Origin: Candidatus Woesearchaeota archaeon
Lineage (GTDB): Archaea; Nanobdellota; Nanobdellia; Woesearchaeales; JABIAG01
Length of the DNA: 64,000 nucleotides
Assembly: GCA_018653365.1 (NCBI GenBank)
Contig: JABIAG010000003.1
Location: 128,001 to 192,000 of the forward strand
Reading direction: 5' to 3'
The notes under the pieces were generated by a model. The model was not told the origin of the DNA. It searched no databases and worked only from the letters and a program-made list of their open reading frames with translations. Made by a program: the position numbers and the translations under genes. Each line of letters begins with the position of its first letter. Position 1 is the first letter of the stretch. Positions 1-64,000 of the stretch are shown piece after piece.

Positions 1-1
1 G

Positions 2-331
2 TTTGCGCTTGGATTTGGTAATCCTTTGAATAGAGACCAAGGTTTAAAGACTCAAGTTATATTTAGAAAGGCAATGGGCAGACTTTCAAATGAATTAATT
101 GTGGATGACGCAGAAATTCAAAAGTGGGTTGTTAATGATGTGATTCCTGATGTAACTGTTGAAGCAGGGAAGATAAGCATGTTACCTTTAACTGTTGCTG
201 TTCCTAGTGAGGATGTACAAAGTGGAAGTTATACTTTTACTGTTACATCGTATACTACTGAATCTGTGCATAGGGATGTGAGTGGATGGGATGAGTATGG
301 CAAATTCGATTTTGTTGTGATTGTCTCATAA
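2..331 (+). CDS. Hypothetical protein, C-terminal part (5'-truncated; beta-rich, probably extracellular)
   Basis: Frame is open from position 2 (FALGFGNPLNRD...), so the TTG at 26 is not the real start; Ig-like composition. Confidence 0.6.
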   Translation, partial: FALGFGNPLNRDQGLKTQVIFRKAMGRLSNELIVDDAEIQKWVVNDVIPDVTVEAGKISMLPLTVAVPSEDVQSGSYTFTVTSYTTESVHRDVSGWDEYGKFDFVVIVS

Positions 332-364
332 GCTTTTTAAACTTCTTTTTTTTAATTTGTTATT

Positions 365-1117
365 ATGAATAAAGTTTTAGTTTCAAAAGGTAAAAAACAA
401 GTTATTGATGGGAAGGAAAGGACTATTAGAAAACCAAGTCAATATTATGTGAAAAATTCTGACTTTAGTTGTAATGAAGGTTATATCAAGTTGTTAAAAA
501 CAGGCAAGGTTAAAACTAATAAGGGAAAAGACTTTTTTTGTTTTGATTCAACTTTTTATGATGAGTTTAAGCAGTTAAGAAGGGGAGCTCAAATTATCAC
601 TCCTAAAGATGTTGGCATAATACTAACTGAAACGGGTTTAACTAAATCTTCAACAGTTGTTGAGGGAGGTAGTGGTTCTGGCGCTTTAGCTTGTCGTTTA
701 GCCTCGTTTATTAAACAAGTCTATTCCTATGATATCGAAAAAGAAAACATAGAACTTGCAAAAAACAACGCCTCTGAACTTAAACTAAAAAACATAACAT
801 TCAAACTTAAAGATTTAACAAAGAAAATAGATGAGGTCGATGTTGATGCGGTTATTCTTGACATTCCTAATACTGAAGCTGCAGTTAAAACTGCACTGAA
901 AGCAGTTAAGGTTGGTGGCTTTATTGTTGCTTACACTCCATCTATACCTCAAGTTATGAATTTTGTTGAAGAGGCAACTAAACAAGTTAGTCTTCAAGTA
1001 ATAAAAACAATAGAGTTAGTTGAACGTCAGTGGAAAGTAAATGGTCGAGCAGTAAGACCTATTTCTGAAGCTATTGGTCATACTGCATTTCTTACTTTTG
1101 TTAGAAGGGTTAACTAA
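365..1117 (+). CDS. trmI: tRNA (adenine-N1)-methyltransferase (m1A57/58), TrmI/Gcd14 family
   Basis: RGAQIITPKD, VVEGGSGSGAL SAM motif, ILDIP, C-terminal RP...GHTAFL. Confidence 0.92.
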   Translation: MNKVLVSKGKKQVIDGKERTIRKPSQYYVKNSDFSCNEGYIKLLKTGKVKTNKGKDFFCFDSTFYDEFKQLRRGAQIITPKDVGIILTETGLTKSSTVVEGGSGSGALACRLASFIKQVYSYDIEKENIELAKNNASELKLKNITFKLKDLTKKIDEVDVDAVILDIPNTEAAVKTALKAVKVGGFIVAYTPSIPQVMNFVEEATKQVSLQVIKTIELVERQWKVNGRAVRPISEAIGHTAFLTFVRRVN

Positions 1118-1118
1118 G

Positions 1119-1724
1119 CTATCTAAAACTTTTCATTTTCTTTTCTAAAGCCGCTTTTTCTCTTTCCAGACTTCTTTTCTTTTGACGAAGTTCAGATCTT
1201 TTTTCCCTAAGTTCATTACGGGTTTCTCTAAGAAGTTTATATACGACGTCTAATTTGGCTGTTAAAGATGCAATATCTTTTGTAAGAGCATCCCAGTCTA
1301 TGTTTTCTAGTTTTTTTCCTGCTTGAGATGTTTTTCCATCTTCTATTTCGTCTCGTAAGTCTTCTAGGTCGTCATAGGTTTTTTCTAATGCTGTTATTTC
1401 TTTTTCAATGCTTGCAATTTCGACTTCTGCTTTTTTAAATTTTATTTCATTTCGCATCATACTTACCTGAAGTGCAAATCGGTTATATTCTGCGCCACTA
1501 ATCTCCCTTTTGGAAGCTTTTTTTCGTAATTCTTTTAGTTTTTCTTGAGCCTCTTTTAATTTTGCTTCTAATGTTGTGAGTTCTTCTACTAATCTTTTTC
1601 CTTTTCCCTGTCCTTGAAATTCAACCATTGCAGTTTTTTTAATATTTTCTACCGCTTGCACTTGATTTGGACCCAATAAAGCTGCAAATAAACTCATTGC
1701 TGTTAGAAGTTTTCTTCCTCTCAT
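1119..1724 (-). CDS. Secreted coiled-coil hypothetical protein
   Basis: Signal peptide (MRGRKLLTAMSLFAALLG...VQA) followed by E/K/L heptad-rich helices. Confidence 0.65.
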   Translation of the reverse strand: MRGRKLLTAMSLFAALLGPNQVQAVENIKKTAMVEFQGQGKGKRLVEELTTLEAKLKEAQEKLKELRKKASKREISGAEYNRFALQVSMMRNEIKFKKAEVEIASIEKEITALEKTYDDLEDLRDEIEDGKTSQAGKKLENIDWDALTKDIASLTAKLDVVYKLLRETRNELREKRSELRQKKRSLEREKAALEKKMKSFR

Positions 1725-1835
1725 TTTAATAAGTAAGCCCTTATATACTATTTAAGTATTTCGTTTCAGTACAACTCTTCTCTGATTAGACTGATTAAAC
1801 CAAACTTTAATAAACATAACAATGAACTAATTTGA

Positions 1836-2357
1836 ATGGATAATAAAAAGGTTGGAATGTTACTTATAGTGTTGGGAATAATTCTTTTATCTAGTGTTCA
1901 GATTAATAAATCTAGGGATGATCAGTTAATCAGTAAGATTGTTGCTGAGCAGGATACTTGTTTTTTGGATGATGGTACTTGTTTACATGATGATCGTGAT
2001 CTAACTGCATATTTTACTGGAATTATTCTTTCTGCAGTTCTTATTGCCCTGGGGCTTTTTTTAATTTTGTTTGAGAAAGGTCAGAAAGAGATCGTAACTG
2101 CGTTACATGAACAAAAGCACCTGAAGATTGAGGAAGAAAAGTTTTCTATTCTTTTAAGAGGACTTACTAAAGAAGAAAAAAGGGTTATAGTTGCAGTTAA
2201 AAATCAGGATGGAATTACTCAACAAACTCTTAGATTAAGAACGGATCTTCATAAGTCTAAGCTTAGTATTGTTCTTGACGGTTTAGAAAAGAAGGATTTG
2301 ATCAAAAGAGTGGATCACGGTAAGACTAAAAAAGTTTTCTTAAAAATCAACTTGTAA
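1836..2357 (+). CDS. Membrane-anchored transcriptional regulator (2 TM helices plus C-terminal winged HTH)
   Basis: Two hydrophobic helices with a CxxxxxxC loop between them; DGITQQTLRLRTDLHKSKLSIVLDGLEKKDLIKR wHTH. Confidence 0.8.
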   Translation: MDNKKVGMLLIVLGIILLSSVQINKSRDDQLISKIVAEQDTCFLDDGTCLHDDRDLTAYFTGIILSAVLIALGLFLILFEKGQKEIVTALHEQKHLKIEEEKFSILLRGLTKEEKRVIVAVKNQDGITQQTLRLRTDLHKSKLSIVLDGLEKKDLIKRVDHGKTKKVFLKINL

Positions 2358-2468
2358 ACGGTCTATCTGTCAAATTTCGCGTTCTCAGAGGTTATAGCCA
2401 CCTCAGTTTCAGCCCTAAAATATATTTACTTCTATAATTTTATGATTTAAAATAAAGGAGGTGAATTA

Positions 2469-2663
2469 ATGAAAAAAGGGATAATTGCAATATTGGTGTT
2501 GACTGCAATTGTTATAGGTGCTGTTTTTGTAACAGCTAATTTAACAGAAAACACCCCTGAGTTGGAAGAAACAGATTCTTCGAATCCTGCGTGTTACAAT
2601 GGTGCATGCAATGGGGATTGTGGAGGAAGTTGTGGAGTGCCAACTTGTGGCTGTGGGAGATAA
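2469..2663 (+). CDS. Small membrane-anchored or secreted Cys/Gly-rich protein
   Basis: SD GGAGGTGA upstream; N-terminal TM/signal; C-terminus CYNGACNGDCGGSCGVPTCGCGR. Confidence 0.75.
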   Translation: MKKGIIAILVLTAIVIGAVFVTANLTENTPELEETDSSNPACYNGACNGDCGGSCGVPTCGCGR

Positions 2664-2695
2664 TTTTATCTCCCTTTATAATTACGGAGGCAAAA

Positions 2696-3367
2696 ATGAA
2701 AACAAAAAGATTATGGATGACTACATCAATTATATTATTTATTCTGCTTTTGATATCAGTTTTTACTGGAGGGTTTAAAACTTATTTATTGGCAGATGAA
2801 ACACAACAAGAGGCAGTACCAAAACCCCCTATTGAACAAATCAATCTACAAGATTTGATCGATGATGATACAGTAAAAGGTGATCCTAATGCTCCAGTTA
2901 CAATTGTGGAATGGAGTGATTTTGAATGCCCGTTTTGTGAAAGATTTTATCAACAAACATTGGGACTTATAGAAAAAGAGTATATTGACACAGGGAAAGT
3001 AAATATGGTTTATCGAGATTTTCCATTGAGCTTTCATGAGAATGCACAAAAAGCAGCAGAAGCTGCAGAATGTGCAGGCGAACAAGGAAAATTTTGGGAG
3101 ATGCACGATTCTCTATTTGAGAATGGAGTGGAAGGTGGTGTACGTTCTTTCAAAAAGTTTGCAAAAGATCTTGACTTAAACGATGCAGAATTTAATGAAT
3201 GTCTTGATTCGGGGAAAATGGAAAGCGAGGTGAAGAAAGATATGGTTGATGGACAGAATGCAGGAGTAAAAGGAACGCCAGCATTTATAATAAATGGAAA
3301 ATTACTTTCTGGAGCTCAACCATTTAGTGTGTTTAAACAAGCAATCGATGAGGCATTAACTGAATGA
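2696..3367 (+). CDS. DsbA-family thiol-disulfide oxidoreductase, membrane-anchored
   Basis: KGDPNAPVTIVEWSDFECPFC, RDFPL, GVKGTPAF; start moved to ATG 2696 after SD GGAGG (2686-2690). Confidence 0.92.
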   Translation: MKTKRLWMTTSIILFILLLISVFTGGFKTYLLADETQQEAVPKPPIEQINLQDLIDDDTVKGDPNAPVTIVEWSDFECPFCERFYQQTLGLIEKEYIDTGKVNMVYRDFPLSFHENAQKAAEAAECAGEQGKFWEMHDSLFENGVEGGVRSFKKFAKDLDLNDAEFNECLDSGKMESEVKKDMVDGQNAGVKGTPAFIINGKLLSGAQPFSVFKQAIDEALTE

Positions 3368-3400
3368 TTTTTTTCTTTTTTTCATTTCAATTTTTTATTT
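3368..3400 (+). terminator. Oligo-T archaeal-type terminator
   Basis: Long T-rich run directly after the DsbA stop codon. Confidence 0.5.
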
Positions 3401-3447
3401 AACTGTTCAACATCAGTTTATTAACCACTCTTCAAACCCTGCATATA

Positions 3448-4257
3448 ATGGTAAAAAGAAATATTATTAAGATTGATGAGGATAAGTGTAATGGGTGTGG
3501 ATTATGCATTCCTAACTGTCCTGAGGGCGCATTACAAATTATTGATAACAAGGTTAGGTTAGTTTCTGATCTGTTCTGTGACGGGCTTGGTGCTTGTATG
3601 GGACACTGTCCTCAAGGTGCTATTGAGGTTGAAGAACGAGAAGCAGAACCTTATAATGAATATAAGGTCATGGAGAATATTGTTAAACATGGTGAAAACA
3701 CAATTACTGCTCACCTGAATCATTTGCGAGCTCATGGCGAAACTAAATATTTGACTGAAGCCCTAGATTTTTTAAAAGAAAAAAATATTGATGTTAAACC
3801 TGAAGAGGACAAACCAGATCTTGCTTGTGGCTGCCCTGGCACTGCGGTAAGAGAGGTTAATTGTGATGAAGATGTTACTGATACCAATAATTCTTCTGCA
3901 TTAAAACAGTGGCCAGTTCAATTGAGCTTACTTCCTCCAAGTGCACCATTTTTTGATAACTCTCACTTATTAGTTTGTGCAGACTGTGTTCCGTTTGCTA
4001 CTGCTAATTTTCATTCAAAATTGTTAAATGGAAAGTCTTTGGTTATTGGTTGTCCTAAACTGGATGATCCTGATCCTTATGTTGCTAAGCTTTCGGAAAT
4101 ATTCAAGAATAACAATATTAAGTCAATTACTGTTGCGATGATGGAGGTTCCTTGTTGTTATAGTCTTCACTCTATTGTTGAGCGTGCTTTGAGAAAGGCA
4201 GAAGTTGATATTCCGTTAATCAAGGAAACTATTAAACTTAATGGAAATATTGAGTAA
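3448..4257 (+). CDS. 4Fe-4S ferredoxin-domain iron-sulfur protein
   Basis: CNGCGLCIPNCP and CDGLGACMGHCP; C-terminal QWPVQL, ADC, GCPKLD, MEVPCC motifs. Confidence 0.85.
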   Translation: MVKRNIIKIDEDKCNGCGLCIPNCPEGALQIIDNKVRLVSDLFCDGLGACMGHCPQGAIEVEEREAEPYNEYKVMENIVKHGENTITAHLNHLRAHGETKYLTEALDFLKEKNIDVKPEEDKPDLACGCPGTAVREVNCDEDVTDTNNSSALKQWPVQLSLLPPSAPFFDNSHLLVCADCVPFATANFHSKLLNGKSLVIGCPKLDDPDPYVAKLSEIFKNNNIKSITVAMMEVPCCYSLHSIVERALRKAEVDIPLIKETIKLNGNIE

Positions 4258-6177
4258 TTATATTCTTTTTTTACTCCATTCATACACGATTGAAACAAGA
4301 ACAAATAGTATTACAAATTCAATAACAAGCATGAGACTTCCTGAGAATATTTGGTTAAATGATAACTCATAAAGTGTGCTCTTCTTTAGCATTACTTCTA
4401 AAACAATGTATGGGTTGATTGAAAACACTTTTGCAAATGATTGTTTCATAATTTCTAAAGGAAAGATTAATCCTGAGAACATGAATAAGATTAGTGACGT
4501 GACTACTGATGTAATAATTGCAGATTCTTCATTGTTCATTAAGTAACCAATTAGCAATCCAATCAATGAAAATATGGCATTACAAATTAATAATATTAAC
4601 AAGATAATCCAGTAGTTGTAGTGTAGATTAAGTTTTAGAACAAGATTTGAAAAGAGAAAAAGGCTGGTAAGGATTATTGTTGAGGTGAGTGCAGTTGTGA
4701 GTATAAAGCTCCATATTGTGGTAAACGAATTAACTGGCAGGATATGATTTCTGAAGTATGCGTTAGATGCTTTTTCTTTGATTACTAAAACTGATGACAT
4801 TATCAAAGAGATGAACAAGGAAAGCATAACAATCAGTGATGGGAAAAAGAATTCAATTGTGGAAAGTTCTGAATTAATTCCAACAGCTTCAATTGACAGT
4901 GGATTAATAATATCTAATGCATTCGCATTACTAACTTTTTTAATCTTTTCAGCAATATTTTCTGCACTTTTTTGAAATAGTTCTAAATCCTTAAAAACAA
5001 GAGTTATACTTTTTTGTCCTTTAGCTAAATCGTTTAATATTTCAGTTCTTAAAGTTTGAATTTCTTTAATTTTCTTTTCAGATTTGTCTTGTACTTTTTC
5101 AGCTTGTTCTATTGCGTCATGTAATGAGTTAACCTTAAAGTTAATATTATCAAATGTGGTTTCACTGACATCATTAAACTCGTCAACATTCTCTTTTACT
5201 GTTTGAATTCTTTCTTGTAAGTCATCAAGGTTAGAGCTAATTTCATCAAGGTCTTGGCTTAATAACAAAATATTTTGTGAAAGTGTGAATAGCATGGTGC
5301 AGGTAGGATCATATCCTTCATAATTAGAGTCGACAATAACTTCTGTTCCCTGAATTGTTATTGCATTTTTAAAACTTTTAAGTTGGCAGTGTTCACCTGC
5401 CATTTCAGCATTCAGATTGTTAACAATTTCATCTCTTGACTGTTTAAAACCATTAATTCTTGAATGGGTAAGGGCAATTTCTTCTTCTCCCCTAACTAGG
5501 TTGGTTTCAAGTAAGGAGATTATGTTTCTAATCTCTCTTTCATATCTTCTTATGTCTTCAGGATCTATGTCTAATTCATCTAAGTCAATATCTGCTCCAA
5601 AGTCAGACTTTCCTAACTTAAATGAGTTGAGAATGTTTTGAGAGTTGTTTAAGGAGGTTAGTAACGAGTTTGTTTGTGATAGCACGCTAGTTAGAGAGTT
5701 CGATTGGTTTGTTATGCTTGAAGAAGTGTCTGCTAATTCGTTAAGAAGATCGTTTACAATTTCAAAACTTATTATGTCGGTTGTTTCTTCAGTTTTCTTT
5801 TCCAAGAAACGTACGAGTTTGAATACTATACTTAATTTGGAAAAGTCAACATAAACATTTACTTTTTTCTTTGGTGGGTCAGGAAATTCTGCACATAAGT
5901 GGAATTTTTGTATTTTCATGTCTGCAATACATTGTTCAACAGTTGGAACCTCTTCAAGAAAAACGTTTTTGCTTTTAATATTGTCAATTAAGTAATTCAT
6001 CATTGATTCATTGTTTAGGTTGATATGTCCAATGTTAACTTTTTGTAGTTCCATGCTTTCAATTGATAGAGATAATAAAATTACTAAAATTATTGGTCCA
6101 AATAGTATTAAGAGCGTTGTTGTCTTGTTTCGAGACATTCGAATTACATTTTTCTTAATTATTTCTATTAGCTTCAT
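4258..6177 (-). CDS. ABC-2 type exporter permease with large extracellular coiled coil (YhgE/Pip-like)
   Basis: One N-terminal TM, about 400 aa helical loop, about five C-terminal TMs, FSGLIFPLE; overlaps the ATPase gene. Confidence 0.8.
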   Translation of the reverse strand: MKLIEIIKKNVIRMSRNKTTTLLILFGPIILVILLSLSIESMELQKVNIGHINLNNESMMNYLIDNIKSKNVFLEEVPTVEQCIADMKIQKFHLCAEFPDPPKKKVNVYVDFSKLSIVFKLVRFLEKKTEETTDIISFEIVNDLLNELADTSSSITNQSNSLTSVLSQTNSLLTSLNNSQNILNSFKLGKSDFGADIDLDELDIDPEDIRRYEREIRNIISLLETNLVRGEEEIALTHSRINGFKQSRDEIVNNLNAEMAGEHCQLKSFKNAITIQGTEVIVDSNYEGYDPTCTMLFTLSQNILLLSQDLDEISSNLDDLQERIQTVKENVDEFNDVSETTFDNINFKVNSLHDAIEQAEKVQDKSEKKIKEIQTLRTEILNDLAKGQKSITLVFKDLELFQKSAENIAEKIKKVSNANALDIINPLSIEAVGINSELSTIEFFFPSLIVMLSLFISLIMSSVLVIKEKASNAYFRNHILPVNSFTTIWSFILTTALTSTIILTSLFLFSNLVLKLNLHYNYWIILLILLICNAIFSLIGLLIGYLMNNEESAIITSVVTSLILFMFSGLIFPLEIMKQSFAKVFSINPYIVLEVMLKKSTLYELSFNQIFSGSLMLVIEFVILFVLVSIVYEWSKKRI

Positions 6178-7123
6178 TTTTCATTTTTTGGTATTCTTTT
6201 GGAGTGCAAATACTGTTTTTTTTCAAGATGTCAAAGATTTTTTGTAACGATGGTTTTTCAATGTCAATAGAGACTAGTTCTTCTTTTTTTGTCATAAAAA
6301 TATGTGCTAGGTTTTGAACGTCTCTTGCACTATCGCTGGTGTAAATGTATAAGAATTGTTCATCTGCCGTATGGTATTGGGTTCTATGGTCGTATTTTTC
6401 TAGGGATTTTAAAATTGGTTCGTATTCTTTAGTTTCAGATTTGACTTTTATTATATCAAAGTCTTTTATTTCAGATTTTAATTTTTTTGGAGTTGTGGAA
6501 TCTAGTATGTGTCCATCTGAGAGTAAGATTACTTTATTACAGTATTCTTCAACCTCATCTAATAGGTGGGTTGCATAAATTGTGGTAACCCCTTTTTTAT
6601 TTATTGTTTTAATTATGTCTAAAATATGCTTTTTTAATCCTGGGTCTAAGCCAGTTGTGATTTCATCTAAGACTAAAATCCTTGGATCTGCCAGAAGCGA
6701 TATTGCGAGATCCAATCTTCGTTTCATTCCTCCACTTAGTTTTGCTGCAAGTAATTTTTCATTTCCTGTTAATTCAACGAGTTCTAATAATTTATTTGAC
6801 TTTTTTAGTGTTTCTTCTTTTGAAAGACCATTCATTCTTCCAAAATACATTAAGTTTTCCATAACGGTCAAATCAAAGTAGAAACTGTTTTCTTGAGTTG
6901 CATACCCTATGTGTTCTTTTTTCAGGGGTTTGTTGTTTAAAAGAATCTCTCCTCGTTCAGGGTCAAAGAATTTTACTAGAAGTCTTAGCAAGGTGGTCTT
7001 ACCACTTCCTGAAGGACCTATTATTCCTAGAAAGTCTCCTCTTCCAATTTCAAAACTTATTCCTTTGAGAACTTTTTTCTTTCCTAATGATTTCTCAACA
7101 TTATTTACGGAAATATAACTCAT
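6155..7123 (-). CDS. ABC transporter ATP-binding protein
   Basis: GPSGSGKT Walker A, LSGGM signature, ILVLDE Walker B, H-loop. Confidence 0.95.
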   Translation of the reverse strand: MSYISVNNVEKSLGKKKVLKGISFEIGRGDFLGIIGPSGSGKTTLLRLLVKFFDPERGEILLNNKPLKKEHIGYATQENSFYFDLTVMENLMYFGRMNGLSKEETLKKSNKLLELVELTGNEKLLAAKLSGGMKRRLDLAISLLADPRILVLDEITTGLDPGLKKHILDIIKTINKKGVTTIYATHLLDEVEEYCNKVILLSDGHILDSTTPKKLKSEIKDFDIIKVKSETKEYEPILKSLEKYDHRTQYHTADEQFLYIYTSDSARDVQNLAHIFMTKKEELVSIDIEKPSLQKIFDILKKNSICTPKEYQKMKNEANRNN

Positions 7124-7165
7124 AACAAAATAAAGAAAAAAGGCTATATAAATTTTGTGAGAAGT

Positions 7166-7774
7166 TTATTGTGTGCTTAAAACGCATTCTGAGCTTACTT
7201 TAAATAAAATTCCTGTCCCTAATCCTGCCTGGGTGTTTATGATGTTTGTGTTACTTACTTCTGCGTACGTTGCAACGCGCCATTGTTGGTCGTTCGTGTC
7301 CCATCTTGCAATTTTTAGTAAGTCACAATTACCTGTGATCTCGTTTGTTTCTTTTCCTAAAATTTCTGGGGAAATGCCCACAAAGTTCCATCCTGGACTA
7401 AGCTCCCTTGCATTCCATTCAATATATGAATTTTCTGGGATGATCAGGTTAGAGTATGATTGGTCATAATTTTCTAAATAAACCCATACTGCCATGTTAG
7501 CCAGCTTGTCATCATCAATTAACGTCAAGGTGTTAACTTCAGGGTTAGGATAAACCCTTGCATATTCTTGAGTTTCGGGTATGAATGCATAAACTACGCG
7601 AACGTTAGCAATGTCTGATGCAAGTTGTGTTTCAACATCAAGAACGCCATAAAGAAGATTCCACCCATTTTGAAGTTGAACTGGAACACTTGTTTGACCA
7701 TTTTCAAAAGTAAAAGCTGAAACTAGAGAAAAACAAAATAATAAAACAATTAAAAAACTGGTTAACTTTTTCAT
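7166..7774 (-). CDS. Secreted hypothetical protein
   Basis: Signal peptide ending VSA; duplicated LxxGWN motif (LQNGWNL, LSPGWNF). Confidence 0.7.
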   Translation of the reverse strand: MKKLTSFLIVLLFCFSLVSAFTFENGQTSVPVQLQNGWNLLYGVLDVETQLASDIANVRVVYAFIPETQEYARVYPNPEVNTLTLIDDDKLANMAVWVYLENYDQSYSNLIIPENSYIEWNARELSPGWNFVGISPEILGKETNEITGNCDLLKIARWDTNDQQWRVATYAEVSNTNIINTQAGLGTGILFKVSSECVLSTQ

Positions 7775-8193
7775 TCTTGCGGTATTGAAGGAGGTGAAAG
7801 TTCTTCTTCATCACAAATAGCGTCTTTAAACAATTCGCCATTAAATGCAACTAAGTAGTTTGCACCATCAAAGTCAAAGTGTATATCAATCATGATTTCA
7901 GAGCCTTCGGGTAGATCACAGATTGCTTGGAATTGTATTGGGATTTCTAAAACGCCTTCAGCATCAATTGTGCTTTCAACTTCGGCCGAACTAATTACTA
8001 CATCATCTGCTCTTAGTTTAATGTCTTGGACTATTAGTAAATTGTCAACTGCGCTTTCAATTACTAGTTTGTCGCCTTCAGCCCTAACGTCAACTAGTGC
8101 ATTTCCATTTCTGATTTCAGGGTCAACTGAAAAGTTCACGCATCCAACTACTAATGTTAATAACAAAATTCCTAGAATAATTATTGTTTTCAT
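7771..8193 (-). CDS. Acidic lipoprotein
   Basis: Start reassigned to ATG 8193: MKTIIILGILLLTLVVGC lipobox; 4-nt overlap with the next gene. Confidence 0.7.
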   Translation of the reverse strand: MKTIIILGILLLTLVVGCVNFSVDPEIRNGNALVDVRAEGDKLVIESAVDNLLIVQDIKLRADDVVISSAEVESTIDAEGVLEIPIQFQAICDLPEGSEIMIDIHFDFDGANYLVAFNGELFKDAICDEEELSPPSIPQE

Positions 8194-8230
8194 GTTTAAA
8201 AGCTGGCTTGCTAGTATATAAAATTTTCTA

Positions 8231-9982
8231 TTAAACATAATACAGCTTATCTGCTTTCTTTTGTTTTTGATCCAATTGAGAATTCAATTTATTTGCTCGA
8301 GGACGTTTGCTTTCTGGGTCTCTTCTAAAGCTCATTCCTAGGTCTTCTAAGAATTTGTTCATTCCTTCCTGCATTCCAAACGGCCCATGTACTTCGCCGT
8401 GTAGTGCGGGTTCTCCCTCAAATACCATTACCTTATCACTTAAGTAATCTATGAATAATAAATCGTGATCTACTACTATTGCAGTTTTTCCTTTCATTTC
8501 CATGAAGTCTTTAATGACTTTACTTATCAAAAGTCTTTGTTCTACGTCTAAGTATGCTGAGGGCTCGTCAAAAAGATATAGGTCTGCTTCACGAGATAAA
8601 CATAATGCAATAGCAACCCGTTGTAATTCCCCTCCAGATAATTGATTTATCTGTCGCATAAGTAGGCCTGATACGTTTAAAGGAATTATGATTTGGTTTT
8701 TGTATTTCATTGCCTCTTTTAATAAATTTGCAACTAGTACGTTTGAGGATGAATCAATATATTGTGGTTTGTAACTAACTTTTACTTTTATATCTACCTT
8801 TCCCGAGTCTGCCTTCTCCTCCTCAGCCAGAATTTTAACAAATGAAGTTTTTCCTATTCCGTTTTCCCCCAACACACCTATTACATCTTTTCTGTGTACC
8901 TCTCCTGCTGTTGCTTTTAGGTTAAACGTGCCGAATTTTTTGATAATTCCACTCCAGGAGGTCAACATTTCTTTTTCTCCTTCCTGGAATGCTAGTCTTT
9001 TTTCAAATTTTAGTTTTGAATCTCTGAATCTAATGTTGCCGTCTTTTAAATAACCGTCTAAGTAAACATTTATGCCTGTTTTTGTACTTAGTGGATGACT
9101 GACCACTCCGTATACTTGTTCTTTTCCATACATGATGTGAATAAGATCTGTCATGAAATCTAGTATGATTAGGTCGTGTTCAACAACAAGTACTGCAGTA
9201 TCCGCATCTGCTAGTGAACGAATAAATTTTGAAACTTTTATACGTTGTTTAATGTCTAAGAAGGATGTTGGCTCATCAAATACATACAAATTAGCTTTTT
9301 TTAAGACTGTGGCACCAATTGCTACTCTTTGTAACTCTCCGCCAGATAATTGATCTAGTGTTCGATCTTTTACATTAATCAGGTCGAGTTCTTCAATAAT
9401 CCTATCAATCTCTCCTCGTTCATCAACTTTGCTTAGAGTTTCATAAACTGTTCCTTTGGCGGTTTTTGGTATTAATTCTACTTGTTGTGGTTTGTAACTG
9501 ATAACTATTTCTTCTTTTTTTACTTTTTCAAAATATAATTGTGCTTCTGTTCCTTTAAAGTACGCAATTAGTTCATCCCATCCTGCTTCTTCTTTTCCAA
9601 AGTTTGGTTTTAGCATTCCTGCCAAGATTTTTAGTGCAGTTGATTTTCCAATTCCGTTCTTTCCTAGTATTCCTACAACTTTTCCAAATATTGGGATGGG
9701 TAGGTTAAATAAGTGGAATCCATTTTCTCCATATTTGTGGATTGGTTCGTTATCTAATTCTGAGGGTAAATTAATTATTGAGATTGCATCATAGGGACAT
9801 CGGTTTGGACAGATTCCGCATCCTGTACACATGTTTTCGTAGATTACTGGTTTTCCGACATCTCCTTTTACTATGCACTCCTCTCCTGTTCGGTTAATGG
9901 GGCACACTCTCATGCAAAGGAAGTCTCCACAACCCGAAGGGTTGCATTTTTCTTTTTCAATTACCGCTATTCGTTTAACCAT
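8231..9982 (-). CDS. rli: ABCE1/RLI ribosome recycling ATPase
   Basis: N-terminal Fe-S Cys clusters, two ABC domains (GKNGIGKST, GENGIGKTS, LSGGELQR twice), FRRD...RPRANK tail. Confidence 0.97.
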   Translation of the reverse strand: MVKRIAVIEKEKCNPSGCGDFLCMRVCPINRTGEECIVKGDVGKPVIYENMCTGCGICPNRCPYDAISIINLPSELDNEPIHKYGENGFHLFNLPIPIFGKVVGILGKNGIGKSTALKILAGMLKPNFGKEEAGWDELIAYFKGTEAQLYFEKVKKEEIVISYKPQQVELIPKTAKGTVYETLSKVDERGEIDRIIEELDLINVKDRTLDQLSGGELQRVAIGATVLKKANLYVFDEPTSFLDIKQRIKVSKFIRSLADADTAVLVVEHDLIILDFMTDLIHIMYGKEQVYGVVSHPLSTKTGINVYLDGYLKDGNIRFRDSKLKFEKRLAFQEGEKEMLTSWSGIIKKFGTFNLKATAGEVHRKDVIGVLGENGIGKTSFVKILAEEEKADSGKVDIKVKVSYKPQYIDSSSNVLVANLLKEAMKYKNQIIIPLNVSGLLMRQINQLSGGELQRVAIALCLSREADLYLFDEPSAYLDVEQRLLISKVIKDFMEMKGKTAIVVDHDLLFIDYLSDKVMVFEGEPALHGEVHGPFGMQEGMNKFLEDLGMSFRRDPESKRPRANKLNSQLDQKQKKADKLYYV

Positions 9983-10055
9983 GGGAATAATTACTTTGGA
10001 AGCATATTTAAAGGTTTAGAAAAACTTTTTAATTAGAGGCAGTTTTATTTAATTC

Positions 10056-10184
10056 ATGGTTTGTGAACATAACGTAAACATTGATTGTACTTGTAAAGAT
10101 ACTTCTTGTGATAAGCATGGCAAGTGTTGTGAGTGTGTCGCATATCATAGAACTAACGGCGATGTACCTATCTGTTTGAGGTAG
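10056..10184 (+). CDS. 42-aa Cys/His-rich microprotein (resembles DUF6485); not in the ORF track
   Basis: My translation: MVCEHNVNIDCTCKDTSCDKHGKCCECVAYHRTNGDVPICLR*; TATA-like element about 25 nt upstream. Confidence 0.8.
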   Translation: MVCEHNVNIDCTCKDTSCDKHGKCCECVAYHRTNGDVPICLR

Positions 10185-10214
10185 CTTTTTAAATCACACA
10201 ATCTTCCTCTTCTA

Positions 10215-11081
10215 ATGTCTTTTACAGATCTGTTCAAGTTATTAAGAGCGAACAATTATTACAAGAATTTGTTAATATTTCTCCCCCTGATTTTCATTTC
10301 TCAAATTCTCTCTCCAAATCCTCTTTTAAGAGTGTTCTTGGGATTTATCGCATTATGTGCGGTCTCATCAGCAAATTATATCTTTAATGATATTATTGAC
10401 AGAAAACAAGACATTCATCATCCAGAAAAACGTTTTAGGCCTATTGCGTCAGGCAGGGTTTGGACGGAATTTGCACTATTTATTGGAATCACGCTTCTAA
10501 TAACCTCTTTTCTACTTTCTTATTTATTATCTTTCTATTTTTTCTTATTCGTACTAGCTTTATTCATCTTAACTAATCTGTATTCTCTCTTTCTTAAACA
10601 GATTTTATTCTTGGACATCATTTTCATTTCAATTAACTTTGTGCTAAGAGCTTTAGCCGGCGCATTCATTATTTTTCCTAACAAAATCATACGAATCTCG
10701 CCCTGGCTTGTTCTTGTGCCCTTCTTCCTAGCATTGTTCCTTGCTACAGCAAAGAGAAGATCAAATCTAATCTATCTGGGAGAACACGCCTCTAAGTACA
10801 ACAAGTTACTAGAACATTACGATTATCACACTACTTCATTCTTATTTACTACCTCAACTACGCTATTAATCTTCACGTATGCATTGTTCACTTTTTTCTC
10901 TGATTTTCCCTTGTTAATCATCACAATTCCTATTGTTCTTTACGCAATCTTTCGTTTCTATAAGTTAACTGAATCAGGTAATAGAATTGGTAGAAATATA
11001 ATCCATTCAGTTAAAGATAAAAGCTTACTAATTTCTTTCTTATTGTGGATTTTCGTAACTTTCTTGGTTATTTACCTTTGA
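10215..11081 (+). CDS. UbiA-family prenyltransferase, polyprenyl-phosphate phosphoribosyltransferase (DPPR synthase-like) subfamily
   Basis: KNLLIFLP, YIFNDIIDRKQDIHHPEKRFRPIASG, YSLFLK, LRALAG, SPWL, KRR. Confidence 0.85.
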   Translation: MSFTDLFKLLRANNYYKNLLIFLPLIFISQILSPNPLLRVFLGFIALCAVSSANYIFNDIIDRKQDIHHPEKRFRPIASGRVWTEFALFIGITLLITSFLLSYLLSFYFFLFVLALFILTNLYSLFLKQILFLDIIFISINFVLRALAGAFIIFPNKIIRISPWLVLVPFFLALFLATAKRRSNLIYLGEHASKYNKLLEHYDYHTTSFLFTTSTTLLIFTYALFTFFSDFPLLIITIPIVLYAIFRFYKLTESGNRIGRNIIHSVKDKSLLISFLLWIFVTFLVIYL

Positions 11082-11085
11082 CAAC

Positions 11086-11541
11086 TTACTTCTTTATCAT
11101 ATCGCCAATAGTTAACGCGCCAGATTCTGCTTGCTTTTCAGGTTCGTACTCATAACTTTCGAATTCAACGAGTTTAATTCCCAAAAATCTCTCTAACTTA
11201 CGTGCAAGTGCAATGCTTAATGAACCCTCTGCGTTCTCTGCATGGTGTAATACAGATTCTTTTTCATTTATTTTTTTAGCAACCTCTTCCTGCGTCATAT
11301 TTTTACTCTCTCTTGCTTTTTTGATTAGTGAACTATAATTTGTAACAATGGTCTCTACAGGTTCGTCCTCAACTACAACCTTGCGATTAACACGTTTTGT
11401 TTCTCTTTGAACTTCTTCCTCTGTCTTCACCCTTGAAATAACCGTTCCATGTTTTGCACATTGTGAACAAACAGTGAGCATACTTCCCTCTACTTGGGTT
11501 TTAAATAATTGTTCAGAACTTCCACACATATCGCATTCCAT
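11086..11541 (-). CDS. mbf1: Archaeal multiprotein bridging factor 1
   Basis: CDMCG...VCSQCAKHG Zn ribbon, HTH, C-terminal LTIGD. Confidence 0.93.
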   Translation of the reverse strand: MECDMCGSSEQLFKTQVEGSMLTVCSQCAKHGTVISRVKTEEEVQRETKRVNRKVVVEDEPVETIVTNYSSLIKKARESKNMTQEEVAKKINEKESVLHHAENAEGSLSIALARKLERFLGIKLVEFESYEYEPEKQAESGALTIGDMIKK

Positions 11542-11605
11542 TGGTTTCCCCTCCTTTAAACTATTTTCATAATATTTATATACTTTCTAGTTAATAATTT
11601 TTTCT

Positions 11606-11851
11606 ATGAAATACTTGATACTTTTACTATTTGTACTAGCTTTAACCGCTTGCGCGCCAAAGGAGTGTGAAACCAGTGAAGATTGCATTCCTGCGTCTTG
11701 TTGTCATGCATCAACCTGTACTACACTAACCAACGCCCCGTCAGATTGTGCTTTTACGTTTTGTTCTCAAGAATGTGTGCCTAATACGTTAGATTGTAAC
11801 CAGGGAGGTTGTCAGTGTATTAAGAATAGGTGTTTAGCTGTTCTCAAATAG
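11606..11851 (+). CDS. Cys-rich lipoprotein
   Basis: LALTAC lipobox; CETSEDC...CCH...C...CSQEC...CQC...C pattern. Confidence 0.75.
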   Translation: MKYLILLLFVLALTACAPKECETSEDCIPASCCHASTCTTLTNAPSDCAFTFCSQECVPNTLDCNQGGCQCIKNRCLAVLK

Positions 11852-11897
11852 TTCTTTATTACAAACTTTTAAATAATCTGATCAATAAGTTGTGCTT

Positions 11898-12962
11898 ATG
11901 AAGGAATTAACAGCCCTAGACATAAATTATTTGGTGAAAGAGTTAAAAGCGTTAGAAACTGCCAAAGTAGATCAGATTTATCAACCCTCCGATCTTTTAA
12001 TTAGATTTCATTCTACCCAGCTTGGCAAAGTTATTTTGAGAATAAACAAAAAGTTCATTTTTCTTACAGAATTTAAAGAATCACAAATTAATCCATCTGG
12101 TTTTTGTATGGCACTAAGGAAGAAGTTAAAGAATTCCCGACTTAAATCGTTTGAACAGGTTGACTTTGAGCGAGTTGTTAAACTAGTTTTTGAGACTAAA
12201 GAAGGGGTGTTAAATCTGTATATTGAACTATTTTCCAAAAGTAATTTAGTTTTAACAAATAAAGACAACCTGATTCTTGCATCATTATCTTCGGAGAACA
12301 CTAAACGGATTATAAAAAAAGGAGAGGAATACATTCTTCCTAAAAAAGAACATAACTTCTTAACATTAAAAGAAAATGAACTAGTCAATATTCTTGCTAA
12401 TTCGGATCTTTCTTTGGTTAAAACACTTGCCACCAAGTTAAGTTTAGGGGGAGTGTATGCAGAATACGTTCTCCAAGATTATAATAAAGACTTAGTTGCA
12501 AACAAGTTTAAAGAAACAAAAGAATTGTTTAAGAAACTTGTTAAATTAAAAAATCAACCAATTTGTCCATCTAAAATTAAGAGTCATTTAGTGCCGTTCA
12601 AGACGGATGTTCAGTTAGAATCCAAAACATACAATGAAGCACTGGAGAAATCATTAACGTCGCAATTAAAAGAAGAACACGCAAATATCTCATTACAACC
12701 GTTTTTAAAAAAGAAGGAAAGGTTAGAAAAGATAATTCAGACCCAGCAAAAAACAATCACTGAATTAAATGACGGTGCAGTCTTAAATACAAAGAAGGGA
12801 GAATTAATTTATAACAACTATCAACTAATTGAACAAATTATTGCTCAATTAAAGTTGGCTAAGAAGTCAATGTCTTGGGGTGAAATAAAAGCTAAAGTAA
12901 AACAAAAAACGTTAAAAAGAATCGATGAAGGACAAGGAAAGATAGTATTAAATTTAAAATGA
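11898..12962 (+). CDS. rqcH: Rqc2/RqcH (NFACT) protein, N-terminal portion only
   Basis: PSGFCMALRKKL, EQVDFERVV, IELFSKSNLVL, LGGVYAE HhH, coiled coil, KKGELIY; no NFACT-R domain. Confidence 0.85.
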   Translation: MKELTALDINYLVKELKALETAKVDQIYQPSDLLIRFHSTQLGKVILRINKKFIFLTEFKESQINPSGFCMALRKKLKNSRLKSFEQVDFERVVKLVFETKEGVLNLYIELFSKSNLVLTNKDNLILASLSSENTKRIIKKGEEYILPKKEHNFLTLKENELVNILANSDLSLVKTLATKLSLGGVYAEYVLQDYNKDLVANKFKETKELFKKLVKLKNQPICPSKIKSHLVPFKTDVQLESKTYNEALEKSLTSQLKEEHANISLQPFLKKKERLEKIIQTQQKTITELNDGAVLNTKKGELIYNNYQLIEQIIAQLKLAKKSMSWGEIKAKVKQKTLKRIDEGQGKIVLNLK

Positions 12963-13906
12963 AAATATTAATTACAGGTGGTGCAGGATTTATTGGCTCA
13001 CACACAGTTAAAGCACTAGTAGCGCGAGGAGATGAAGTGGTTATAGTTGATGACCTTAATGATTATTATGATCCTAAACTAAAACAGGATCGTTTAGATG
13101 TGTTTCTTAAAGATGTGGATTTTGAGTTTAATAAACTTGATATTTCTGATATGGGTGCGTTGAAAGAGGTTTTTTCAAAACATAAGTTTAATTGTATTGT
13201 TCATCTTGCTGCTCAGGCAGGAGTTAGATATTCTTTAGAAAATCCTTTTGCGTATGAAAAGTCAAATAATTTGGGAACTCTTAACATTCTTGAATTAGCA
13301 AGGCATAATAATGTTAAAAATGTGGTTATGGCATCTAGTTCTTCTGTTTATGGAAACAATCAACCTCCCTTTAAGGAGTCTGATTCTGTTGATACTCCGA
13401 TTTCTCTTTATGCGTCTACCAAGAAATATAATGAGCTTATGGCACATACTTATCATCACTTGTTTGGTTTGAACTGTACTTGTTTGAGGTTCTTTACTGT
13501 TTATGGGCCTTGGGGCAGACCTGATATGGCGTTGTTTTTGTTTACTAAAGCAATTCTTGAAGATAATACTATTGACGTTTTTAATAAGGGTAAGATGAAG
13601 AGAAATTTTACTTATGTTTCAGATATTGTTGCAGGAATTCTTTCTTCTGTTGATCATCACTATCCTTATGAAGTTTTTAATCTTGGTGGAGAAGAAACTG
13701 TTAAGTTAACTTATTTCATTGAGTGTATTGAAAAAGAATTAAACAAAGAGGCTAAGCAGAACTTTTTACCCTTGCAACCTGGTGACGTCTTAGATACTAT
13801 TGCAGATATTTCTAAAGCAAGAGAAATGCTTGATTTTCAACCTAAAGTTAATGTTGAAGATGGCATTAAGAATTTTGTTGAATGGTACAACTCTTATTTC
13901 TCATAA
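12959..13906 (+). CDS. NAD-dependent epimerase, UDP-glucuronate 4-epimerase-like
   Basis: TGGAGFIG, HLAAQAGVRYS, SSSSVYG, YASTK, FFTVYGPWGRPDMA. Confidence 0.92.
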   Translation: MKILITGGAGFIGSHTVKALVARGDEVVIVDDLNDYYDPKLKQDRLDVFLKDVDFEFNKLDISDMGALKEVFSKHKFNCIVHLAAQAGVRYSLENPFAYEKSNNLGTLNILELARHNNVKNVVMASSSSVYGNNQPPFKESDSVDTPISLYASTKKYNELMAHTYHHLFGLNCTCLRFFTVYGPWGRPDMALFLFTKAILEDNTIDVFNKGKMKRNFTYVSDIVAGILSSVDHHYPYEVFNLGGEETVKLTYFIECIEKELNKEAKQNFLPLQPGDVLDTIADISKAREMLDFQPKVNVEDGIKNFVEWYNSYFS

Positions 13907-14373
13907 TGTTGTTTGTGTCTGAATGGATGTTTTGATGTTCTTAACATGTTAAACCAACTATAAAATCCGAATCTTAAGAAGAATACGGATGTCCAGATTA
14001 TTGGAGTAAATAGTAAGGTGTTAAACTTGCCTACATCAATAACTGCCCAGAATGCAAAAATGGATATTCCTAAAATCACTAATTCAATAAATGCATAAAT
14101 TGCAGCCACGTGTTTTTTCATTTTTGTTAAATCAATTCTTTTGTATACGAAGTATTTTATGAATAGTGCTGCAATGTAAAGTATTGGACTCATTACTGCT
14201 GCTAATACTCCAAATAAGTCCACTGCAAGCCACATTATAATTATGCTAACTGCAGTAAGGATTAGGCTGACGAATGAATATTTTAAGAAGTTTTCGATTA
14301 GTTTATAGAAGGGTAGTTTTTTTAGATATTTATACCCTGGAAGTCTGAACTTTTTTCTTTTAATCATGTGCAT
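13894..14373 (-). CDS. GtrA-like 4-TM membrane protein
   Basis: Four TMs in two repeats; paralog of 14391-14810 (WLAVDLFGVLAA). Confidence 0.65.
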   Translation of the reverse strand: MHMIKRKKFRLPGYKYLKKLPFYKLIENFLKYSFVSLILTAVSIIIMWLAVDLFGVLAAVMSPILYIAALFIKYFVYKRIDLTKMKKHVAAIYAFIELVILGISIFAFWAVIDVGKFNTLLFTPIIWTSVFFLRFGFYSWFNMLRTSKHPFRHKQHYEK

Positions 14374-14390
14374 TTAAGCAGTTTAGAACT

Positions 14391-14810
14391 TTATAATACT
14401 TCCTGTTTTTTTAACATTTTGAATATTTTGTAAAAATAAAATCTTAATAAAAAAGTAAAGACTAAAATTATTGGGTTCATTATTATTACAGTTAGTTTCA
14501 TTAGGTCTACTGTTAACCATAATAAACTTGTTGATATGGTAAGAATCAGTAACCAAATTGTAACATACCCAAGAAAAACTTTTTTCCCTTTTCCCAACAT
14601 TCCAGATCTTTGATATAAGAAATATTTAAGAAAAAAGACTAATGCAGATAATGGGGGATTAACAATAGCGGCTAGCACCCCAAATATGTCTACAAATAAC
14701 CAGAGAACTGCAGTGGTGAAAATGGTTATTCCTGCACTTATTACTAAGTATCTTGAAAAGTGATTGTCTGATACTGCATTAACTTTTTTTATGAGTTTTT
14801 TTAAAAGCAT
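14391..14810 (-). CDS. GtrA-like 4-TM membrane protein
   Basis: FSRYLVIS, WLFVDIFGVLAA, four TMs. Confidence 0.7.
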   Translation of the reverse strand: MLLKKLIKKVNAVSDNHFSRYLVISAGITIFTTAVLWLFVDIFGVLAAIVNPPLSALVFFLKYFLYQRSGMLGKGKKVFLGYVTIWLLILTISTSLLWLTVDLMKLTVIIMNPIILVFTFLLRFYFYKIFKMLKKQEVL

Positions 14811-14856
14811 GTTATTAAATTAACCGCATTCATTTATTAATTTTTAGAAAAATAAA

Positions 14857-14969
14857 GGTGGACAGCTTACCGATTTTCCCGCGTAATGCAGTACTCACCA
14901 ATACGGAGACCTTCTTAACTTCTGTGTTCAGGATGGGAACAGGTGAACCAAGTCCCTATGGCCGTCCAA
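14857..14969 (-). rRNA. rrf: 5S rRNA, stand-alone
   Basis: Reverse complement reads TGGACGGCCATAG...CACCTGTTCCCATCCTGAACACAGAAGTTAAG...AGTACTG...GGGAAA...GCTGTCCA; termini pair as helix I; ends approximate. Confidence 0.95.
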
Positions 14970-14989
14970 TGTAAAGGAATCCAAATCCC

Positions 14990-15004
14990 TTTATAAAGCT
15001 TTTG
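14990..15004 (-). promoter_or_regulatory. BRE-TATA promoter of the 5S rRNA gene
   Basis: Minus strand AAAAGCTTTATAAA, TATA about 21-28 nt upstream of the 5S 5' end. Confidence 0.75.
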
Positions 15005-15107
15005 TCTCAAAAACAGAAGTTTTATGCTCGGAACATAGTGACGTTGTATGAGTTTACTAAGAAAACTTTGTGCTTGGTACGGTCTGTCTAGACATAAATA
15101 TTATTTT

Positions 15108-15695
15108 TCACTTTATACAGATTGCAATATTCCATAAAACTACTTTTCTCACAAAAACTTTGCTAAAGTGAGGTTTTAAGAAATTATATAGTTGTTTCTT
15201 GCTCCAATGGTTGACGTGTCCCGGCGTATTACCTAATTTTTTTAAGTATGACCCTCTTAACATGTTTGCAATTCTCCATAATGGTTCGTTTGGAACACTT
15301 ACTAGTACATATCGTTTACTTATTCTTTTTAATTCCATTAATCCTTTTCTAGGTTCATCTAAATGTTCTAATACTTCTGATGATAGAACCAAATCATAAC
15401 TAGCATCCTTTCTGTTTATTTCGTAGATAGAACCTTGTTCAAAATGTATGTCTGGGTGCAAGCTTTGAGCTTTTTTAACCATTTCTTCCCCTAATTCCAT
15501 GCCCTCAATAAGTACTTTGTTGGCGTCTTTTACAGTTTTGGTTGTGTGTCCTTCTCCGCAGCCAACATCAAGAACTGTTTTCGCATGAGATTTTTGTACG
15601 AATTCGTTAAGAACGTGATGAAACTTTTTCATTAATTTTTTGACAATTGGATTAGAACTCCCATGTTTGTCATAATAATTTCCTTCGACGTTCAT
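15108..15695 (-). CDS. Class I SAM-dependent methyltransferase
   Basis: VLDVGCGEG, SEVLEHL, SVPNEP, NTPGHVNHW. Confidence 0.9.
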   Translation of the reverse strand: MNVEGNYYDKHGSSNPIVKKLMKKFHHVLNEFVQKSHAKTVLDVGCGEGHTTKTVKDANKVLIEGMELGEEMVKKAQSLHPDIHFEQGSIYEINRKDASYDLVLSSEVLEHLDEPRKGLMELKRISKRYVLVSVPNEPLWRIANMLRGSYLKKLGNTPGHVNHWSKKQLYNFLKPHFSKVFVRKVVLWNIAICIK

Positions 15696-16567
15696 TTTCT
15701 TTGCATATCTGCTAAAAACCCAAAAGAGATTATTTGTATTCCTGTTAAAATTAATAGTGCGCTTAAAACAACTCGAGGTATTCCGCCTGCAGTTCCAAGA
15801 ACTATAATTCTTCCTAGTATGTACAGTCCAAGTATGCCTCCCAACACAATTAAAGTTATTCCAATTCTTCCGAAGAATTTCAATGGTTCAAAATCTCTAT
15901 AAATTCTTAAAATGTTGATCCATGCTTTTATTGCATATTCAAATGGGTTGTTGAATAATTTACTGGGTCTAGTTTCTCTTGTTGTTATGGGAATTTCTTC
16001 AATTTTCATATTTGCTTTTCCTGCACGAATTAATTGTTCTTGGGTATAGGTGAAACTGTTAATCAAAGGCAGTTCTGCTACCTCTCTTGTAAATACTCTA
16101 AACCCTGTTGTTGTATCGGTTAATTTGGTTTTTAGTAGTTTGGAGAATGCACGGGCGAACATCTTATTTCCCATGCTTTTCATCTTGCTACCTGAATATT
16201 GTCCTTTTTCAAATCTACATCCTAATACTAAATCCGCACCTGCTATAATTTTTTCAATCATTGGAGGGATGTACTTTGCAGGATATTGGCCGTCAGCATC
16301 AGTATGTACAATAATGTCTGCGTTATGTTCTTTACATCGTTTCATTTCATGTTTAAACGTATCTGCCAAACCAAGATTTTTTTTATTTGAGTAAACTATT
16401 GCTCCTGCATTTTCTGCAACTTTTACAGTTTTATCCTCACTTCCATCATTTACAACTAAAATTTCAAATTCGTAAGGCAGTCCTCTCATAAGATCTTTGA
16501 GTTCTTTTATAACTGGAGTTATGGTTTTTTCTTCGTTATATGCAGGAATGGTTATGATTACTTTCAT
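15692..16567 (-). CDS. GT2 glycosyltransferase, polyprenol-phosphate sugar synthase type, two C-terminal TMs
   Basis: IPAYNEE, VVNDGSED, DADGQY, DTTTGFR. Confidence 0.92.
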   Translation of the reverse strand: MKVIITIPAYNEEKTITPVIKELKDLMRGLPYEFEILVVNDGSEDKTVKVAENAGAIVYSNKKNLGLADTFKHEMKRCKEHNADIIVHTDADGQYPAKYIPPMIEKIIAGADLVLGCRFEKGQYSGSKMKSMGNKMFARAFSKLLKTKLTDTTTGFRVFTREVAELPLINSFTYTQEQLIRAGKANMKIEEIPITTRETRPSKLFNNPFEYAIKAWINILRIYRDFEPLKFFGRIGITLIVLGGILGLYILGRIIVLGTAGGIPRVVLSALLILTGIQIISFGFLADMQRK

Positions 16568-16587
16568 AAATACTATAAAACAAGAAA

Positions 16588-16599
16588 CTATTTAAATAG
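16588..16599. promoter_or_regulatory. Palindromic TATA element shared by two divergent genes
   Basis: CTATTTAAATAG perfect palindrome, centre 25-26 nt from both start codons (16567 and 16619). Confidence 0.7.
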
Positions 16600-16618
16600 C
16601 TTTCTACTCTACAGTCTC

Positions 16619-18460
16619 ATGGAATTCGTGAGCATATTATTTTTCTTTGTAATGTTTTGGGGATTGGGATTTTCTATAACCTTCTTCATTAAGAAGAAAG
16701 ATGATTTCTTTGAAAAGTTCTTTATGAATCTTGCTTTTGGTATTGCAGTATTCGCTATTCTTGCTGCATTTTTCACTGTAGTTCACATTCCTCTAGCTTG
16801 GTATGTTTTTTTGATATTGTCTTTGATCATTCCTGTTTGGCACTTATTTACAAAAAAGCATTCTTTTAAGTTTAAACTTAAACGTTCTCATCTTTTTTTG
16901 ATTGTTGTTTTGATCTTGTTTATTTTTACTTTTTCTATGTATTTGAAAGGGAGTTTTGCATATCAATTGTATGAGGATGGTGATCCCTGGAAGCACGCAG
17001 GAATTGCTAAGTATATTGCAATACAAAAAACTGCATTAGAACCTTTTGAAGGAGGTAATGTTTTACAGTATGTTGATTCTTACCCTCCAGCATATGATTC
17101 TTTAATGTCTGTTTTGTATCAGGTATCAAATAATTTGGTTTGGACCATGAAATTTTTTAATGCACTTCTGATTTCATTAGGTATTTTCTTTTTTTACTTT
17201 TTTGTTAAGCGTTTCACTGGAAGGGCAGATCGTGCACTTTTTGCAACCTTTATTTTGGCAATGATTCCTGCTTACATGTCTCATTTTATTTGGGCGCATG
17301 CGATTATAACACTATTGCTATTTATTCTGTTTTATTCTATTGAAAGACTTGGAGAAAACAAGTGCTGGTTCTTTCCTACTTTTATTGCGTATGCAGGGGC
17401 AATCTTAATTCAGCCAACTCAAGCCTTCAAATTAACTTTGCTGGTAATAATCTATTTGGTTGTGAAATCTTTATTGATGAAAAAAGTTCAGTGGAATCAA
17501 CTGGGTGCAGTTATTTCAGGGGGAATATTAGCATTTGTTGTTTGGTGGGGTCCAATGATTGTTCGTTACGGCTCACTTAAAAAAATGATTTTGGGGGGCG
17601 GAACATCATTAAGTGTTGCTCGGGGTGTTGAGGGATTCACTCTTAAGTTTCATGGAACTGCAGATAGAATTTATACTTTTGTAGATTTTTTCTTTGCTAA
17701 CAGAGTTAACATGATCAACAATCCAATCGGAATTGGTGTTGTGGTAATGTTATTATTATTCTTTACCATCTTTGTTTTGATTTGGAAGTACAAACATTTG
17801 TTAAAAGAAAAAAATCATTGGGTTATCATTTCAGGAGCGATGTTATTGTTTACTTTCTTAGGTGTTCATGGAGAGAGACTTCCTGTTCAATTATGGGCAT
17901 TCAGGTTTTGGATGTTGTTTGCAGTTTTTCTTTCTATATTTGTTAGTGCAGGCTTTTTTGGTTTGGTTAAGTTATGTAAGAAAGTTAAATTTCCAGTTGT
18001 TTTATTAATTGTTTTAATTGTTTTGGGAGTTTGGTTTACTTCTGGAACCCAAAAGTGGAGTGTTAATACAGGTAGTTGGGAACATACTGCTGGAGAATTT
18101 GCACAGTATGGAAATTTGGATTCTTGGAAGTATGTCGCGGATCTTCCTCAGAATTCTAATGTTTTCTTTCCTTGTCGAAACCATAGGGACTTAGATGTTG
18201 CAATTATGGGTGTTGATCAGAATACTTGTTTGTGGTGTGCAGATGAGAAAGAATTCAAATTAAGGTGGGTGAATGAAACTCCTGAATCTATGGTACGTTT
18301 TGCTCAGTCTAAAGAGTATGATTATCTTTTTTTAGATGGTAATTGTTTTGTTCAATTAGATGAAAATGTTACTTTGTTTGGGAATTATCTTCAAGGAATA
18401 GGTGCAACTGGTGTTTCTTTAGTTCACAAAAGTCAGGGTGGATTCGTTTTTAAGATTTAA
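16619..18460 (+). CDS. Polytopic membrane protein, probable GT-C glycosyltransferase
   Basis: More than 12 TMs; first external loop EDGDPWKH...YPPAY; soluble C-terminal domain; glycan-locus context. Confidence 0.65.
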   Translation: MEFVSILFFFVMFWGLGFSITFFIKKKDDFFEKFFMNLAFGIAVFAILAAFFTVVHIPLAWYVFLILSLIIPVWHLFTKKHSFKFKLKRSHLFLIVVLILFIFTFSMYLKGSFAYQLYEDGDPWKHAGIAKYIAIQKTALEPFEGGNVLQYVDSYPPAYDSLMSVLYQVSNNLVWTMKFFNALLISLGIFFFYFFVKRFTGRADRALFATFILAMIPAYMSHFIWAHAIITLLLFILFYSIERLGENKCWFFPTFIAYAGAILIQPTQAFKLTLLVIIYLVVKSLLMKKVQWNQLGAVISGGILAFVVWWGPMIVRYGSLKKMILGGGTSLSVARGVEGFTLKFHGTADRIYTFVDFFFANRVNMINNPIGIGVVVMLLLFFTIFVLIWKYKHLLKEKNHWVIISGAMLLFTFLGVHGERLPVQLWAFRFWMLFAVFLSIFVSAGFFGLVKLCKKVKFPVVLLIVLIVLGVWFTSGTQKWSVNTGSWEHTAGEFAQYGNLDSWKYVADLPQNSNVFFPCRNHRDLDVAIMGVDQNTCLWCADEKEFKLRWVNETPESMVRFAQSKEYDYLFLDGNCFVQLDENVTLFGNYLQGIGATGVSLVHKSQGGFVFKI

Positions 18461-19853
18461 GTGACTCTAAAAGTTCTAAGAACCCATTTATGTTCATTTT
18501 TATTCCAGAAATTGAGTTTAGTCTTTTTATTGCTTTCCAAAGGTATCTTAATCTGAAATAGAATTCTTTATTCGCTTTTTTTAATAGTTCTTCTTGTTGT
18601 TTTGGATTTAATCCAGGCAGGGTCATATACCCTAATTGTAAGTGGTATCCCATCCACTTTTCTACTTTTTTCATATACCAATGTTTATTCTTCAATGCAC
18701 CTGTTTCAAGTGCCCAATCGTATAATTCTGTGTTGGGAAAGGGGGTGCAGATGGCAAAGTGCGCAAAATCGGGGTTTACTTTTTTTGCTAGTTCGATTGT
18801 TTTTCTTACGTTCTCAGGGTTGTCGCCAGGGTTACCAATCATAAAAAAGCCAATTGCTCTAATGCCTACCTTATCAATTATTTTAAATGCATCAATTACT
18901 TGTTGAGGGGTTATACCTTTTTTTATTCGGTTAAGTACTTCTTGGCTTCCAGATTCCACCCCTATTCCTAAAACATGACATCCACTTTTTTTCATTTTTC
19001 TTAAGATTGTTTCATCTAATGTATCAACACGTGAGTTACATCTCCAACTTATTTTTAACCCTCTTTTTTGTATGTCGTCACAGATTTCTTCAACCCACTT
19101 CTTGTCTAATACAAACGTACTATCTCTTATTGAGAAATCTTTTACTCCATATTTTTTATAATTATTTTCCATTTCATCAACAATGTTTTTTGGGCTTCTT
19201 ACTCTTGCTTTCCTTCCATGTGTTTTAAATGCATCACAGAACGAGCAACGATAAGGACATCCTCTAGAACAAATCATTGACATGGTTTTGCTATGTTGTG
19301 AGTAGGGCACTCGATACAAGTTTAAATCTATCAGGTCTAAGTCCGGAAAGGGTAACGAATCTAAGTCCTCAATTAATGTTCGCGGAGCATTTTTTATTAT
19401 TTCATCATTTTTTCTCCAGATCAGTCCTTTAACTTCTTCATCCTTTTTCTTTTGTAGCAATTCAAGGAAGGTATATTCTCCCTCACCATGAATTAAGTAG
19501 TCAACATCTTTTGAGAATTGAAATATTTCTTTTCCAACTGAGTTAACATGGCCTCCACCAAGGACAATTTTAGTGTTAGGGATGCGTTCTTTTACTTTTT
19601 TAGAAATTTCAAGAGCTTGTATGATCTGAGGGGTCATTACACTAATACCTAAAAATCTTGGATTCTCTTTTACTATTCTTTCAATTAGTTGTTCAGTTGT
19701 TACACCTTCACTTTCTGCATCGATTATCTTTACACTGAATCCCTCTTTTTTACAAATTGCTGCAATGTATAGTATGCCCAGAGGTGGAAGAGTGAATTTT
19801 GGTTTCTTACCCTCACTCATTGAGGGGTATACTAGAAGTATGTCTAATGCCAT
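18450..19853 (-). CDS. Cobalamin-binding radical SAM protein (class B methyltransferase-like)
   Basis: PPLGILYIAA, VLGGGH, SRGCPYRCSFC, GVESGS, FMIGNPG. Confidence 0.93.
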   Translation of the reverse strand: MALDILLVYPSMSEGKKPKFTLPPLGILYIAAICKKEGFSVKIIDAESEGVTTEQLIERIVKENPRFLGISVMTPQIIQALEISKKVKERIPNTKIVLGGGHVNSVGKEIFQFSKDVDYLIHGEGEYTFLELLQKKKDEEVKGLIWRKNDEIIKNAPRTLIEDLDSLPFPDLDLIDLNLYRVPYSQHSKTMSMICSRGCPYRCSFCDAFKTHGRKARVRSPKNIVDEMENNYKKYGVKDFSIRDSTFVLDKKWVEEICDDIQKRGLKISWRCNSRVDTLDETILRKMKKSGCHVLGIGVESGSQEVLNRIKKGITPQQVIDAFKIIDKVGIRAIGFFMIGNPGDNPENVRKTIELAKKVNPDFAHFAICTPFPNTELYDWALETGALKNKHWYMKKVEKWMGYHLQLGYMTLPGLNPKQQEELLKKANKEFYFRLRYLWKAIKRLNSISGIKMNINGFLELLESLKS

Positions 19854-19854
19854 T

Positions 19855-20721
19855 TTAATGTCCTCTGGTTTTAACTATTAGGTCTGCTACAAAACCAAGA
19901 AATATCAATTGAATTCCTACTAAAATTAGTGTTACAGGAGTCTCACCCAGCCCACCTGTACTGATTTGATATCCGCCAAATCCTAATCCTCCTAATAATA
20001 GAACAAATCCGGGAATTAGGAAGAATTTTAGTGGTTTAAAGTAAAAGATTATTCTATTAATTAAGCTTATGAACATGAGAAAATCTTTAGGTTTCATGGT
20101 GGACTTGCCACGCCGCTTATAGTAATTAATAGGTTCATATTTTACTGGATAATCATTGGTTAAGAATGCAAGTGTTATTGTTGAGGTGAAAGAGAATCTG
20201 CTGGGGTACATAGCATAAAATTGCATTGCTTTTTTCCGATCAAAAATTCTTAATCCTGAGTTTAGGTCTGGTATGTCATGATTACATACAAATTTTGCTA
20301 ACTTGTTTAACATTGCTTTAGCAGGCCTTCGCATTAAAGGGATACTAACATTTTTCCCAGTTCTAGAACCCACAACCATATCATAATCTTCAAGGTGTGC
20401 TGCAAGTTTAGGGATGTCTTCTACCGGATATGTCATGTCTGCATCGGTGATTACAACATAGTCTGCTTTAGAGTTTTGTAATGCTCTTTTAATAGATGCA
20501 CTATATCCCAAGTTGTAGGGGTTATTGATTAGGTGTATTCCTGTTATGTCTTGTAAAATTTCTTTTGATTTATCTTTAGAACAATCATTTACAACAACGA
20601 TTTCGTATCTTTCAAAGGTTGCTTGCATAACTTTTTTTAAGTGTTCAATAACCTCTTTTACTGAGTTTTCTTCATTATAAACAGGCACTATTGCAGTTAT
20701 GCTGAAGTTTTTGTATTTCAT
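19855..20721 (-). CDS. GT2 glycosyltransferase, polyprenol-phosphate sugar synthase type
   Basis: VPVYNEE, VVNDCSKD, DADMTY, DLNSGLR, two C-terminal TMs. Confidence 0.92.
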   Translation of the reverse strand: MKYKNFSITAIVPVYNEENSVKEVIEHLKKVMQATFERYEIVVVNDCSKDKSKEILQDITGIHLINNPYNLGYSASIKRALQNSKADYVVITDADMTYPVEDIPKLAAHLEDYDMVVGSRTGKNVSIPLMRRPAKAMLNKLAKFVCNHDIPDLNSGLRIFDRKKAMQFYAMYPSRFSFTSTITLAFLTNDYPVKYEPINYYKRRGKSTMKPKDFLMFISLINRIIFYFKPLKFFLIPGFVLLLGGLGFGGYQISTGGLGETPVTLILVGIQLIFLGFVADLIVKTRGH

Positions 20722-20767
20722 AACTTAAACTAAACAAGGGGTATTTAAATAAGTTTCGTAAACCGAG

Positions 20768-21250
20768 TTATTTCTCTAATAAGAACTTTATTTCTTTAGA
20801 ATATAGCTTTCCTTTAACCTTTTTTATTCTAAATCCTGCTGCTTCTACCAACTGTTTTGTCAGGTGTTTTGTTAGAAGTACATAATGGATTGACCTTCCT
20901 TGTTTGAACTTTCTGTTCATGTACCAATACCAAAATTTGTCTAAGTCAAAGAATAGGTTAATGATTACTAAAGGAAAGTATTGACAGTTGGGTACGATTA
21001 ATCGCATAGTCCCTCCACTTTTTAAGCATCTGTAACATTCTTGTAAAACAAAGTATGGGTTTTTTACATGTTCTATTGAATTGTCTGAGTTAATGAACTC
21101 TAAACTAGAATCCTCAAATGGCAAGCCTTCTTCACAATTATGTAACAGGTCAGGGTTATAATCTGGATTTACATCAAGTCCAAAACAGTCTTTGTATTTT
21201 TGATCGGGCATTCCGCATCCGATGTCAATTTTTGTTACTTTTTGATCCAT
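20768..21250 (-). CDS. Small class I SAM-dependent methyltransferase
   Basis: IDIGCG, LPFEDSS, IEHV, LKSGG, IVPN. Confidence 0.85.
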   Translation of the reverse strand: MDQKVTKIDIGCGMPDQKYKDCFGLDVNPDYNPDLLHNCEEGLPFEDSSLEFINSDNSIEHVKNPYFVLQECYRCLKSGGTMRLIVPNCQYFPLVIINLFFDLDKFWYWYMNRKFKQGRSIHYVLLTKHLTKQLVEAAGFRIKKVKGKLYSKEIKFLLEK

Positions 21251-21348
21251 TTTTTCAACTTAGGTAATCTTTTTATACTATCAACCTTTTTTTTCTTATA
21301 GCTGTGGATTGAGTCTGCATTTAAATATGTTTCGTTGTTTCCATAACT

Positions 21349-23631
21349 ATGTTAAAAATGAAAAAGTCATTCAAAAAGCACATTCCTTTTTTACTTCTTA
21401 TTCTTGTTATTGCATTGGTTTACATGCATCCTTTTTTAAGTTCTAATGCTTCTTATCATCACGGTGATTGGCGGATTTCTCATCAGAATACCCTTGTAAT
21501 AATGGATAAAGCACTTGATGATGGGACTTTACCGTTATGGACTAATTTAGTTGATAGTGGGATGCCGTTCTATGCGATTCCGGATAAACCTTTTCTCTAT
21601 CCTCCTCTTCTTTTATTGCTCTGGTTCTTTGGTGCAGTATTTGCTATGAATATTTTGGTTGTTGCGCATATGGCTATTGCTGGTTTGTTCATGTATTTGT
21701 TGGCATTTCATTTATTTCAGAATAGGTATGTTGCTCTGGGTTCGGCACTCATTTTTATGTTGTCTTCTATTAATTTAATGCACGCCCCTTTTTGGAGATA
21801 TTCCACTGCTTGGATTCCTTTGTTAATGTACTTTGTTATTAGAGCGTTCGAGTCTAAAGATAAACGTATCTTGTTTTCAGTTTTAGCAGGAACAATTTTA
21901 GCATTACAAGCTCTGGCTGGAGGAATTTTCATCTTTTACTATACTCTATTGTTCCTTGTAATCTTGTTTTTAATTTTTAAATGGATGTTGGCGAAGAATA
22001 AAGTGGCATCTCTTTTTTCAGTTTTAATGATTTTCTTTATTCTTTTTGGAGTGTTTTTGGGTTTTTCTCTTGTTCGGCTCGCACCCTCAACAGAGTGGTC
22101 TAACTTAATTAACCGGGCGTCTGGATTGGATGTTGAGCAATCAAAAGGCACCACCCTATCTTCTTCTGATGTTTTTACCACGTTCATTTCAGGTAATGCA
22201 AAGGGGTACTATCGGATTGGTTTTTTGGGAACTATTTTTGTTTTATGTGCATTCTGCTTTTTTAGAAAAAAAGAATTTTTTAAGAATAATAAGAATAAGT
22301 TATTAATATTCTTTATTCTGGTTATGTTTATCAATTTAATCTTTGCTACCGGTCTTTTTTATGAGTTTTTTTGGAAGATTATTCCAGGATTAAACAAACA
22401 GCGGCATCTTATTCGTAGTCTGTTTGTTTACGTTTTCTGTGCTTCTATTGTTGCAGGGTATGGATTATTATATTTGTTTACCGTACTAAAAAAGCGCATT
22501 GGCGCCAAACCCTTCAAAATACTTTTTGTAATTCTTTTAGCATTGTTAGTTGTTGATATGTTGGCATTGTCAAATGTTTCAGAGAGATATCCTGATTTAG
22601 AAGATTACAATATAGTTATTGATAATAATCCTTTAGCACAATATTTGAGCACACAGGAAAAGCCTTTTAGAATTCATGTTTTTGAAGTGAGGGGTATTGA
22701 TTACACAAATATTGAAATTGCGACAATTCCGTTAAATGTGGAGGAGACTAGTCATGCCTTTGGGGGTTTTTGGTTTAATGATTACCTTCATGGTTTTATG
22801 AGTCTTGCTTATCAAGGAGATTATGCAAAAATTATGGGTGTTTTAAATGTCAAGTATATCTCCTCTTCAAAGGAAATTAATATTTCTGGTTTGGATTTGT
22901 ACAAAGTTCTTCCCGAGTATGATGGGGCAATTCCTGATTTTATTGATGGTCCGTATTTATATAATAATACTAAAGCAGTCTCACGCGCATTTTATCCTGA
23001 AAATAAAGTTTTGGTGGTTGGAGATTCTGAAAGTGCAAAGCAAATTGTTAGAGTTATTTTACTTCAAGATTCTTTTAATACGTCTAACACTGTTGTTGTG
23101 AGATCAAATAAAGATCGTGTTTCTGAGTTTAATTATGACTTTTTATCTGGGTTTGATGTAGTTGTTTTGGGAAAAGGATCTGTGGAATCAAATGTACCTT
23201 ACTCTCTTAAAAAATATGTTGAAGAGGGCGGAATCTTACTTCCAAATTTGATTGAGGGCGAAAACTCAATTAGTGCCGAGAATTTGGCAAAGGAATTCAG
23301 TTTATTTTCAGGATCAAACATAAATGTTGATGCTTCATTACATTATTCGCAAAACTCTCTTCTAATCAACAATCCTTCTCCTGGTTGGCTGGTTTTGAGT
23401 GAGAGATACGCATTGTTTCCGGGTTGGAGGGTTCGTGCAGATGGTACCGAACTTGATATTTTCCAGGCAGATGGCATTATTTCAGCAGTTAACGTACCAA
23501 GTAATGTTGCTGAATTAGAATTTGTTTATAGTCCTAAGTTTTTTGTTTCAACGTTTATTTTATTTATTCTAACAACGCTTTTTGTTGTTGTTTATCTTCT
23601 CTTATTCTGGAGAAAGTCATCAAAACAATAG
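21349..23631 (+). CDS. YfhO-like GT-C membrane glycosyltransferase
   Basis: PLWTNLVDSGMPF, many TMs, LNVKYI, C-terminal LVLSERY...PGWRVRADG plus TM. Confidence 0.8.
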   Translation: MLKMKKSFKKHIPFLLLILVIALVYMHPFLSSNASYHHGDWRISHQNTLVIMDKALDDGTLPLWTNLVDSGMPFYAIPDKPFLYPPLLLLLWFFGAVFAMNILVVAHMAIAGLFMYLLAFHLFQNRYVALGSALIFMLSSINLMHAPFWRYSTAWIPLLMYFVIRAFESKDKRILFSVLAGTILALQALAGGIFIFYYTLLFLVILFLIFKWMLAKNKVASLFSVLMIFFILFGVFLGFSLVRLAPSTEWSNLINRASGLDVEQSKGTTLSSSDVFTTFISGNAKGYYRIGFLGTIFVLCAFCFFRKKEFFKNNKNKLLIFFILVMFINLIFATGLFYEFFWKIIPGLNKQRHLIRSLFVYVFCASIVAGYGLLYLFTVLKKRIGAKPFKILFVILLALLVVDMLALSNVSERYPDLEDYNIVIDNNPLAQYLSTQEKPFRIHVFEVRGIDYTNIEIATIPLNVEETSHAFGGFWFNDYLHGFMSLAYQGDYAKIMGVLNVKYISSSKEINISGLDLYKVLPEYDGAIPDFIDGPYLYNNTKAVSRAFYPENKVLVVGDSESAKQIVRVILLQDSFNTSNTVVVRSNKDRVSEFNYDFLSGFDVVVLGKGSVESNVPYSLKKYVEEGGILLPNLIEGENSISAENLAKEFSLFSGSNINVDASLHYSQNSLLINNPSPGWLVLSERYALFPGWRVRADGTELDIFQADGIISAVNVPSNVAELEFVYSPKFFVSTFILFILTTLFVVVYLLLFWRKSSKQ

Positions 23632-24365
23632 AATTTTGTTTTTGTTAACATAATTCTAAAGTCTTTTGTTCTGTTCCGTAAATAAAGTATCATCCGGGGA
23701 TCGTTTATTATATTATTAATTTTAATTTTTAATGGAATTTTATATATTTGCCAGGGGTGTACAAACATAAACAGGTCTTTTTTGACTTTTTTTAAAACAT
23801 TCTTGCCAAGTAGTGCAAAACAGAATCCTGATCCAATTGGTTTTTTACGTAAGTTTTGCAGGGTTAAACTTTGAGGTAAACTTTTTGAGATCTTTTTAAT
23901 TGATGTTACTGGAATCTCAATAACTTCTTTTTGATATATTTCATTTCCATAAGCAGAAGAGTCATAATCAAATCCTTTATCTTTTAATAACTGCAAACAG
24001 TCGGGAGTCAGAAACATTTGTGGGGCTCTAAACCCTTTTGGTTTGTATTTTTTTATAAATTCTCTTCCTTTTTCTAATTCTTCTATTAACACAGCTCTAT
24101 TTTGTATTATTCTGTGAGTAAATGAGTGGAATCCTATTTCGTGACCTTCTTTTTTTATTTCTTCAATTAGTTTTGGGTACCAGGAGTAAAGCTCTCCAAG
24201 AATAAAGAATGTGGCTTTTGTTTGATTCTTTTTTAATACTGCTAGAATTTTATGCGTTGCTCTAATTATCCAACCCTTATCTGCTTTTTTTCTTTGTTCA
24301 CTAGTTCTTCGATCATTCAAATTCATATGTACAAATGACTCTAAATCTATACTTAAGTGGTTCAT
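23592..24365 (-). CDS. Polysaccharide deacetylase (NodB/CE4)
   Basis: SIDLE, ATFFILG, GHEIGFHSFTH, GFRAP, YDSS, HPWQ. Confidence 0.9.
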   Translation of the reverse strand: MNHLSIDLESFVHMNLNDRRTSEQRKKADKGWIIRATHKILAVLKKNQTKATFFILGELYSWYPKLIEEIKKEGHEIGFHSFTHRIIQNRAVLIEELEKGREFIKKYKPKGFRAPQMFLTPDCLQLLKDKGFDYDSSAYGNEIYQKEVIEIPVTSIKKISKSLPQSLTLQNLRKKPIGSGFCFALLGKNVLKKVKKDLFMFVHPWQIYKIPLKIKINNIINDPRMILYLRNRTKDFRIMLTKTKFYCFDDFLQNKRR

Positions 24366-24384
24366 TTAGTGTAATTACGAAAAT

Positions 24385-24396
24385 GTTTTTAAATAT
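24385..24396. promoter_or_regulatory. Shared TATA element of the divergent deacetylase/FemAB pair
   Basis: TTTAAA at 24388-24393, centred 25 nt from both starts in a 50-bp gap. Confidence 0.6.
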
Positions 24397-24415
24397 CTAA
24401 CGGTTTTTTTGGGGT

Positions 24416-25423
24416 ATGGAGTTCAAGAACCTTGCCACAGGAGTTTGGGATGATTTTGTTAAAACCCATAGTAATACCTGGATTAATTGTTTAAGTAGTT
24501 GGAATACTTTTTTTGAAAACGAGTTTAATTACAATAATTTAAGTTTTGGAGTTTATGAAGACAATAAGTTAGTTGGAGTTTTCCCTTTATTCAAGGTTAA
24601 AAGTTTGATTTTTGGCAATAGGCTGATTTCAGGGCCTGTTCTTGATGTGGGGGGTTATTTCTCAAAAAAGAAAGGGATTCCTTCTGAAGTTAAAAATCAG
24701 GTTATAATTATTGCAAAAAAAGAAAAAGTGGATTGTGTTGAAGTAAGAAACCCTCCTGAAGCCATGTCTGGTTTTGAAAAGAGATCTGATTATGTTGATT
24801 TCGTTCTTGATTTAGCTACTTCTGAAGAAAAGATTTGGACTGGGTTAAATAAAAAGTTACGTAATGGTATCCGAAAGGCACAAAAAAACATTAAGATAGA
24901 AAAAAAGTCTATTGATCAGGGGTTGGATCAATTTTATAAACTTTATTTAATTACAATGAAAGCTCTTGGTTCTCCTCCGATAACCAAGAAATTTTTTCAA
25001 CAAATGAATAAAACAAAAAGTTATTTTCTTTTTGCTAAACTTGGTGATAAAATTGTTGCAGCAATTTTAGTTAATTATTTTAATGGTAAAGCTAAATATG
25101 AAGCTGCAGTTTACCTTCCTAAATTTCGCAATACTCAAGCCAATCCTTTACTTGTCTACGAAGCAATCTTAAATTCAAAGGCAGATAACATGAATTATTT
25201 TATTTTTGGTCGCACTCAACCAGATAGTTCGGTTTATACATTTAAGAAACGTTGGAATGCTGTCGAGATTCCAATAACTTATTATTACAAGTCTTTTAAT
25301 GGAAAGATTCCTTCTGATGTCCGAAGTTCGAAGCTTGCAGTTCTGTCTTTTGTTTGGAAGGTCTTACCTACTTGCATCACTGCATGGATTGGAAATTATT
25401 TTAGAAAGCAATTGGCAATGTAA
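24416..25423 (+). CDS. FemAB-related GNAT-fold acyl/aminoacyl transferase
   Basis: GVFPLFKVKSLIFGNRLISGP, KLRNGIRKAQK, LGSPP, NPLLVYE, FGRT...VYTFKKRWNA. Confidence 0.82.
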   Translation: MEFKNLATGVWDDFVKTHSNTWINCLSSWNTFFENEFNYNNLSFGVYEDNKLVGVFPLFKVKSLIFGNRLISGPVLDVGGYFSKKKGIPSEVKNQVIIIAKKEKVDCVEVRNPPEAMSGFEKRSDYVDFVLDLATSEEKIWTGLNKKLRNGIRKAQKNIKIEKKSIDQGLDQFYKLYLITMKALGSPPITKKFFQQMNKTKSYFLFAKLGDKIVAAILVNYFNGKAKYEAAVYLPKFRNTQANPLLVYEAILNSKADNMNYFIFGRTQPDSSVYTFKKRWNAVEIPITYYYKSFNGKIPSDVRSSKLAVLSFVWKVLPTCITAWIGNYFRKQLAM

Positions 25424-25424
25424 G

Positions 25425-26126
25425 TTAGAGTCTGAGTCTTAATTTAATCATGTCTAATAACATATTTATTGCCGCTTTTATTATTTTTAATTGATTGTTC
25501 TCTGGATTTTCTAGAATTACCGGGATTTCAACAATTTTAATGTTTTTTTTGTTGGCGTTGTAAAGTAGTTCTGTGTCCCAAATGTAACCATGTTCTTTTG
25601 GATATTTTATTTTTTTGAACACATTTCGTTTTATGATTTTCATTCCTGCTTGTATGTCTTTTTGTGGAATTCCAAATATTATTTTTATGATGAGTCTGTA
25701 TGTCCAACTTAAGACTTTTCTCTTCATAGAACTTTGGTACTTTCCCCCTGAAACGTATCTGCTGGCAATTATGATTTCTGCTTCTTTAACATATTTTTCT
25801 ATAGCCAATTTTAAGAATTTGGTAATATCATATGGAATGTCATCATCAACCATTAGCACCCAATCATATTTGGCTTTTCTTATTCCTAAGGTTAAGCCGA
25901 TTCCCTTTCCTTTTGGTTTGATAAACACTGGTTTGATAATGTCGTCTTTAATTGTATTTAAAATTTCAAATGTATTATCTGTACTTGTTTGTGCAGCAAT
26001 TAAGATTTCAAACTTATCTATTTTTGCAGTCTTAATAATATCTTCAATGGTTTTTCTTATTTTTAGAACGTTTTCTTTTATTATCTTTGAGGAGTTTATT
26101 GTTGGAATAACGACTGATAAATCCAT
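25425..26126 (-). CDS. GT2 glycosyltransferase (dolichol-phosphate sugar synthase-like)
   Basis: Start reassigned to ATG 26126 (MDLSVVIPT); GKG, VDDD, ASRY, DIQAGMK, WDTELL. Confidence 0.88.
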   Translation of the reverse strand: MDLSVVIPTINSSKIIKENVLKIRKTIEDIIKTAKIDKFEILIAAQTSTDNTFEILNTIKDDIIKPVFIKPKGKGIGLTLGIRKAKYDWVLMVDDDIPYDITKFLKLAIEKYVKEAEIIIASRYVSGGKYQSSMKRKVLSWTYRLIIKIIFGIPQKDIQAGMKIIKRNVFKKIKYPKEHGYIWDTELLYNANKKNIKIVEIPVILENPENNQLKIIKAAINMLLDMIKLRLRL

Positions 26127-26272
26127 GATAGTTTGAACATTAACTCTTTTATAAATATTCTTGTTATGTTGAGTTGTGTTAACAGCTTGACTTTTAAACT
26201 GACTTGTTTGTTTTGTTGTAATCAAATCTGTTTTTGGAAAGCTTTTTAAAATATGTTTTCTGTCTTTGTACT

Positions 26273-26521
26273 ATGAAAATGAAGTATGAGTGGGTTTTAG
26301 TTGTTGTTTTGATTATCATCACATTATTTGTTGTTCTGAGTATAAACCCTAAATCTGATTGTCATAAAGAATGTGTTGTTAAGGGATACGATACTGGGCG
26401 TTGTTTAGACATGCCAAAAGAATTAACATGTGAAAGTAAGTTTAATTATTCGTCATTATCGACTGAGTTTTGTTCACAAAAGAATTACCAAGGTTTTTAT
26501 TATGCTTGTTGTTGTCAATGA
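26273..26521 (+). CDS. Membrane-anchored Cys-rich small protein
   Basis: ATG 26273 after a TATA element; N-terminal TM; CHKEC...GYDTGRC...C...C...CCC; ATGA overlap with the next gene. Confidence 0.72.
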   Translation: MKMKYEWVLVVVLIIITLFVVLSINPKSDCHKECVVKGYDTGRCLDMPKELTCESKFNYSSLSTEFCSQKNYQGFYYACCCQ

Positions 26522-27885
26522 TTAATCAATTAAAACGTATGGATGCTGGAGTATTAACTTTAATAATACTTTTTATAATTCTTACGCCCATTTTTCTCAC
26601 ACCCATAATTCATGGTTCAGATGGTCCAGGGTATTATTCATATGTTCGTTCAATGGTTATTGATGGTGATGTGGATCTAGAGAATGAATTAACTCATTAT
26701 AAAGAAACGTATGATTATATCAAGATTAATTTTCGTGAGGGTACGGGAAGGGTAAAATCTCAGTATAACGTGGGGGCAGCCATATTCTGGTCTCCGTTTT
26801 TCTTATTGGCTCATGGTTTATCTCATGTGTTTAGTCTTCCCTTGGATGGTTATTCCCAAATGTATGTTACTTTAAGTATGTTGGGTTCTGCAATTTATGC
26901 CCTGATTGGCCTAATTTTGCTTTATAAGATTGCTAAAGATTTAGTTGGTAAGAAGATTGCACTAATCTCTACTCTGACTGTTTGGCTTGCTTCTCATCTG
27001 TTTCATTATATGTACCTTCAACCCTATATGTCTCACGCTATTTCATTTTTTGCGGTTTCTTTATTTATTTGGTACTGGTATTTTTATATGCGTCCAAAAA
27101 ACTCAGCAAAGCTTTCTTGGAAAAAGTGGGTTTTGTTGGGGGTTGTTGCTGCTCCATTATTACTTGTTAGAATTCAGAACATCCTTTATATTTCAATTCC
27201 TTTAATTTATTATATTTTTGAGCTCATTGACCTGTCAGATTGGAAGGGAAGGATTAAAAGCCTTTTAGGACCTTTACTTGCAGCAATAACTTTTATTATC
27301 TTAATTTTGCCTCAACTTATTGTTTGGAAGATTAATGATGGGCACATTCTCGGTTCTTATATTGGGAATTATGCTAGTGCAGAAGGTTCAAGTTTTAGTA
27401 TCTTGAGAATATTATTTGTTCTTTTTTCAAACAAGCATGGTTTGTTTAATTGGACTCCTGTTTTCTTACTTGGTGCTATTGGTTTATACTTTTTATATAA
27501 GCGAAGCAGGCAGGACAAAAAACTTGTTTTGACCTTGACTGTGGCAATATTTCTCCAATTACTTGTTGCAGCTAGCTGGATGAGATGGTGGGGAGGCTAT
27601 TCTTATGGTAACCGATATGTTTTGGGTACTGCTGTTTTGTTAGGGATTGGTTTTGCATATTTCATGAAAAAGGCATATTTATACAAAAAGTTCCTGTTAT
27701 GGCTAATTCCTGCAATCTTGATTGGTTGGAATTTTAATCTTATGTTTCAGTATGGTTCTAGAATGATTTGTCCGGATTGTTCTGCTAGTCCATTAAGAAT
27801 TTTAAGGAATTTAGTTACTGAACTTCCGAAGAAGGCAATAACAATTTTGAAAAAGTTTCTTTTTGATCGTGGTTCTTTGTTATAA
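26518..27885 (+). CDS. GT-C-type polytopic glycosyltransferase
   Basis: GSDGPGYYSYVRSMVIDGDVDL first loop, about 11 TMs, HGLFNWTP, WWGGYSYGNRY. Confidence 0.72.
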   Translation: MINQLKRMDAGVLTLIILFIILTPIFLTPIIHGSDGPGYYSYVRSMVIDGDVDLENELTHYKETYDYIKINFREGTGRVKSQYNVGAAIFWSPFFLLAHGLSHVFSLPLDGYSQMYVTLSMLGSAIYALIGLILLYKIAKDLVGKKIALISTLTVWLASHLFHYMYLQPYMSHAISFFAVSLFIWYWYFYMRPKNSAKLSWKKWVLLGVVAAPLLLVRIQNILYISIPLIYYIFELIDLSDWKGRIKSLLGPLLAAITFIILILPQLIVWKINDGHILGSYIGNYASAEGSSFSILRILFVLFSNKHGLFNWTPVFLLGAIGLYFLYKRSRQDKKLVLTLTVAIFLQLLVAASWMRWWGGYSYGNRYVLGTAVLLGIGFAYFMKKAYLYKKFLLWLIPAILIGWNFNLMFQYGSRMICPDCSASPLRILRNLVTELPKKAITILKKFLFDRGSLL

Positions 27886-28575
27886 TTATACAACTTCTTC
27901 TGCTTTTTTTAGGTCTTCTGGGAAGTCTATGTCGATGAACTTTTTGTCTCCTATATTAAATGAGGTGACCTCTTCACCATCTAAGATTATTTGATTTATT
28001 ATATTTATTAATGTGACATTTAAATTTGTTTTGAGCGCTTTTTCTATTTGTTTTATCATATTTTTCGCTCCGCTTTTTGAGAGCTTCATGATTCCTATAA
28101 ATTCACTGCTTTGATCGGGGGAATTTTCTTTACTTATTCCTGTTATTCTTCCGTTGTTTTCGATAACTTTTTCTGCTTCCTCTCTGAGTTCTTGTTTTTT
28201 TACTGCTAAGCAAGCATGTCCTGTACATGTTGGAAGTTCTTTTAGAATCGCTGAGTCAAATATTATGTCTGCATACATTACTATGCATTCCTCTTTTAGT
28301 TCTTCTTTTGCTGTTAAAAGTGTTGCAGCCATACCTGATACTTCAAAGAAAGGGTTGTAAACTGTTTTTATTTTCAATTTATTACATTTAGTTTCAAGTG
28401 CCTCTGATTTATATCCTGACACAACTATGATTTCATTTGTTCCTGCAGCTTTAAGCGCATCTATTTGGTGTTCGAGGATTGTTTTGTTTTTAACCATTAA
28501 CAAGCTTTGGGGGACATCTTTAACAAGAGGTAAAAGTCTTGGCGAATTCCCTGCTGCGATGATTATGGCCTTCAT
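27886..28575 (-). CDS. NTP transferase, LicC/PntC-like cytidylyltransferase family
   Basis: AIIIAAGNSPRLLP...PQSLL, VVSGYK, YNPFF, YADIIF, EFIGI, DIDFPEDL. Confidence 0.82.
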   Translation of the reverse strand: MKAIIIAAGNSPRLLPLVKDVPQSLLMVKNKTILEHQIDALKAAGTNEIIVVSGYKSEALETKCNKLKIKTVYNPFFEVSGMAATLLTAKEELKEECIVMYADIIFDSAILKELPTCTGHACLAVKKQELREEAEKVIENNGRITGISKENSPDQSSEFIGIMKLSKSGAKNMIKQIEKALKTNLNVTLINIINQIILDGEEVTSFNIGDKKFIDIDFPEDLKKAEEVV

Positions 28576-28614
28576 TTTTTAATTTTTATTTTTCTAAATA
28601 TTTAATCTTTTTGA

Positions 28615-29415
28615 TTATTCGATTGTTTTTATTCCAACAACGCGTTTTCTTATGGTTGCACTTATTCTGTCGATTAAGATTACCATTCCCACCATGATCA
28701 TTAGAATTGTTAAGACCTCTTGGTTTTTGAATAACCGCATGCTTGTTAAAAGTTCCATTCCAATTCCTCCCGCTCCAACGAGTCCAAGCACTGTGGCTGC
28801 TCTGAAGTTGTTTTCTAGGTAGTAAAGTATGTAGTTTATGAATGCAGGTTTTACTTGAGGAATTATTCCTTTTATAACCACTTGTATTTTGTTTGCTCCT
28901 GTTGAGAGTATGGCTTTTATTATTTTTGGGTCAACAGTTTCTATTGATTCTGAAAAGTATCTTCCTAGTGCCCCTGCAACATGGGCTGAGAGTGCAAGAA
29001 CTCCGGGAAATGGCCCTAAGCCGACCATGGATACAAATATTAGACCCCAAACAATCTCATTTATTCCTCTACAAATGTCAAAAAAGGTTCTTATGGTGTG
29101 ATAAACAAATTTGTTTGGCATTATATTGCGTGCAGCTAAAAATGAAAGGGGTAATGCGATTATGGCACCGATTGTTGTTCCTAAAATTGCCATTTGAAGT
29201 GTTTCCAGCCCTTTTAGTAAAAACGTGCCTATGTTGCTAAAGTCTGGGGGAAACATTCGTCTAATAAAATCCGCCATGTGAGGGATTCCCTGAGCAAAGC
29301 TTGTTGGGCTGGTTCCGGTTCCGCTTATTGCCCAATAATAGACTAGAACTATTAGCAATCCAATTATTAGTTTCTGATATTTTTTCTTTATTATTGTGTT
29401 GGGTATTTTTTTCAT
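28615..29415 (-). CDS. phnE: Phosphonate/phosphite ABC transporter permease
   Basis: RMFPPD, ETLQMAILGT, VGLGPFPGVLAL, ENNFRAATVLGLVGAGGIG. Confidence 0.94.
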   Translation of the reverse strand: MKKIPNTIIKKKYQKLIIGLLIVLVYYWAISGTGTSPTSFAQGIPHMADFIRRMFPPDFSNIGTFLLKGLETLQMAILGTTIGAIIALPLSFLAARNIMPNKFVYHTIRTFFDICRGINEIVWGLIFVSMVGLGPFPGVLALSAHVAGALGRYFSESIETVDPKIIKAILSTGANKIQVVIKGIIPQVKPAFINYILYYLENNFRAATVLGLVGAGGIGMELLTSMRLFKNQEVLTILMIMVGMVILIDRISATIRKRVVGIKTIE

Positions 29416-29418
29416 TTC

Positions 29419-30192
29419 TTAAAACCCGGTTTTTCCATATAAAAACCACTCTTTTGTTTTTCCGTAAATGTCTACTATGTCTTTTTCTGTTAGTTCTTCT
29501 GGAAGTCCATCAAAGACTATGTTTCCCTCTTTCATTCCAATAATTCTTGTTCCATACCTTTTTGCAAATTCAAGAAAGTGCAGGCTTGTTATGAGTGTTA
29601 TTCCTTTTTCTTTACATATTGTTGTGAGTAGGTCCATGACTTCTTTCATAAGTTTCGGGTCTAGGCTAGATACTGGTTCATCTGCCAGAATCACTGCAGG
29701 GTTTTGTGATAATGCTCTTGCTATTGCAACTCTTTGTTTTTGTCCTCCGCTCAGATTAGATACTCGTTCATTTTCGTATTCTCCTAACCCAACAACTTTT
29801 AGGTTTTCTTTTGCAATCGCAATGTCTTCTTTAGAAAACTTTCCAAATAATGTTTGTACCGTGCTTAAATATTTAAGTCTTCCATTTAGAACATTTTTTA
29901 GTACACTCTCGCTTTCAACAAGGTTGTACTCTTGGAAGATCATTCCTATGCTTCCTCTAATTTTTGTTGCATGGTGTATGTCACAATTTAGAATTTCTTT
30001 TTCTTCAATGTATATCTTTCCTGAGGTTGGGTCAATAAGTCTGTTAATACATTTTAGAAGGGTCGATTTTCCTGATCCGCTTGAACCTATAACTACTAAA
30101 CTCTCCCCTTTTTTTATTTGGAGGTTTATGTTGTTAACGGCTTCTTCTTCTCTACCTTCGTATTTATGGGTCAAGCCCTCTATTCGTATCAT
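29419..30192 (-). CDS. phnC: Phosphonate/phosphite ABC transporter ATPase
   Basis: GSSGSGKST, IGMIFQEYNLV, NVLNGRL, LSGGQKQRVAIARAL, ADEPVSSLDP. Confidence 0.94.
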   Translation of the reverse strand: MIRIEGLTHKYEGREEEAVNNINLQIKKGESLVVIGSSGSGKSTLLKCINRLIDPTSGKIYIEEKEILNCDIHHATKIRGSIGMIFQEYNLVESESVLKNVLNGRLKYLSTVQTLFGKFSKEDIAIAKENLKVVGLGEYENERVSNLSGGQKQRVAIARALSQNPAVILADEPVSSLDPKLMKEVMDLLTTICKEKGITLITSLHFLEFAKRYGTRIIGMKEGNIVFDGLPEELTEKDIVDIYGKTKEWFLYGKTGF

Positions 30193-30224
30193 TTTCTTTC
30201 AAAAAATAAAAAAATAAATTATAT

Positions 30225-31106
30225 TTACTTATTTGCTGCTTCTGCACTGCTAACATCCATGTCAAGTAATCTTGCAGTTTCTCTGATTACATCATAATCG
30301 CTGTCGGATACTTTTTGGTAGCTTGTAATTCCACCCCATCCGTCTACTTTATGGATTGTTTGTTCATCCATTTCTAGTAAGGCAGTTTGTATCCTGGTTT
30401 TTAGTTCTGCCGGTAAGCTCCCCCTTACTACTATTGGTGAACCGGGAATTGGTTCTGATTCGTGGATGATTATGTTTATTTCTGGGTCTATTTCTCCAGC
30501 TTCTATCATTCTTTGGTGAACATTATCTCCTGCTGCCCCCGCGTCTACTTTGCCATTTGCTATTGCGTATTGTACTGCGTTGTGTGTTCCTGCAAAGAAG
30601 CTGGTGCTGAAGTCTTTATCTGGGTCAATTCCGTTTTCGATTAGCATTTTTCTTGGTATTAAATTTCCTGATGTTGATGCAGGGTCTACAAAAGCGAAAC
30701 TTTTACCTTTAAGATCTTCTAATGTTTTAATTCCGCTTTCAGCGTTAACAATTATCACGGATTTATAGGTTGCACTTCCAGTACTTGCTTTTACTCCGTT
30801 AACTATTGCTTCTGCATCTGCAACATTGGCTGCGATTACATATGAGAATGGTCCAAACCATGCCATGTCAATATGTTCTGCTCTCATTGCTTCTATTGCG
30901 GCGGTGTAGTCTGAGGTTACTTGTATTTCAACGGGCATATCTAGTTTTTGTGAAAGGTATTCTTGTATTGGTTCATAATTTCTTAGCATTTCATCTGCAT
31001 CATCTGCAGGGATCAATCCCATTTTTAGAACGTTTTCTTCTTCTTTTTGACATCCCACTAATGCGATTAGTAAGATCAGACAAATAACTAATATTTCTTT
31101 TTTCAT
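30225..31106 (-). CDS. phnD: Phosphate/phosphite/phosphonate ABC transporter substrate-binding lipoprotein
   Basis: LVGC lipobox, DYTAAIEAM, YKSVIIV, DPASTSG, GTH, SEPIPGSP; SD GAGGTG. Confidence 0.93.
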   Translation of the reverse strand: MKKEILVICLILLIALVGCQKEEENVLKMGLIPADDADEMLRNYEPIQEYLSQKLDMPVEIQVTSDYTAAIEAMRAEHIDMAWFGPFSYVIAANVADAEAIVNGVKASTGSATYKSVIIVNAESGIKTLEDLKGKSFAFVDPASTSGNLIPRKMLIENGIDPDKDFSTSFFAGTHNAVQYAIANGKVDAGAAGDNVHQRMIEAGEIDPEINIIIHESEPIPGSPIVVRGSLPAELKTRIQTALLEMDEQTIHKVDGWGGITSYQKVSDSDYDVIRETARLLDMDVSSAEAANK

Positions 31107-31130
31107 TTTTCCCCACCTCAGTCTGTTGTT

Positions 31131-31532
31131 TTATTGTTTTTTTATTCTATTTTTTATAGCAGTACTTGATTGATTTTTATAGTATGGAAGCATGATGATT
31201 CGTCCATTTGGAAGGGCCTTTTTTAATTTCTTAAGATAAGGATTCCCTATGTGGCTTGTACTTTCTATTGTGATGTCTGGTTGTATGGCTTTTAAGTTCT
31301 CAATTGGAGAATATTCGTTTTGGGGAACTGCACAATCAACACATTTGAGTGCACTTATAAGCTTCACGCGTTCTCTAAATGACAATGCAGGTCTTGCTTT
31401 TTTCTCCATTACGGCTTCATCTGTTAGCACTCCAACAATTAACTTATCTCCAAGCGCTTTTGCATTCTCCAAGAACAGTAAATGTCCTTCGTGCAATATA
31501 TCTCCACATACGTAAGCATATACTATCTTCAT
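31131..31532 (-). CDS. HxGH-type cytidylyltransferase (TagD / PepM-associated CyTase-like)
   Basis: GDILHEGH, LIVGVLTDEA, ERVKLI, QSSTAIK. Confidence 0.88.
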   Translation of the reverse strand: MKIVYAYVCGDILHEGHLLFLENAKALGDKLIVGVLTDEAVMEKKARPALSFRERVKLISALKCVDCAVPQNEYSPIENLKAIQPDITIESTSHIGNPYLKKLKKALPNGRIIMLPYYKNQSSTAIKNRIKKQ

Positions 31533-31636
31533 TTTTTTCCCTCTCCCACCTCATAGACTTAAGTTGAGACACTATTTATAAAGCTTACACCAAAACATTT
31601 ATATATGATTGATGATTACTCCTTATTGGTGATAAC

Positions 31637-32287
31637 CTGGATTATGCTACTAAACGCCAAGCAAGCAAAATATTAAGCACGCTTGTGGGTAATAATGATA
31701 CGAATTTTAAAACTCCTTCAAGATTTATAGAACATTCTAAGGAGGTTGCAGGTAATGTTGAAGCGGTTTATGATAGATTAGGATTGCCCGCTCAAGAGGG
31801 TTGGTTAGCTGGTCTATTTCACGATATTGGAAGATGTTTTGCTAAGGATCCCAAAGGACACACATTTCATGAAATTGGGAGTGGTAGAATTATTGAAAGA
31901 GATGGTGTTGAGTTAAAATTGTCTCCTGACCAAGCAATTTGTGATAGACTTGCACAATCCGTTAGATCTCATTTTTTAGTTGCAGAACAGTTTAGGATGC
32001 CAGAGTATGCAGAGTGGTTGCCTGGGTTTAGGGATGTTAATCCTGCACTTTTAACTCCTACTTCTTGGCAAGAGTTTGCAGTAGTTTATGGGGATATGAC
32101 TGCTAGTGGTAAAGACAGACCTTATACCTTCACAGAACGAATCAGCTCAATCAAAGATAAGGATGGGAAGGCTGGAAGTTCAAGGTTAGTTGTTGTTGAA
32201 CAAGCAGAAGGACGTTTATATGGTGTTGAACGTATGGTTTTAAAAGCTATGGAAACGAAAAACCTAACTGGGTTAAACACCCTTTAA
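31637..32287 (+). CDS. HD-domain metal-dependent phosphohydrolase
   Basis: H...GLFHDIGR...HE...SH...YGD; probable CTG start at 31637 (ORF track uses GTG 31685). Confidence 0.8.
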   Translation: MDYATKRQASKILSTLVGNNDTNFKTPSRFIEHSKEVAGNVEAVYDRLGLPAQEGWLAGLFHDIGRCFAKDPKGHTFHEIGSGRIIERDGVELKLSPDQAICDRLAQSVRSHFLVAEQFRMPEYAEWLPGFRDVNPALLTPTSWQEFAVVYGDMTASGKDRPYTFTERISSIKDKDGKAGSSRLVVVEQAEGRLYGVERMVLKAMETKNLTGLNTL

Positions 32288-33066
32288 AATTTTCTTAATG
32301 TTTTTTTTATTTCAGTTTCTAATCTTTTTAGAAATTCCATCTCTCTATCAACTCGCAGGTATTTTTTAACTTTTAAATCAGTGAATAAGCTTCTTATGGC
32401 ATAGTCTATGACTTCATAATTTACATCTGGTTTAGCTAGTTTTCCCATTCTTATGATTAACGCTTTTATGAGTGATTCTGGGTTAAGTTTTTTTCCAAAC
32501 TCTTTTTCATGTTGTAATCTTCGTTTAATTATTAATGGAAAATCTTCAGGTTTGAATTTATAATTCCAAATATCATTGGATAACATTTTTGTTTTAAACT
32601 TAAATGCACTATCTTTTTCTGTTATCTGTTTTTTTAAATTAAAATAGTCTATATCATCCCACAGTTCCCATTGTCCTGAGCAGGAAGATGCATTAGGTAC
32701 AAAGAATTGGATTGGATCAAAAAAGGTTTCTAAATAAATTTCAGTCATAACCGCCACCATAGCTTTTATTGGGTTTATTCCAATTGTTGATTCTTGACTT
32801 GATTTTAAGTTCCCAAATTCAGTGAAGATTCTGTCTTTTTCTTTTTTTATTAGTTTATACTCTTCTGAATTTTTTTTCGCATTAGTTTTATTTGTTGTTA
32901 GAATTTCTATTGCACTATTTACGACATTTATCTGTTTATGAAGCGTTTTTAGATTTTTAGATTCTGTGTTGGATGTGTGTACTAAAGCATAAATTGCATT
33001 GTTAGTGTTACATCCACAAGCTTCTAACATTTTTTCTACAATCGGAATGGTAAAAATGGCTTTCAT
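32284..33066 (-). CDS. Hypothetical protein
   Basis: 260-aa ORF with an upstream TATA element; no motif I can assign confidently. Confidence 0.65.
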   Translation of the reverse strand: MKAIFTIPIVEKMLEACGCNTNNAIYALVHTSNTESKNLKTLHKQINVVNSAIEILTTNKTNAKKNSEEYKLIKKEKDRIFTEFGNLKSSQESTIGINPIKAMVAVMTEIYLETFFDPIQFFVPNASSCSGQWELWDDIDYFNLKKQITEKDSAFKFKTKMLSNDIWNYKFKPEDFPLIIKRRLQHEKEFGKKLNPESLIKALIIRMGKLAKPDVNYEVIDYAIRSLFTDLKVKKYLRVDREMEFLKRLETEIKKTLRKF

Positions 33067-33152
33067 AAACCTAATATTCTTTATCCATATTTAAACCTTC
33101 TTTTTTTGTGCTTTAGAAAACCTTTATAAACATATTTCTCCAATTTTTGTTC

Positions 33153-34643
33153 ATGACCTATTTAAAAAAAGGTTTAAAAGGAGTATCCTTATTGTTCATA
33201 ACTACAATACTTGCGACCCTAATTGGGTACATAACTCGCGCAGTTCTTGCTAGGTCTTTACAACCAGAACAATTTGGTCTGTTTTATGCTGTCTTGAGTT
33301 TGATGACTTTCATATTGATTTTTACTAATTTTGGGTTTGGTTCTTCTTTAACCAAGCATGTTTCAGAGTTTGTTTCAAAGAAAGATCGTAACGCAATGAA
33401 AACCGTTATTGTTTTTGTTTCTTCTATTAAGCTTGGTCTTGCAGTAATTGCTTCACTTATCCTGTTTTTTCTTTCTAAGTTCTTGGCGGCTAACTATTTT
33501 AAGAACCCTGTTGCCGAAGTCCTTCTTCTTTTTTTTGCAGTAATATTAATTATCTCCACGTTTAATAGCTTATTATTAAACATATTTAATGGCCTTCAGA
33601 AATACTTTTTAATGGGGGGAATACAACTATTTGAAAAAATAATGTTTTTAGTTTTCGTTTTAGTTTTCGTTTATAGTGGATTTACTAAGAATGCATCTTT
33701 GGCAACTTTTGCTTATCTTGTCGCATTAGCCCTAACTGGATTGGTTTTTGTTTTTGTTATGCTTAGACAAACACGATTATCTAGACTAAAGTTTTCACCT
33801 TCAAAAAAGCTTTTCAAAAAACTTTCTTCTTTTGCTTCTGCATCATTTCTTACTTCTGTTAGTCGAGTTGTAATTGGGTACATAGATACGCTTATGTTAA
33901 CTTTTTTTACAACTTTAGCCCAGGTTGGAGTGTATAATGTTGTTTATCCAACTGTTTTGATGTTGACGGTTGTTGGTAAAGCAGTCAATAATGTTATCTT
34001 TCCAATGTCTTCAGAACTCTGGGCCAAGGGACTGAAAGATAAGTTAAAAGCTGGAATGATGATGATCCAAAGGGTGATTCTGGTAGTATTAATTCCTCTT
34101 GCTCTGGTTCTTTTGATCTTCCCAAAATTGATTATTACGTTATTGTTTGGAGCACCTTACGCTTCGGGTTATTTTGCAATGCAGATTCTGGCTTTGGGTG
34201 TGATTTTTGCTTCTATGGGCACGGTATACTACTCCGTTCTTAAGGGCATTGGTAAGCCTTTAGAAGTCACAAAAATTGTTGGAATTGGTGCGGTCTTTAA
34301 CATAGTTATGAACTTGATTTTAATTCCTATTTGGGGTATTGAGGGTGCAGCCCTAACTACCACTTTAAGTTATCTATTGATGCTTATCTTGGCATCTTTT
34401 AAGTTGAAGAAATTTGTAAGTGTTCCTTTAAACCCCTCAATGTGGTTGAGGTTGGTTATTGGGGCAGTTGTATTCGTTGTAGTTGTTTATTTCTTGAACT
34501 CTTTGTTGACCTTTAATGTTTATCTCGCTGCAGTACTTTCTTTAATTGTTGGAGCTCTAGCTTATTTGGTGGTTTGTAAGTATTTGAAATTGATAACCCT
34601 GAAAGAAATAAACTTTTTTATTAAACAATTAACTCATAAATGA
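33153..34643 (+). CDS. Oligosaccharide flippase (Wzx/MOP family)
   Basis: LARSLQPEQFGLF, YIDTLML, VGVYNV, LIPIWGIEGAA; about 14 TMs. Confidence 0.92.
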   Translation: MTYLKKGLKGVSLLFITTILATLIGYITRAVLARSLQPEQFGLFYAVLSLMTFILIFTNFGFGSSLTKHVSEFVSKKDRNAMKTVIVFVSSIKLGLAVIASLILFFLSKFLAANYFKNPVAEVLLLFFAVILIISTFNSLLLNIFNGLQKYFLMGGIQLFEKIMFLVFVLVFVYSGFTKNASLATFAYLVALALTGLVFVFVMLRQTRLSRLKFSPSKKLFKKLSSFASASFLTSVSRVVIGYIDTLMLTFFTTLAQVGVYNVVYPTVLMLTVVGKAVNNVIFPMSSELWAKGLKDKLKAGMMMIQRVILVVLIPLALVLLIFPKLIITLLFGAPYASGYFAMQILALGVIFASMGTVYYSVLKGIGKPLEVTKIVGIGAVFNIVMNLILIPIWGIEGAALTTTLSYLLMLILASFKLKKFVSVPLNPSMWLRLVIGAVVFVVVVYFLNSLLTFNVYLAAVLSLIVGALAYLVVCKYLKLITLKEINFFIKQLTHK

Positions 34644-35141
34644 TTACTTTATTACTTTTAATTCAACCTCAATCATGTCATGGATCTCATTGAATAAGTA
34701 ATTAGCATATTTTCTTAAGAATTTTGGTAACATTTTTCCATATCTTGTTGGACGTAACTCGTTCTTTATTAGTTCAAACTTGTTTTTCTTTTCATAACTA
34801 TAACTATCATGTCCGCGTACTATTTGTTCTATTGCTCTTCTATTAAAGTGGTGTTTGTGGGTTATGTCATTAAAGCTTAGGATACTTTTACAGTAAGGTA
34901 CTCGAATTTGGATTAGGCATCCATTTTTCGCTATCCTGTGTAATTCTTCAATAACTTTTTCTGGGTCTTCTAGGTGTTCAAGTACATTATCAACAAGTAT
35001 TAACTCAAAAGAATCAGCTTTAAGTGGATAGGGAAATTTGTTAAAGTCAAATGATTTGTCAACGCCTTTGTGTTTTTGTAGGTCTACATTAACAAAACCT
35101 TCTTTTATTTTTATTCCGCAACCAAAATTTAATTTTTTCAT
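34644..35141 (-). CDS. Small class I SAM-dependent methyltransferase
   Basis: MKKLNFGCG, NVLEHL, RVPY, DITHKHHF; ATGA-coupled to the radical SAM gene. Confidence 0.85.
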   Translation of the reverse strand: MKKLNFGCGIKIKEGFVNVDLQKHKGVDKSFDFNKFPYPLKADSFELILVDNVLEHLEDPEKVIEELHRIAKNGCLIQIRVPYCKSILSFNDITHKHHFNRRAIEQIVRGHDSYSYEKKNKFELIKNELRPTRYGKMLPKFLRKYANYLFNEIHDMIEVELKVIK

Positions 35142-36679
35142 TTTATTATTTTCAAAACCCATCTGTTTATTTTATATTCAAGATCAAGGTATTTAAAAAA
35201 CTTCGTGTGCCAACGTAATTTTTCTACTATTGCTATAAAGAAGTCTCTTTTCCCTTTCTTCTTTAATATCTCAATTAAGGAAGGCACAACAAATTGTGAG
35301 TAGTACGCATTTACAAATAGTACAAAGTCTTTATTTTTTATCCAGTTATAGCTATATACGTCACCATACCCTACCACGTGGTCTATATCTTTTTCTTCTG
35401 AGATGCTCCATCCATCTAATTTATCCGGTTCTTTAAATCCCATTTTTTTGCACTCTTCATAAAGTGTTGAACCAGGATATGGTCTAAATACTTGTGGACC
35501 GTTGAATGTTGCATCGGGACAAAGTTTTTTTATTGTTTTAACCAGTTTTAGGGTGTTTTTCATATCTTCTTTAGTTTCTCCAGGTAAACCGATCATGAAT
35601 GAATAGAATGCACTTATGTTATGTTTGTTTAGTATTTTTGCTGAATTTTCAGTGTCTTCAACAGTTATGTCTTTTTTTAGTAGTTCTAAAATCCTGTTTG
35701 ATCCTGATTCTGCTCCAAGTTTTAGATAAACGCATCCACTCTTTTTGATTAGTTTTAGTAGATTTTCGTTAAGATGGGTTTCTTTGAATTCGCTTGCACG
35801 TACTGTGGTGCTCCATTTTATGTTTAATTTTCTTTCTATAATTCCTTCACATATTTCTTTAGCTCTTTTTTTATCTAAAAAAAAGTTTTCATCACGAAAT
35901 ATTATGAAGTCCATATCAAATTTGTTTTTGGCGTCTTCGAGTTCTTGCAAAACTCGTTTTGGGCTTTTCATTCTCCATTTTTGCCATCTTGGCAGTATGT
36001 TGTTTATGCAGAAGGTACAACTATGTGGGCATCCTCTCGAAGAGTTTATGGAAATGGTCTTTACTTTTTCTCTTTCAGGGAAAAATCTTTTATATGGCGC
36101 TTCTAAATATAATCTCATGTCTAATAATTCCCAGTTAGGAAGTGGACTATTCTCAATATCAACAAATGAGCAAGGGGGATTTATTATTACCTGTCCCTCT
36201 TTTTTATATGCTATTCCTCTTATGTCTGTTATGCTCTCTTTTTTTTGTAATCTTTTGGTAAGTTCGGTAAGTGTTTCTTCACCTTCATAGAGCACAACAT
36301 AATCAATTAGGGGGTGTTCACAGCATTGTTTTGGATAAAGCGTTGGATGAACCCCGCCCCACACTATTTTTATTTCAGGATTTATCTTTTTAATTAATTC
36401 TGTAAGTTTAAGTGAACTTTTTATGCAGTCTGTCATAACCGAAAACCCGACAACGATTGCGTCTTTAAGTTCTTCTTTTATCTTCTTTATGTAATCCTCT
36501 CCAATTTGATGGTAAGCAAACACATCAATAAATTTTACATTAATGTTTTCTTTAGAAAGCTCGGTTGCAATACTAAATAATCCCATGGGAATGTGAAATC
36601 TTTCAATTCCAACTTTTTTGAGTGGGTTAGGGGGAGCGTCTTCGCCTGCAATGGGGTTAATCAATACTACTTCTGCCAT
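35138..36679 (-). CDS. Cobalamin-binding radical SAM protein
   Basis: PMGLFSIA, VWGGVHPT, SRGCPHSCTFC, GAESGS, FMIGLPGET, PYPGS; start at ATG 36679. Confidence 0.93.
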   Translation of the reverse strand: MAEVVLINPIAGEDAPPNPLKKVGIERFHIPMGLFSIATELSKENINVKFIDVFAYHQIGEDYIKKIKEELKDAIVVGFSVMTDCIKSSLKLTELIKKINPEIKIVWGGVHPTLYPKQCCEHPLIDYVVLYEGEETLTELTKRLQKKESITDIRGIAYKKEGQVIINPPCSFVDIENSPLPNWELLDMRLYLEAPYKRFFPEREKVKTISINSSRGCPHSCTFCINNILPRWQKWRMKSPKRVLQELEDAKNKFDMDFIIFRDENFFLDKKRAKEICEGIIERKLNIKWSTTVRASEFKETHLNENLLKLIKKSGCVYLKLGAESGSNRILELLKKDITVEDTENSAKILNKHNISAFYSFMIGLPGETKEDMKNTLKLVKTIKKLCPDATFNGPQVFRPYPGSTLYEECKKMGFKEPDKLDGWSISEEKDIDHVVGYGDVYSYNWIKNKDFVLFVNAYYSQFVVPSLIEILKKKGKRDFFIAIVEKLRWHTKFFKYLDLEYKINRWVLKIIK

Positions 36680-36680
36680 T

Positions 36681-37778
36681 TTATTGATCACCAAATGTTG
36701 ATTTATAAAGATTTCTTAACTTGTCTGATACATTCTCAATATCAAACTTTTTCTGGTATTCTTTGTTAAATTTTTGCATCTCTTTCATTTTTTTAGGATT
36801 TTTAAAAAGATAAACTATCTTTTGGGCAATTTCTTTAGGATTCACTGAGTTAAGAAGCAAACCGTTAATTCGATCTTTGATTAGTTCATCATTTCCATGC
36901 CAGGGCGTACAGATCACGGTGGGTCCTGCGGTAATCGCTTCTAAGATAACATTGGAACATCCCTCTGTATGTGTGGTTGCCAATACAAATATTTCTGATC
37001 GTTTCATTTCTTTTATTGCTTGTTTATGTGCTAATCTTCCTGTAAATTTAACAACGCTCTCTAATTTCAGTTCTTTAACGATCTCTCTAACGTGCTTATC
37101 TTCTCCCTCTCTTCCACTTCCCACTATATTAAGCGTGGTATCTGGAAATTCTTTAAGAATAACTGGGAGCGCTTCAACTATTTTGTCAACATTTTTTGAT
37201 TTTCTTATAGTTCCAACATAGATTAGCGAGTGCTTTTGTGGTTTGTAAGGTTCTATGAAATCATTTAATACAATTCCATTTGGGATCACGTCTGTATTTG
37301 TAAACTTAAATTGTCTTGCAACATATTTTTTCATATAATTAGAAAGGGCTATGAATTTTGAGCACTTTTTAAGAATTATTTTTTTGATTATTTTTATGCA
37401 CTTGCCTCCAAGAAAGACATCTTCTCCTCTACCATATACTATGTAAGGAATGTTTAAGAATTTTTTAGCTAAGTATCCAATTCCACATAATTCAATTTCT
37501 AAAATGAAGTCAGGGTTTATTTTTTTTATTTTTTTTAACAGTTTTGAAAAATATATTAGAGTGCCAATTGTTGAGTCAGTTCTATTAACTCGAATTATTT
37601 TCAATCCAGTAAAGTCATTTTGGTTTTTGAGTTTCTCTTGAGTGAAGTGTGCTTTTTTCCTTGTCAATAGGTAAACTTCATCGCCTGCAGCAAGCATTTT
37701 ACCAACATATTTATTGATGTTGATTGTTATGCTATCAGCATTTCCTGAGAAGTGATTAGCATGTATCACAATTTTCAT
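36681..37778 (-). CDS. GT4 glycosyltransferase
   Basis: VIPNGI, YVGTIRKSKNV, EGCSNVILEA; start at ATG 37778. Confidence 0.9.
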   Translation of the reverse strand: MKIVIHANHFSGNADSITININKYVGKMLAAGDEVYLLTRKKAHFTQEKLKNQNDFTGLKIIRVNRTDSTIGTLIYFSKLLKKIKKINPDFILEIELCGIGYLAKKFLNIPYIVYGRGEDVFLGGKCIKIIKKIILKKCSKFIALSNYMKKYVARQFKFTNTDVIPNGIVLNDFIEPYKPQKHSLIYVGTIRKSKNVDKIVEALPVILKEFPDTTLNIVGSGREGEDKHVREIVKELKLESVVKFTGRLAHKQAIKEMKRSEIFVLATTHTEGCSNVILEAITAGPTVICTPWHGNDELIKDRINGLLLNSVNPKEIAQKIVYLFKNPKKMKEMQKFNKEYQKKFDIENVSDKLRNLYKSTFGDQ

Positions 37779-46230: not shown

Positions 46231-47279
46231 TTGTATGCCTCTGAGTATTTTTTTGCTACAACAGTCCAAGAATAATTTTTTATTATGTATTCTCTGCATT
46301 TTTTTCTTAATCCTTCTGCTTTTTTTTGCATTTCTTTTAATGCGTTTACTAATTCAGCTAAGCTTCCTGGTTTAACCTTTATTCCCACTGTGTTGTCTAT
46401 TACATCTCTCATTCCACCAATGTTGCTTCCGATAACAGGGGTTCCACAACTTAATGCTTCTAGTGTAACAAATCCAAATGGTTCTTTTAGTGAAGGAATA
46501 ACTAGGACGTCTGCTTCAGAATAGTAATTGGGTAATTCAGATTGTGGTTTTTTGCCTAAGAATTCACAGTTAATCTTCGAGTCATTAGCCAGTTTCTTTA
46601 ATTGCATTTCTTTATCACCACTCCCAATGATCTTAAGGCAGTAATCATAATTTAATTTAGAACAAGCAGTAATTAGTTTGTTAATACCTTTTTCTTTTGA
46701 TAACCGTCCAACATATAGAATTCGTAACTTTTCTGACTTTGTATGTTTCTTTGGTGAAAATAGTTCCGTATCAACACCATTACTGATAACTTTGATCTCT
46801 CTTTTTATTCCAAGCTTCTCTAGTTCGTTCTTTGCTTGGGTTGTTAGGGTTGTTACAGTTTTAGCATTTCTTAAGAGCTTTTTCCCATATAGGTGATATG
46901 CTATTTTGATTATTGTCGGTATCTTCTCTATCCTTTGGGTTAATACTAAATTTTTGAGTTTTCTTAATTGCCATCCCATTGGCATAAACCATTCTTGTAA
47001 ATGTATTGCATCAAAGTTTTCTTTTTCAATCTTTTTTTTCAATCCCCTTAATTTTAACATGCCTTTTCTTTTTATGCCGCAACTATTTAGTCTAATCACT
47101 CTTACGTTTTTTAATTTACTTCCTTCAGTTATCTTTCTTACTTTTCCATATCGTGGTACAGAAAATTTACTAACATAAATTGTGATTTCATGACCTAATT
47201 TCGTTAAATTATCTGCTAGGTAATACTCATTTCCTTTTTCTCTTTCATCATAAAATGCAGTTATTAGTGCAATCTTCAT
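46227..47279 (-). CDS. GT4 glycosyltransferase
   Basis: NGVDTELF, YVGRLSKEKG, PSLKEPFGFVTLEA. Confidence 0.93.
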   Translation of the reverse strand: MKIALITAFYDEREKGNEYYLADNLTKLGHEITIYVSKFSVPRYGKVRKITEGSKLKNVRVIRLNSCGIKRKGMLKLRGLKKKIEKENFDAIHLQEWFMPMGWQLRKLKNLVLTQRIEKIPTIIKIAYHLYGKKLLRNAKTVTTLTTQAKNELEKLGIKREIKVISNGVDTELFSPKKHTKSEKLRILYVGRLSKEKGINKLITACSKLNYDYCLKIIGSGDKEMQLKKLANDSKINCEFLGKKPQSELPNYYSEADVLVIPSLKEPFGFVTLEALSCGTPVIGSNIGGMRDVIDNTVGIKVKPGSLAELVNALKEMQKKAEGLRKKCREYIIKNYSWTVVAKKYSEAYK

Positions 47280-48004
47280 TTTTTCTCCATTATAACATAC
47301 CAACCATTAACCATTCTGTGTGGCAGTACATTAGCTATTTTTTGATCAACCTTTTCCAGCAGTCTTCTTAGAGGTGTATGGAAGAATAGTTGGTTTATTG
47401 GAAACGTTCCTAATATGAAGCAATGGTTTTTTATCTTTCTTATTTTTAGTCCTGCCTTATTTGCTAATTTTTTTAGTTGTTTTATTCTGAACTTTTGTAT
47501 GTGTGGGTTATCATAATTTGCTGTGAACATACCTTCGTTTGTTTTTGTTTTACTTTTTAGTTTTGTTGTTTTTCTTGTTCGAGTTATTAATCTTCCAATA
47601 ATTTCGCTTGATCCATATCCATTTGGGACTGTGATGATTGCCCACTTTTTTGTAACTCTTGAAATTTCTTTTAACATACTTTCAGGATTTTGTAAATGTT
47701 CTAGTACTTGAATGTTTAACACCACATCATATTTTTCTTTTTCTTCTTTTATGTCTTTTACTTCAAAACTTACATTGGGTAGTTTGTTTCTTTTTTTTGC
47801 AATTTCGATTGATGCTTTATCTACGTCTATGCCTCTTATTTTTTTAGCAACTAGTCCTGTTGGAATTGTAATTGATCCCGTTCCACAACCAACATCTAAA
47901 ATGCTGGCATTATTAATCTTTTTTATGAAATCAGTTACGAACTTTAACCTATTTATTCCTCCTACATCGTCTTGTACATTGGTATGTTTTAGAAAAGCGT
48001 TCAT
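47276..48004 (-). CDS. Class I SAM-dependent methyltransferase
   Basis: ILDVGCGTG, QVLEHL, ITVPN; start at ATG 48004 (ATGA overlap). Confidence 0.9.
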   Translation of the reverse strand: MNAFLKHTNVQDDVGGINRLKFVTDFIKKINNASILDVGCGTGSITIPTGLVAKKIRGIDVDKASIEIAKKRNKLPNVSFEVKDIKEEKEKYDVVLNIQVLEHLQNPESMLKEISRVTKKWAIITVPNGYGSSEIIGRLITRTRKTTKLKSKTKTNEGMFTANYDNPHIQKFRIKQLKKLANKAGLKIRKIKNHCFILGTFPINQLFFHTPLRRLLEKVDQKIANVLPHRMVNGWYVIMEKK

Positions 48005-49110
48005 TTTACCTCTTTTAATACTTCTTCTACCTTTATTTTTTTCATACACTTTCGTTTTAGTTTTTGATTGCAGTGATCGTAAAGTCCACAAGGGCTACAT
48101 TCTTCATGTTTGCTGATTACTGTGCAATTTTTGTATGCTTTCCATCTTTTAATGTTTGTGGGTCCCATCAATTCTATTGTTTTTGCTCCAACGATTGAAG
48201 CTAGATGCATTCCTCCGGAATCGCATCCAATTACATACTTTGCTTTTGTCATTAAAGCTCCAACTTCATTTAGATCTTTTCCAAGAAATTCAAGGGGTTT
48301 TGTTCGTGCATATTTCATTACACTTAATACATTTTTATCTCCTTTTGCTCCTGATAGAATTACTTGATATTTCAAGTTTAGTTTATCAACAAGTTCGATC
48401 CATTTTTCTAATTCCCATTCTTTTGTCGGATACCCTGCTGAAGGTAAAATAACAATGATTTCTTTTTCAACTTTTTCTAGTACTACTTCAAGTTTCTTAT
48501 ATTCTTCTTTTCCTATTTCAAGTTTATATTTTGCATCGGTTCCACCAATTGCTTTGGCTAGTTCCAAGTTGTTTTCTACTTCGTGTTTATCAAGAAACTT
48601 AATTGGGTGGGTTAATAGATACTCTCCCCCAGTTATTCCATATCCTGCTCGTAATGGTGCTTTGCTTTTATAAACTAGTAAGAGTATGTTTCTCAGGTCC
48701 CCCCTTAAATCTATTGCCAAATCATATTGTGATTTTTTTAATTTTTTAATTAATTTAAAGTATGTTTTGATGTCATTCCAATCAAGTTTGAATCCATATC
48801 TTATCCAAGGAACATCATATTCGATTAAATTGTCATAATCATAGTTATATTTCCATACTTCTTTGAATTTTGAATTGATTACTACATCAATTTGAGCTTT
48901 TGGGTATGCTTTTCTTATTGATTCTATTGCTGGAAAGCTGATTAATGTGTCTCCCAGATAGCCAAAGTCCACAATTAATATCTTTTTAATTTCACTAAGA
49001 GAAATGCTTCTCTTGTTTTCAAACAGTTTGCAAGCGGGGTGGATTGTTTTTAGTATTCCATCAACTATCGCAACGGCTTTTCCTCTTTTCTTATTTATTA
49101 TCTTATTCAT
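48001..49110 (-). CDS. GT9 (heptosyltransferase-like) glycosyltransferase
   Basis: KILIVDFGYLGDTLI, YDLAIDLRGD, KEW, GCDSGGMHLA, LMGPT, CSPC...CM. Confidence 0.9.
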   Translation of the reverse strand: MNKIINKKRGKAVAIVDGILKTIHPACKLFENKRSISLSEIKKILIVDFGYLGDTLISFPAIESIRKAYPKAQIDVVINSKFKEVWKYNYDYDNLIEYDVPWIRYGFKLDWNDIKTYFKLIKKLKKSQYDLAIDLRGDLRNILLLVYKSKAPLRAGYGITGGEYLLTHPIKFLDKHEVENNLELAKAIGGTDAKYKLEIGKEEYKKLEVVLEKVEKEIIVILPSAGYPTKEWELEKWIELVDKLNLKYQVILSGAKGDKNVLSVMKYARTKPLEFLGKDLNEVGALMTKAKYVIGCDSGGMHLASIVGAKTIELMGPTNIKRWKAYKNCTVISKHEECSPCGLYDHCNQKLKRKCMKKIKVEEVLKEVK

Positions 49111-50239
49111 TTAGTAACTCTCGGTAAACTTTTTCATATTCTTCAATTATATCTTTCCATAAAAATGTTTTTGTGCCAAACTCAGTTAGTTTTCCCTGAT
49201 AGACGTCAACAACCCCTTTAGTTATTGCATTAGCGTTTCCCGGTTCGACTAGTTTGCCCTTGCCGTTTATTACTTCCGGTAGTGATCCCGCATTTGTTGC
49301 TACAACTGCTTTTCCTAAACTGCACGCTTCTACGCAAGTATATCCAAAGCCTTCTGCTAGTGAGGGTATAACAACACAATCTGCCATCATTACCTGGCTT
49401 GGTAGTTCTTCATACTTTGCAGGTTCTAATATTATGATGTTTTCTTTAAGTTTGAGTTTTTCAATCATATTCATTAGTTTGTCATACTGTTTTGTATACG
49501 CTTTAGCTTTACTTAATCTTAGTACTAATTTAACATTTTTTATTTCTTTTTTTATTTCTGGAAGCGCATTGATCAAATACTCAAAGCCTTTAGATGTACC
49601 GGGTCTTCCTGATGCGAAAAGAACATAATTTGTCTCAATATTCAACTTTTTTCTCCAAAGACTTTTGTCATACTTTTTTGGGTCCCATGGAGCGTAATCC
49701 ATACCATTGTGTATTGTCATAACTTTTTCTTTTGGGATATTTTTAACATTAAGTAGGTCTTTTTTTGTTGCGTTAGAAACACATATGTATTTGTCAAACT
49801 TTTGTTTGTATATTCCCTTTTCGAGCGTATTATGGATCCAGATGGAAACTCCGCGTTTTTCAGTAACTAGATTCCATTTCCCTATCCATACTTCATGTAC
49901 TGTTAAAATAACTTTCTTACCTGCTTTTTTGGCTCCAATTGAAGCGGGTCGACTTGCTGTGAATGTTGTAGTGTGTACTAAATCATAATTTTTGGCTTCT
50001 TGTGCAACTTTTCTTGTTGCTAGGAAGCTAAATAAGTATCTTGTCAGAATTTTTGGTACGTTTACACGTTCAATTTCAACTCCATTAAGGGTTTCTTTTT
50101 TTTGGGTTCCTGAAATTCTAGAAGTGATTACTTTAACGTTATGTCCTCTTTTAACTAAACCTTCGCATAGGTTCTTGAATACAATTTCTACTCCTCCTAT
50201 GTGGGGAAGGTAGTATTCCAATACAAACAGTATTTTCAT
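49103..50239 (-). CDS. GT4 glycosyltransferase
   Basis: EYYLPHIGGVE, GRPGTSKG, PSLAEGFGYTCVEA. Confidence 0.92.
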   Translation of the reverse strand: MKILFVLEYYLPHIGGVEIVFKNLCEGLVKRGHNVKVITSRISGTQKKETLNGVEIERVNVPKILTRYLFSFLATRKVAQEAKNYDLVHTTTFTASRPASIGAKKAGKKVILTVHEVWIGKWNLVTEKRGVSIWIHNTLEKGIYKQKFDKYICVSNATKKDLLNVKNIPKEKVMTIHNGMDYAPWDPKKYDKSLWRKKLNIETNYVLFASGRPGTSKGFEYLINALPEIKKEIKNVKLVLRLSKAKAYTKQYDKLMNMIEKLKLKENIIILEPAKYEELPSQVMMADCVVIPSLAEGFGYTCVEACSLGKAVVATNAGSLPEVINGKGKLVEPGNANAITKGVVDVYQGKLTEFGTKTFLWKDIIEEYEKVYRELLNE

Positions 50240-50616
50240 TTTCTTTCTTCATCTTCAGTTTTCTTAGACAAGTTATCAGTTTCAATAACTTCACAATTTT
50301 TTAATGCTATTTTTCTTACTATTTCTTCTACTTTTTTGTTATTTTTCTTTACTAGTCTGTAATTTTGAAATCCCAGTAGTATTAAGAATAAAAATCCAAT
50401 TATAGTTAGGAAATCAAGGGTTCGTACAATTGAGAGCGTTCGTGTTATTTTATCTAGAATGTTGGGAAATATAATTAAAAAGATAAACACTAGCCAGAAT
50501 ATTGTCCACAGAACAAATTCGCCGCTTCTAAATTCTTTCTTTTTGAAGTTAACAAAACTAAGATAAAGTAATACTGCTCCAAATAAAACTCCAATAATCT
50601 GTATTCCCACTAACAT
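50236..50616 (-). CDS. DUF2304-like small membrane protein
   Basis: Three TMs, FPNILDKIT...IVR, EEIVRKIAL; directly follows a DPM-like GT2, the usual context for this family. Confidence 0.78.
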   Translation of the reverse strand: MLVGIQIIGVLFGAVLLYLSFVNFKKKEFRSGEFVLWTIFWLVFIFLIIFPNILDKITRTLSIVRTLDFLTIIGFLFLILLGFQNYRLVKKNNKKVEEIVRKIALKNCEVIETDNLSKKTEDEERK

Positions 50617-50629
50617 TTTTTTCCCTCCT

Positions 50630-51295
50630 TCATAGGTTAAATAACTTCCACTTTATTAAGTTTAGTACTATTTTTATGCCATCAACTGTTGTTGTGCCTT
50701 TGTATTTATCCCCATATATTGTTGTTATGGGAATTTCGCAGTAGTTGATATTATTTCTTCCTGCTCTTGCAATCATCTCTGATTCCATTGAATAATCATT
50801 AGCTTGCCATCGAATCTTTTTATATGTTTCTGATGTGAATGCTCTAAACCCTGATTGTGTGTCTCGTAAGTTTATTCTATAAAGGAGTTTGGTAATCTTG
50901 TCTATTGCAAAATTTCCTGCTCTGAATATGAAGGGCATATTTTTTGAGGGAATTCTATAGCCAAATACTAAGTCTTTTTCTTTTAGTTTTGTAATAAAAT
51001 TTGGAATCAGTTTTGGTTCATGTTGTCCGTCTGCATCCATTACAATGATGTGTTTTGCTCCTCGACTTATTGCATAATCACATCCGGTTTTTAATGCTGC
51101 ACCTTTACCTAAATTTGTTATGTGTCTTAATACTGTAACTTTTTCAGTTTTTGCTATTTTAGAAGTTGAGTCTTTGCTGCCATCATCAACGAGGATTATA
51201 TTTTTTACATAAGTCTTAACATCTTTTAGTACTTTTCCGATGTGTTTCTCTTCGTTGTGTGCTGGAATGACAACGAAGGTTTCATTCGGTTCCAT
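50630..51295 (-). CDS. GT2 dolichol-phosphate sugar synthase-like
   Basis: IPAHNEE, VDDGSKD, NLGKGAAL, DADGQH, DTQSGFRA. Confidence 0.92.
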   Translation of the reverse strand: MEPNETFVVIPAHNEEKHIGKVLKDVKTYVKNIILVDDGSKDSTSKIAKTEKVTVLRHITNLGKGAALKTGCDYAISRGAKHIIVMDADGQHEPKLIPNFITKLKEKDLVFGYRIPSKNMPFIFRAGNFAIDKITKLLYRINLRDTQSGFRAFTSETYKKIRWQANDYSMESEMIARAGRNNINYCEIPITTIYGDKYKGTTTVDGIKIVLNLIKWKLFNL

Positions 51296-54134
51296 TGCCC
51301 TCTTTACTTGCCTCTTCTTTTAATCGTGTTTGAACTTGACATTGCCAATCTACTTTGTAAACATATATTTTGCCCCCAGTTATTTGGGTTTGTTCATCAA
51401 ATTTCTCAAAACAGTTTAATCCATTTCCATTATTGAAAAACATTCTTGTGAACATGCTGCTAGATAATAATGGATCAGTAGCCATGGCTTGATACTCTTC
51501 ACCTTTTTTTATTACGGTTATGCCTACGCTAATTCCTGAGTTATTGTATTCTTTTTGTGTAATGATTCCCTCCTCAAAGTAAGCAAACTTTTTTGGTGTT
51601 AGTTTGTCTTGAGTGGTTGTTTGAGCATAGATTTCTTTGCTAGTTGTGTTTAAAATGAATGGAATCTTTTGATTGCCCACTCCTTGAATACATTGATATA
51701 TGGTAGGTTCTATTTCACTGCATGTTTTTAATCCTGATGCGTATCCAGGCCATCTTGATATCCATTGATTTGGGTCTTGGGTTGTTATATCATCATAGTA
51801 TTTCATTGATTGTTCTTCACTTAGTTCGAATTGAGTTTGTAAAATAGTTAGGCTTTCAGATTCTGTTTTTCCTTTTAGCTCTCGTACCATTGATGCTTTT
51901 TCAAAGTCCCAGCTCCCAAAGTGGCCCCACACTCCTGCTTTTCCAACCATGTCTTCTGAGGCTATAACGAATGCTTCGGGGGGCGCACAGTGTGTAAGGG
52001 TTAAGATTTCTTCAACTTCATTTTCAGAAAATTCATTTGATTCAAGTAAGTTCTTTGCACCAGTTTCATCTTGTAAGATTATGTTTTTAATAAGTAAAAT
52101 GGAGTTGAAATCATTTTTTAATTTATCATTTATTTTATCATAAGCCCCGTTACCGCCACAATCCAGCATTCTTATTATTGCAAATGCTTCTTTTTCATCA
52201 GATGTTAAGAGTAATTTTCCTACCCAATGCGCTTTTGGCGAGTTTTGAGATGCACCATCAAAGTTGGTTCCTCGGTCTGCTGCGTATTTAAACCAGTGTC
52301 CAAAGTCCCACCAGGAGGTAATAATTGCGTTTTCTTCTGAGCTTTCTTTTATGTTTGTTAATGAAGTCCACCATGCATCATTCATTGAGGGAATTTCGTT
52401 AACTGCTTGATTCCATCCTGCTTTTGCAGGTGCAACTAATAATCCAATTGCTAGTAATATGAATATTATGTTTATTAGCCCTTTGCTTATGTCTAGTTGA
52501 GCGGGCAGTGTCTTTTTTGCATAATTGTAAATGATGCCTATAAATGCGCCTATCGCAATACTAAATGCCGGAACTAATAATAATGTAAATCTTAATCCTT
52601 TTGTTGAACCATAAATTGCGCCAACAAACCATAATGTTAAAAATATTGCATATTTTAGATCCCGTTTTCCATTCTCTTTTTTAACAACAGTTAAGATGAT
52701 TCCAACAACAGCAATAAAGAATAAGAATCCACCCCCTATTGCACCAATTGTTGATTCAACGGATGCAGGGTTTAGTTCTGCTACGGTGGTTAACACATTA
52801 GGCCAGATTGTTCCCAGGGCAACTTCTTTTATTTGAATGATGCTCAGTGGGAAGTTTAAGAATGCATAGAAAAATTGTTGTATTCCTCTAACAAATCCAC
52901 TTTTAAAAAGTATGGCAACACTTAACATTGCAGCGAAGAAGAATGGAACTGCTGATATTATGAGGTCTTTTAGTGTTGTTTTTGTCTCTTTTTTTGTTTT
53001 TGAATTCATAATTAGTTTTATGATTCCATAGATTATTATTGTTGCAATTATAAAGTCAAATATGTACCACCATCCTGACCAGAATCTTGAATATAGTCCA
53101 ACCAAAAGTCCAGAACCTATACCTAACCATAATTTGGTTTTAGTTTTCTTTGCTTCAAATGCACCTATAAACAGCCAGGCAATCATTAGTGGAAAAAACA
53201 CGTTATATGGGTCTGTATCAGCAAATCCTGCTACTGTTCTTGTCATAAATGCAGTATGTACTGCTAGCAAAGATGCTCCCGCTGTTGCCCCTAAGTTTCC
53301 TGCGACTTTTTTTATTAAGAAAAAGCAGGGAATTATGGCAAGGGTCGCTATTATTAATGGCACGTAAAAAATAGCCTTCATAATATCTTTATTTCCAAAG
53401 GCTCGTGAAATTTTGAAAGTTATATAATTTACATAATTGTGATAATTGTTATCTGGTGCTTTTTTGCTTGGGGCGTTCTTTTTTGTTTCATATGATATTC
53501 CGTTTTCTTTTACATCTCCAAGATGTCCATTTTCATCAAGATTTCTTGCATATCTTGCATAATAATATGGGTCGATCGCAATTAAGTATGTTTGTCCATT
53601 ATCATTTTGTAATCTTGATTTGTATGCCTTCCTGTATCCTTCAATTGCTTCATTATAAGGAAGTTGCTCTAACTGGCCATTTCCTGGAGCAAAGACCTTG
53701 TCTTGAAGTTTAAGTTTTTTATATTCTTCTTCTATGAGTCTTTGTTTGTTTTCTTGTGGTAAACTTGGAAACTGTGCGTTTATTGATTGAGAGATAACAT
53801 TCATGTTAAAGTTGTCAATGCTGTTTTCTGCCCATTGTTCGGTTATAGGCAAATAGGCAGGTTGTATTCTAAAAAATATGCTAAGAAATATGGGAATTAA
53901 TATTAATAGAATAATTCCATATTTTTTTGTAAACTTTTTGGTTTCTTTATACCCTTTTTTGATTGTTTCTTTTACGTCTTTTAAATCTAGTTCATCTTCG
54001 GTGGATTCTTTACTTTCTTTTTTATCTTTTGAAAAGAAGTTTTTGAATCCTGCTTTTATTTTTGAGAAGTCTATATTTACTTCTTCGTCTTCTATTTTTT
54101 CTTCTTGAGATTTGGATTTTTCGTTTTCTTCCAT
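51282..54134 (-). CDS. aglB: Oligosaccharyltransferase AglB (STT3)
   Basis: IAIDPYYYAR, GFADTD, TTVAEL, SWWDFGHW, many TMs. Confidence 0.95.
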   Translation of the reverse strand: MEENEKSKSQEEKIEDEEVNIDFSKIKAGFKNFFSKDKKESKESTEDELDLKDVKETIKKGYKETKKFTKKYGIILLILIPIFLSIFFRIQPAYLPITEQWAENSIDNFNMNVISQSINAQFPSLPQENKQRLIEEEYKKLKLQDKVFAPGNGQLEQLPYNEAIEGYRKAYKSRLQNDNGQTYLIAIDPYYYARYARNLDENGHLGDVKENGISYETKKNAPSKKAPDNNYHNYVNYITFKISRAFGNKDIMKAIFYVPLIIATLAIIPCFFLIKKVAGNLGATAGASLLAVHTAFMTRTVAGFADTDPYNVFFPLMIAWLFIGAFEAKKTKTKLWLGIGSGLLVGLYSRFWSGWWYIFDFIIATIIIYGIIKLIMNSKTKKETKTTLKDLIISAVPFFFAAMLSVAILFKSGFVRGIQQFFYAFLNFPLSIIQIKEVALGTIWPNVLTTVAELNPASVESTIGAIGGGFLFFIAVVGIILTVVKKENGKRDLKYAIFLTLWFVGAIYGSTKGLRFTLLLVPAFSIAIGAFIGIIYNYAKKTLPAQLDISKGLINIIFILLAIGLLVAPAKAGWNQAVNEIPSMNDAWWTSLTNIKESSEENAIITSWWDFGHWFKYAADRGTNFDGASQNSPKAHWVGKLLLTSDEKEAFAIIRMLDCGGNGAYDKINDKLKNDFNSILLIKNIILQDETGAKNLLESNEFSENEVEEILTLTHCAPPEAFVIASEDMVGKAGVWGHFGSWDFEKASMVRELKGKTESESLTILQTQFELSEEQSMKYYDDITTQDPNQWISRWPGYASGLKTCSEIEPTIYQCIQGVGNQKIPFILNTTSKEIYAQTTTQDKLTPKKFAYFEEGIITQKEYNNSGISVGITVIKKGEEYQAMATDPLLSSSMFTRMFFNNGNGLNCFEKFDEQTQITGGKIYVYKVDWQCQVQTRLKEEASKEGNGTE

Positions 54135-54165
54135 TTTTTGTTTAGTGATATTCAAGAACTGGAAA

Positions 54166-55176
54166 CTATTTATAAATTTTTGGGGCGTATGTGATTAGTG
54201 TTGGATTACGTAATAAGAGCTTGATTGCAATCTTTTTTAGGTTATCTCGATCTATTTCTTCAAGTATTTTTTTGTTTTTTTCTTTTCTAAATAATTTAAA
54301 TAGTTTTTTAATTTCTTCATCGTTTAAATGGTCTAATACTTTTCTTGCTATTAATTGTGTTTTCAATTCTTTTCTTACCTTTCTTAGTTTTCTTTTGTAT
54401 TTTTTTCTTTTAATTAAACAGTTTGCTAGAACTTTTGCTGCTTTCAATCCAGGTATGATTCCGCCGCCGGTTGTTGCTTTTACCATTCCTGCTGCATCCC
54501 CTACTATGTATAGGTTATTTTTGCAGAGTTTGTTTTTTGGGTTATATTTTGGAATTAGTCCTGCTTGTAATGAATTTTGTTTTCCTTTTGTAAACTTTTT
54601 GAATGTTTGTTTAGCGTTTTCTTTTTCATCCATGATTCCAACGCGGCAGGTCCCATTTCCTTCAGGGATTGTCCATCCAAATTTGCCGTAATCAAGCGAG
54701 GCCTTAATTTGAGAGTCCGGGAGTTTTATTTTAGTTTGTATTCCCATCCAAGATGTTGTTTTGTTTCCTATGGCTTTTGATACTATTGAGTTGGGCCCAT
54801 CCGCACCTATGATTATTCCTTTTAGTTCAGCTAAATCATTAATTCTTTTTCCCAGAGAAAATTTAACCCCTCTTTCTTTTGCTTTATTATAAAAAAACGT
54901 ATCAAATTTGGTGCGGTCTATTATTATGTCTGGATTTCTTAGTTTTATTTTGAGCTTTTGATCTTTATAACTTATTTCAAAGTTTTTTATTTTGTTTAGA
55001 ATAACTTCTGGTGGAATTTGGATCACACTATTAATACTATTAGTTATTATTCCTGCGCATTGTACTGGTTTTCCAATTTCTGAATGTTCTTCATAAACTT
55101 CCACTTCGAATTTATCTGCAAGTAGGTATGCAAGATAACATCCAACTGGTCCAGCGCCGATTATATTGATTTTCAT
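54166..55176 (-). CDS. Geranylgeranyl reductase family FAD oxidoreductase
   Basis: IIGAGPVG, GKPVQCAG, IGADG, FGWTIP, VGDAAGMVKATTGGGI. Confidence 0.88.
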   Translation of the reverse strand: MKINIIGAGPVGCYLAYLLADKFEVEVYEEHSEIGKPVQCAGIITNSINSVIQIPPEVILNKIKNFEISYKDQKLKIKLRNPDIIIDRTKFDTFFYNKAKERGVKFSLGKRINDLAELKGIIIGADGPNSIVSKAIGNKTTSWMGIQTKIKLPDSQIKASLDYGKFGWTIPEGNGTCRVGIMDEKENAKQTFKKFTKGKQNSLQAGLIPKYNPKNKLCKNNLYIVGDAAGMVKATTGGGIIPGLKAAKVLANCLIKRKKYKRKLRKVRKELKTQLIARKVLDHLNDEEIKKLFKLFRKEKNKKILEEIDRDNLKKIAIKLLLRNPTLITYAPKIYK

Positions 55177-55298
55177 TCTTGTTTTAACTTCCTCAATTAT
55201 TTAACTTTGACCTACTACTATATAATAGTAAACTATCAATAATCTTTATAAGCTTTACTCCATTTCCAAATAAAATAGTTGTTGGAGGGATATTAAAA

Positions 55299-56141
55299 AT
55301 GGTAGGTCGAATAGGAAGTTTTTATAATGGTCATAGAAAAGTATGTAATTTAACAGGGGGAGTTTTACTTTCTTTAGGGATTCTTGGAACTGGTGCTTTT
55401 GGTGTTAGAAAATATGCTGAGGGTAAAGCAGATGCTGCTCGAACAGAAGAACGACAGGCTGCTGCAGAAAGAGAGGCACAATTAAGAGCTCAAATGGCTG
55501 CTCAACAAAGAGCTGCTGGAAGAAGAACTAATTTTAGAGCATTCATAGGTTCAAATAGGTATGATGAAGGTATGCGTGGTCGTGACAAATTAAAAGCAGG
55601 TGCTAGTGGACGTTTTAAACATACTGATGAACAAGGAAATCAAACACCTTATCAAAACGGTTGGATTGCAAGAGGAATCGGACTTGTTGATGGTGGTGTT
55701 CGTGGAGCCTTTGCTGGTTTAAAGAATTATACTTCGAGAGTTCCTGTGTTAAATTATGGTACTAAAATCGTTAATGGAACTGCAAATGGGATTATGAATT
55801 TTTCTGTTGGGGCTGTAGCTGACGTGCTTGAAGCAACCGATAAAGGTTTGGCTAAATTGTTCGGTTATGATGCTATGAAACCTATAGATCCTGCTGATCC
55901 TCGTGCTAAAAAACCTGCAGTTAATACTGGTGACCCAGAAAGTGCTGCAGCAATTGCTGCTCAAGGCTTTGGTGGTGGCTTACGACTTGGTTGGTTAGCT
56001 TGGATGGTGGATTGTCACAGAGACCATAAAGATGATCACAATAACAACAATAACAATAATGGAAATAATGGTAATAATAACTCTACTTCAGAACCGGATC
56101 TTGATGGGATTCTAGAAGGGGGAAACGAATTCACAAATTAG
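55299..56141 (+). CDS. Membrane-anchored hypothetical protein with Asn-rich tail
   Basis: SD GGAGGG, one N-terminal TM, Ala/Arg-rich helix, Gly-rich body. Confidence 0.7.
   Translation: MVGRIGSFYNGHRKVCNLTGGVLLSLGILGTGAFGVRKYAEGKADAARTEERQAAAEREAQLRAQMAAQQRAAGRRTNFRAFIGSNRYDEGMRGRDKLKAGASGRFKHTDEQGNQTPYQNGWIARGIGLVDGGVRGAFAGLKNYTSRVPVLNYGTKIVNGTANGIMNFSVGAVADVLEATDKGLAKLFGYDAMKPIDPADPRAKKPAVNTGDPESAAAIAAQGFGGGLRLGWLAWMVDCHRDHKDDHNNNNNNNGNNGNNNSTSEPDLDGILEGGNEFTN
56040..56081 (+). repeat. AAT/AAC low-complexity tract (NNNNNNNGNNGNNN)
   Basis: Read directly; in frame within 55299-56141. Confidence 0.85.
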
Positions 56142-56155
56142 GTGGGGGAAACAAA

Positions 56156-58153
56156 ATGAAAAAATTATTACTTTCAATTTTAATGTTGGTGCTTGTTTCT
56201 AGTTTTGTTTCTGCTTATGCGGATATTACGTTTAATTTTGATCAGTCTGATGTTGGGGCAGTAGTATATGATTGTCTTGATGCTAGTTGTTCTAGTGTAA
56301 CTGAATTTTCTGGAGCTTATGATCAAGTAACAGATAATGGTGAGATCAGAGTTTTATTTCCATCAACTCTAAAACACGAAGGTTATGCATTATATTTTTA
56401 TTCTGAAGACTTTGTACCAAAAGCTTACAAATCTACTTTTAATACAGGGGGAGATACCAACGCTCACACTTCTGAAATGGACATTCCTGCTTTTATTCAA
56501 CTTGAAGACTGTCAAGCAGTTGTTGATAAACCCGTTATATTAAATGCTGTTTACGAAAATGAACCTTTACAGATTAATACGAGAGCGAGTTTAGCTGCAA
56601 CAACCTCTTCTGCTTTTAAGAGCGTTAATAATGGGGTTGATTATGTTCCTGAACAACTTAGAGGAGAATTTTATTCATCTGATATTCAAGTTACTTTAGA
56701 AGTATTTTCTGAATCGAATGAGTTAGTTAAAAAAGAGGTTAGAAACTTAAATCTTTATTTGGATGAACAAAGAGAACTTAATTTTGAGTGGACTCCAATA
56801 ACTGAAGGAGACTACTTTGTTAGAATTACCTCAAAAGTAACTGATTCCCAATGTTCTTCTGATGTGGAAGCGTATGCTCGTAAGGATTTTTCAGTTTTAC
56901 CTGGAAGACCTACTGACGAATATTATACTTTAATTAATGGTCTTGATGTTGATAATTCCTTTCCAAAAGAAAATTCTGAATTGACGTTCACATTTTCAAA
57001 GATAAGTAATTACGCAGATTCTGCACACAGACTTTTTACAGTACCGACTATTATGAACTACTGGGTTTATGATGCAGATCAAAATTTAATTTATACTGAA
57101 CAAACAACTTTGCCGGCTAACGCTAATGTGTTTGATGCTGAAAGTTATTCATTCTCTTGGACTCCGGTTGTAAGCGGGGATTACACTATTGTTGTGGATG
57201 CAAGTGCCCAGGAAACAAAAGGGGATAGGCCAAACCTTGTTGAACGAATTGTTTTAGGTTTTTATGTTGGCGAAGAACCTGTTTATGACATTAATTTTCA
57301 AATCAGAGATAGTGATACTGGTCAAACTATTCCTGGAGTAGTAATTAGAATGAATGGTTTGATGGGGATTACTGATGTTACTGGCACACTATCTTTTGCA
57401 GGGCTTTCTGCAGGTAATTATAATTATCTTGCAAAACACCCAGATTATGAAGATTTTTCTGGAAGTGTAGTTCTTGTTGATATTGGTAAAGATGTTTTCT
57501 TTTTCATGGATCATTTATCTGATCCTGAAGACCCTACTGATCCAACTGATCCAATTTCACAAATTACCTTTTCAAATTCACCACCTACAACTGCTTATGT
57601 GAGAGAACCTTATGAGTTTAATCTTAACGCAGTTAGTGATTTGGGTAATAATGTAATTTTTCAAGTAATAAAAGGACCAAGTAATTTTGAAATCAGTTCA
57701 ACTGGTCAAATAACCTGGCTTCCACTTCCTCAACAGATTGGGGAAAATGAGATCCGAATTTTAGCAGCTGATGGTTCAGGTGTTTCTGAACTTGTTTGGA
57801 ACGTTAATGTTTTAGCTCAAATGCCAGGTACAAGAACCTCAACTGAAAGACTTAATGTTCTGGCAATTAGATTTCCTCTTGGTGATCAAACTAAGGCGGG
57901 CAGAACCATTGCAACATCAGTAGTTCTGGATAGTAATGTGGATCTTGATGATTGTGTGCTTACAGTTTCAATTCCTGAATTAAGCGTTTTCAATAGAGTA
58001 CATTTTGACCTAGATAAAAACGATGTAAGTTCAAAAACAGTTTATTTAGACATTCCTACTTATGCAAAAGCAGACACATATTTGGTTAGAATTAGTGTCG
58101 GGAATGAAGATGTTAAGAGGATAAAGCACATGCCTTTAACAATTATAAACTAA
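56156..58153 (+). CDS. Secreted multi-Ig-domain surface protein
   Basis: Signal peptide; repeated FxWTP modules; carboxypeptidase-regulatory-like and He_PIG-like domains; DPEDPTDPTDP linker. Confidence 0.78.
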   Translation: MKKLLLSILMLVLVSSFVSAYADITFNFDQSDVGAVVYDCLDASCSSVTEFSGAYDQVTDNGEIRVLFPSTLKHEGYALYFYSEDFVPKAYKSTFNTGGDTNAHTSEMDIPAFIQLEDCQAVVDKPVILNAVYENEPLQINTRASLAATTSSAFKSVNNGVDYVPEQLRGEFYSSDIQVTLEVFSESNELVKKEVRNLNLYLDEQRELNFEWTPITEGDYFVRITSKVTDSQCSSDVEAYARKDFSVLPGRPTDEYYTLINGLDVDNSFPKENSELTFTFSKISNYADSAHRLFTVPTIMNYWVYDADQNLIYTEQTTLPANANVFDAESYSFSWTPVVSGDYTIVVDASAQETKGDRPNLVERIVLGFYVGEEPVYDINFQIRDSDTGQTIPGVVIRMNGLMGITDVTGTLSFAGLSAGNYNYLAKHPDYEDFSGSVVLVDIGKDVFFFMDHLSDPEDPTDPTDPISQITFSNSPPTTAYVREPYEFNLNAVSDLGNNVIFQVIKGPSNFEISSTGQITWLPLPQQIGENEIRILAADGSGVSELVWNVNVLAQMPGTRTSTERLNVLAIRFPLGDQTKAGRTIATSVVLDSNVDLDDCVLTVSIPELSVFNRVHFDLDKNDVSSKTVYLDIPTYAKADTYLVRISVGNEDVKRIKHMPLTIIN

Positions 58154-58155
58154 TG

Positions 58156-58178
58156 AGTGGTTAAAGGGTTTAACTACT
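58156..58178 (+). terminator. Inverted repeat (hairpin terminator or operator)
   Basis: AGTGGTTAAA-GGG-TTTAACTACT, 10-bp stem with one G-U pair, directly after a stop codon. Confidence 0.4.
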
Positions 58179-58258
58179 TGTATATACTAAACAACAGAAA
58201 GCTTTAAAAAAGTGCATTAATTACATTTACAAATAATATGTATTTGGGGGTATAACAA

Positions 58259-59518
58259 ATGAAAGGAGTAATGAAATTAGCAGTATTTGTCGTTTGCTTA
58301 ATATCACTTCTTATGGTGAGTGGCTTGGCAAGTGCTCTGCCAGATGTCGATTATGTCAAAATTAATGGTGACGAATTCGAAACTGGCGACACATTAGTTG
58401 TTGAAAAAGGTGAAGAAATTGAAGTTAAGGTCAAACTTCAAGCAGACCAAGATTATACAAATCTTAGGGTCGAAGCCGAAGTTTTAGGCTATGAATATAA
58501 TGATCATGAAGATGATCTGGAAGATGAAACCCATACTTTTGATATGGATGCTGGCGATACAGTATACAAGTCTCTGGAATTAAGTATTCCTGCAAGAGCA
58601 GACAAAGATTATTATGATCTAAGAGTCTCTATTGGTGGACGAACTGGCGCAGCTGTAGAAAAACTTTACAGATTAAATTTAAAGGGCAATAGACATTCTC
58701 TTGAAATTAAAAGAGTTATGTTACACCCAGCTAATTCTGTTGAAGCAGGAAGTTATCTTTTAGTTAACGCTAAAATAATTAACAGAGGAGAAAAAGACGA
58801 AGAAGATGTAAGAGTTACTGCAAGCATTCCTGAATTGGATCTTGAAGATTCTTACTACATAGATGAACTTGAAGAAGATGAATCTAAAACTTCTGAGGAA
58901 CTTTTCCTAAGAATTCCAGCTTGTACAGAACCAGGTGTTTATGAAGTTGTTTTTGAAGCAGAGTATGATGAAGAATACGAATCTGTAACAGAAACTACTG
59001 ACATCGAAGTTGTTGAAAGCGAACTTTGTGGTGCAGACGCTGAGGATGGCGAATCACAATCAACTATCTCTGTTGGTACACAAACTCAACAAATAGTTCG
59101 TGGTAAAGGTGCAACTTATTCCATGACAATCACAAATGATGGAAGATCCGACAAAACATACACTGTTGGTGTTTCTGGAGTTGATGATTGGGGAATTGTT
59201 AGAGTTGATCCTTCAACAACCGTTCTAGTTAAATCTGGACAAACCAAATCTGTTTTCGCTTTTGTAACCGCAGATAAAAAAGCTGACGTTGGTCAAAAAT
59301 CATTCGTTATGACTGTTTCAACAGGCGATGATTCACAACCTATTCAGCTTTATGCTAACCTTGTTAAAGGTGAAAGCGGAGCAAGAAAATGGGCAGAAGT
59401 TGTTCTGATAGCTCTTGTTATCTTGTTAATTGTACTAGGCTTAGTTATTGGCTTTAGTAGAATGAGAAGAAGAGAAGAGATGGAAGACGAAGAACTAACT
59501 GGACAAACATATTATTAA
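58259..59518 (+). CDS. Putative S-layer/surface protein with C-terminal TM anchor
   Basis: Signal peptide, very acidic Ig/CARDB-like domains, TM followed by an acidic tail ending TYY; T-rich terminator after. Confidence 0.72.
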   Translation: MKGVMKLAVFVVCLISLLMVSGLASALPDVDYVKINGDEFETGDTLVVEKGEEIEVKVKLQADQDYTNLRVEAEVLGYEYNDHEDDLEDETHTFDMDAGDTVYKSLELSIPARADKDYYDLRVSIGGRTGAAVEKLYRLNLKGNRHSLEIKRVMLHPANSVEAGSYLLVNAKIINRGEKDEEDVRVTASIPELDLEDSYYIDELEEDESKTSEELFLRIPACTEPGVYEVVFEAEYDEEYESVTETTDIEVVESELCGADAEDGESQSTISVGTQTQQIVRGKGATYSMTITNDGRSDKTYTVGVSGVDDWGIVRVDPSTTVLVKSGQTKSVFAFVTADKKADVGQKSFVMTVSTGDDSQPIQLYANLVKGESGARKWAEVVLIALVILLIVLGLVIGFSRMRRREEMEDEELTGQTYY

Positions 59519-59583
59519 TTTTTTTCTTTTTTTGTTATACCCTTTTTTTTTAATTTAATAAAATCATGAGTGGGGACTAAGCA

Positions 59584-61308
59584 ATGAAAAAACTATTATT
59601 TTTTTTGGCACTTCTATTAATCATTCCTGTTGTATCTGCAGCATCTTGTCCTTGTACTCCAATTGAATACGAGTTTAAAATTACTAATACCTATCCCTCT
59701 CCTGAAACCTTCTCTTTTGAATCAACAGTGCAGAATGGCCAGGTTGTTTTTTCTCCAAGTCAGATCACTTTGGCATCAGGTAAAAGCAAAACTATTCATG
59801 CATCTTTGCTAACGCCTTGTTCTGTTCATGGTAATTATACATTTAATTTTAAAGTAAATGCTGAACAGGCAGAAAAAACTAAAATCTTGCCAGCAAAAGC
59901 AGAAATTTTGTCTTGTTATGACTTTTCCATTAGTGCTAAACAGATTGGAAACGTTTTAGAGTCTCAAACTGTTGCTTATGAAACCTGTGTTGATGAGGAA
60001 TATCAAATTCCCTTAAGAATTTCTAATAATGCTGAGTTTACAAATAAGTTTGATCTTGAAATTGAGGGCAAATATGCCTCTTTAGAGCATGATACTTTAT
60101 TATTAGGTTCAGACACTGGCGCACTGGTTAACATCTCGTTTAACCCTGGAAAAGTGGGTAATTATTCACTATTTTTTGAGGCAGAGTCCCAATTGGGGGA
60201 TGTTGAGAAAAAGATAAGGTTGCCAGTGACGGTTAAAGATTGTTATAGTCTTAAAATTACAGCTCCATCTAAGTTCTGGGTGGGGGAAGAAGACATTCCC
60301 ATTTTATTAGAAAATCAGGGTTCTGAGGAGGTTAATGCGTTATTGAGTGTTGATTCAGAACTTGTTTCTTTGGACAAAACCGCGCTAGTTATTGAAAATT
60401 CAGAGGTTGTTAATTTAGTTATTGAATCTTCTGAACATGTTGGTGTGGAGAAGGTTAATCTCAAGATTTCTTTGGATAATGGAGAAGTACTATCTAAAGA
60501 TATGAAACTGGTTTTTGGTAATCCTTGGGTTTATTCTTATCTTTGGTATTTTGTTGGAGCACTCATTATAATCATTTTAATTGTCTTATTTATTGTTTTA
60601 TCTTCCTTTGGTAAAACTCAAAAAATTGTTGAAAGCATTAAAAGAAAAGCAGGGATTAAACAAACAAAACAAACTGTTTCAAATCAAACTAAAATTGCTA
60701 AAACTCCAAAAGCTCCTAAACCCGAAAATAAGTCATATAAATGCATTATTTCATTAATTGTTTTAATCATTATTCTTGCGTTAATATTCTCTCTTCCAAT
60801 TCCGACTGTTGCGCCAAATCTTGCTGATGAAAATGTTACATTTGGAAGCTTACCTGAGTTAAAATGGAATAATAACAGGTTGTTAAGAGTGGATCTTTCA
60901 GACATTAACGCCTCAAATACCAAACTATTGACTAATGATAAGGTGTTTGTTCGGTCTTTAGGAAAGGTTGCTTATCTTGCTGCTAATAGTAATTGGACAG
61001 GTTCTGATTTTATTGACCTAGTTAAAGACAATAGTACTGAAAATGTTTTATTTGATTTAGATTCTGAAAATCTTAAGGGATTCTTCCCACATGGTGTTAA
61101 TGTTTACAAGACTCTTGGAATTTACGTTTATGATTCTGTTCGAACGCCTATTGGGTTGAGTATTCTTATTTTGGTAGTGCTTCTAATCGCTATTCTCTTA
61201 GTTATCTTTTTACCCTCTAAGGATGTGGGAAAAGATGAATCTAAGGGAAAGGGGAAGTCTAAGATAAAAAAGGCAGATCATAGACTTACTAGAATTGTTG
61301 TTAAATGA
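59584..61308 (+). CDS. Membrane-anchored surface protein with Ig-like repeats
   Basis: Signal peptide, repeated ...CY modules, three TMs, several NxS/T sequons. Confidence 0.7.
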   Translation: MKKLLFFLALLLIIPVVSAASCPCTPIEYEFKITNTYPSPETFSFESTVQNGQVVFSPSQITLASGKSKTIHASLLTPCSVHGNYTFNFKVNAEQAEKTKILPAKAEILSCYDFSISAKQIGNVLESQTVAYETCVDEEYQIPLRISNNAEFTNKFDLEIEGKYASLEHDTLLLGSDTGALVNISFNPGKVGNYSLFFEAESQLGDVEKKIRLPVTVKDCYSLKITAPSKFWVGEEDIPILLENQGSEEVNALLSVDSELVSLDKTALVIENSEVVNLVIESSEHVGVEKVNLKISLDNGEVLSKDMKLVFGNPWVYSYLWYFVGALIIIILIVLFIVLSSFGKTQKIVESIKRKAGIKQTKQTVSNQTKIAKTPKAPKPENKSYKCIISLIVLIIILALIFSLPIPTVAPNLADENVTFGSLPELKWNNNRLLRVDLSDINASNTKLLTNDKVFVRSLGKVAYLAANSNWTGSDFIDLVKDNSTENVLFDLDSENLKGFFPHGVNVYKTLGIYVYDSVRTPIGLSILILVVLLIAILLVIFLPSKDVGKDESKGKGKSKIKKADHRLTRIVVK

Positions 61309-61348
61309 TATTATTATCTTTAAAAATCACTTTTTGTTCTTTCTTGGC

Positions 61349-61852
61349 ATGTTAGCTAAATCAATGGAGTATGGCAGAATCTTACAAAAAGTTACAGACA
61401 GATTGGAAGTGCAAGTAAGTAATGGCGAACGATTTGATCATGGTCCGTTAATTAGGGGGTTTAAACTGAATCGTACTGAAGAACGCATTATTGCTTGTGA
61501 GGCTTCTGGTGCTTATCTTAAACTTTCTGCAGAGTTTGAAGCAGAGCAACAGTTTAGATGCGCGACAATGCCTTATGTTGAAGGTGCATATCGTGGTCTT
61601 GCTTTGTTGGGTGTGACTGTGGGGTTGTTATTGAGTTATGGGCTTAAAGATATTGAGTCTCCAACTGCTGTTCTTACTTATTGTGCAGGGGGCGCTTTTG
61701 GCGCTTCTAGAGATTTTATTGCAAGAAGGGTTACTGCTCAATTAGCTAACATATCTCATAGAAGAAAGGGAGAACTTTTCAATGCGCATTCTTGGCGATT
61801 AGAAACAGGACATTCTTTGATGATGGAGTTTACTGGTGCGGATAGATTATAG
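61349..61852 (+). CDS. Hypothetical membrane protein
   Basis: ATG 61349 about 25 nt after TTTAAAAA; two hydrophobic segments. Confidence 0.55.
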   Translation: MLAKSMEYGRILQKVTDRLEVQVSNGERFDHGPLIRGFKLNRTEERIIACEASGAYLKLSAEFEAEQQFRCATMPYVEGAYRGLALLGVTVGLLLSYGLKDIESPTAVLTYCAGGAFGASRDFIARRVTAQLANISHRRKGELFNAHSWRLETGHSLMMEFTGADRL

Positions 61853-61861
61853 ATGCCTTAA

Positions 61862-63007
61862 TCAAAATAGGTTAATTATTACATACCCAATTCCTGCTAC
61901 AAACACAGTCATAAGTATGATGCTTAACACCCAGTGTATTTTCATTTGGTATTCTGGCTTCCTCTTACCTAATTTTTTAGCCCGGTGGAACATGATTACA
62001 ACCATTCCTCCAACTAACCCACCTGCAATTGCACCCGTAATGCCTAATAATTGTATGAAGTTTGTTACATCGAATACTTGATCTAATAGGAATACAATTA
62101 GGGGAACAGAAATTGTTAACAAGAATGCTTTCTTTTTACTCATTTTGTAATCATATTTGTACATCTCTTTCATTGCCATTCCTAGTGCTAAGAATGAGGT
62201 GCCCATTGCAGCTATTGCAAATAAATTTACTATGATTCCTATTGGGCCATTAACGAATACATTCAAAGCAGAAGAAGCGATTCTTTCATCTGCACCTAAT
62301 GAGTTAAACCCGGTTATTCCAACAACACCTACAGTCATTAATGCAAATAGTACATAGATTAGTATGGGGATTGCACTTCCCCAAATGATTGCTTTCTTAA
62401 CACTTTTTTTATGTTTAGTTAGTTGTTCTTTTAGTAATGGGATGGAAGTTAAGCCAAGATATGCGAATAGAATCATTCCATAGGGTAAAAATAGATTTCC
62501 ACTACCTGCCCCCAAGTTCTGTAGTTTAACAAACGGAATTGCCATCAGTGCAACAATTATTACTGCTAGTGTTAGTACAACTACTAATATTAATTCGGTT
62601 TTTCCAACGCTTTTCAATCCACGATGTAATAAGTAACTTCCAATAACAAAGAATGCCAGGCTCCATAAGAATGGGTTCCCTCCAAATAGTGAGGCTAGTG
62701 AAGTTCCCTCGCCCATCGTGTACGCAATTAATGCACCATATATTTCTATCATCATTGCGATCATTAGAATTACTTTACCTTTCTTACCAACATATTTTTC
62801 TGCATAACCTGTTAGTTGATGATTTCCTTTTGTTCTTAGTGCTACCTCTCCCACGTAAAGGTTTAATACTAATAATAATAATCCAATTCCAACCAGGTCT
62901 ATAATGCCTGCAACAATTCCTGCCTTTGCAATAACATAGGGTATTCCAAGAACTCCTGCTCCAACAATGGTACCAATTAGTGTTGCTATTGCAATACTTT
63001 CTTTCAT
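61862..63007 (-). CDS. Aromatic amino acid permease (TyrP/Mtr-like, APC fold)
   Basis: GTIVGAGVLGIPY, YGALIAY, LPYGMILFAY, TSFLALG; about 11 TMs. Confidence 0.88.
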   Translation of the reverse strand: MKESIAIATLIGTIVGAGVLGIPYVIAKAGIVAGIIDLVGIGLLLLVLNLYVGEVALRTKGNHQLTGYAEKYVGKKGKVILMIAMMIEIYGALIAYTMGEGTSLASLFGGNPFLWSLAFFVIGSYLLHRGLKSVGKTELILVVVLTLAVIIVALMAIPFVKLQNLGAGSGNLFLPYGMILFAYLGLTSIPLLKEQLTKHKKSVKKAIIWGSAIPILIYVLFALMTVGVVGITGFNSLGADERIASSALNVFVNGPIGIIVNLFAIAAMGTSFLALGMAMKEMYKYDYKMSKKKAFLLTISVPLIVFLLDQVFDVTNFIQLLGITGAIAGGLVGGMVVIMFHRAKKLGKRKPEYQMKIHWVLSIILMTVFVAGIGYVIINLF

Positions 63008-63038
63008 GACTTATTCTTGTGCTAACTCATATAAAAAC

Positions 63039-63641
63039 TTATCTTCTGAACTTGTGGTACATTGCTTCTGCCAGATCTAACAAGGGAGTCACACTTCTCG
63101 CTTTGATTTCAAGTCCATGTATTGGTAGATAATGTTCTAGTCTTATGTGTTGGATTGCACATCCAAACTCTTTGCAGTATTCAAAGAATGCTTTTGCTGC
63201 TTTTGTTGTTGTGTAAAATGCAACTCCTGGTGCTGCCTTGTTTCTGGTGTGACCTCTACAACTATTCATTGGAGCGCCGCCCATTGCTGATGTGAGTGCA
63301 GTTAGTGCTGAAACCCCCACATCAAAATGTAATATTTCGTGAATGTCCCCTAGGTCTCTTATTTTTCCTTCAACTCCTGAACAGAACTCCTCAAATTCTT
63401 GTGCATTTTTTGATTGCGTGTCGGCTTTTTCTAATAAGTAACGTTCTATTGTTATTTGGCGTGCAACATTTTCCCAGTCTAACCATCTATAATCTTCATA
63501 TTGGTGGTTGCTAGCGAGAAATCGGGTGTCAATTCCTTGATCATCTTCCTCTTCACTAAACCCAAGAACCTCTTCTCCAGGCATACCTATCCATCGAGTA
63601 CTTACTCTTTGATGCATTTCAACATCATACTCGGGAATCAT
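63039..63641 (-). CDS. Hypothetical protein
   Basis: 200-aa acidic ORF; NSCRGH motif. Confidence 0.6.
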   Translation of the reverse strand: MIPEYDVEMHQRVSTRWIGMPGEEVLGFSEEEDDQGIDTRFLASNHQYEDYRWLDWENVARQITIERYLLEKADTQSKNAQEFEEFCSGVEGKIRDLGDIHEILHFDVGVSALTALTSAMGGAPMNSCRGHTRNKAAPGVAFYTTTKAAKAFFEYCKEFGCAIQHIRLEHYLPIHGLEIKARSVTPLLDLAEAMYHKFRR

Positions 63642-63683
63642 GCTTCTGCTAATGCATTCTAATTTAAGAAGATTATTGAGAAA

Positions 63684-63799
63684 TGGTGGGGACGCCAGGA
63701 TTCGAACCCGGATCCATAGGTTTCTTCAGAGTCATTGGCTTTCGCCTCATTTTTCCATTACTGGAGCCCATTATTCTAGCCAGATTATACTACGTCCCC
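63684..63799 (-). tRNA. trnW: tRNA-Trp(CCA) with a 39-nt intron at position 37/38 (63722-63760) and encoded 3' CCA
   Basis: GGGGACG/CGTCCCC acceptor stem, ATGGG-CTCCAG^A-CCTAT anticodon arm, GGTTCGAATCC T arm; TATA TTTATAAA at 63825-63832. Confidence 0.95.
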
Positions 63800-63837
63800 A
63801 TTAAGCTGAAAGAACCCAAGTCATTTTATAAATATTT

Positions 63838-63999
63838 CTACCACTCTACATAATCGCCCTTTTTTAGGGGTATGTCAAACGGAGTTTCAACAATATATTT
63901 TGCTTTTTGTTTTGGGGCGTAAAACATAAATGGTTTTAACCCCTGTTTAATCTCGATTATTCTTTTATCTTTGTCTAAAAAGTATACATCTAATGGGAA
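63838..63999 (-). CDS. DUF192-family protein, C-terminal part (starts beyond the window)
   Basis: My translation: FPLDVYFLDKDKRIIEIKQGLKPFMFYAPKQKAKYIVETPFDIPLKKGDYVEW*. Confidence 0.75.
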   Translation of the reverse strand, partial: FPLDVYFLDKDKRIIEIKQGLKPFMFYAPKQKAKYIVETPFDIPLKKGDYVEW

Positions 64000-64000
64000 G

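What the first reader, a model, noticed from the sequence alone, without database searches (positions are those of the whole stretch)
27886..31532. Import-and-activate module: phnDCE between two unrelated cytidylyltransferases in a glycan locus
Seen: co-oriented HxGH cytidylyltransferase, phnD, phnC, phnE and a LicC/PntC-like NTP transferase. The window has no C-P lyase, phnX/W, phnA, ptxD, pepM or ppd. Established: PhnCDE normally feeds catabolism; HxGH CyTases (Fom1 N-terminal type, TagD) and PntC enzymes make CMP-activated phosphonates or phosphate esters for cell-surface tailoring. Inference: a salvage route in which a phosphonate or alcohol phosphate from the host or environment is imported, CMP-activated and attached to the AglB glycan by the nearby CDP-alcohol phosphotransferases. 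The logic parallels lic-operon choline salvage, but for phosphonates and in an archaeon.
Basis: partly seen in the sequence, partly recalled or inferred. Interest (0 to 1): 0.82.

Follow-up and report, generated by a model that had tools for sequence, protein, structure and literature searches.

The report
Importer-fed cytidylyl activation cassette
A tiny symbiotic archaeon carries a conserved, horizontally spread gene cassette that joins a phosphonate-type uptake pump to two CTP-using activating enzymes, so it most likely takes up a ready-made phosphorus head group and displays it on its surface instead of making it or using it as a nutrient.

Summary
Five tightly packed minus-strand genes encode an HxGH cytidylyltransferase, PhnD, PhnC, PhnE and a LicC/PntC-fold nucleotidyltransferase. 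They lie in a 42-kb N-glycosylation island.

- **Conservation:** This PhnD belongs to a large clade (634 proteins at E<=1e-60), 66-82% identical across DPANN archaea, CPR bacteria and Dehalococcoidia. A nucleotidyltransferase sits beside phnD in 34 of 34 clade loci and in 0 of 118 loci of more distant PhnDs.
- **Binding pocket:** The protein looks most like phosphite-binding PtxB and keeps all six residues that hold the PO3 head. Both capping residues that confine PtxB to phosphite are replaced by Ser and Ala. The ligand is therefore probably R-PO3 with a group larger than methyl.
- **Missing pathways:** In the 95%-complete genome I found no PEP mutase, PhnJ, LicD or choline kinase. I also found no PstS or Pit, but about 100 of 121 genomes of the order have none of PstS, Pit or PhnD.
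- **Transferases:** All three CDP-alcohol phosphotransferases of the genome lie in this island.

Best reading (0.6): import, CMP activation and attachment of a scavenged phosphonate or phospho-alcohol. The ligand and the acceptor remain unknown. I found no paper describing this. The scan has noted the same cassette before on other DNA.

The parts
31131..31532 (-). HxGH (HEGH) cytidylyltransferase-like enzyme, 133 aa; it fills the 'slot 1' activating position immediately upstream of phnD
   Evidence: PF01467 E 1.7e-13. The best solved relatives are 5x9q, human ethanolamine-phosphate cytidylyltransferase 3elb, the Fom1 CyTase domain 5x3d and TagD 1coz. Orthologs stand directly before phnD in 16 foreign loci.
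30225..31106 (-). PhnD-family substrate-binding lipoprotein (lipobox LVGC); it has a PtxB-like backbone but lacks the phosphite cap
   Evidence: TIGR03431 is above its cut-off. PtxB 5lv1 matches at E 1.8e-52. Head residues Y67, Y114, S144, T145, S146 and H175 are conserved; the cap positions are A34, N195 and S223.
29419..30192 (-). PhnC ABC ATPase
   Evidence: TIGR02315 317.9 bits, above its cut-off.
28615..29415 (-). PhnE permease
   Evidence: TIGR01097 300.8 bits, above its cut-off.
27886..28575 (-). NTP_transferase-fold enzyme of LicC/PntC/IPCT type, 229 aa (orthogroup 'NTPt-A', found downstream of phnE)
   Evidence: Pfam PF12804/PF00483. The AF2 model has pLDDT 92.3. Foldseek ranks LicC, PntC and IPCT first. 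It forms a separate orthogroup from the upstream 'NTPt-B' enzymes.
31685..32287 (+). Divergently transcribed HD-domain protein, a recurrent neighbour of the cassette; its role is unknown
   Evidence: PF01966 E 5.5e-6. Homologs lie in L004, L007, L087 and L089. It has no solved relative.
38660..39418 (-). Divergent CDP-alcohol phosphotransferase-like membrane protein with His at the fourth Asp of the family motif; a candidate head-group transferase
   Evidence: PF01066 E 6e-4, below its cut-off. Orthologs lie directly beside the cassette in L009 and L012. Motif shown.
43563..44294 (+). CDP-alcohol phosphotransferase with His at the fourth Asp
   Evidence: PF01066 44.3 bits, above its cut-off. 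Motif GSFFDDSFH.
44291..45067 (-). CDP-alcohol phosphotransferase with the canonical motif
   Evidence: PF01066 42 bits. Motif GRITDAFVD.
51282..54155 (-). AglB/STT3 oligosaccharyltransferase (context: it marks the N-glycosylation island)
   Evidence: PF02516 E 6.4e-38 and PF21436.

Best explanation
This is an import-activate-attach module.

1. The lipid-anchored PhnD captures a small organophosphorus compound of the form R-PO3 outside the cell. R is larger than H or methyl. Candidates are 2-aminoethyl- or 2-hydroxyethylphosphonate, phosphoethanolamine or phosphocholine, and glycerol phosphate. PhnC and PhnE then import it.
2. Because the compound arrives already carrying phosphorus, no kinase and no PEP mutase are needed.
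3. The two flanking nucleotidyltransferases condense it with CTP to a CMP-phosphonate or CDP-alcohol.
4. Membrane CDP-alcohol phosphotransferase-family enzymes of the same island pass the head group to an acceptor. The acceptor is most likely the lipid-linked or protein-linked glycan built by this island.

**Shown here:** gene identities, operon packing, the cross-domain conserved linkage of importer and nucleotidyltransferases, loss of the phosphite cap, and the failure to find biosynthetic or catabolic phosphonate genes.

**Inferred:** the ligand, CTP as the nucleotide, the transferase step and the acceptor.
For: **Linkage**
- 34 of 34 clade loci have a nucleotidyltransferase next to phnD, against 0 of 118 loci of PhnDs at 44% identity or less.
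- In 29 of 30 loci a co-oriented nucleotidyltransferase is the gene immediately upstream. In 14 of 20 loci an NTPt-A ortholog lies within two genes after phnE.
- A second genome of the same order has the identical layout.

**Unit transfer**
- The upstream and downstream NTP transferases form two orthogroups whose trees branch in the same order.
- PhnD is 66-82% identical across Woesearchaeota, Aenigmatarchaeota, Nealsonbacteria or other Patescibacteria, and Dehalococcoidia.

**Pocket**
- All six PO3-binding residues of E. coli PhnD are conserved.
- The PtxB caps Y208 and D22 are Ser and Ala here, invariant in 15 clade members.
- Bisson 2017 (PMC5700983) shows that this Tyr is the steric barrier against bulkier R groups.

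**Downstream enzyme**
- Its fold is closest to the three solved CTP:phospho(no)-alcohol cytidylyltransferases: LicC, PntC and IPCT.

**Not an ordinary phosphate pump**
- Only 2 of 121 sampled genomes of the order carry the clade PhnD. A 100%-complete genome of the same family lacks it.
- One of the two Dehalococcoidia carriers has four PstS genes besides the cassette; the other has a PstS match interrupted by stop codons.

**Other pathway genes not found**
- PEP_mutase is above its cut-off in 0 of 6 carrier genomes.
- PhnJ, LicD and choline kinase were not found in this genome.

**Transferases**
- CDP-alcohol phosphotransferase genes lie within 6 kb in 10 of 31 foreign loci, some directly adjacent.
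- The only three such genes of this genome lie in this island.
- In L003 the upstream enzyme is fused to a sulfatase/phosphotransferase-superfamily domain.

**Precedent**
- LicC and PntC activate phosphocholine and AEP for surface tailoring (PMC6697681).
- A diatom is reported to put imported AEP into lipids (PMC9765203, abstract only).
Against: - There is no biochemical evidence at all. The ligand cannot be read from the sequence.
- PhnD-family proteins often bind phosphate at micromolar affinity, and PhnCDE carries phosphate in E. coli and probably in picocyanobacteria (PMC6469041, PMC10284923).
- This genome has no PstS or Pit.
- The downstream enzyme's sequence similarity to LicC covers only the nucleotide-binding half. 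Sugar-1-phosphate nucleotidyltransferases score only slightly worse by fold.
- The HxGH enzyme scores best against heptose-1-phosphate adenylyltransferase models, and a GT9 heptosyltransferase lies in the island.
- Two of the three CDP-alcohol transferases lack the fourth motif Asp. None of the three is adjacent to the cassette in this window.
Confidence: 0.6

Rival explanations
1. PhnDCE is a phosphate (or phosphite) importer for general phosphorus nutrition. The nucleotidyltransferases act on endogenous substrates of the glycan island, such as heptose-1-phosphate, a sugar-1-phosphate or glycerol phosphate. On this reading the linkage reflects co-regulation or hitch-hiking, not a shared substrate.
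For: - PstS and PHO4/Pit were not found in the 95%-complete genome.
- The closest solved relatives of PhnD are PtxB proteins.
- PhnCDE takes up phosphate in E. coli (PMC6469041), and picocyanobacterial PhnD1 is argued to be a phosphate transporter (PMC10284923).
- The HxGH enzyme's best NCBIfam match is rfaE domain II, and the downstream enzyme's best is archaeal GlmU/AglF, all below their cut-offs.
- A GT9 heptosyltransferase lies in the island.
Against: - The phosphite cap is lost, Tyr to Ser and Asp to Ala.
- No PtxD-like gene is linked.
- Lack of PstS and Pit is normal in this order: 7 and 9 of 121 genomes have them. The cassette itself is rare in the order, 2 of 121.
- One Dehalococcoidia carrier has four PstS genes besides the cassette.
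- A general phosphate pump has no reason to stay fused to nucleotidyltransferases in 34 of 34 loci across two domains while 118 other PhnD loci have none.
- L004 carries a separate full HldE-like kinase/adenylyltransferase besides the phnD-adjacent HxGH enzyme.
Confidence: 0.17
2. Import and activation happen as in the best explanation, but the acceptor is a membrane lipid, not the glycan. The cassette would feed a Kennedy-type head-group pathway that remodels scavenged lipids into phosphono- or phospholipids.
For: - CDP-alcohol phosphotransferases are classically lipid head-group enzymes. The copies here score best, though below cut-off, against archaetidylinositol-phosphate and PIP synthases.
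- They are the only such genes in the genome.
- The cassette also occurs in CPR bacteria and Dehalococcoidia, whose glycans differ from those of archaea.
- There is a eukaryotic precedent for AEP entering lipids through the Kennedy pathway (PMC9765203).
Against: - Here and in most relatives the cassette is embedded among glycosyltransferases, a flippase, methyltransferases and AglB.
- Two of the three transferases have a non-canonical motif.
- I identified no CDP-archaeol or CDP-diacylglycerol synthase. I did not search for one specifically.
Confidence: 0.15
3. The cassette is a new catabolic route. An imported phosphonate is nucleotidylated, and phosphorus is then released by the neighbouring HD-domain enzyme, so the cassette serves nutrition.
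For: - An HD protein recurs beside the cassette in this window and in 4 of 31 foreign loci.
- Some HD-domain proteins (PhnZ, TmpB) cleave C-P bonds; this is from my own knowledge.
Against: - The HD protein is absent from most loci.
- It has no detectable solved relative.
- It conserves only H, HD, H and an acidic residue, not a clear six-ligand di-iron pattern.
- No partner oxygenase of the PhnY type was seen.
- Nucleotidylation spends CTP with no obvious gain.
Confidence: 0.05

Closest known systems
Lic pathway for phosphocholine decoration (LicB permease, LicA kinase, LicC cytidylyltransferase, LicD transferase) of Streptococcus pneumoniae and Haemophilus
   Same: The logic is the same: take up a head-group precursor, activate it with CTP and attach it to a surface glycan. 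The downstream enzyme has the LicC fold (1jyk, TM 0.85).
   Different: - The importer is a binding-protein-dependent PhnDCE ABC system, not a LicB permease.
- The imported species already carries phosphorus, and no LicA/choline kinase was found.
- No LicD was found. The candidate transferases are CDP-alcohol phosphotransferase-family proteins.
- A second, unrelated HxGH nucleotidyltransferase is present.
Phosphonyl tailoring (Pnt) pathway with PntC AEP cytidylyltransferase (Rice et al. 2019, PMC6697681; PDB 6pd1/6pd2)
   Same: A LicC-like nucleotidyltransferase is associated with a phosphonate-type function. The best structural match by TM-score is PntC (TMq 0.91, rmsd 1.9 A). Both have a cell-surface context.
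   Different: - Pnt clusters are defined by PEP mutase, which makes the phosphonate in the cell. PEP mutase is above its cut-off in none of six carrier genomes, and an importer takes its place.
- That paper mentions no transporter and no salvage.
- Sequence identity to PntC is only about 22%.
PtxB phosphite-binding proteins of PtxABC transporters (Bisson et al. 2017, PMC5700983; PDB 5jvb, 5lv1, 5o2j)
   Same: They are the closest solved relatives of this PhnD (E 1.8e-52 to 7.8e-49). The oxygen-binding residues are the same: Y55, S130-T-S and H160.
   Different: - The capping Tyr208 and Asp22 that give phosphite specificity are Ser223 and Ala34 here.
- The protein is not linked to PtxD.
E. coli PhnD (2-aminoethylphosphonate binder, PDB 3p7i) and GpxB (glycerol-1/3-phosphate binder, PMC12718374)
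   Same: Same family and the same six head-group contacts. They show that the tail pocket of this family can adapt to an amine or to hydroxyl groups.
   Different: - The tail residues differ from both. E. coli has T14/E177/D205 and GpxB has Arg/Thr at the last two positions. Here they are A34/N195/S223, with an invariant D194 alongside.
- The protein is not linked to a C-P lyase.
IPCT/DIPPS (inositol-1-phosphate cytidylyltransferase plus CDP-inositol phosphotransferase) of hyperthermophiles
   Same: An NTP_transferase-fold cytidylyltransferase is paired with a CDP-alcohol phosphotransferase. IPCT structures rank just below LicC and PntC (4jd0, TM 0.87). The transferases score weakly against DIPPS and AIP synthase models.
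   Different: - All scores are far below the family cut-offs.
- The two activities are not fused here.
- The setting is a glycan island of a mesophile, and the pathway has an importer at the front.

Membership tests
PhnD / PhnT-family substrate-binding protein (TIGR03431, PF12974) | The whole-protein score exceeds the curated cut-off, and the head-group residues (E. coli Y47, Y93, S127, T128, S129, H157) are present | tested here: met
   273.8 bits against a cut-off of 261.1. All six residues are conserved.
PtxB phosphite-specific binding proteins | A capping Tyr (Te_PtxB Y208) and Asp (D22) that give the P-H...pi contact and steric exclusion | tested here: not met
   These positions are Ser223 and Ala34, invariant in the clade.
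PtxB phosphite-specific binding proteins | Genomic linkage to phosphite dehydrogenase PtxD | tested here: not met
   The only 2-hydroxyacid dehydrogenase lies on another contig and scores best as a PGDH or glyoxylate reductase. I had no PtxD-specific model available.
C-P lyase-linked PhnD (2AEP binder) | A D/T/E cap (D205, T14, E177) and linkage to phnGHIJKLM | tested here: not met
   The cap is S223/A34/N195. PhnJ was not found in the genome.
GpxB glycerol-phosphate binder | An Arg/Thr pair at the E177/D205 positions | tested here: not met
   Asn and Ser occupy these positions.
LicC/PntC-type CTP:phospho(no)-alcohol cytidylyltransferase (the 229-aa enzyme) | An NTP_transferase fold of about 230 aa that is closest to LicC and PntC | tested here: met
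   Foldseek ranks 1-9 are LicC and PntC, with TM 0.85-0.91.
LicC/PntC-type CTP:phospho(no)-alcohol cytidylyltransferase (the 229-aa enzyme) | The substrate-pocket residues (LicC D105/D192 with its aromatic box; PntC E104/E196) and CTP-dependent activity | tested here: inconclusive
   The sequence alignment covers only residues 1-144. I could not obtain a residue-level structural alignment. Activity cannot be tested with these tools.
Lic pathway | LicA choline kinase and LicD phosphocholine transferase are present | tested here: not met
   PF01633 and PF04991 were not found in the 95%-complete genome.
Pnt (phosphonyl tailoring) gene cluster | PEP mutase (Ppm) lies in the cluster or the genome | tested here: not met
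   PF13714 was not found in this genome. It is below its cut-off or absent in five other carrier genomes.
HxGH cytidylyltransferase superfamily (PF01467) (the 133-aa enzyme) | An HxGH motif and a C-terminal RTEGISTT-like motif | tested here: met
   HEGH is present. The C-terminal motif is degenerate (YKNQSST). Pfam gives 51.4 bits against a cut-off of 21.
TagD (G3P cytidylyltransferase) and HldC/RfaE-II (heptose-1-P adenylyltransferase) equivalogs | The score exceeds the curated equivalog cut-off | tested here: not met
   56.6 bits against 165.4, and 84.9 bits against 181.5.
CDP-alcohol phosphotransferase family (PF01066) | The motif D1xxD2GxxAR...GxxxD3xxxD4 | tested here: inconclusive
   The motif is complete in 44291-45067. 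D4 is His in 43563-44294. G, D3 and D4 are all changed in 38660-39418.

The most novel reading that the evidence does not exclude
A cross-domain mobile cassette lets cells that cannot form carbon-phosphorus bonds (DPANN archaea, CPR bacteria, Dehalococcoidia) scavenge environmental or host-derived phosphonates and display them on their glycans or lipids. It does this through a previously unrecognised, nucleotidyltransferase-linked subgroup of PhnD binding proteins. If so, censuses based on PEP mutase undercount phosphonate-bearing microbes, and part of marine and groundwater phosphonate turnover is re-use rather than mineralisation.
Probability: 0.35. Interest if true: 0.8.

Novelty: new variant of a known kind. 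Interest (0 to 1): 0.68.

Why it matters
- **A third role for PhnCDE.** These transporters are read almost automatically as nutrient-scavenging systems feeding C-P lyase, phosphonatase or PtxD. Here a large, well-conserved subgroup is wired only to activating enzymes. That implies uptake for display rather than for catabolism.
- **A link to symbiont biology.** It would give ultra-small symbionts with minimal metabolism a cheap way to build charged or zwitterionic surface decorations from ready-made parts. Such decorations bear on host attachment and on recognition by phages or hosts.
- **A check on phosphonate surveys.** Surveys that use pepM as the marker for phosphonate-bearing cells would be incomplete.
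- **A tractable test.** The work needs one soluble binding protein and two small soluble enzymes. These could define a new ligand specificity in the PhnD family.

Tried and rejected
- **Viral contigs.** The scan found no clade member, only one 35%-identical fragment.
- **The inserted methyltransferase.** A 243-aa methyltransferase is wedged between phnD and phnC in L002, L008 and L099. I tested whether it is a phosphoethanolamine N-methyltransferase, which would point to an amine ligand. Such enzymes are among its solved relatives (E 4e-9 to 2e-8), but the best hits are uncharacterised proteins and the PfPMT Asp128 position is not conserved. I kept this as a weak lead only.
- **The HD protein as a PhnZ-like C-P oxygenase.** It has no solved relative and its metal-ligand pattern is unclear. 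I did not adopt this reading.
- **The B12-radical SAM enzymes.** The island has two, and I tested them as Fom3/PhpK-type phosphonate methylases. They match many B12-rSAM families equally and lie far below the cut-offs, so the signal is not specific.
- **'PhnDCE replaces a lost Pst/Pit'.** I rejected this as an argument because about 100 of 121 genomes of the order lack all three systems.
- **Chance adjacency.** I rejected this on the 34 of 34 against 0 of 118 contrast.
- **Not attempted.** I did not model the PhnD structure, because the tools return no coordinates and the pocket could not be inspected.

Full report
**1. What is there**

Five co-oriented minus-strand ORFs occupy 27886-31532, with gaps of 24, 32, 3 and 39 nt.

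| Coordinates | Product | Evidence |
|---|---|---|
| 31532-31131 | 133-aa HxGH enzyme | PF01467, E 1.7e-13 |
| 31106-30225 | PhnD | TIGR03431, 273.8 bits (cut-off 261) |
| 30192-29419 | PhnC | TIGR02315, above cut-off |
| 29415-28615 | PhnE | TIGR01097, above cut-off |
| 28575-27886 | 229-aa NTP_transferase-fold enzyme | PF12804/PF00483 |

PhnD begins with a signal peptide that ends in the lipobox LVGC, as expected for an archaeal surface-anchored binding protein.

The surrounding 12.9-55 kb is a glycosylation island. It holds:
- GT1, GT2 and GT9 glycosyltransferases;
- a flippase;
- several SAM methyltransferases and two B12-radical SAM enzymes;
- a PAPS-supply operon;
- AglB/STT3 (51282-54155);
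- three CDP-alcohol phosphotransferase-family genes.

The genome is 1.09 Mb in 3 contigs and 94.9% complete. The closest relatives are Woesearchaeota and other DPANN MAGs.

**2. The linkage is conserved and specific**

Relatives of this PhnD at 66-82% identity occur in Woesearchaeota/Nanobdellati, Aenigmatarchaeota, CPR bacteria (Nealsonbacteria and other Patescibacteria) and Dehalococcoidia. The next best PhnDs are 44% identical or less. The clade is large: 634 proteins at E<=1e-60, all named only 'phosphonate ABC transporter substrate-binding protein'.

I labelled ORFs in all fetched loci with HMMs built from the cassette genes.
- All 34 clade loci have a nucleotidyltransferase next to phnD. 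None of the 118 non-clade PhnD loci has one. The HMMs come from clade enzymes, so very distant nucleotidyltransferases could be missed in the control set.
- After removing duplicates, 29 of 30 foreign loci have a co-oriented nucleotidyltransferase as the gene immediately upstream of phnD.
- 14 of 20 loci have an ortholog of the 229-aa enzyme within two genes after phnE.
- 10 of 31 loci have a CDP-alcohol phosphotransferase within 6 kb.

The general layout is:

[HxGH ~180 aa] - [HxGH ~140 aa or NTP transferase 'B' ~260 aa] - phnD - (methyltransferase) - phnC - phnE - [NTP transferase 'A' ~230 aa]

The A and B enzymes form two separate orthogroups with matching branching order. The cassette has therefore moved as a unit. 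A second genome of the same order, G098, has exactly the window's layout.

**3. Not the lineage's ordinary phosphate pump**

This genome has no PstS and no Pit. At first that suggested PhnDCE is its only phosphate entry. Sampling 121 genomes of the order changed that view.

| System | Genomes with it, of 121 |
|---|---|
| PstS | 7 |
| Pit (PHO4) | 9 |
| Any PhnD-like gene | 5 |
| Clade PhnD | 2 |

The 100%-complete genome of the same family lacks the cassette. Lack of Pst and Pit is therefore the norm in the order, and the cassette is a sporadic accessory. One of the two Dehalococcoidia carriers has four PstS genes besides the cassette; the other has a PstS match interrupted by stop codons.

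**4. The binding pocket**

The closest solved proteins are the phosphite binders PtxB (5lv1, 5o2j, 5jvb; E 1.8e-52 to 7.8e-49). E. coli PhnD and the glycerol-phosphate binder GpxB are more distant.
- The residues that hold the three oxygens are conserved: Te_PtxB Y55, S130-T-S and H160, equivalent to E. coli Y47, Y93, S127, T128, S129 and H157.
- In PtxB, Tyr208 and Asp22 form a cap that gives the P-H...pi contact and sterically excludes bulkier R groups (PMC5700983).
- Here these positions are Ser223 (PIPGSPI) and Ala34 (LIPADD), invariant in 15 clade members.
- E. coli PhnD uses T14, E177 and D205 at these positions to hold the amine of 2-AEP. GpxB uses Arg and Thr to hold hydroxyl groups (PMC12718374).
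- The clade has A34, N195 (Asn or Thr) and S223, with an invariant Asp194 next to the E177 column.

The pocket should therefore accept R-PO3 with a polar tail larger than methyl. The sequence cannot tell whether that tail is an amine, a hydroxyl or something else.

**5. The activating enzymes**

*The 229-aa enzyme.* Its AlphaFold2 model has pLDDT 92.3.

| Structure | Enzyme | TM-score |
|---|---|---|
| 1jyk | LicC | 0.85 |
| 6pd2 | PntC | TMq 0.91, rmsd 1.9 A |
| 4jd0 | Inositol-1-phosphate cytidylyltransferase | 0.87 |

Sugar-1-phosphate nucleotidyltransferases follow closely behind. Sequence similarity to LicC is confined to the nucleotide-binding half. The family assignment is therefore sound at fold level, but the substrate is open.

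*The 133-aa enzyme.* It has the HEGH motif and a degenerate C-terminal motif. It is about equally close to an HldC-like protein (5x9q), human ethanolamine-phosphate cytidylyltransferase, the Fom1 CyTase domain and TagD. All equivalog models score far below their cut-offs. In L004 a separate full HldE-like kinase/adenylyltransferase fusion coexists with the phnD-adjacent HxGH enzyme. This argues that the phnD-adjacent enzyme is not simply the heptose enzyme.

**6. Genes searched for and not found**

- PEP mutase (pepM family) was not found in this genome. It was not found above its cut-off in five other carrier genomes.
- PhnJ, LicD and choline/ethanolamine kinase were not found.
- The single 2-hydroxyacid dehydrogenase is unlinked and looks like a PGDH or glyoxylate reductase.

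The genome is 95% complete, so these are 'not found', not proofs of absence.

**7. The transfer step**

The only three PF01066 genes of the genome lie in this window.
- 38660-39418 is the ortholog of genes that sit directly beside the cassette in L009 and L012.
- 44291-45067 has the canonical DxxDGxxAR...GxxxDxxxD motif.
- 43563-44294 and 38660-39418 have His at the fourth Asp. The same variant recurs in cassette loci L009, L012 and L085.
- In L003 the upstream nucleotidyltransferase is fused to a sulfatase/phosphodiesterase-superfamily domain. This is another type of phospho-group transferase.

This step is inference.

**8. Reading**

The best-supported mechanism is import of a pre-formed organophosphorus head group, nucleotidyl (probably cytidylyl) activation, and transfer to a glycan or lipid acceptor (confidence 0.6).

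| Rival | Confidence |
|---|---|
| General phosphate or phosphite pump with co-regulated glycan enzymes | 0.17 |
| Same chemistry, but with a lipid acceptor | 0.15 |
| Catabolic route through the HD protein | 0.05 |

**9. Comparison and novelty**

The cassette works like the Lic (phosphocholine) and Pnt (phosphonate) tailoring pathways, but it is a member of neither. It lacks LicA, LicD and PEP mutase, and it replaces the front end with an ABC importer.

Its PhnD is a new subgroup of the family. It has a PtxB-like backbone with an A/N/S cap, and it is linked to nucleotidyltransferases rather than to PtxD or C-P lyase.
- The PntC paper mentions neither a transporter nor salvage.
- My literature searches found no description of this cassette in prokaryotes.
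- A diatom that puts imported AEP into lipids is the nearest functional precedent (PMC9765203, abstract only).

Earlier notes of this scan describe the same cassette on other genomes: DPANN, CPR, Dehalococcoidia and a phage-borne partial version. They agree with this reading but are not independent evidence.

I class the finding as a new variant of a known kind, with interest 0.68.

Noticed in passing
window 38660-39418 (-) and 43563-44294 (+); also L009:4641-5402, L009:8655-9317, L012:4361-5098, L085:1632-2366: A recurrent subgroup of CDP-alcohol phosphotransferase-like proteins has His in place of the fourth, catalytic Asp of the DxxDGxxAR...GxxxDxxxD motif. Other cassette-linked copies have Gly or Asn there. 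They may be a specialised transferase type or may be inactive.
   Followed up: partly
G000 whole genome; window 38660-45067: The only three PF01066 (CDP-alcohol phosphotransferase) genes of this 1.09-Mb genome all lie in the glycosylation island. None lies elsewhere, so they are probably not ordinary phospholipid head-group enzymes.
   Followed up: partly
121 sampled genomes of the same order: About 100 of the 121 genomes show none of PstS, PHO4/Pit or PhnD. How these archaea take up phosphorus is unexplained.
   Followed up: no
L002:6945-7676, L008:6941-7672, L099 (243-aa ORF after phnD), L094: A class I SAM methyltransferase is wedged between phnD and phnC in several cassettes. Phosphoethanolamine N-methyltransferases are among its solved relatives, but the best hits are uncharacterised proteins. 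It may methylate the imported compound.
   Followed up: partly
L003:4093-5982: A 629-aa fusion of a sulfatase/phosphodiesterase-superfamily domain with an NTP_transferase domain lies directly upstream of phnD. It suggests activation and transfer on one chain.
   Followed up: no
window 31685-32287 (+); L004:8586-9335, L007:4771-5466, L087:4862-5491, L089:3343-4074: An HD-domain protein family with no solved relative and no curated family recurs beside the cassette. In L004 it lies between phnE and the downstream nucleotidyltransferase.
   Followed up: partly
window 18450-19853 (-) and 35138-36694 (-): Two B12-binding radical SAM enzymes lie in the glycan island, and homologs occur in four foreign cassette loci. 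They score weakly and equally against many families, including PhpK-type P-methyltransferases.
   Followed up: partly
window 48001-49110 (-): A GT9 heptosyltransferase-family gene lies inside an archaeal AglB glycosylation island. This hints at heptose in the glycan.
   Followed up: no
L166 (G030:C28) 2476-4830: A distant orphan PhnD-like gene (29% identity, with no phnC or phnE beside it) lies in another genome of the order. Two small HxGH-like ORFs sit about 0.7 kb away on the other strand.
   Followed up: no
window 16619-18460 (+), 21349-23631 (+), 32284-33066 (-): Three sizeable ORFs in the island (613, 760 and 260 aa) have no Pfam match. They are possible unrecognised membrane polymerases or transferases.
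   Followed up: no
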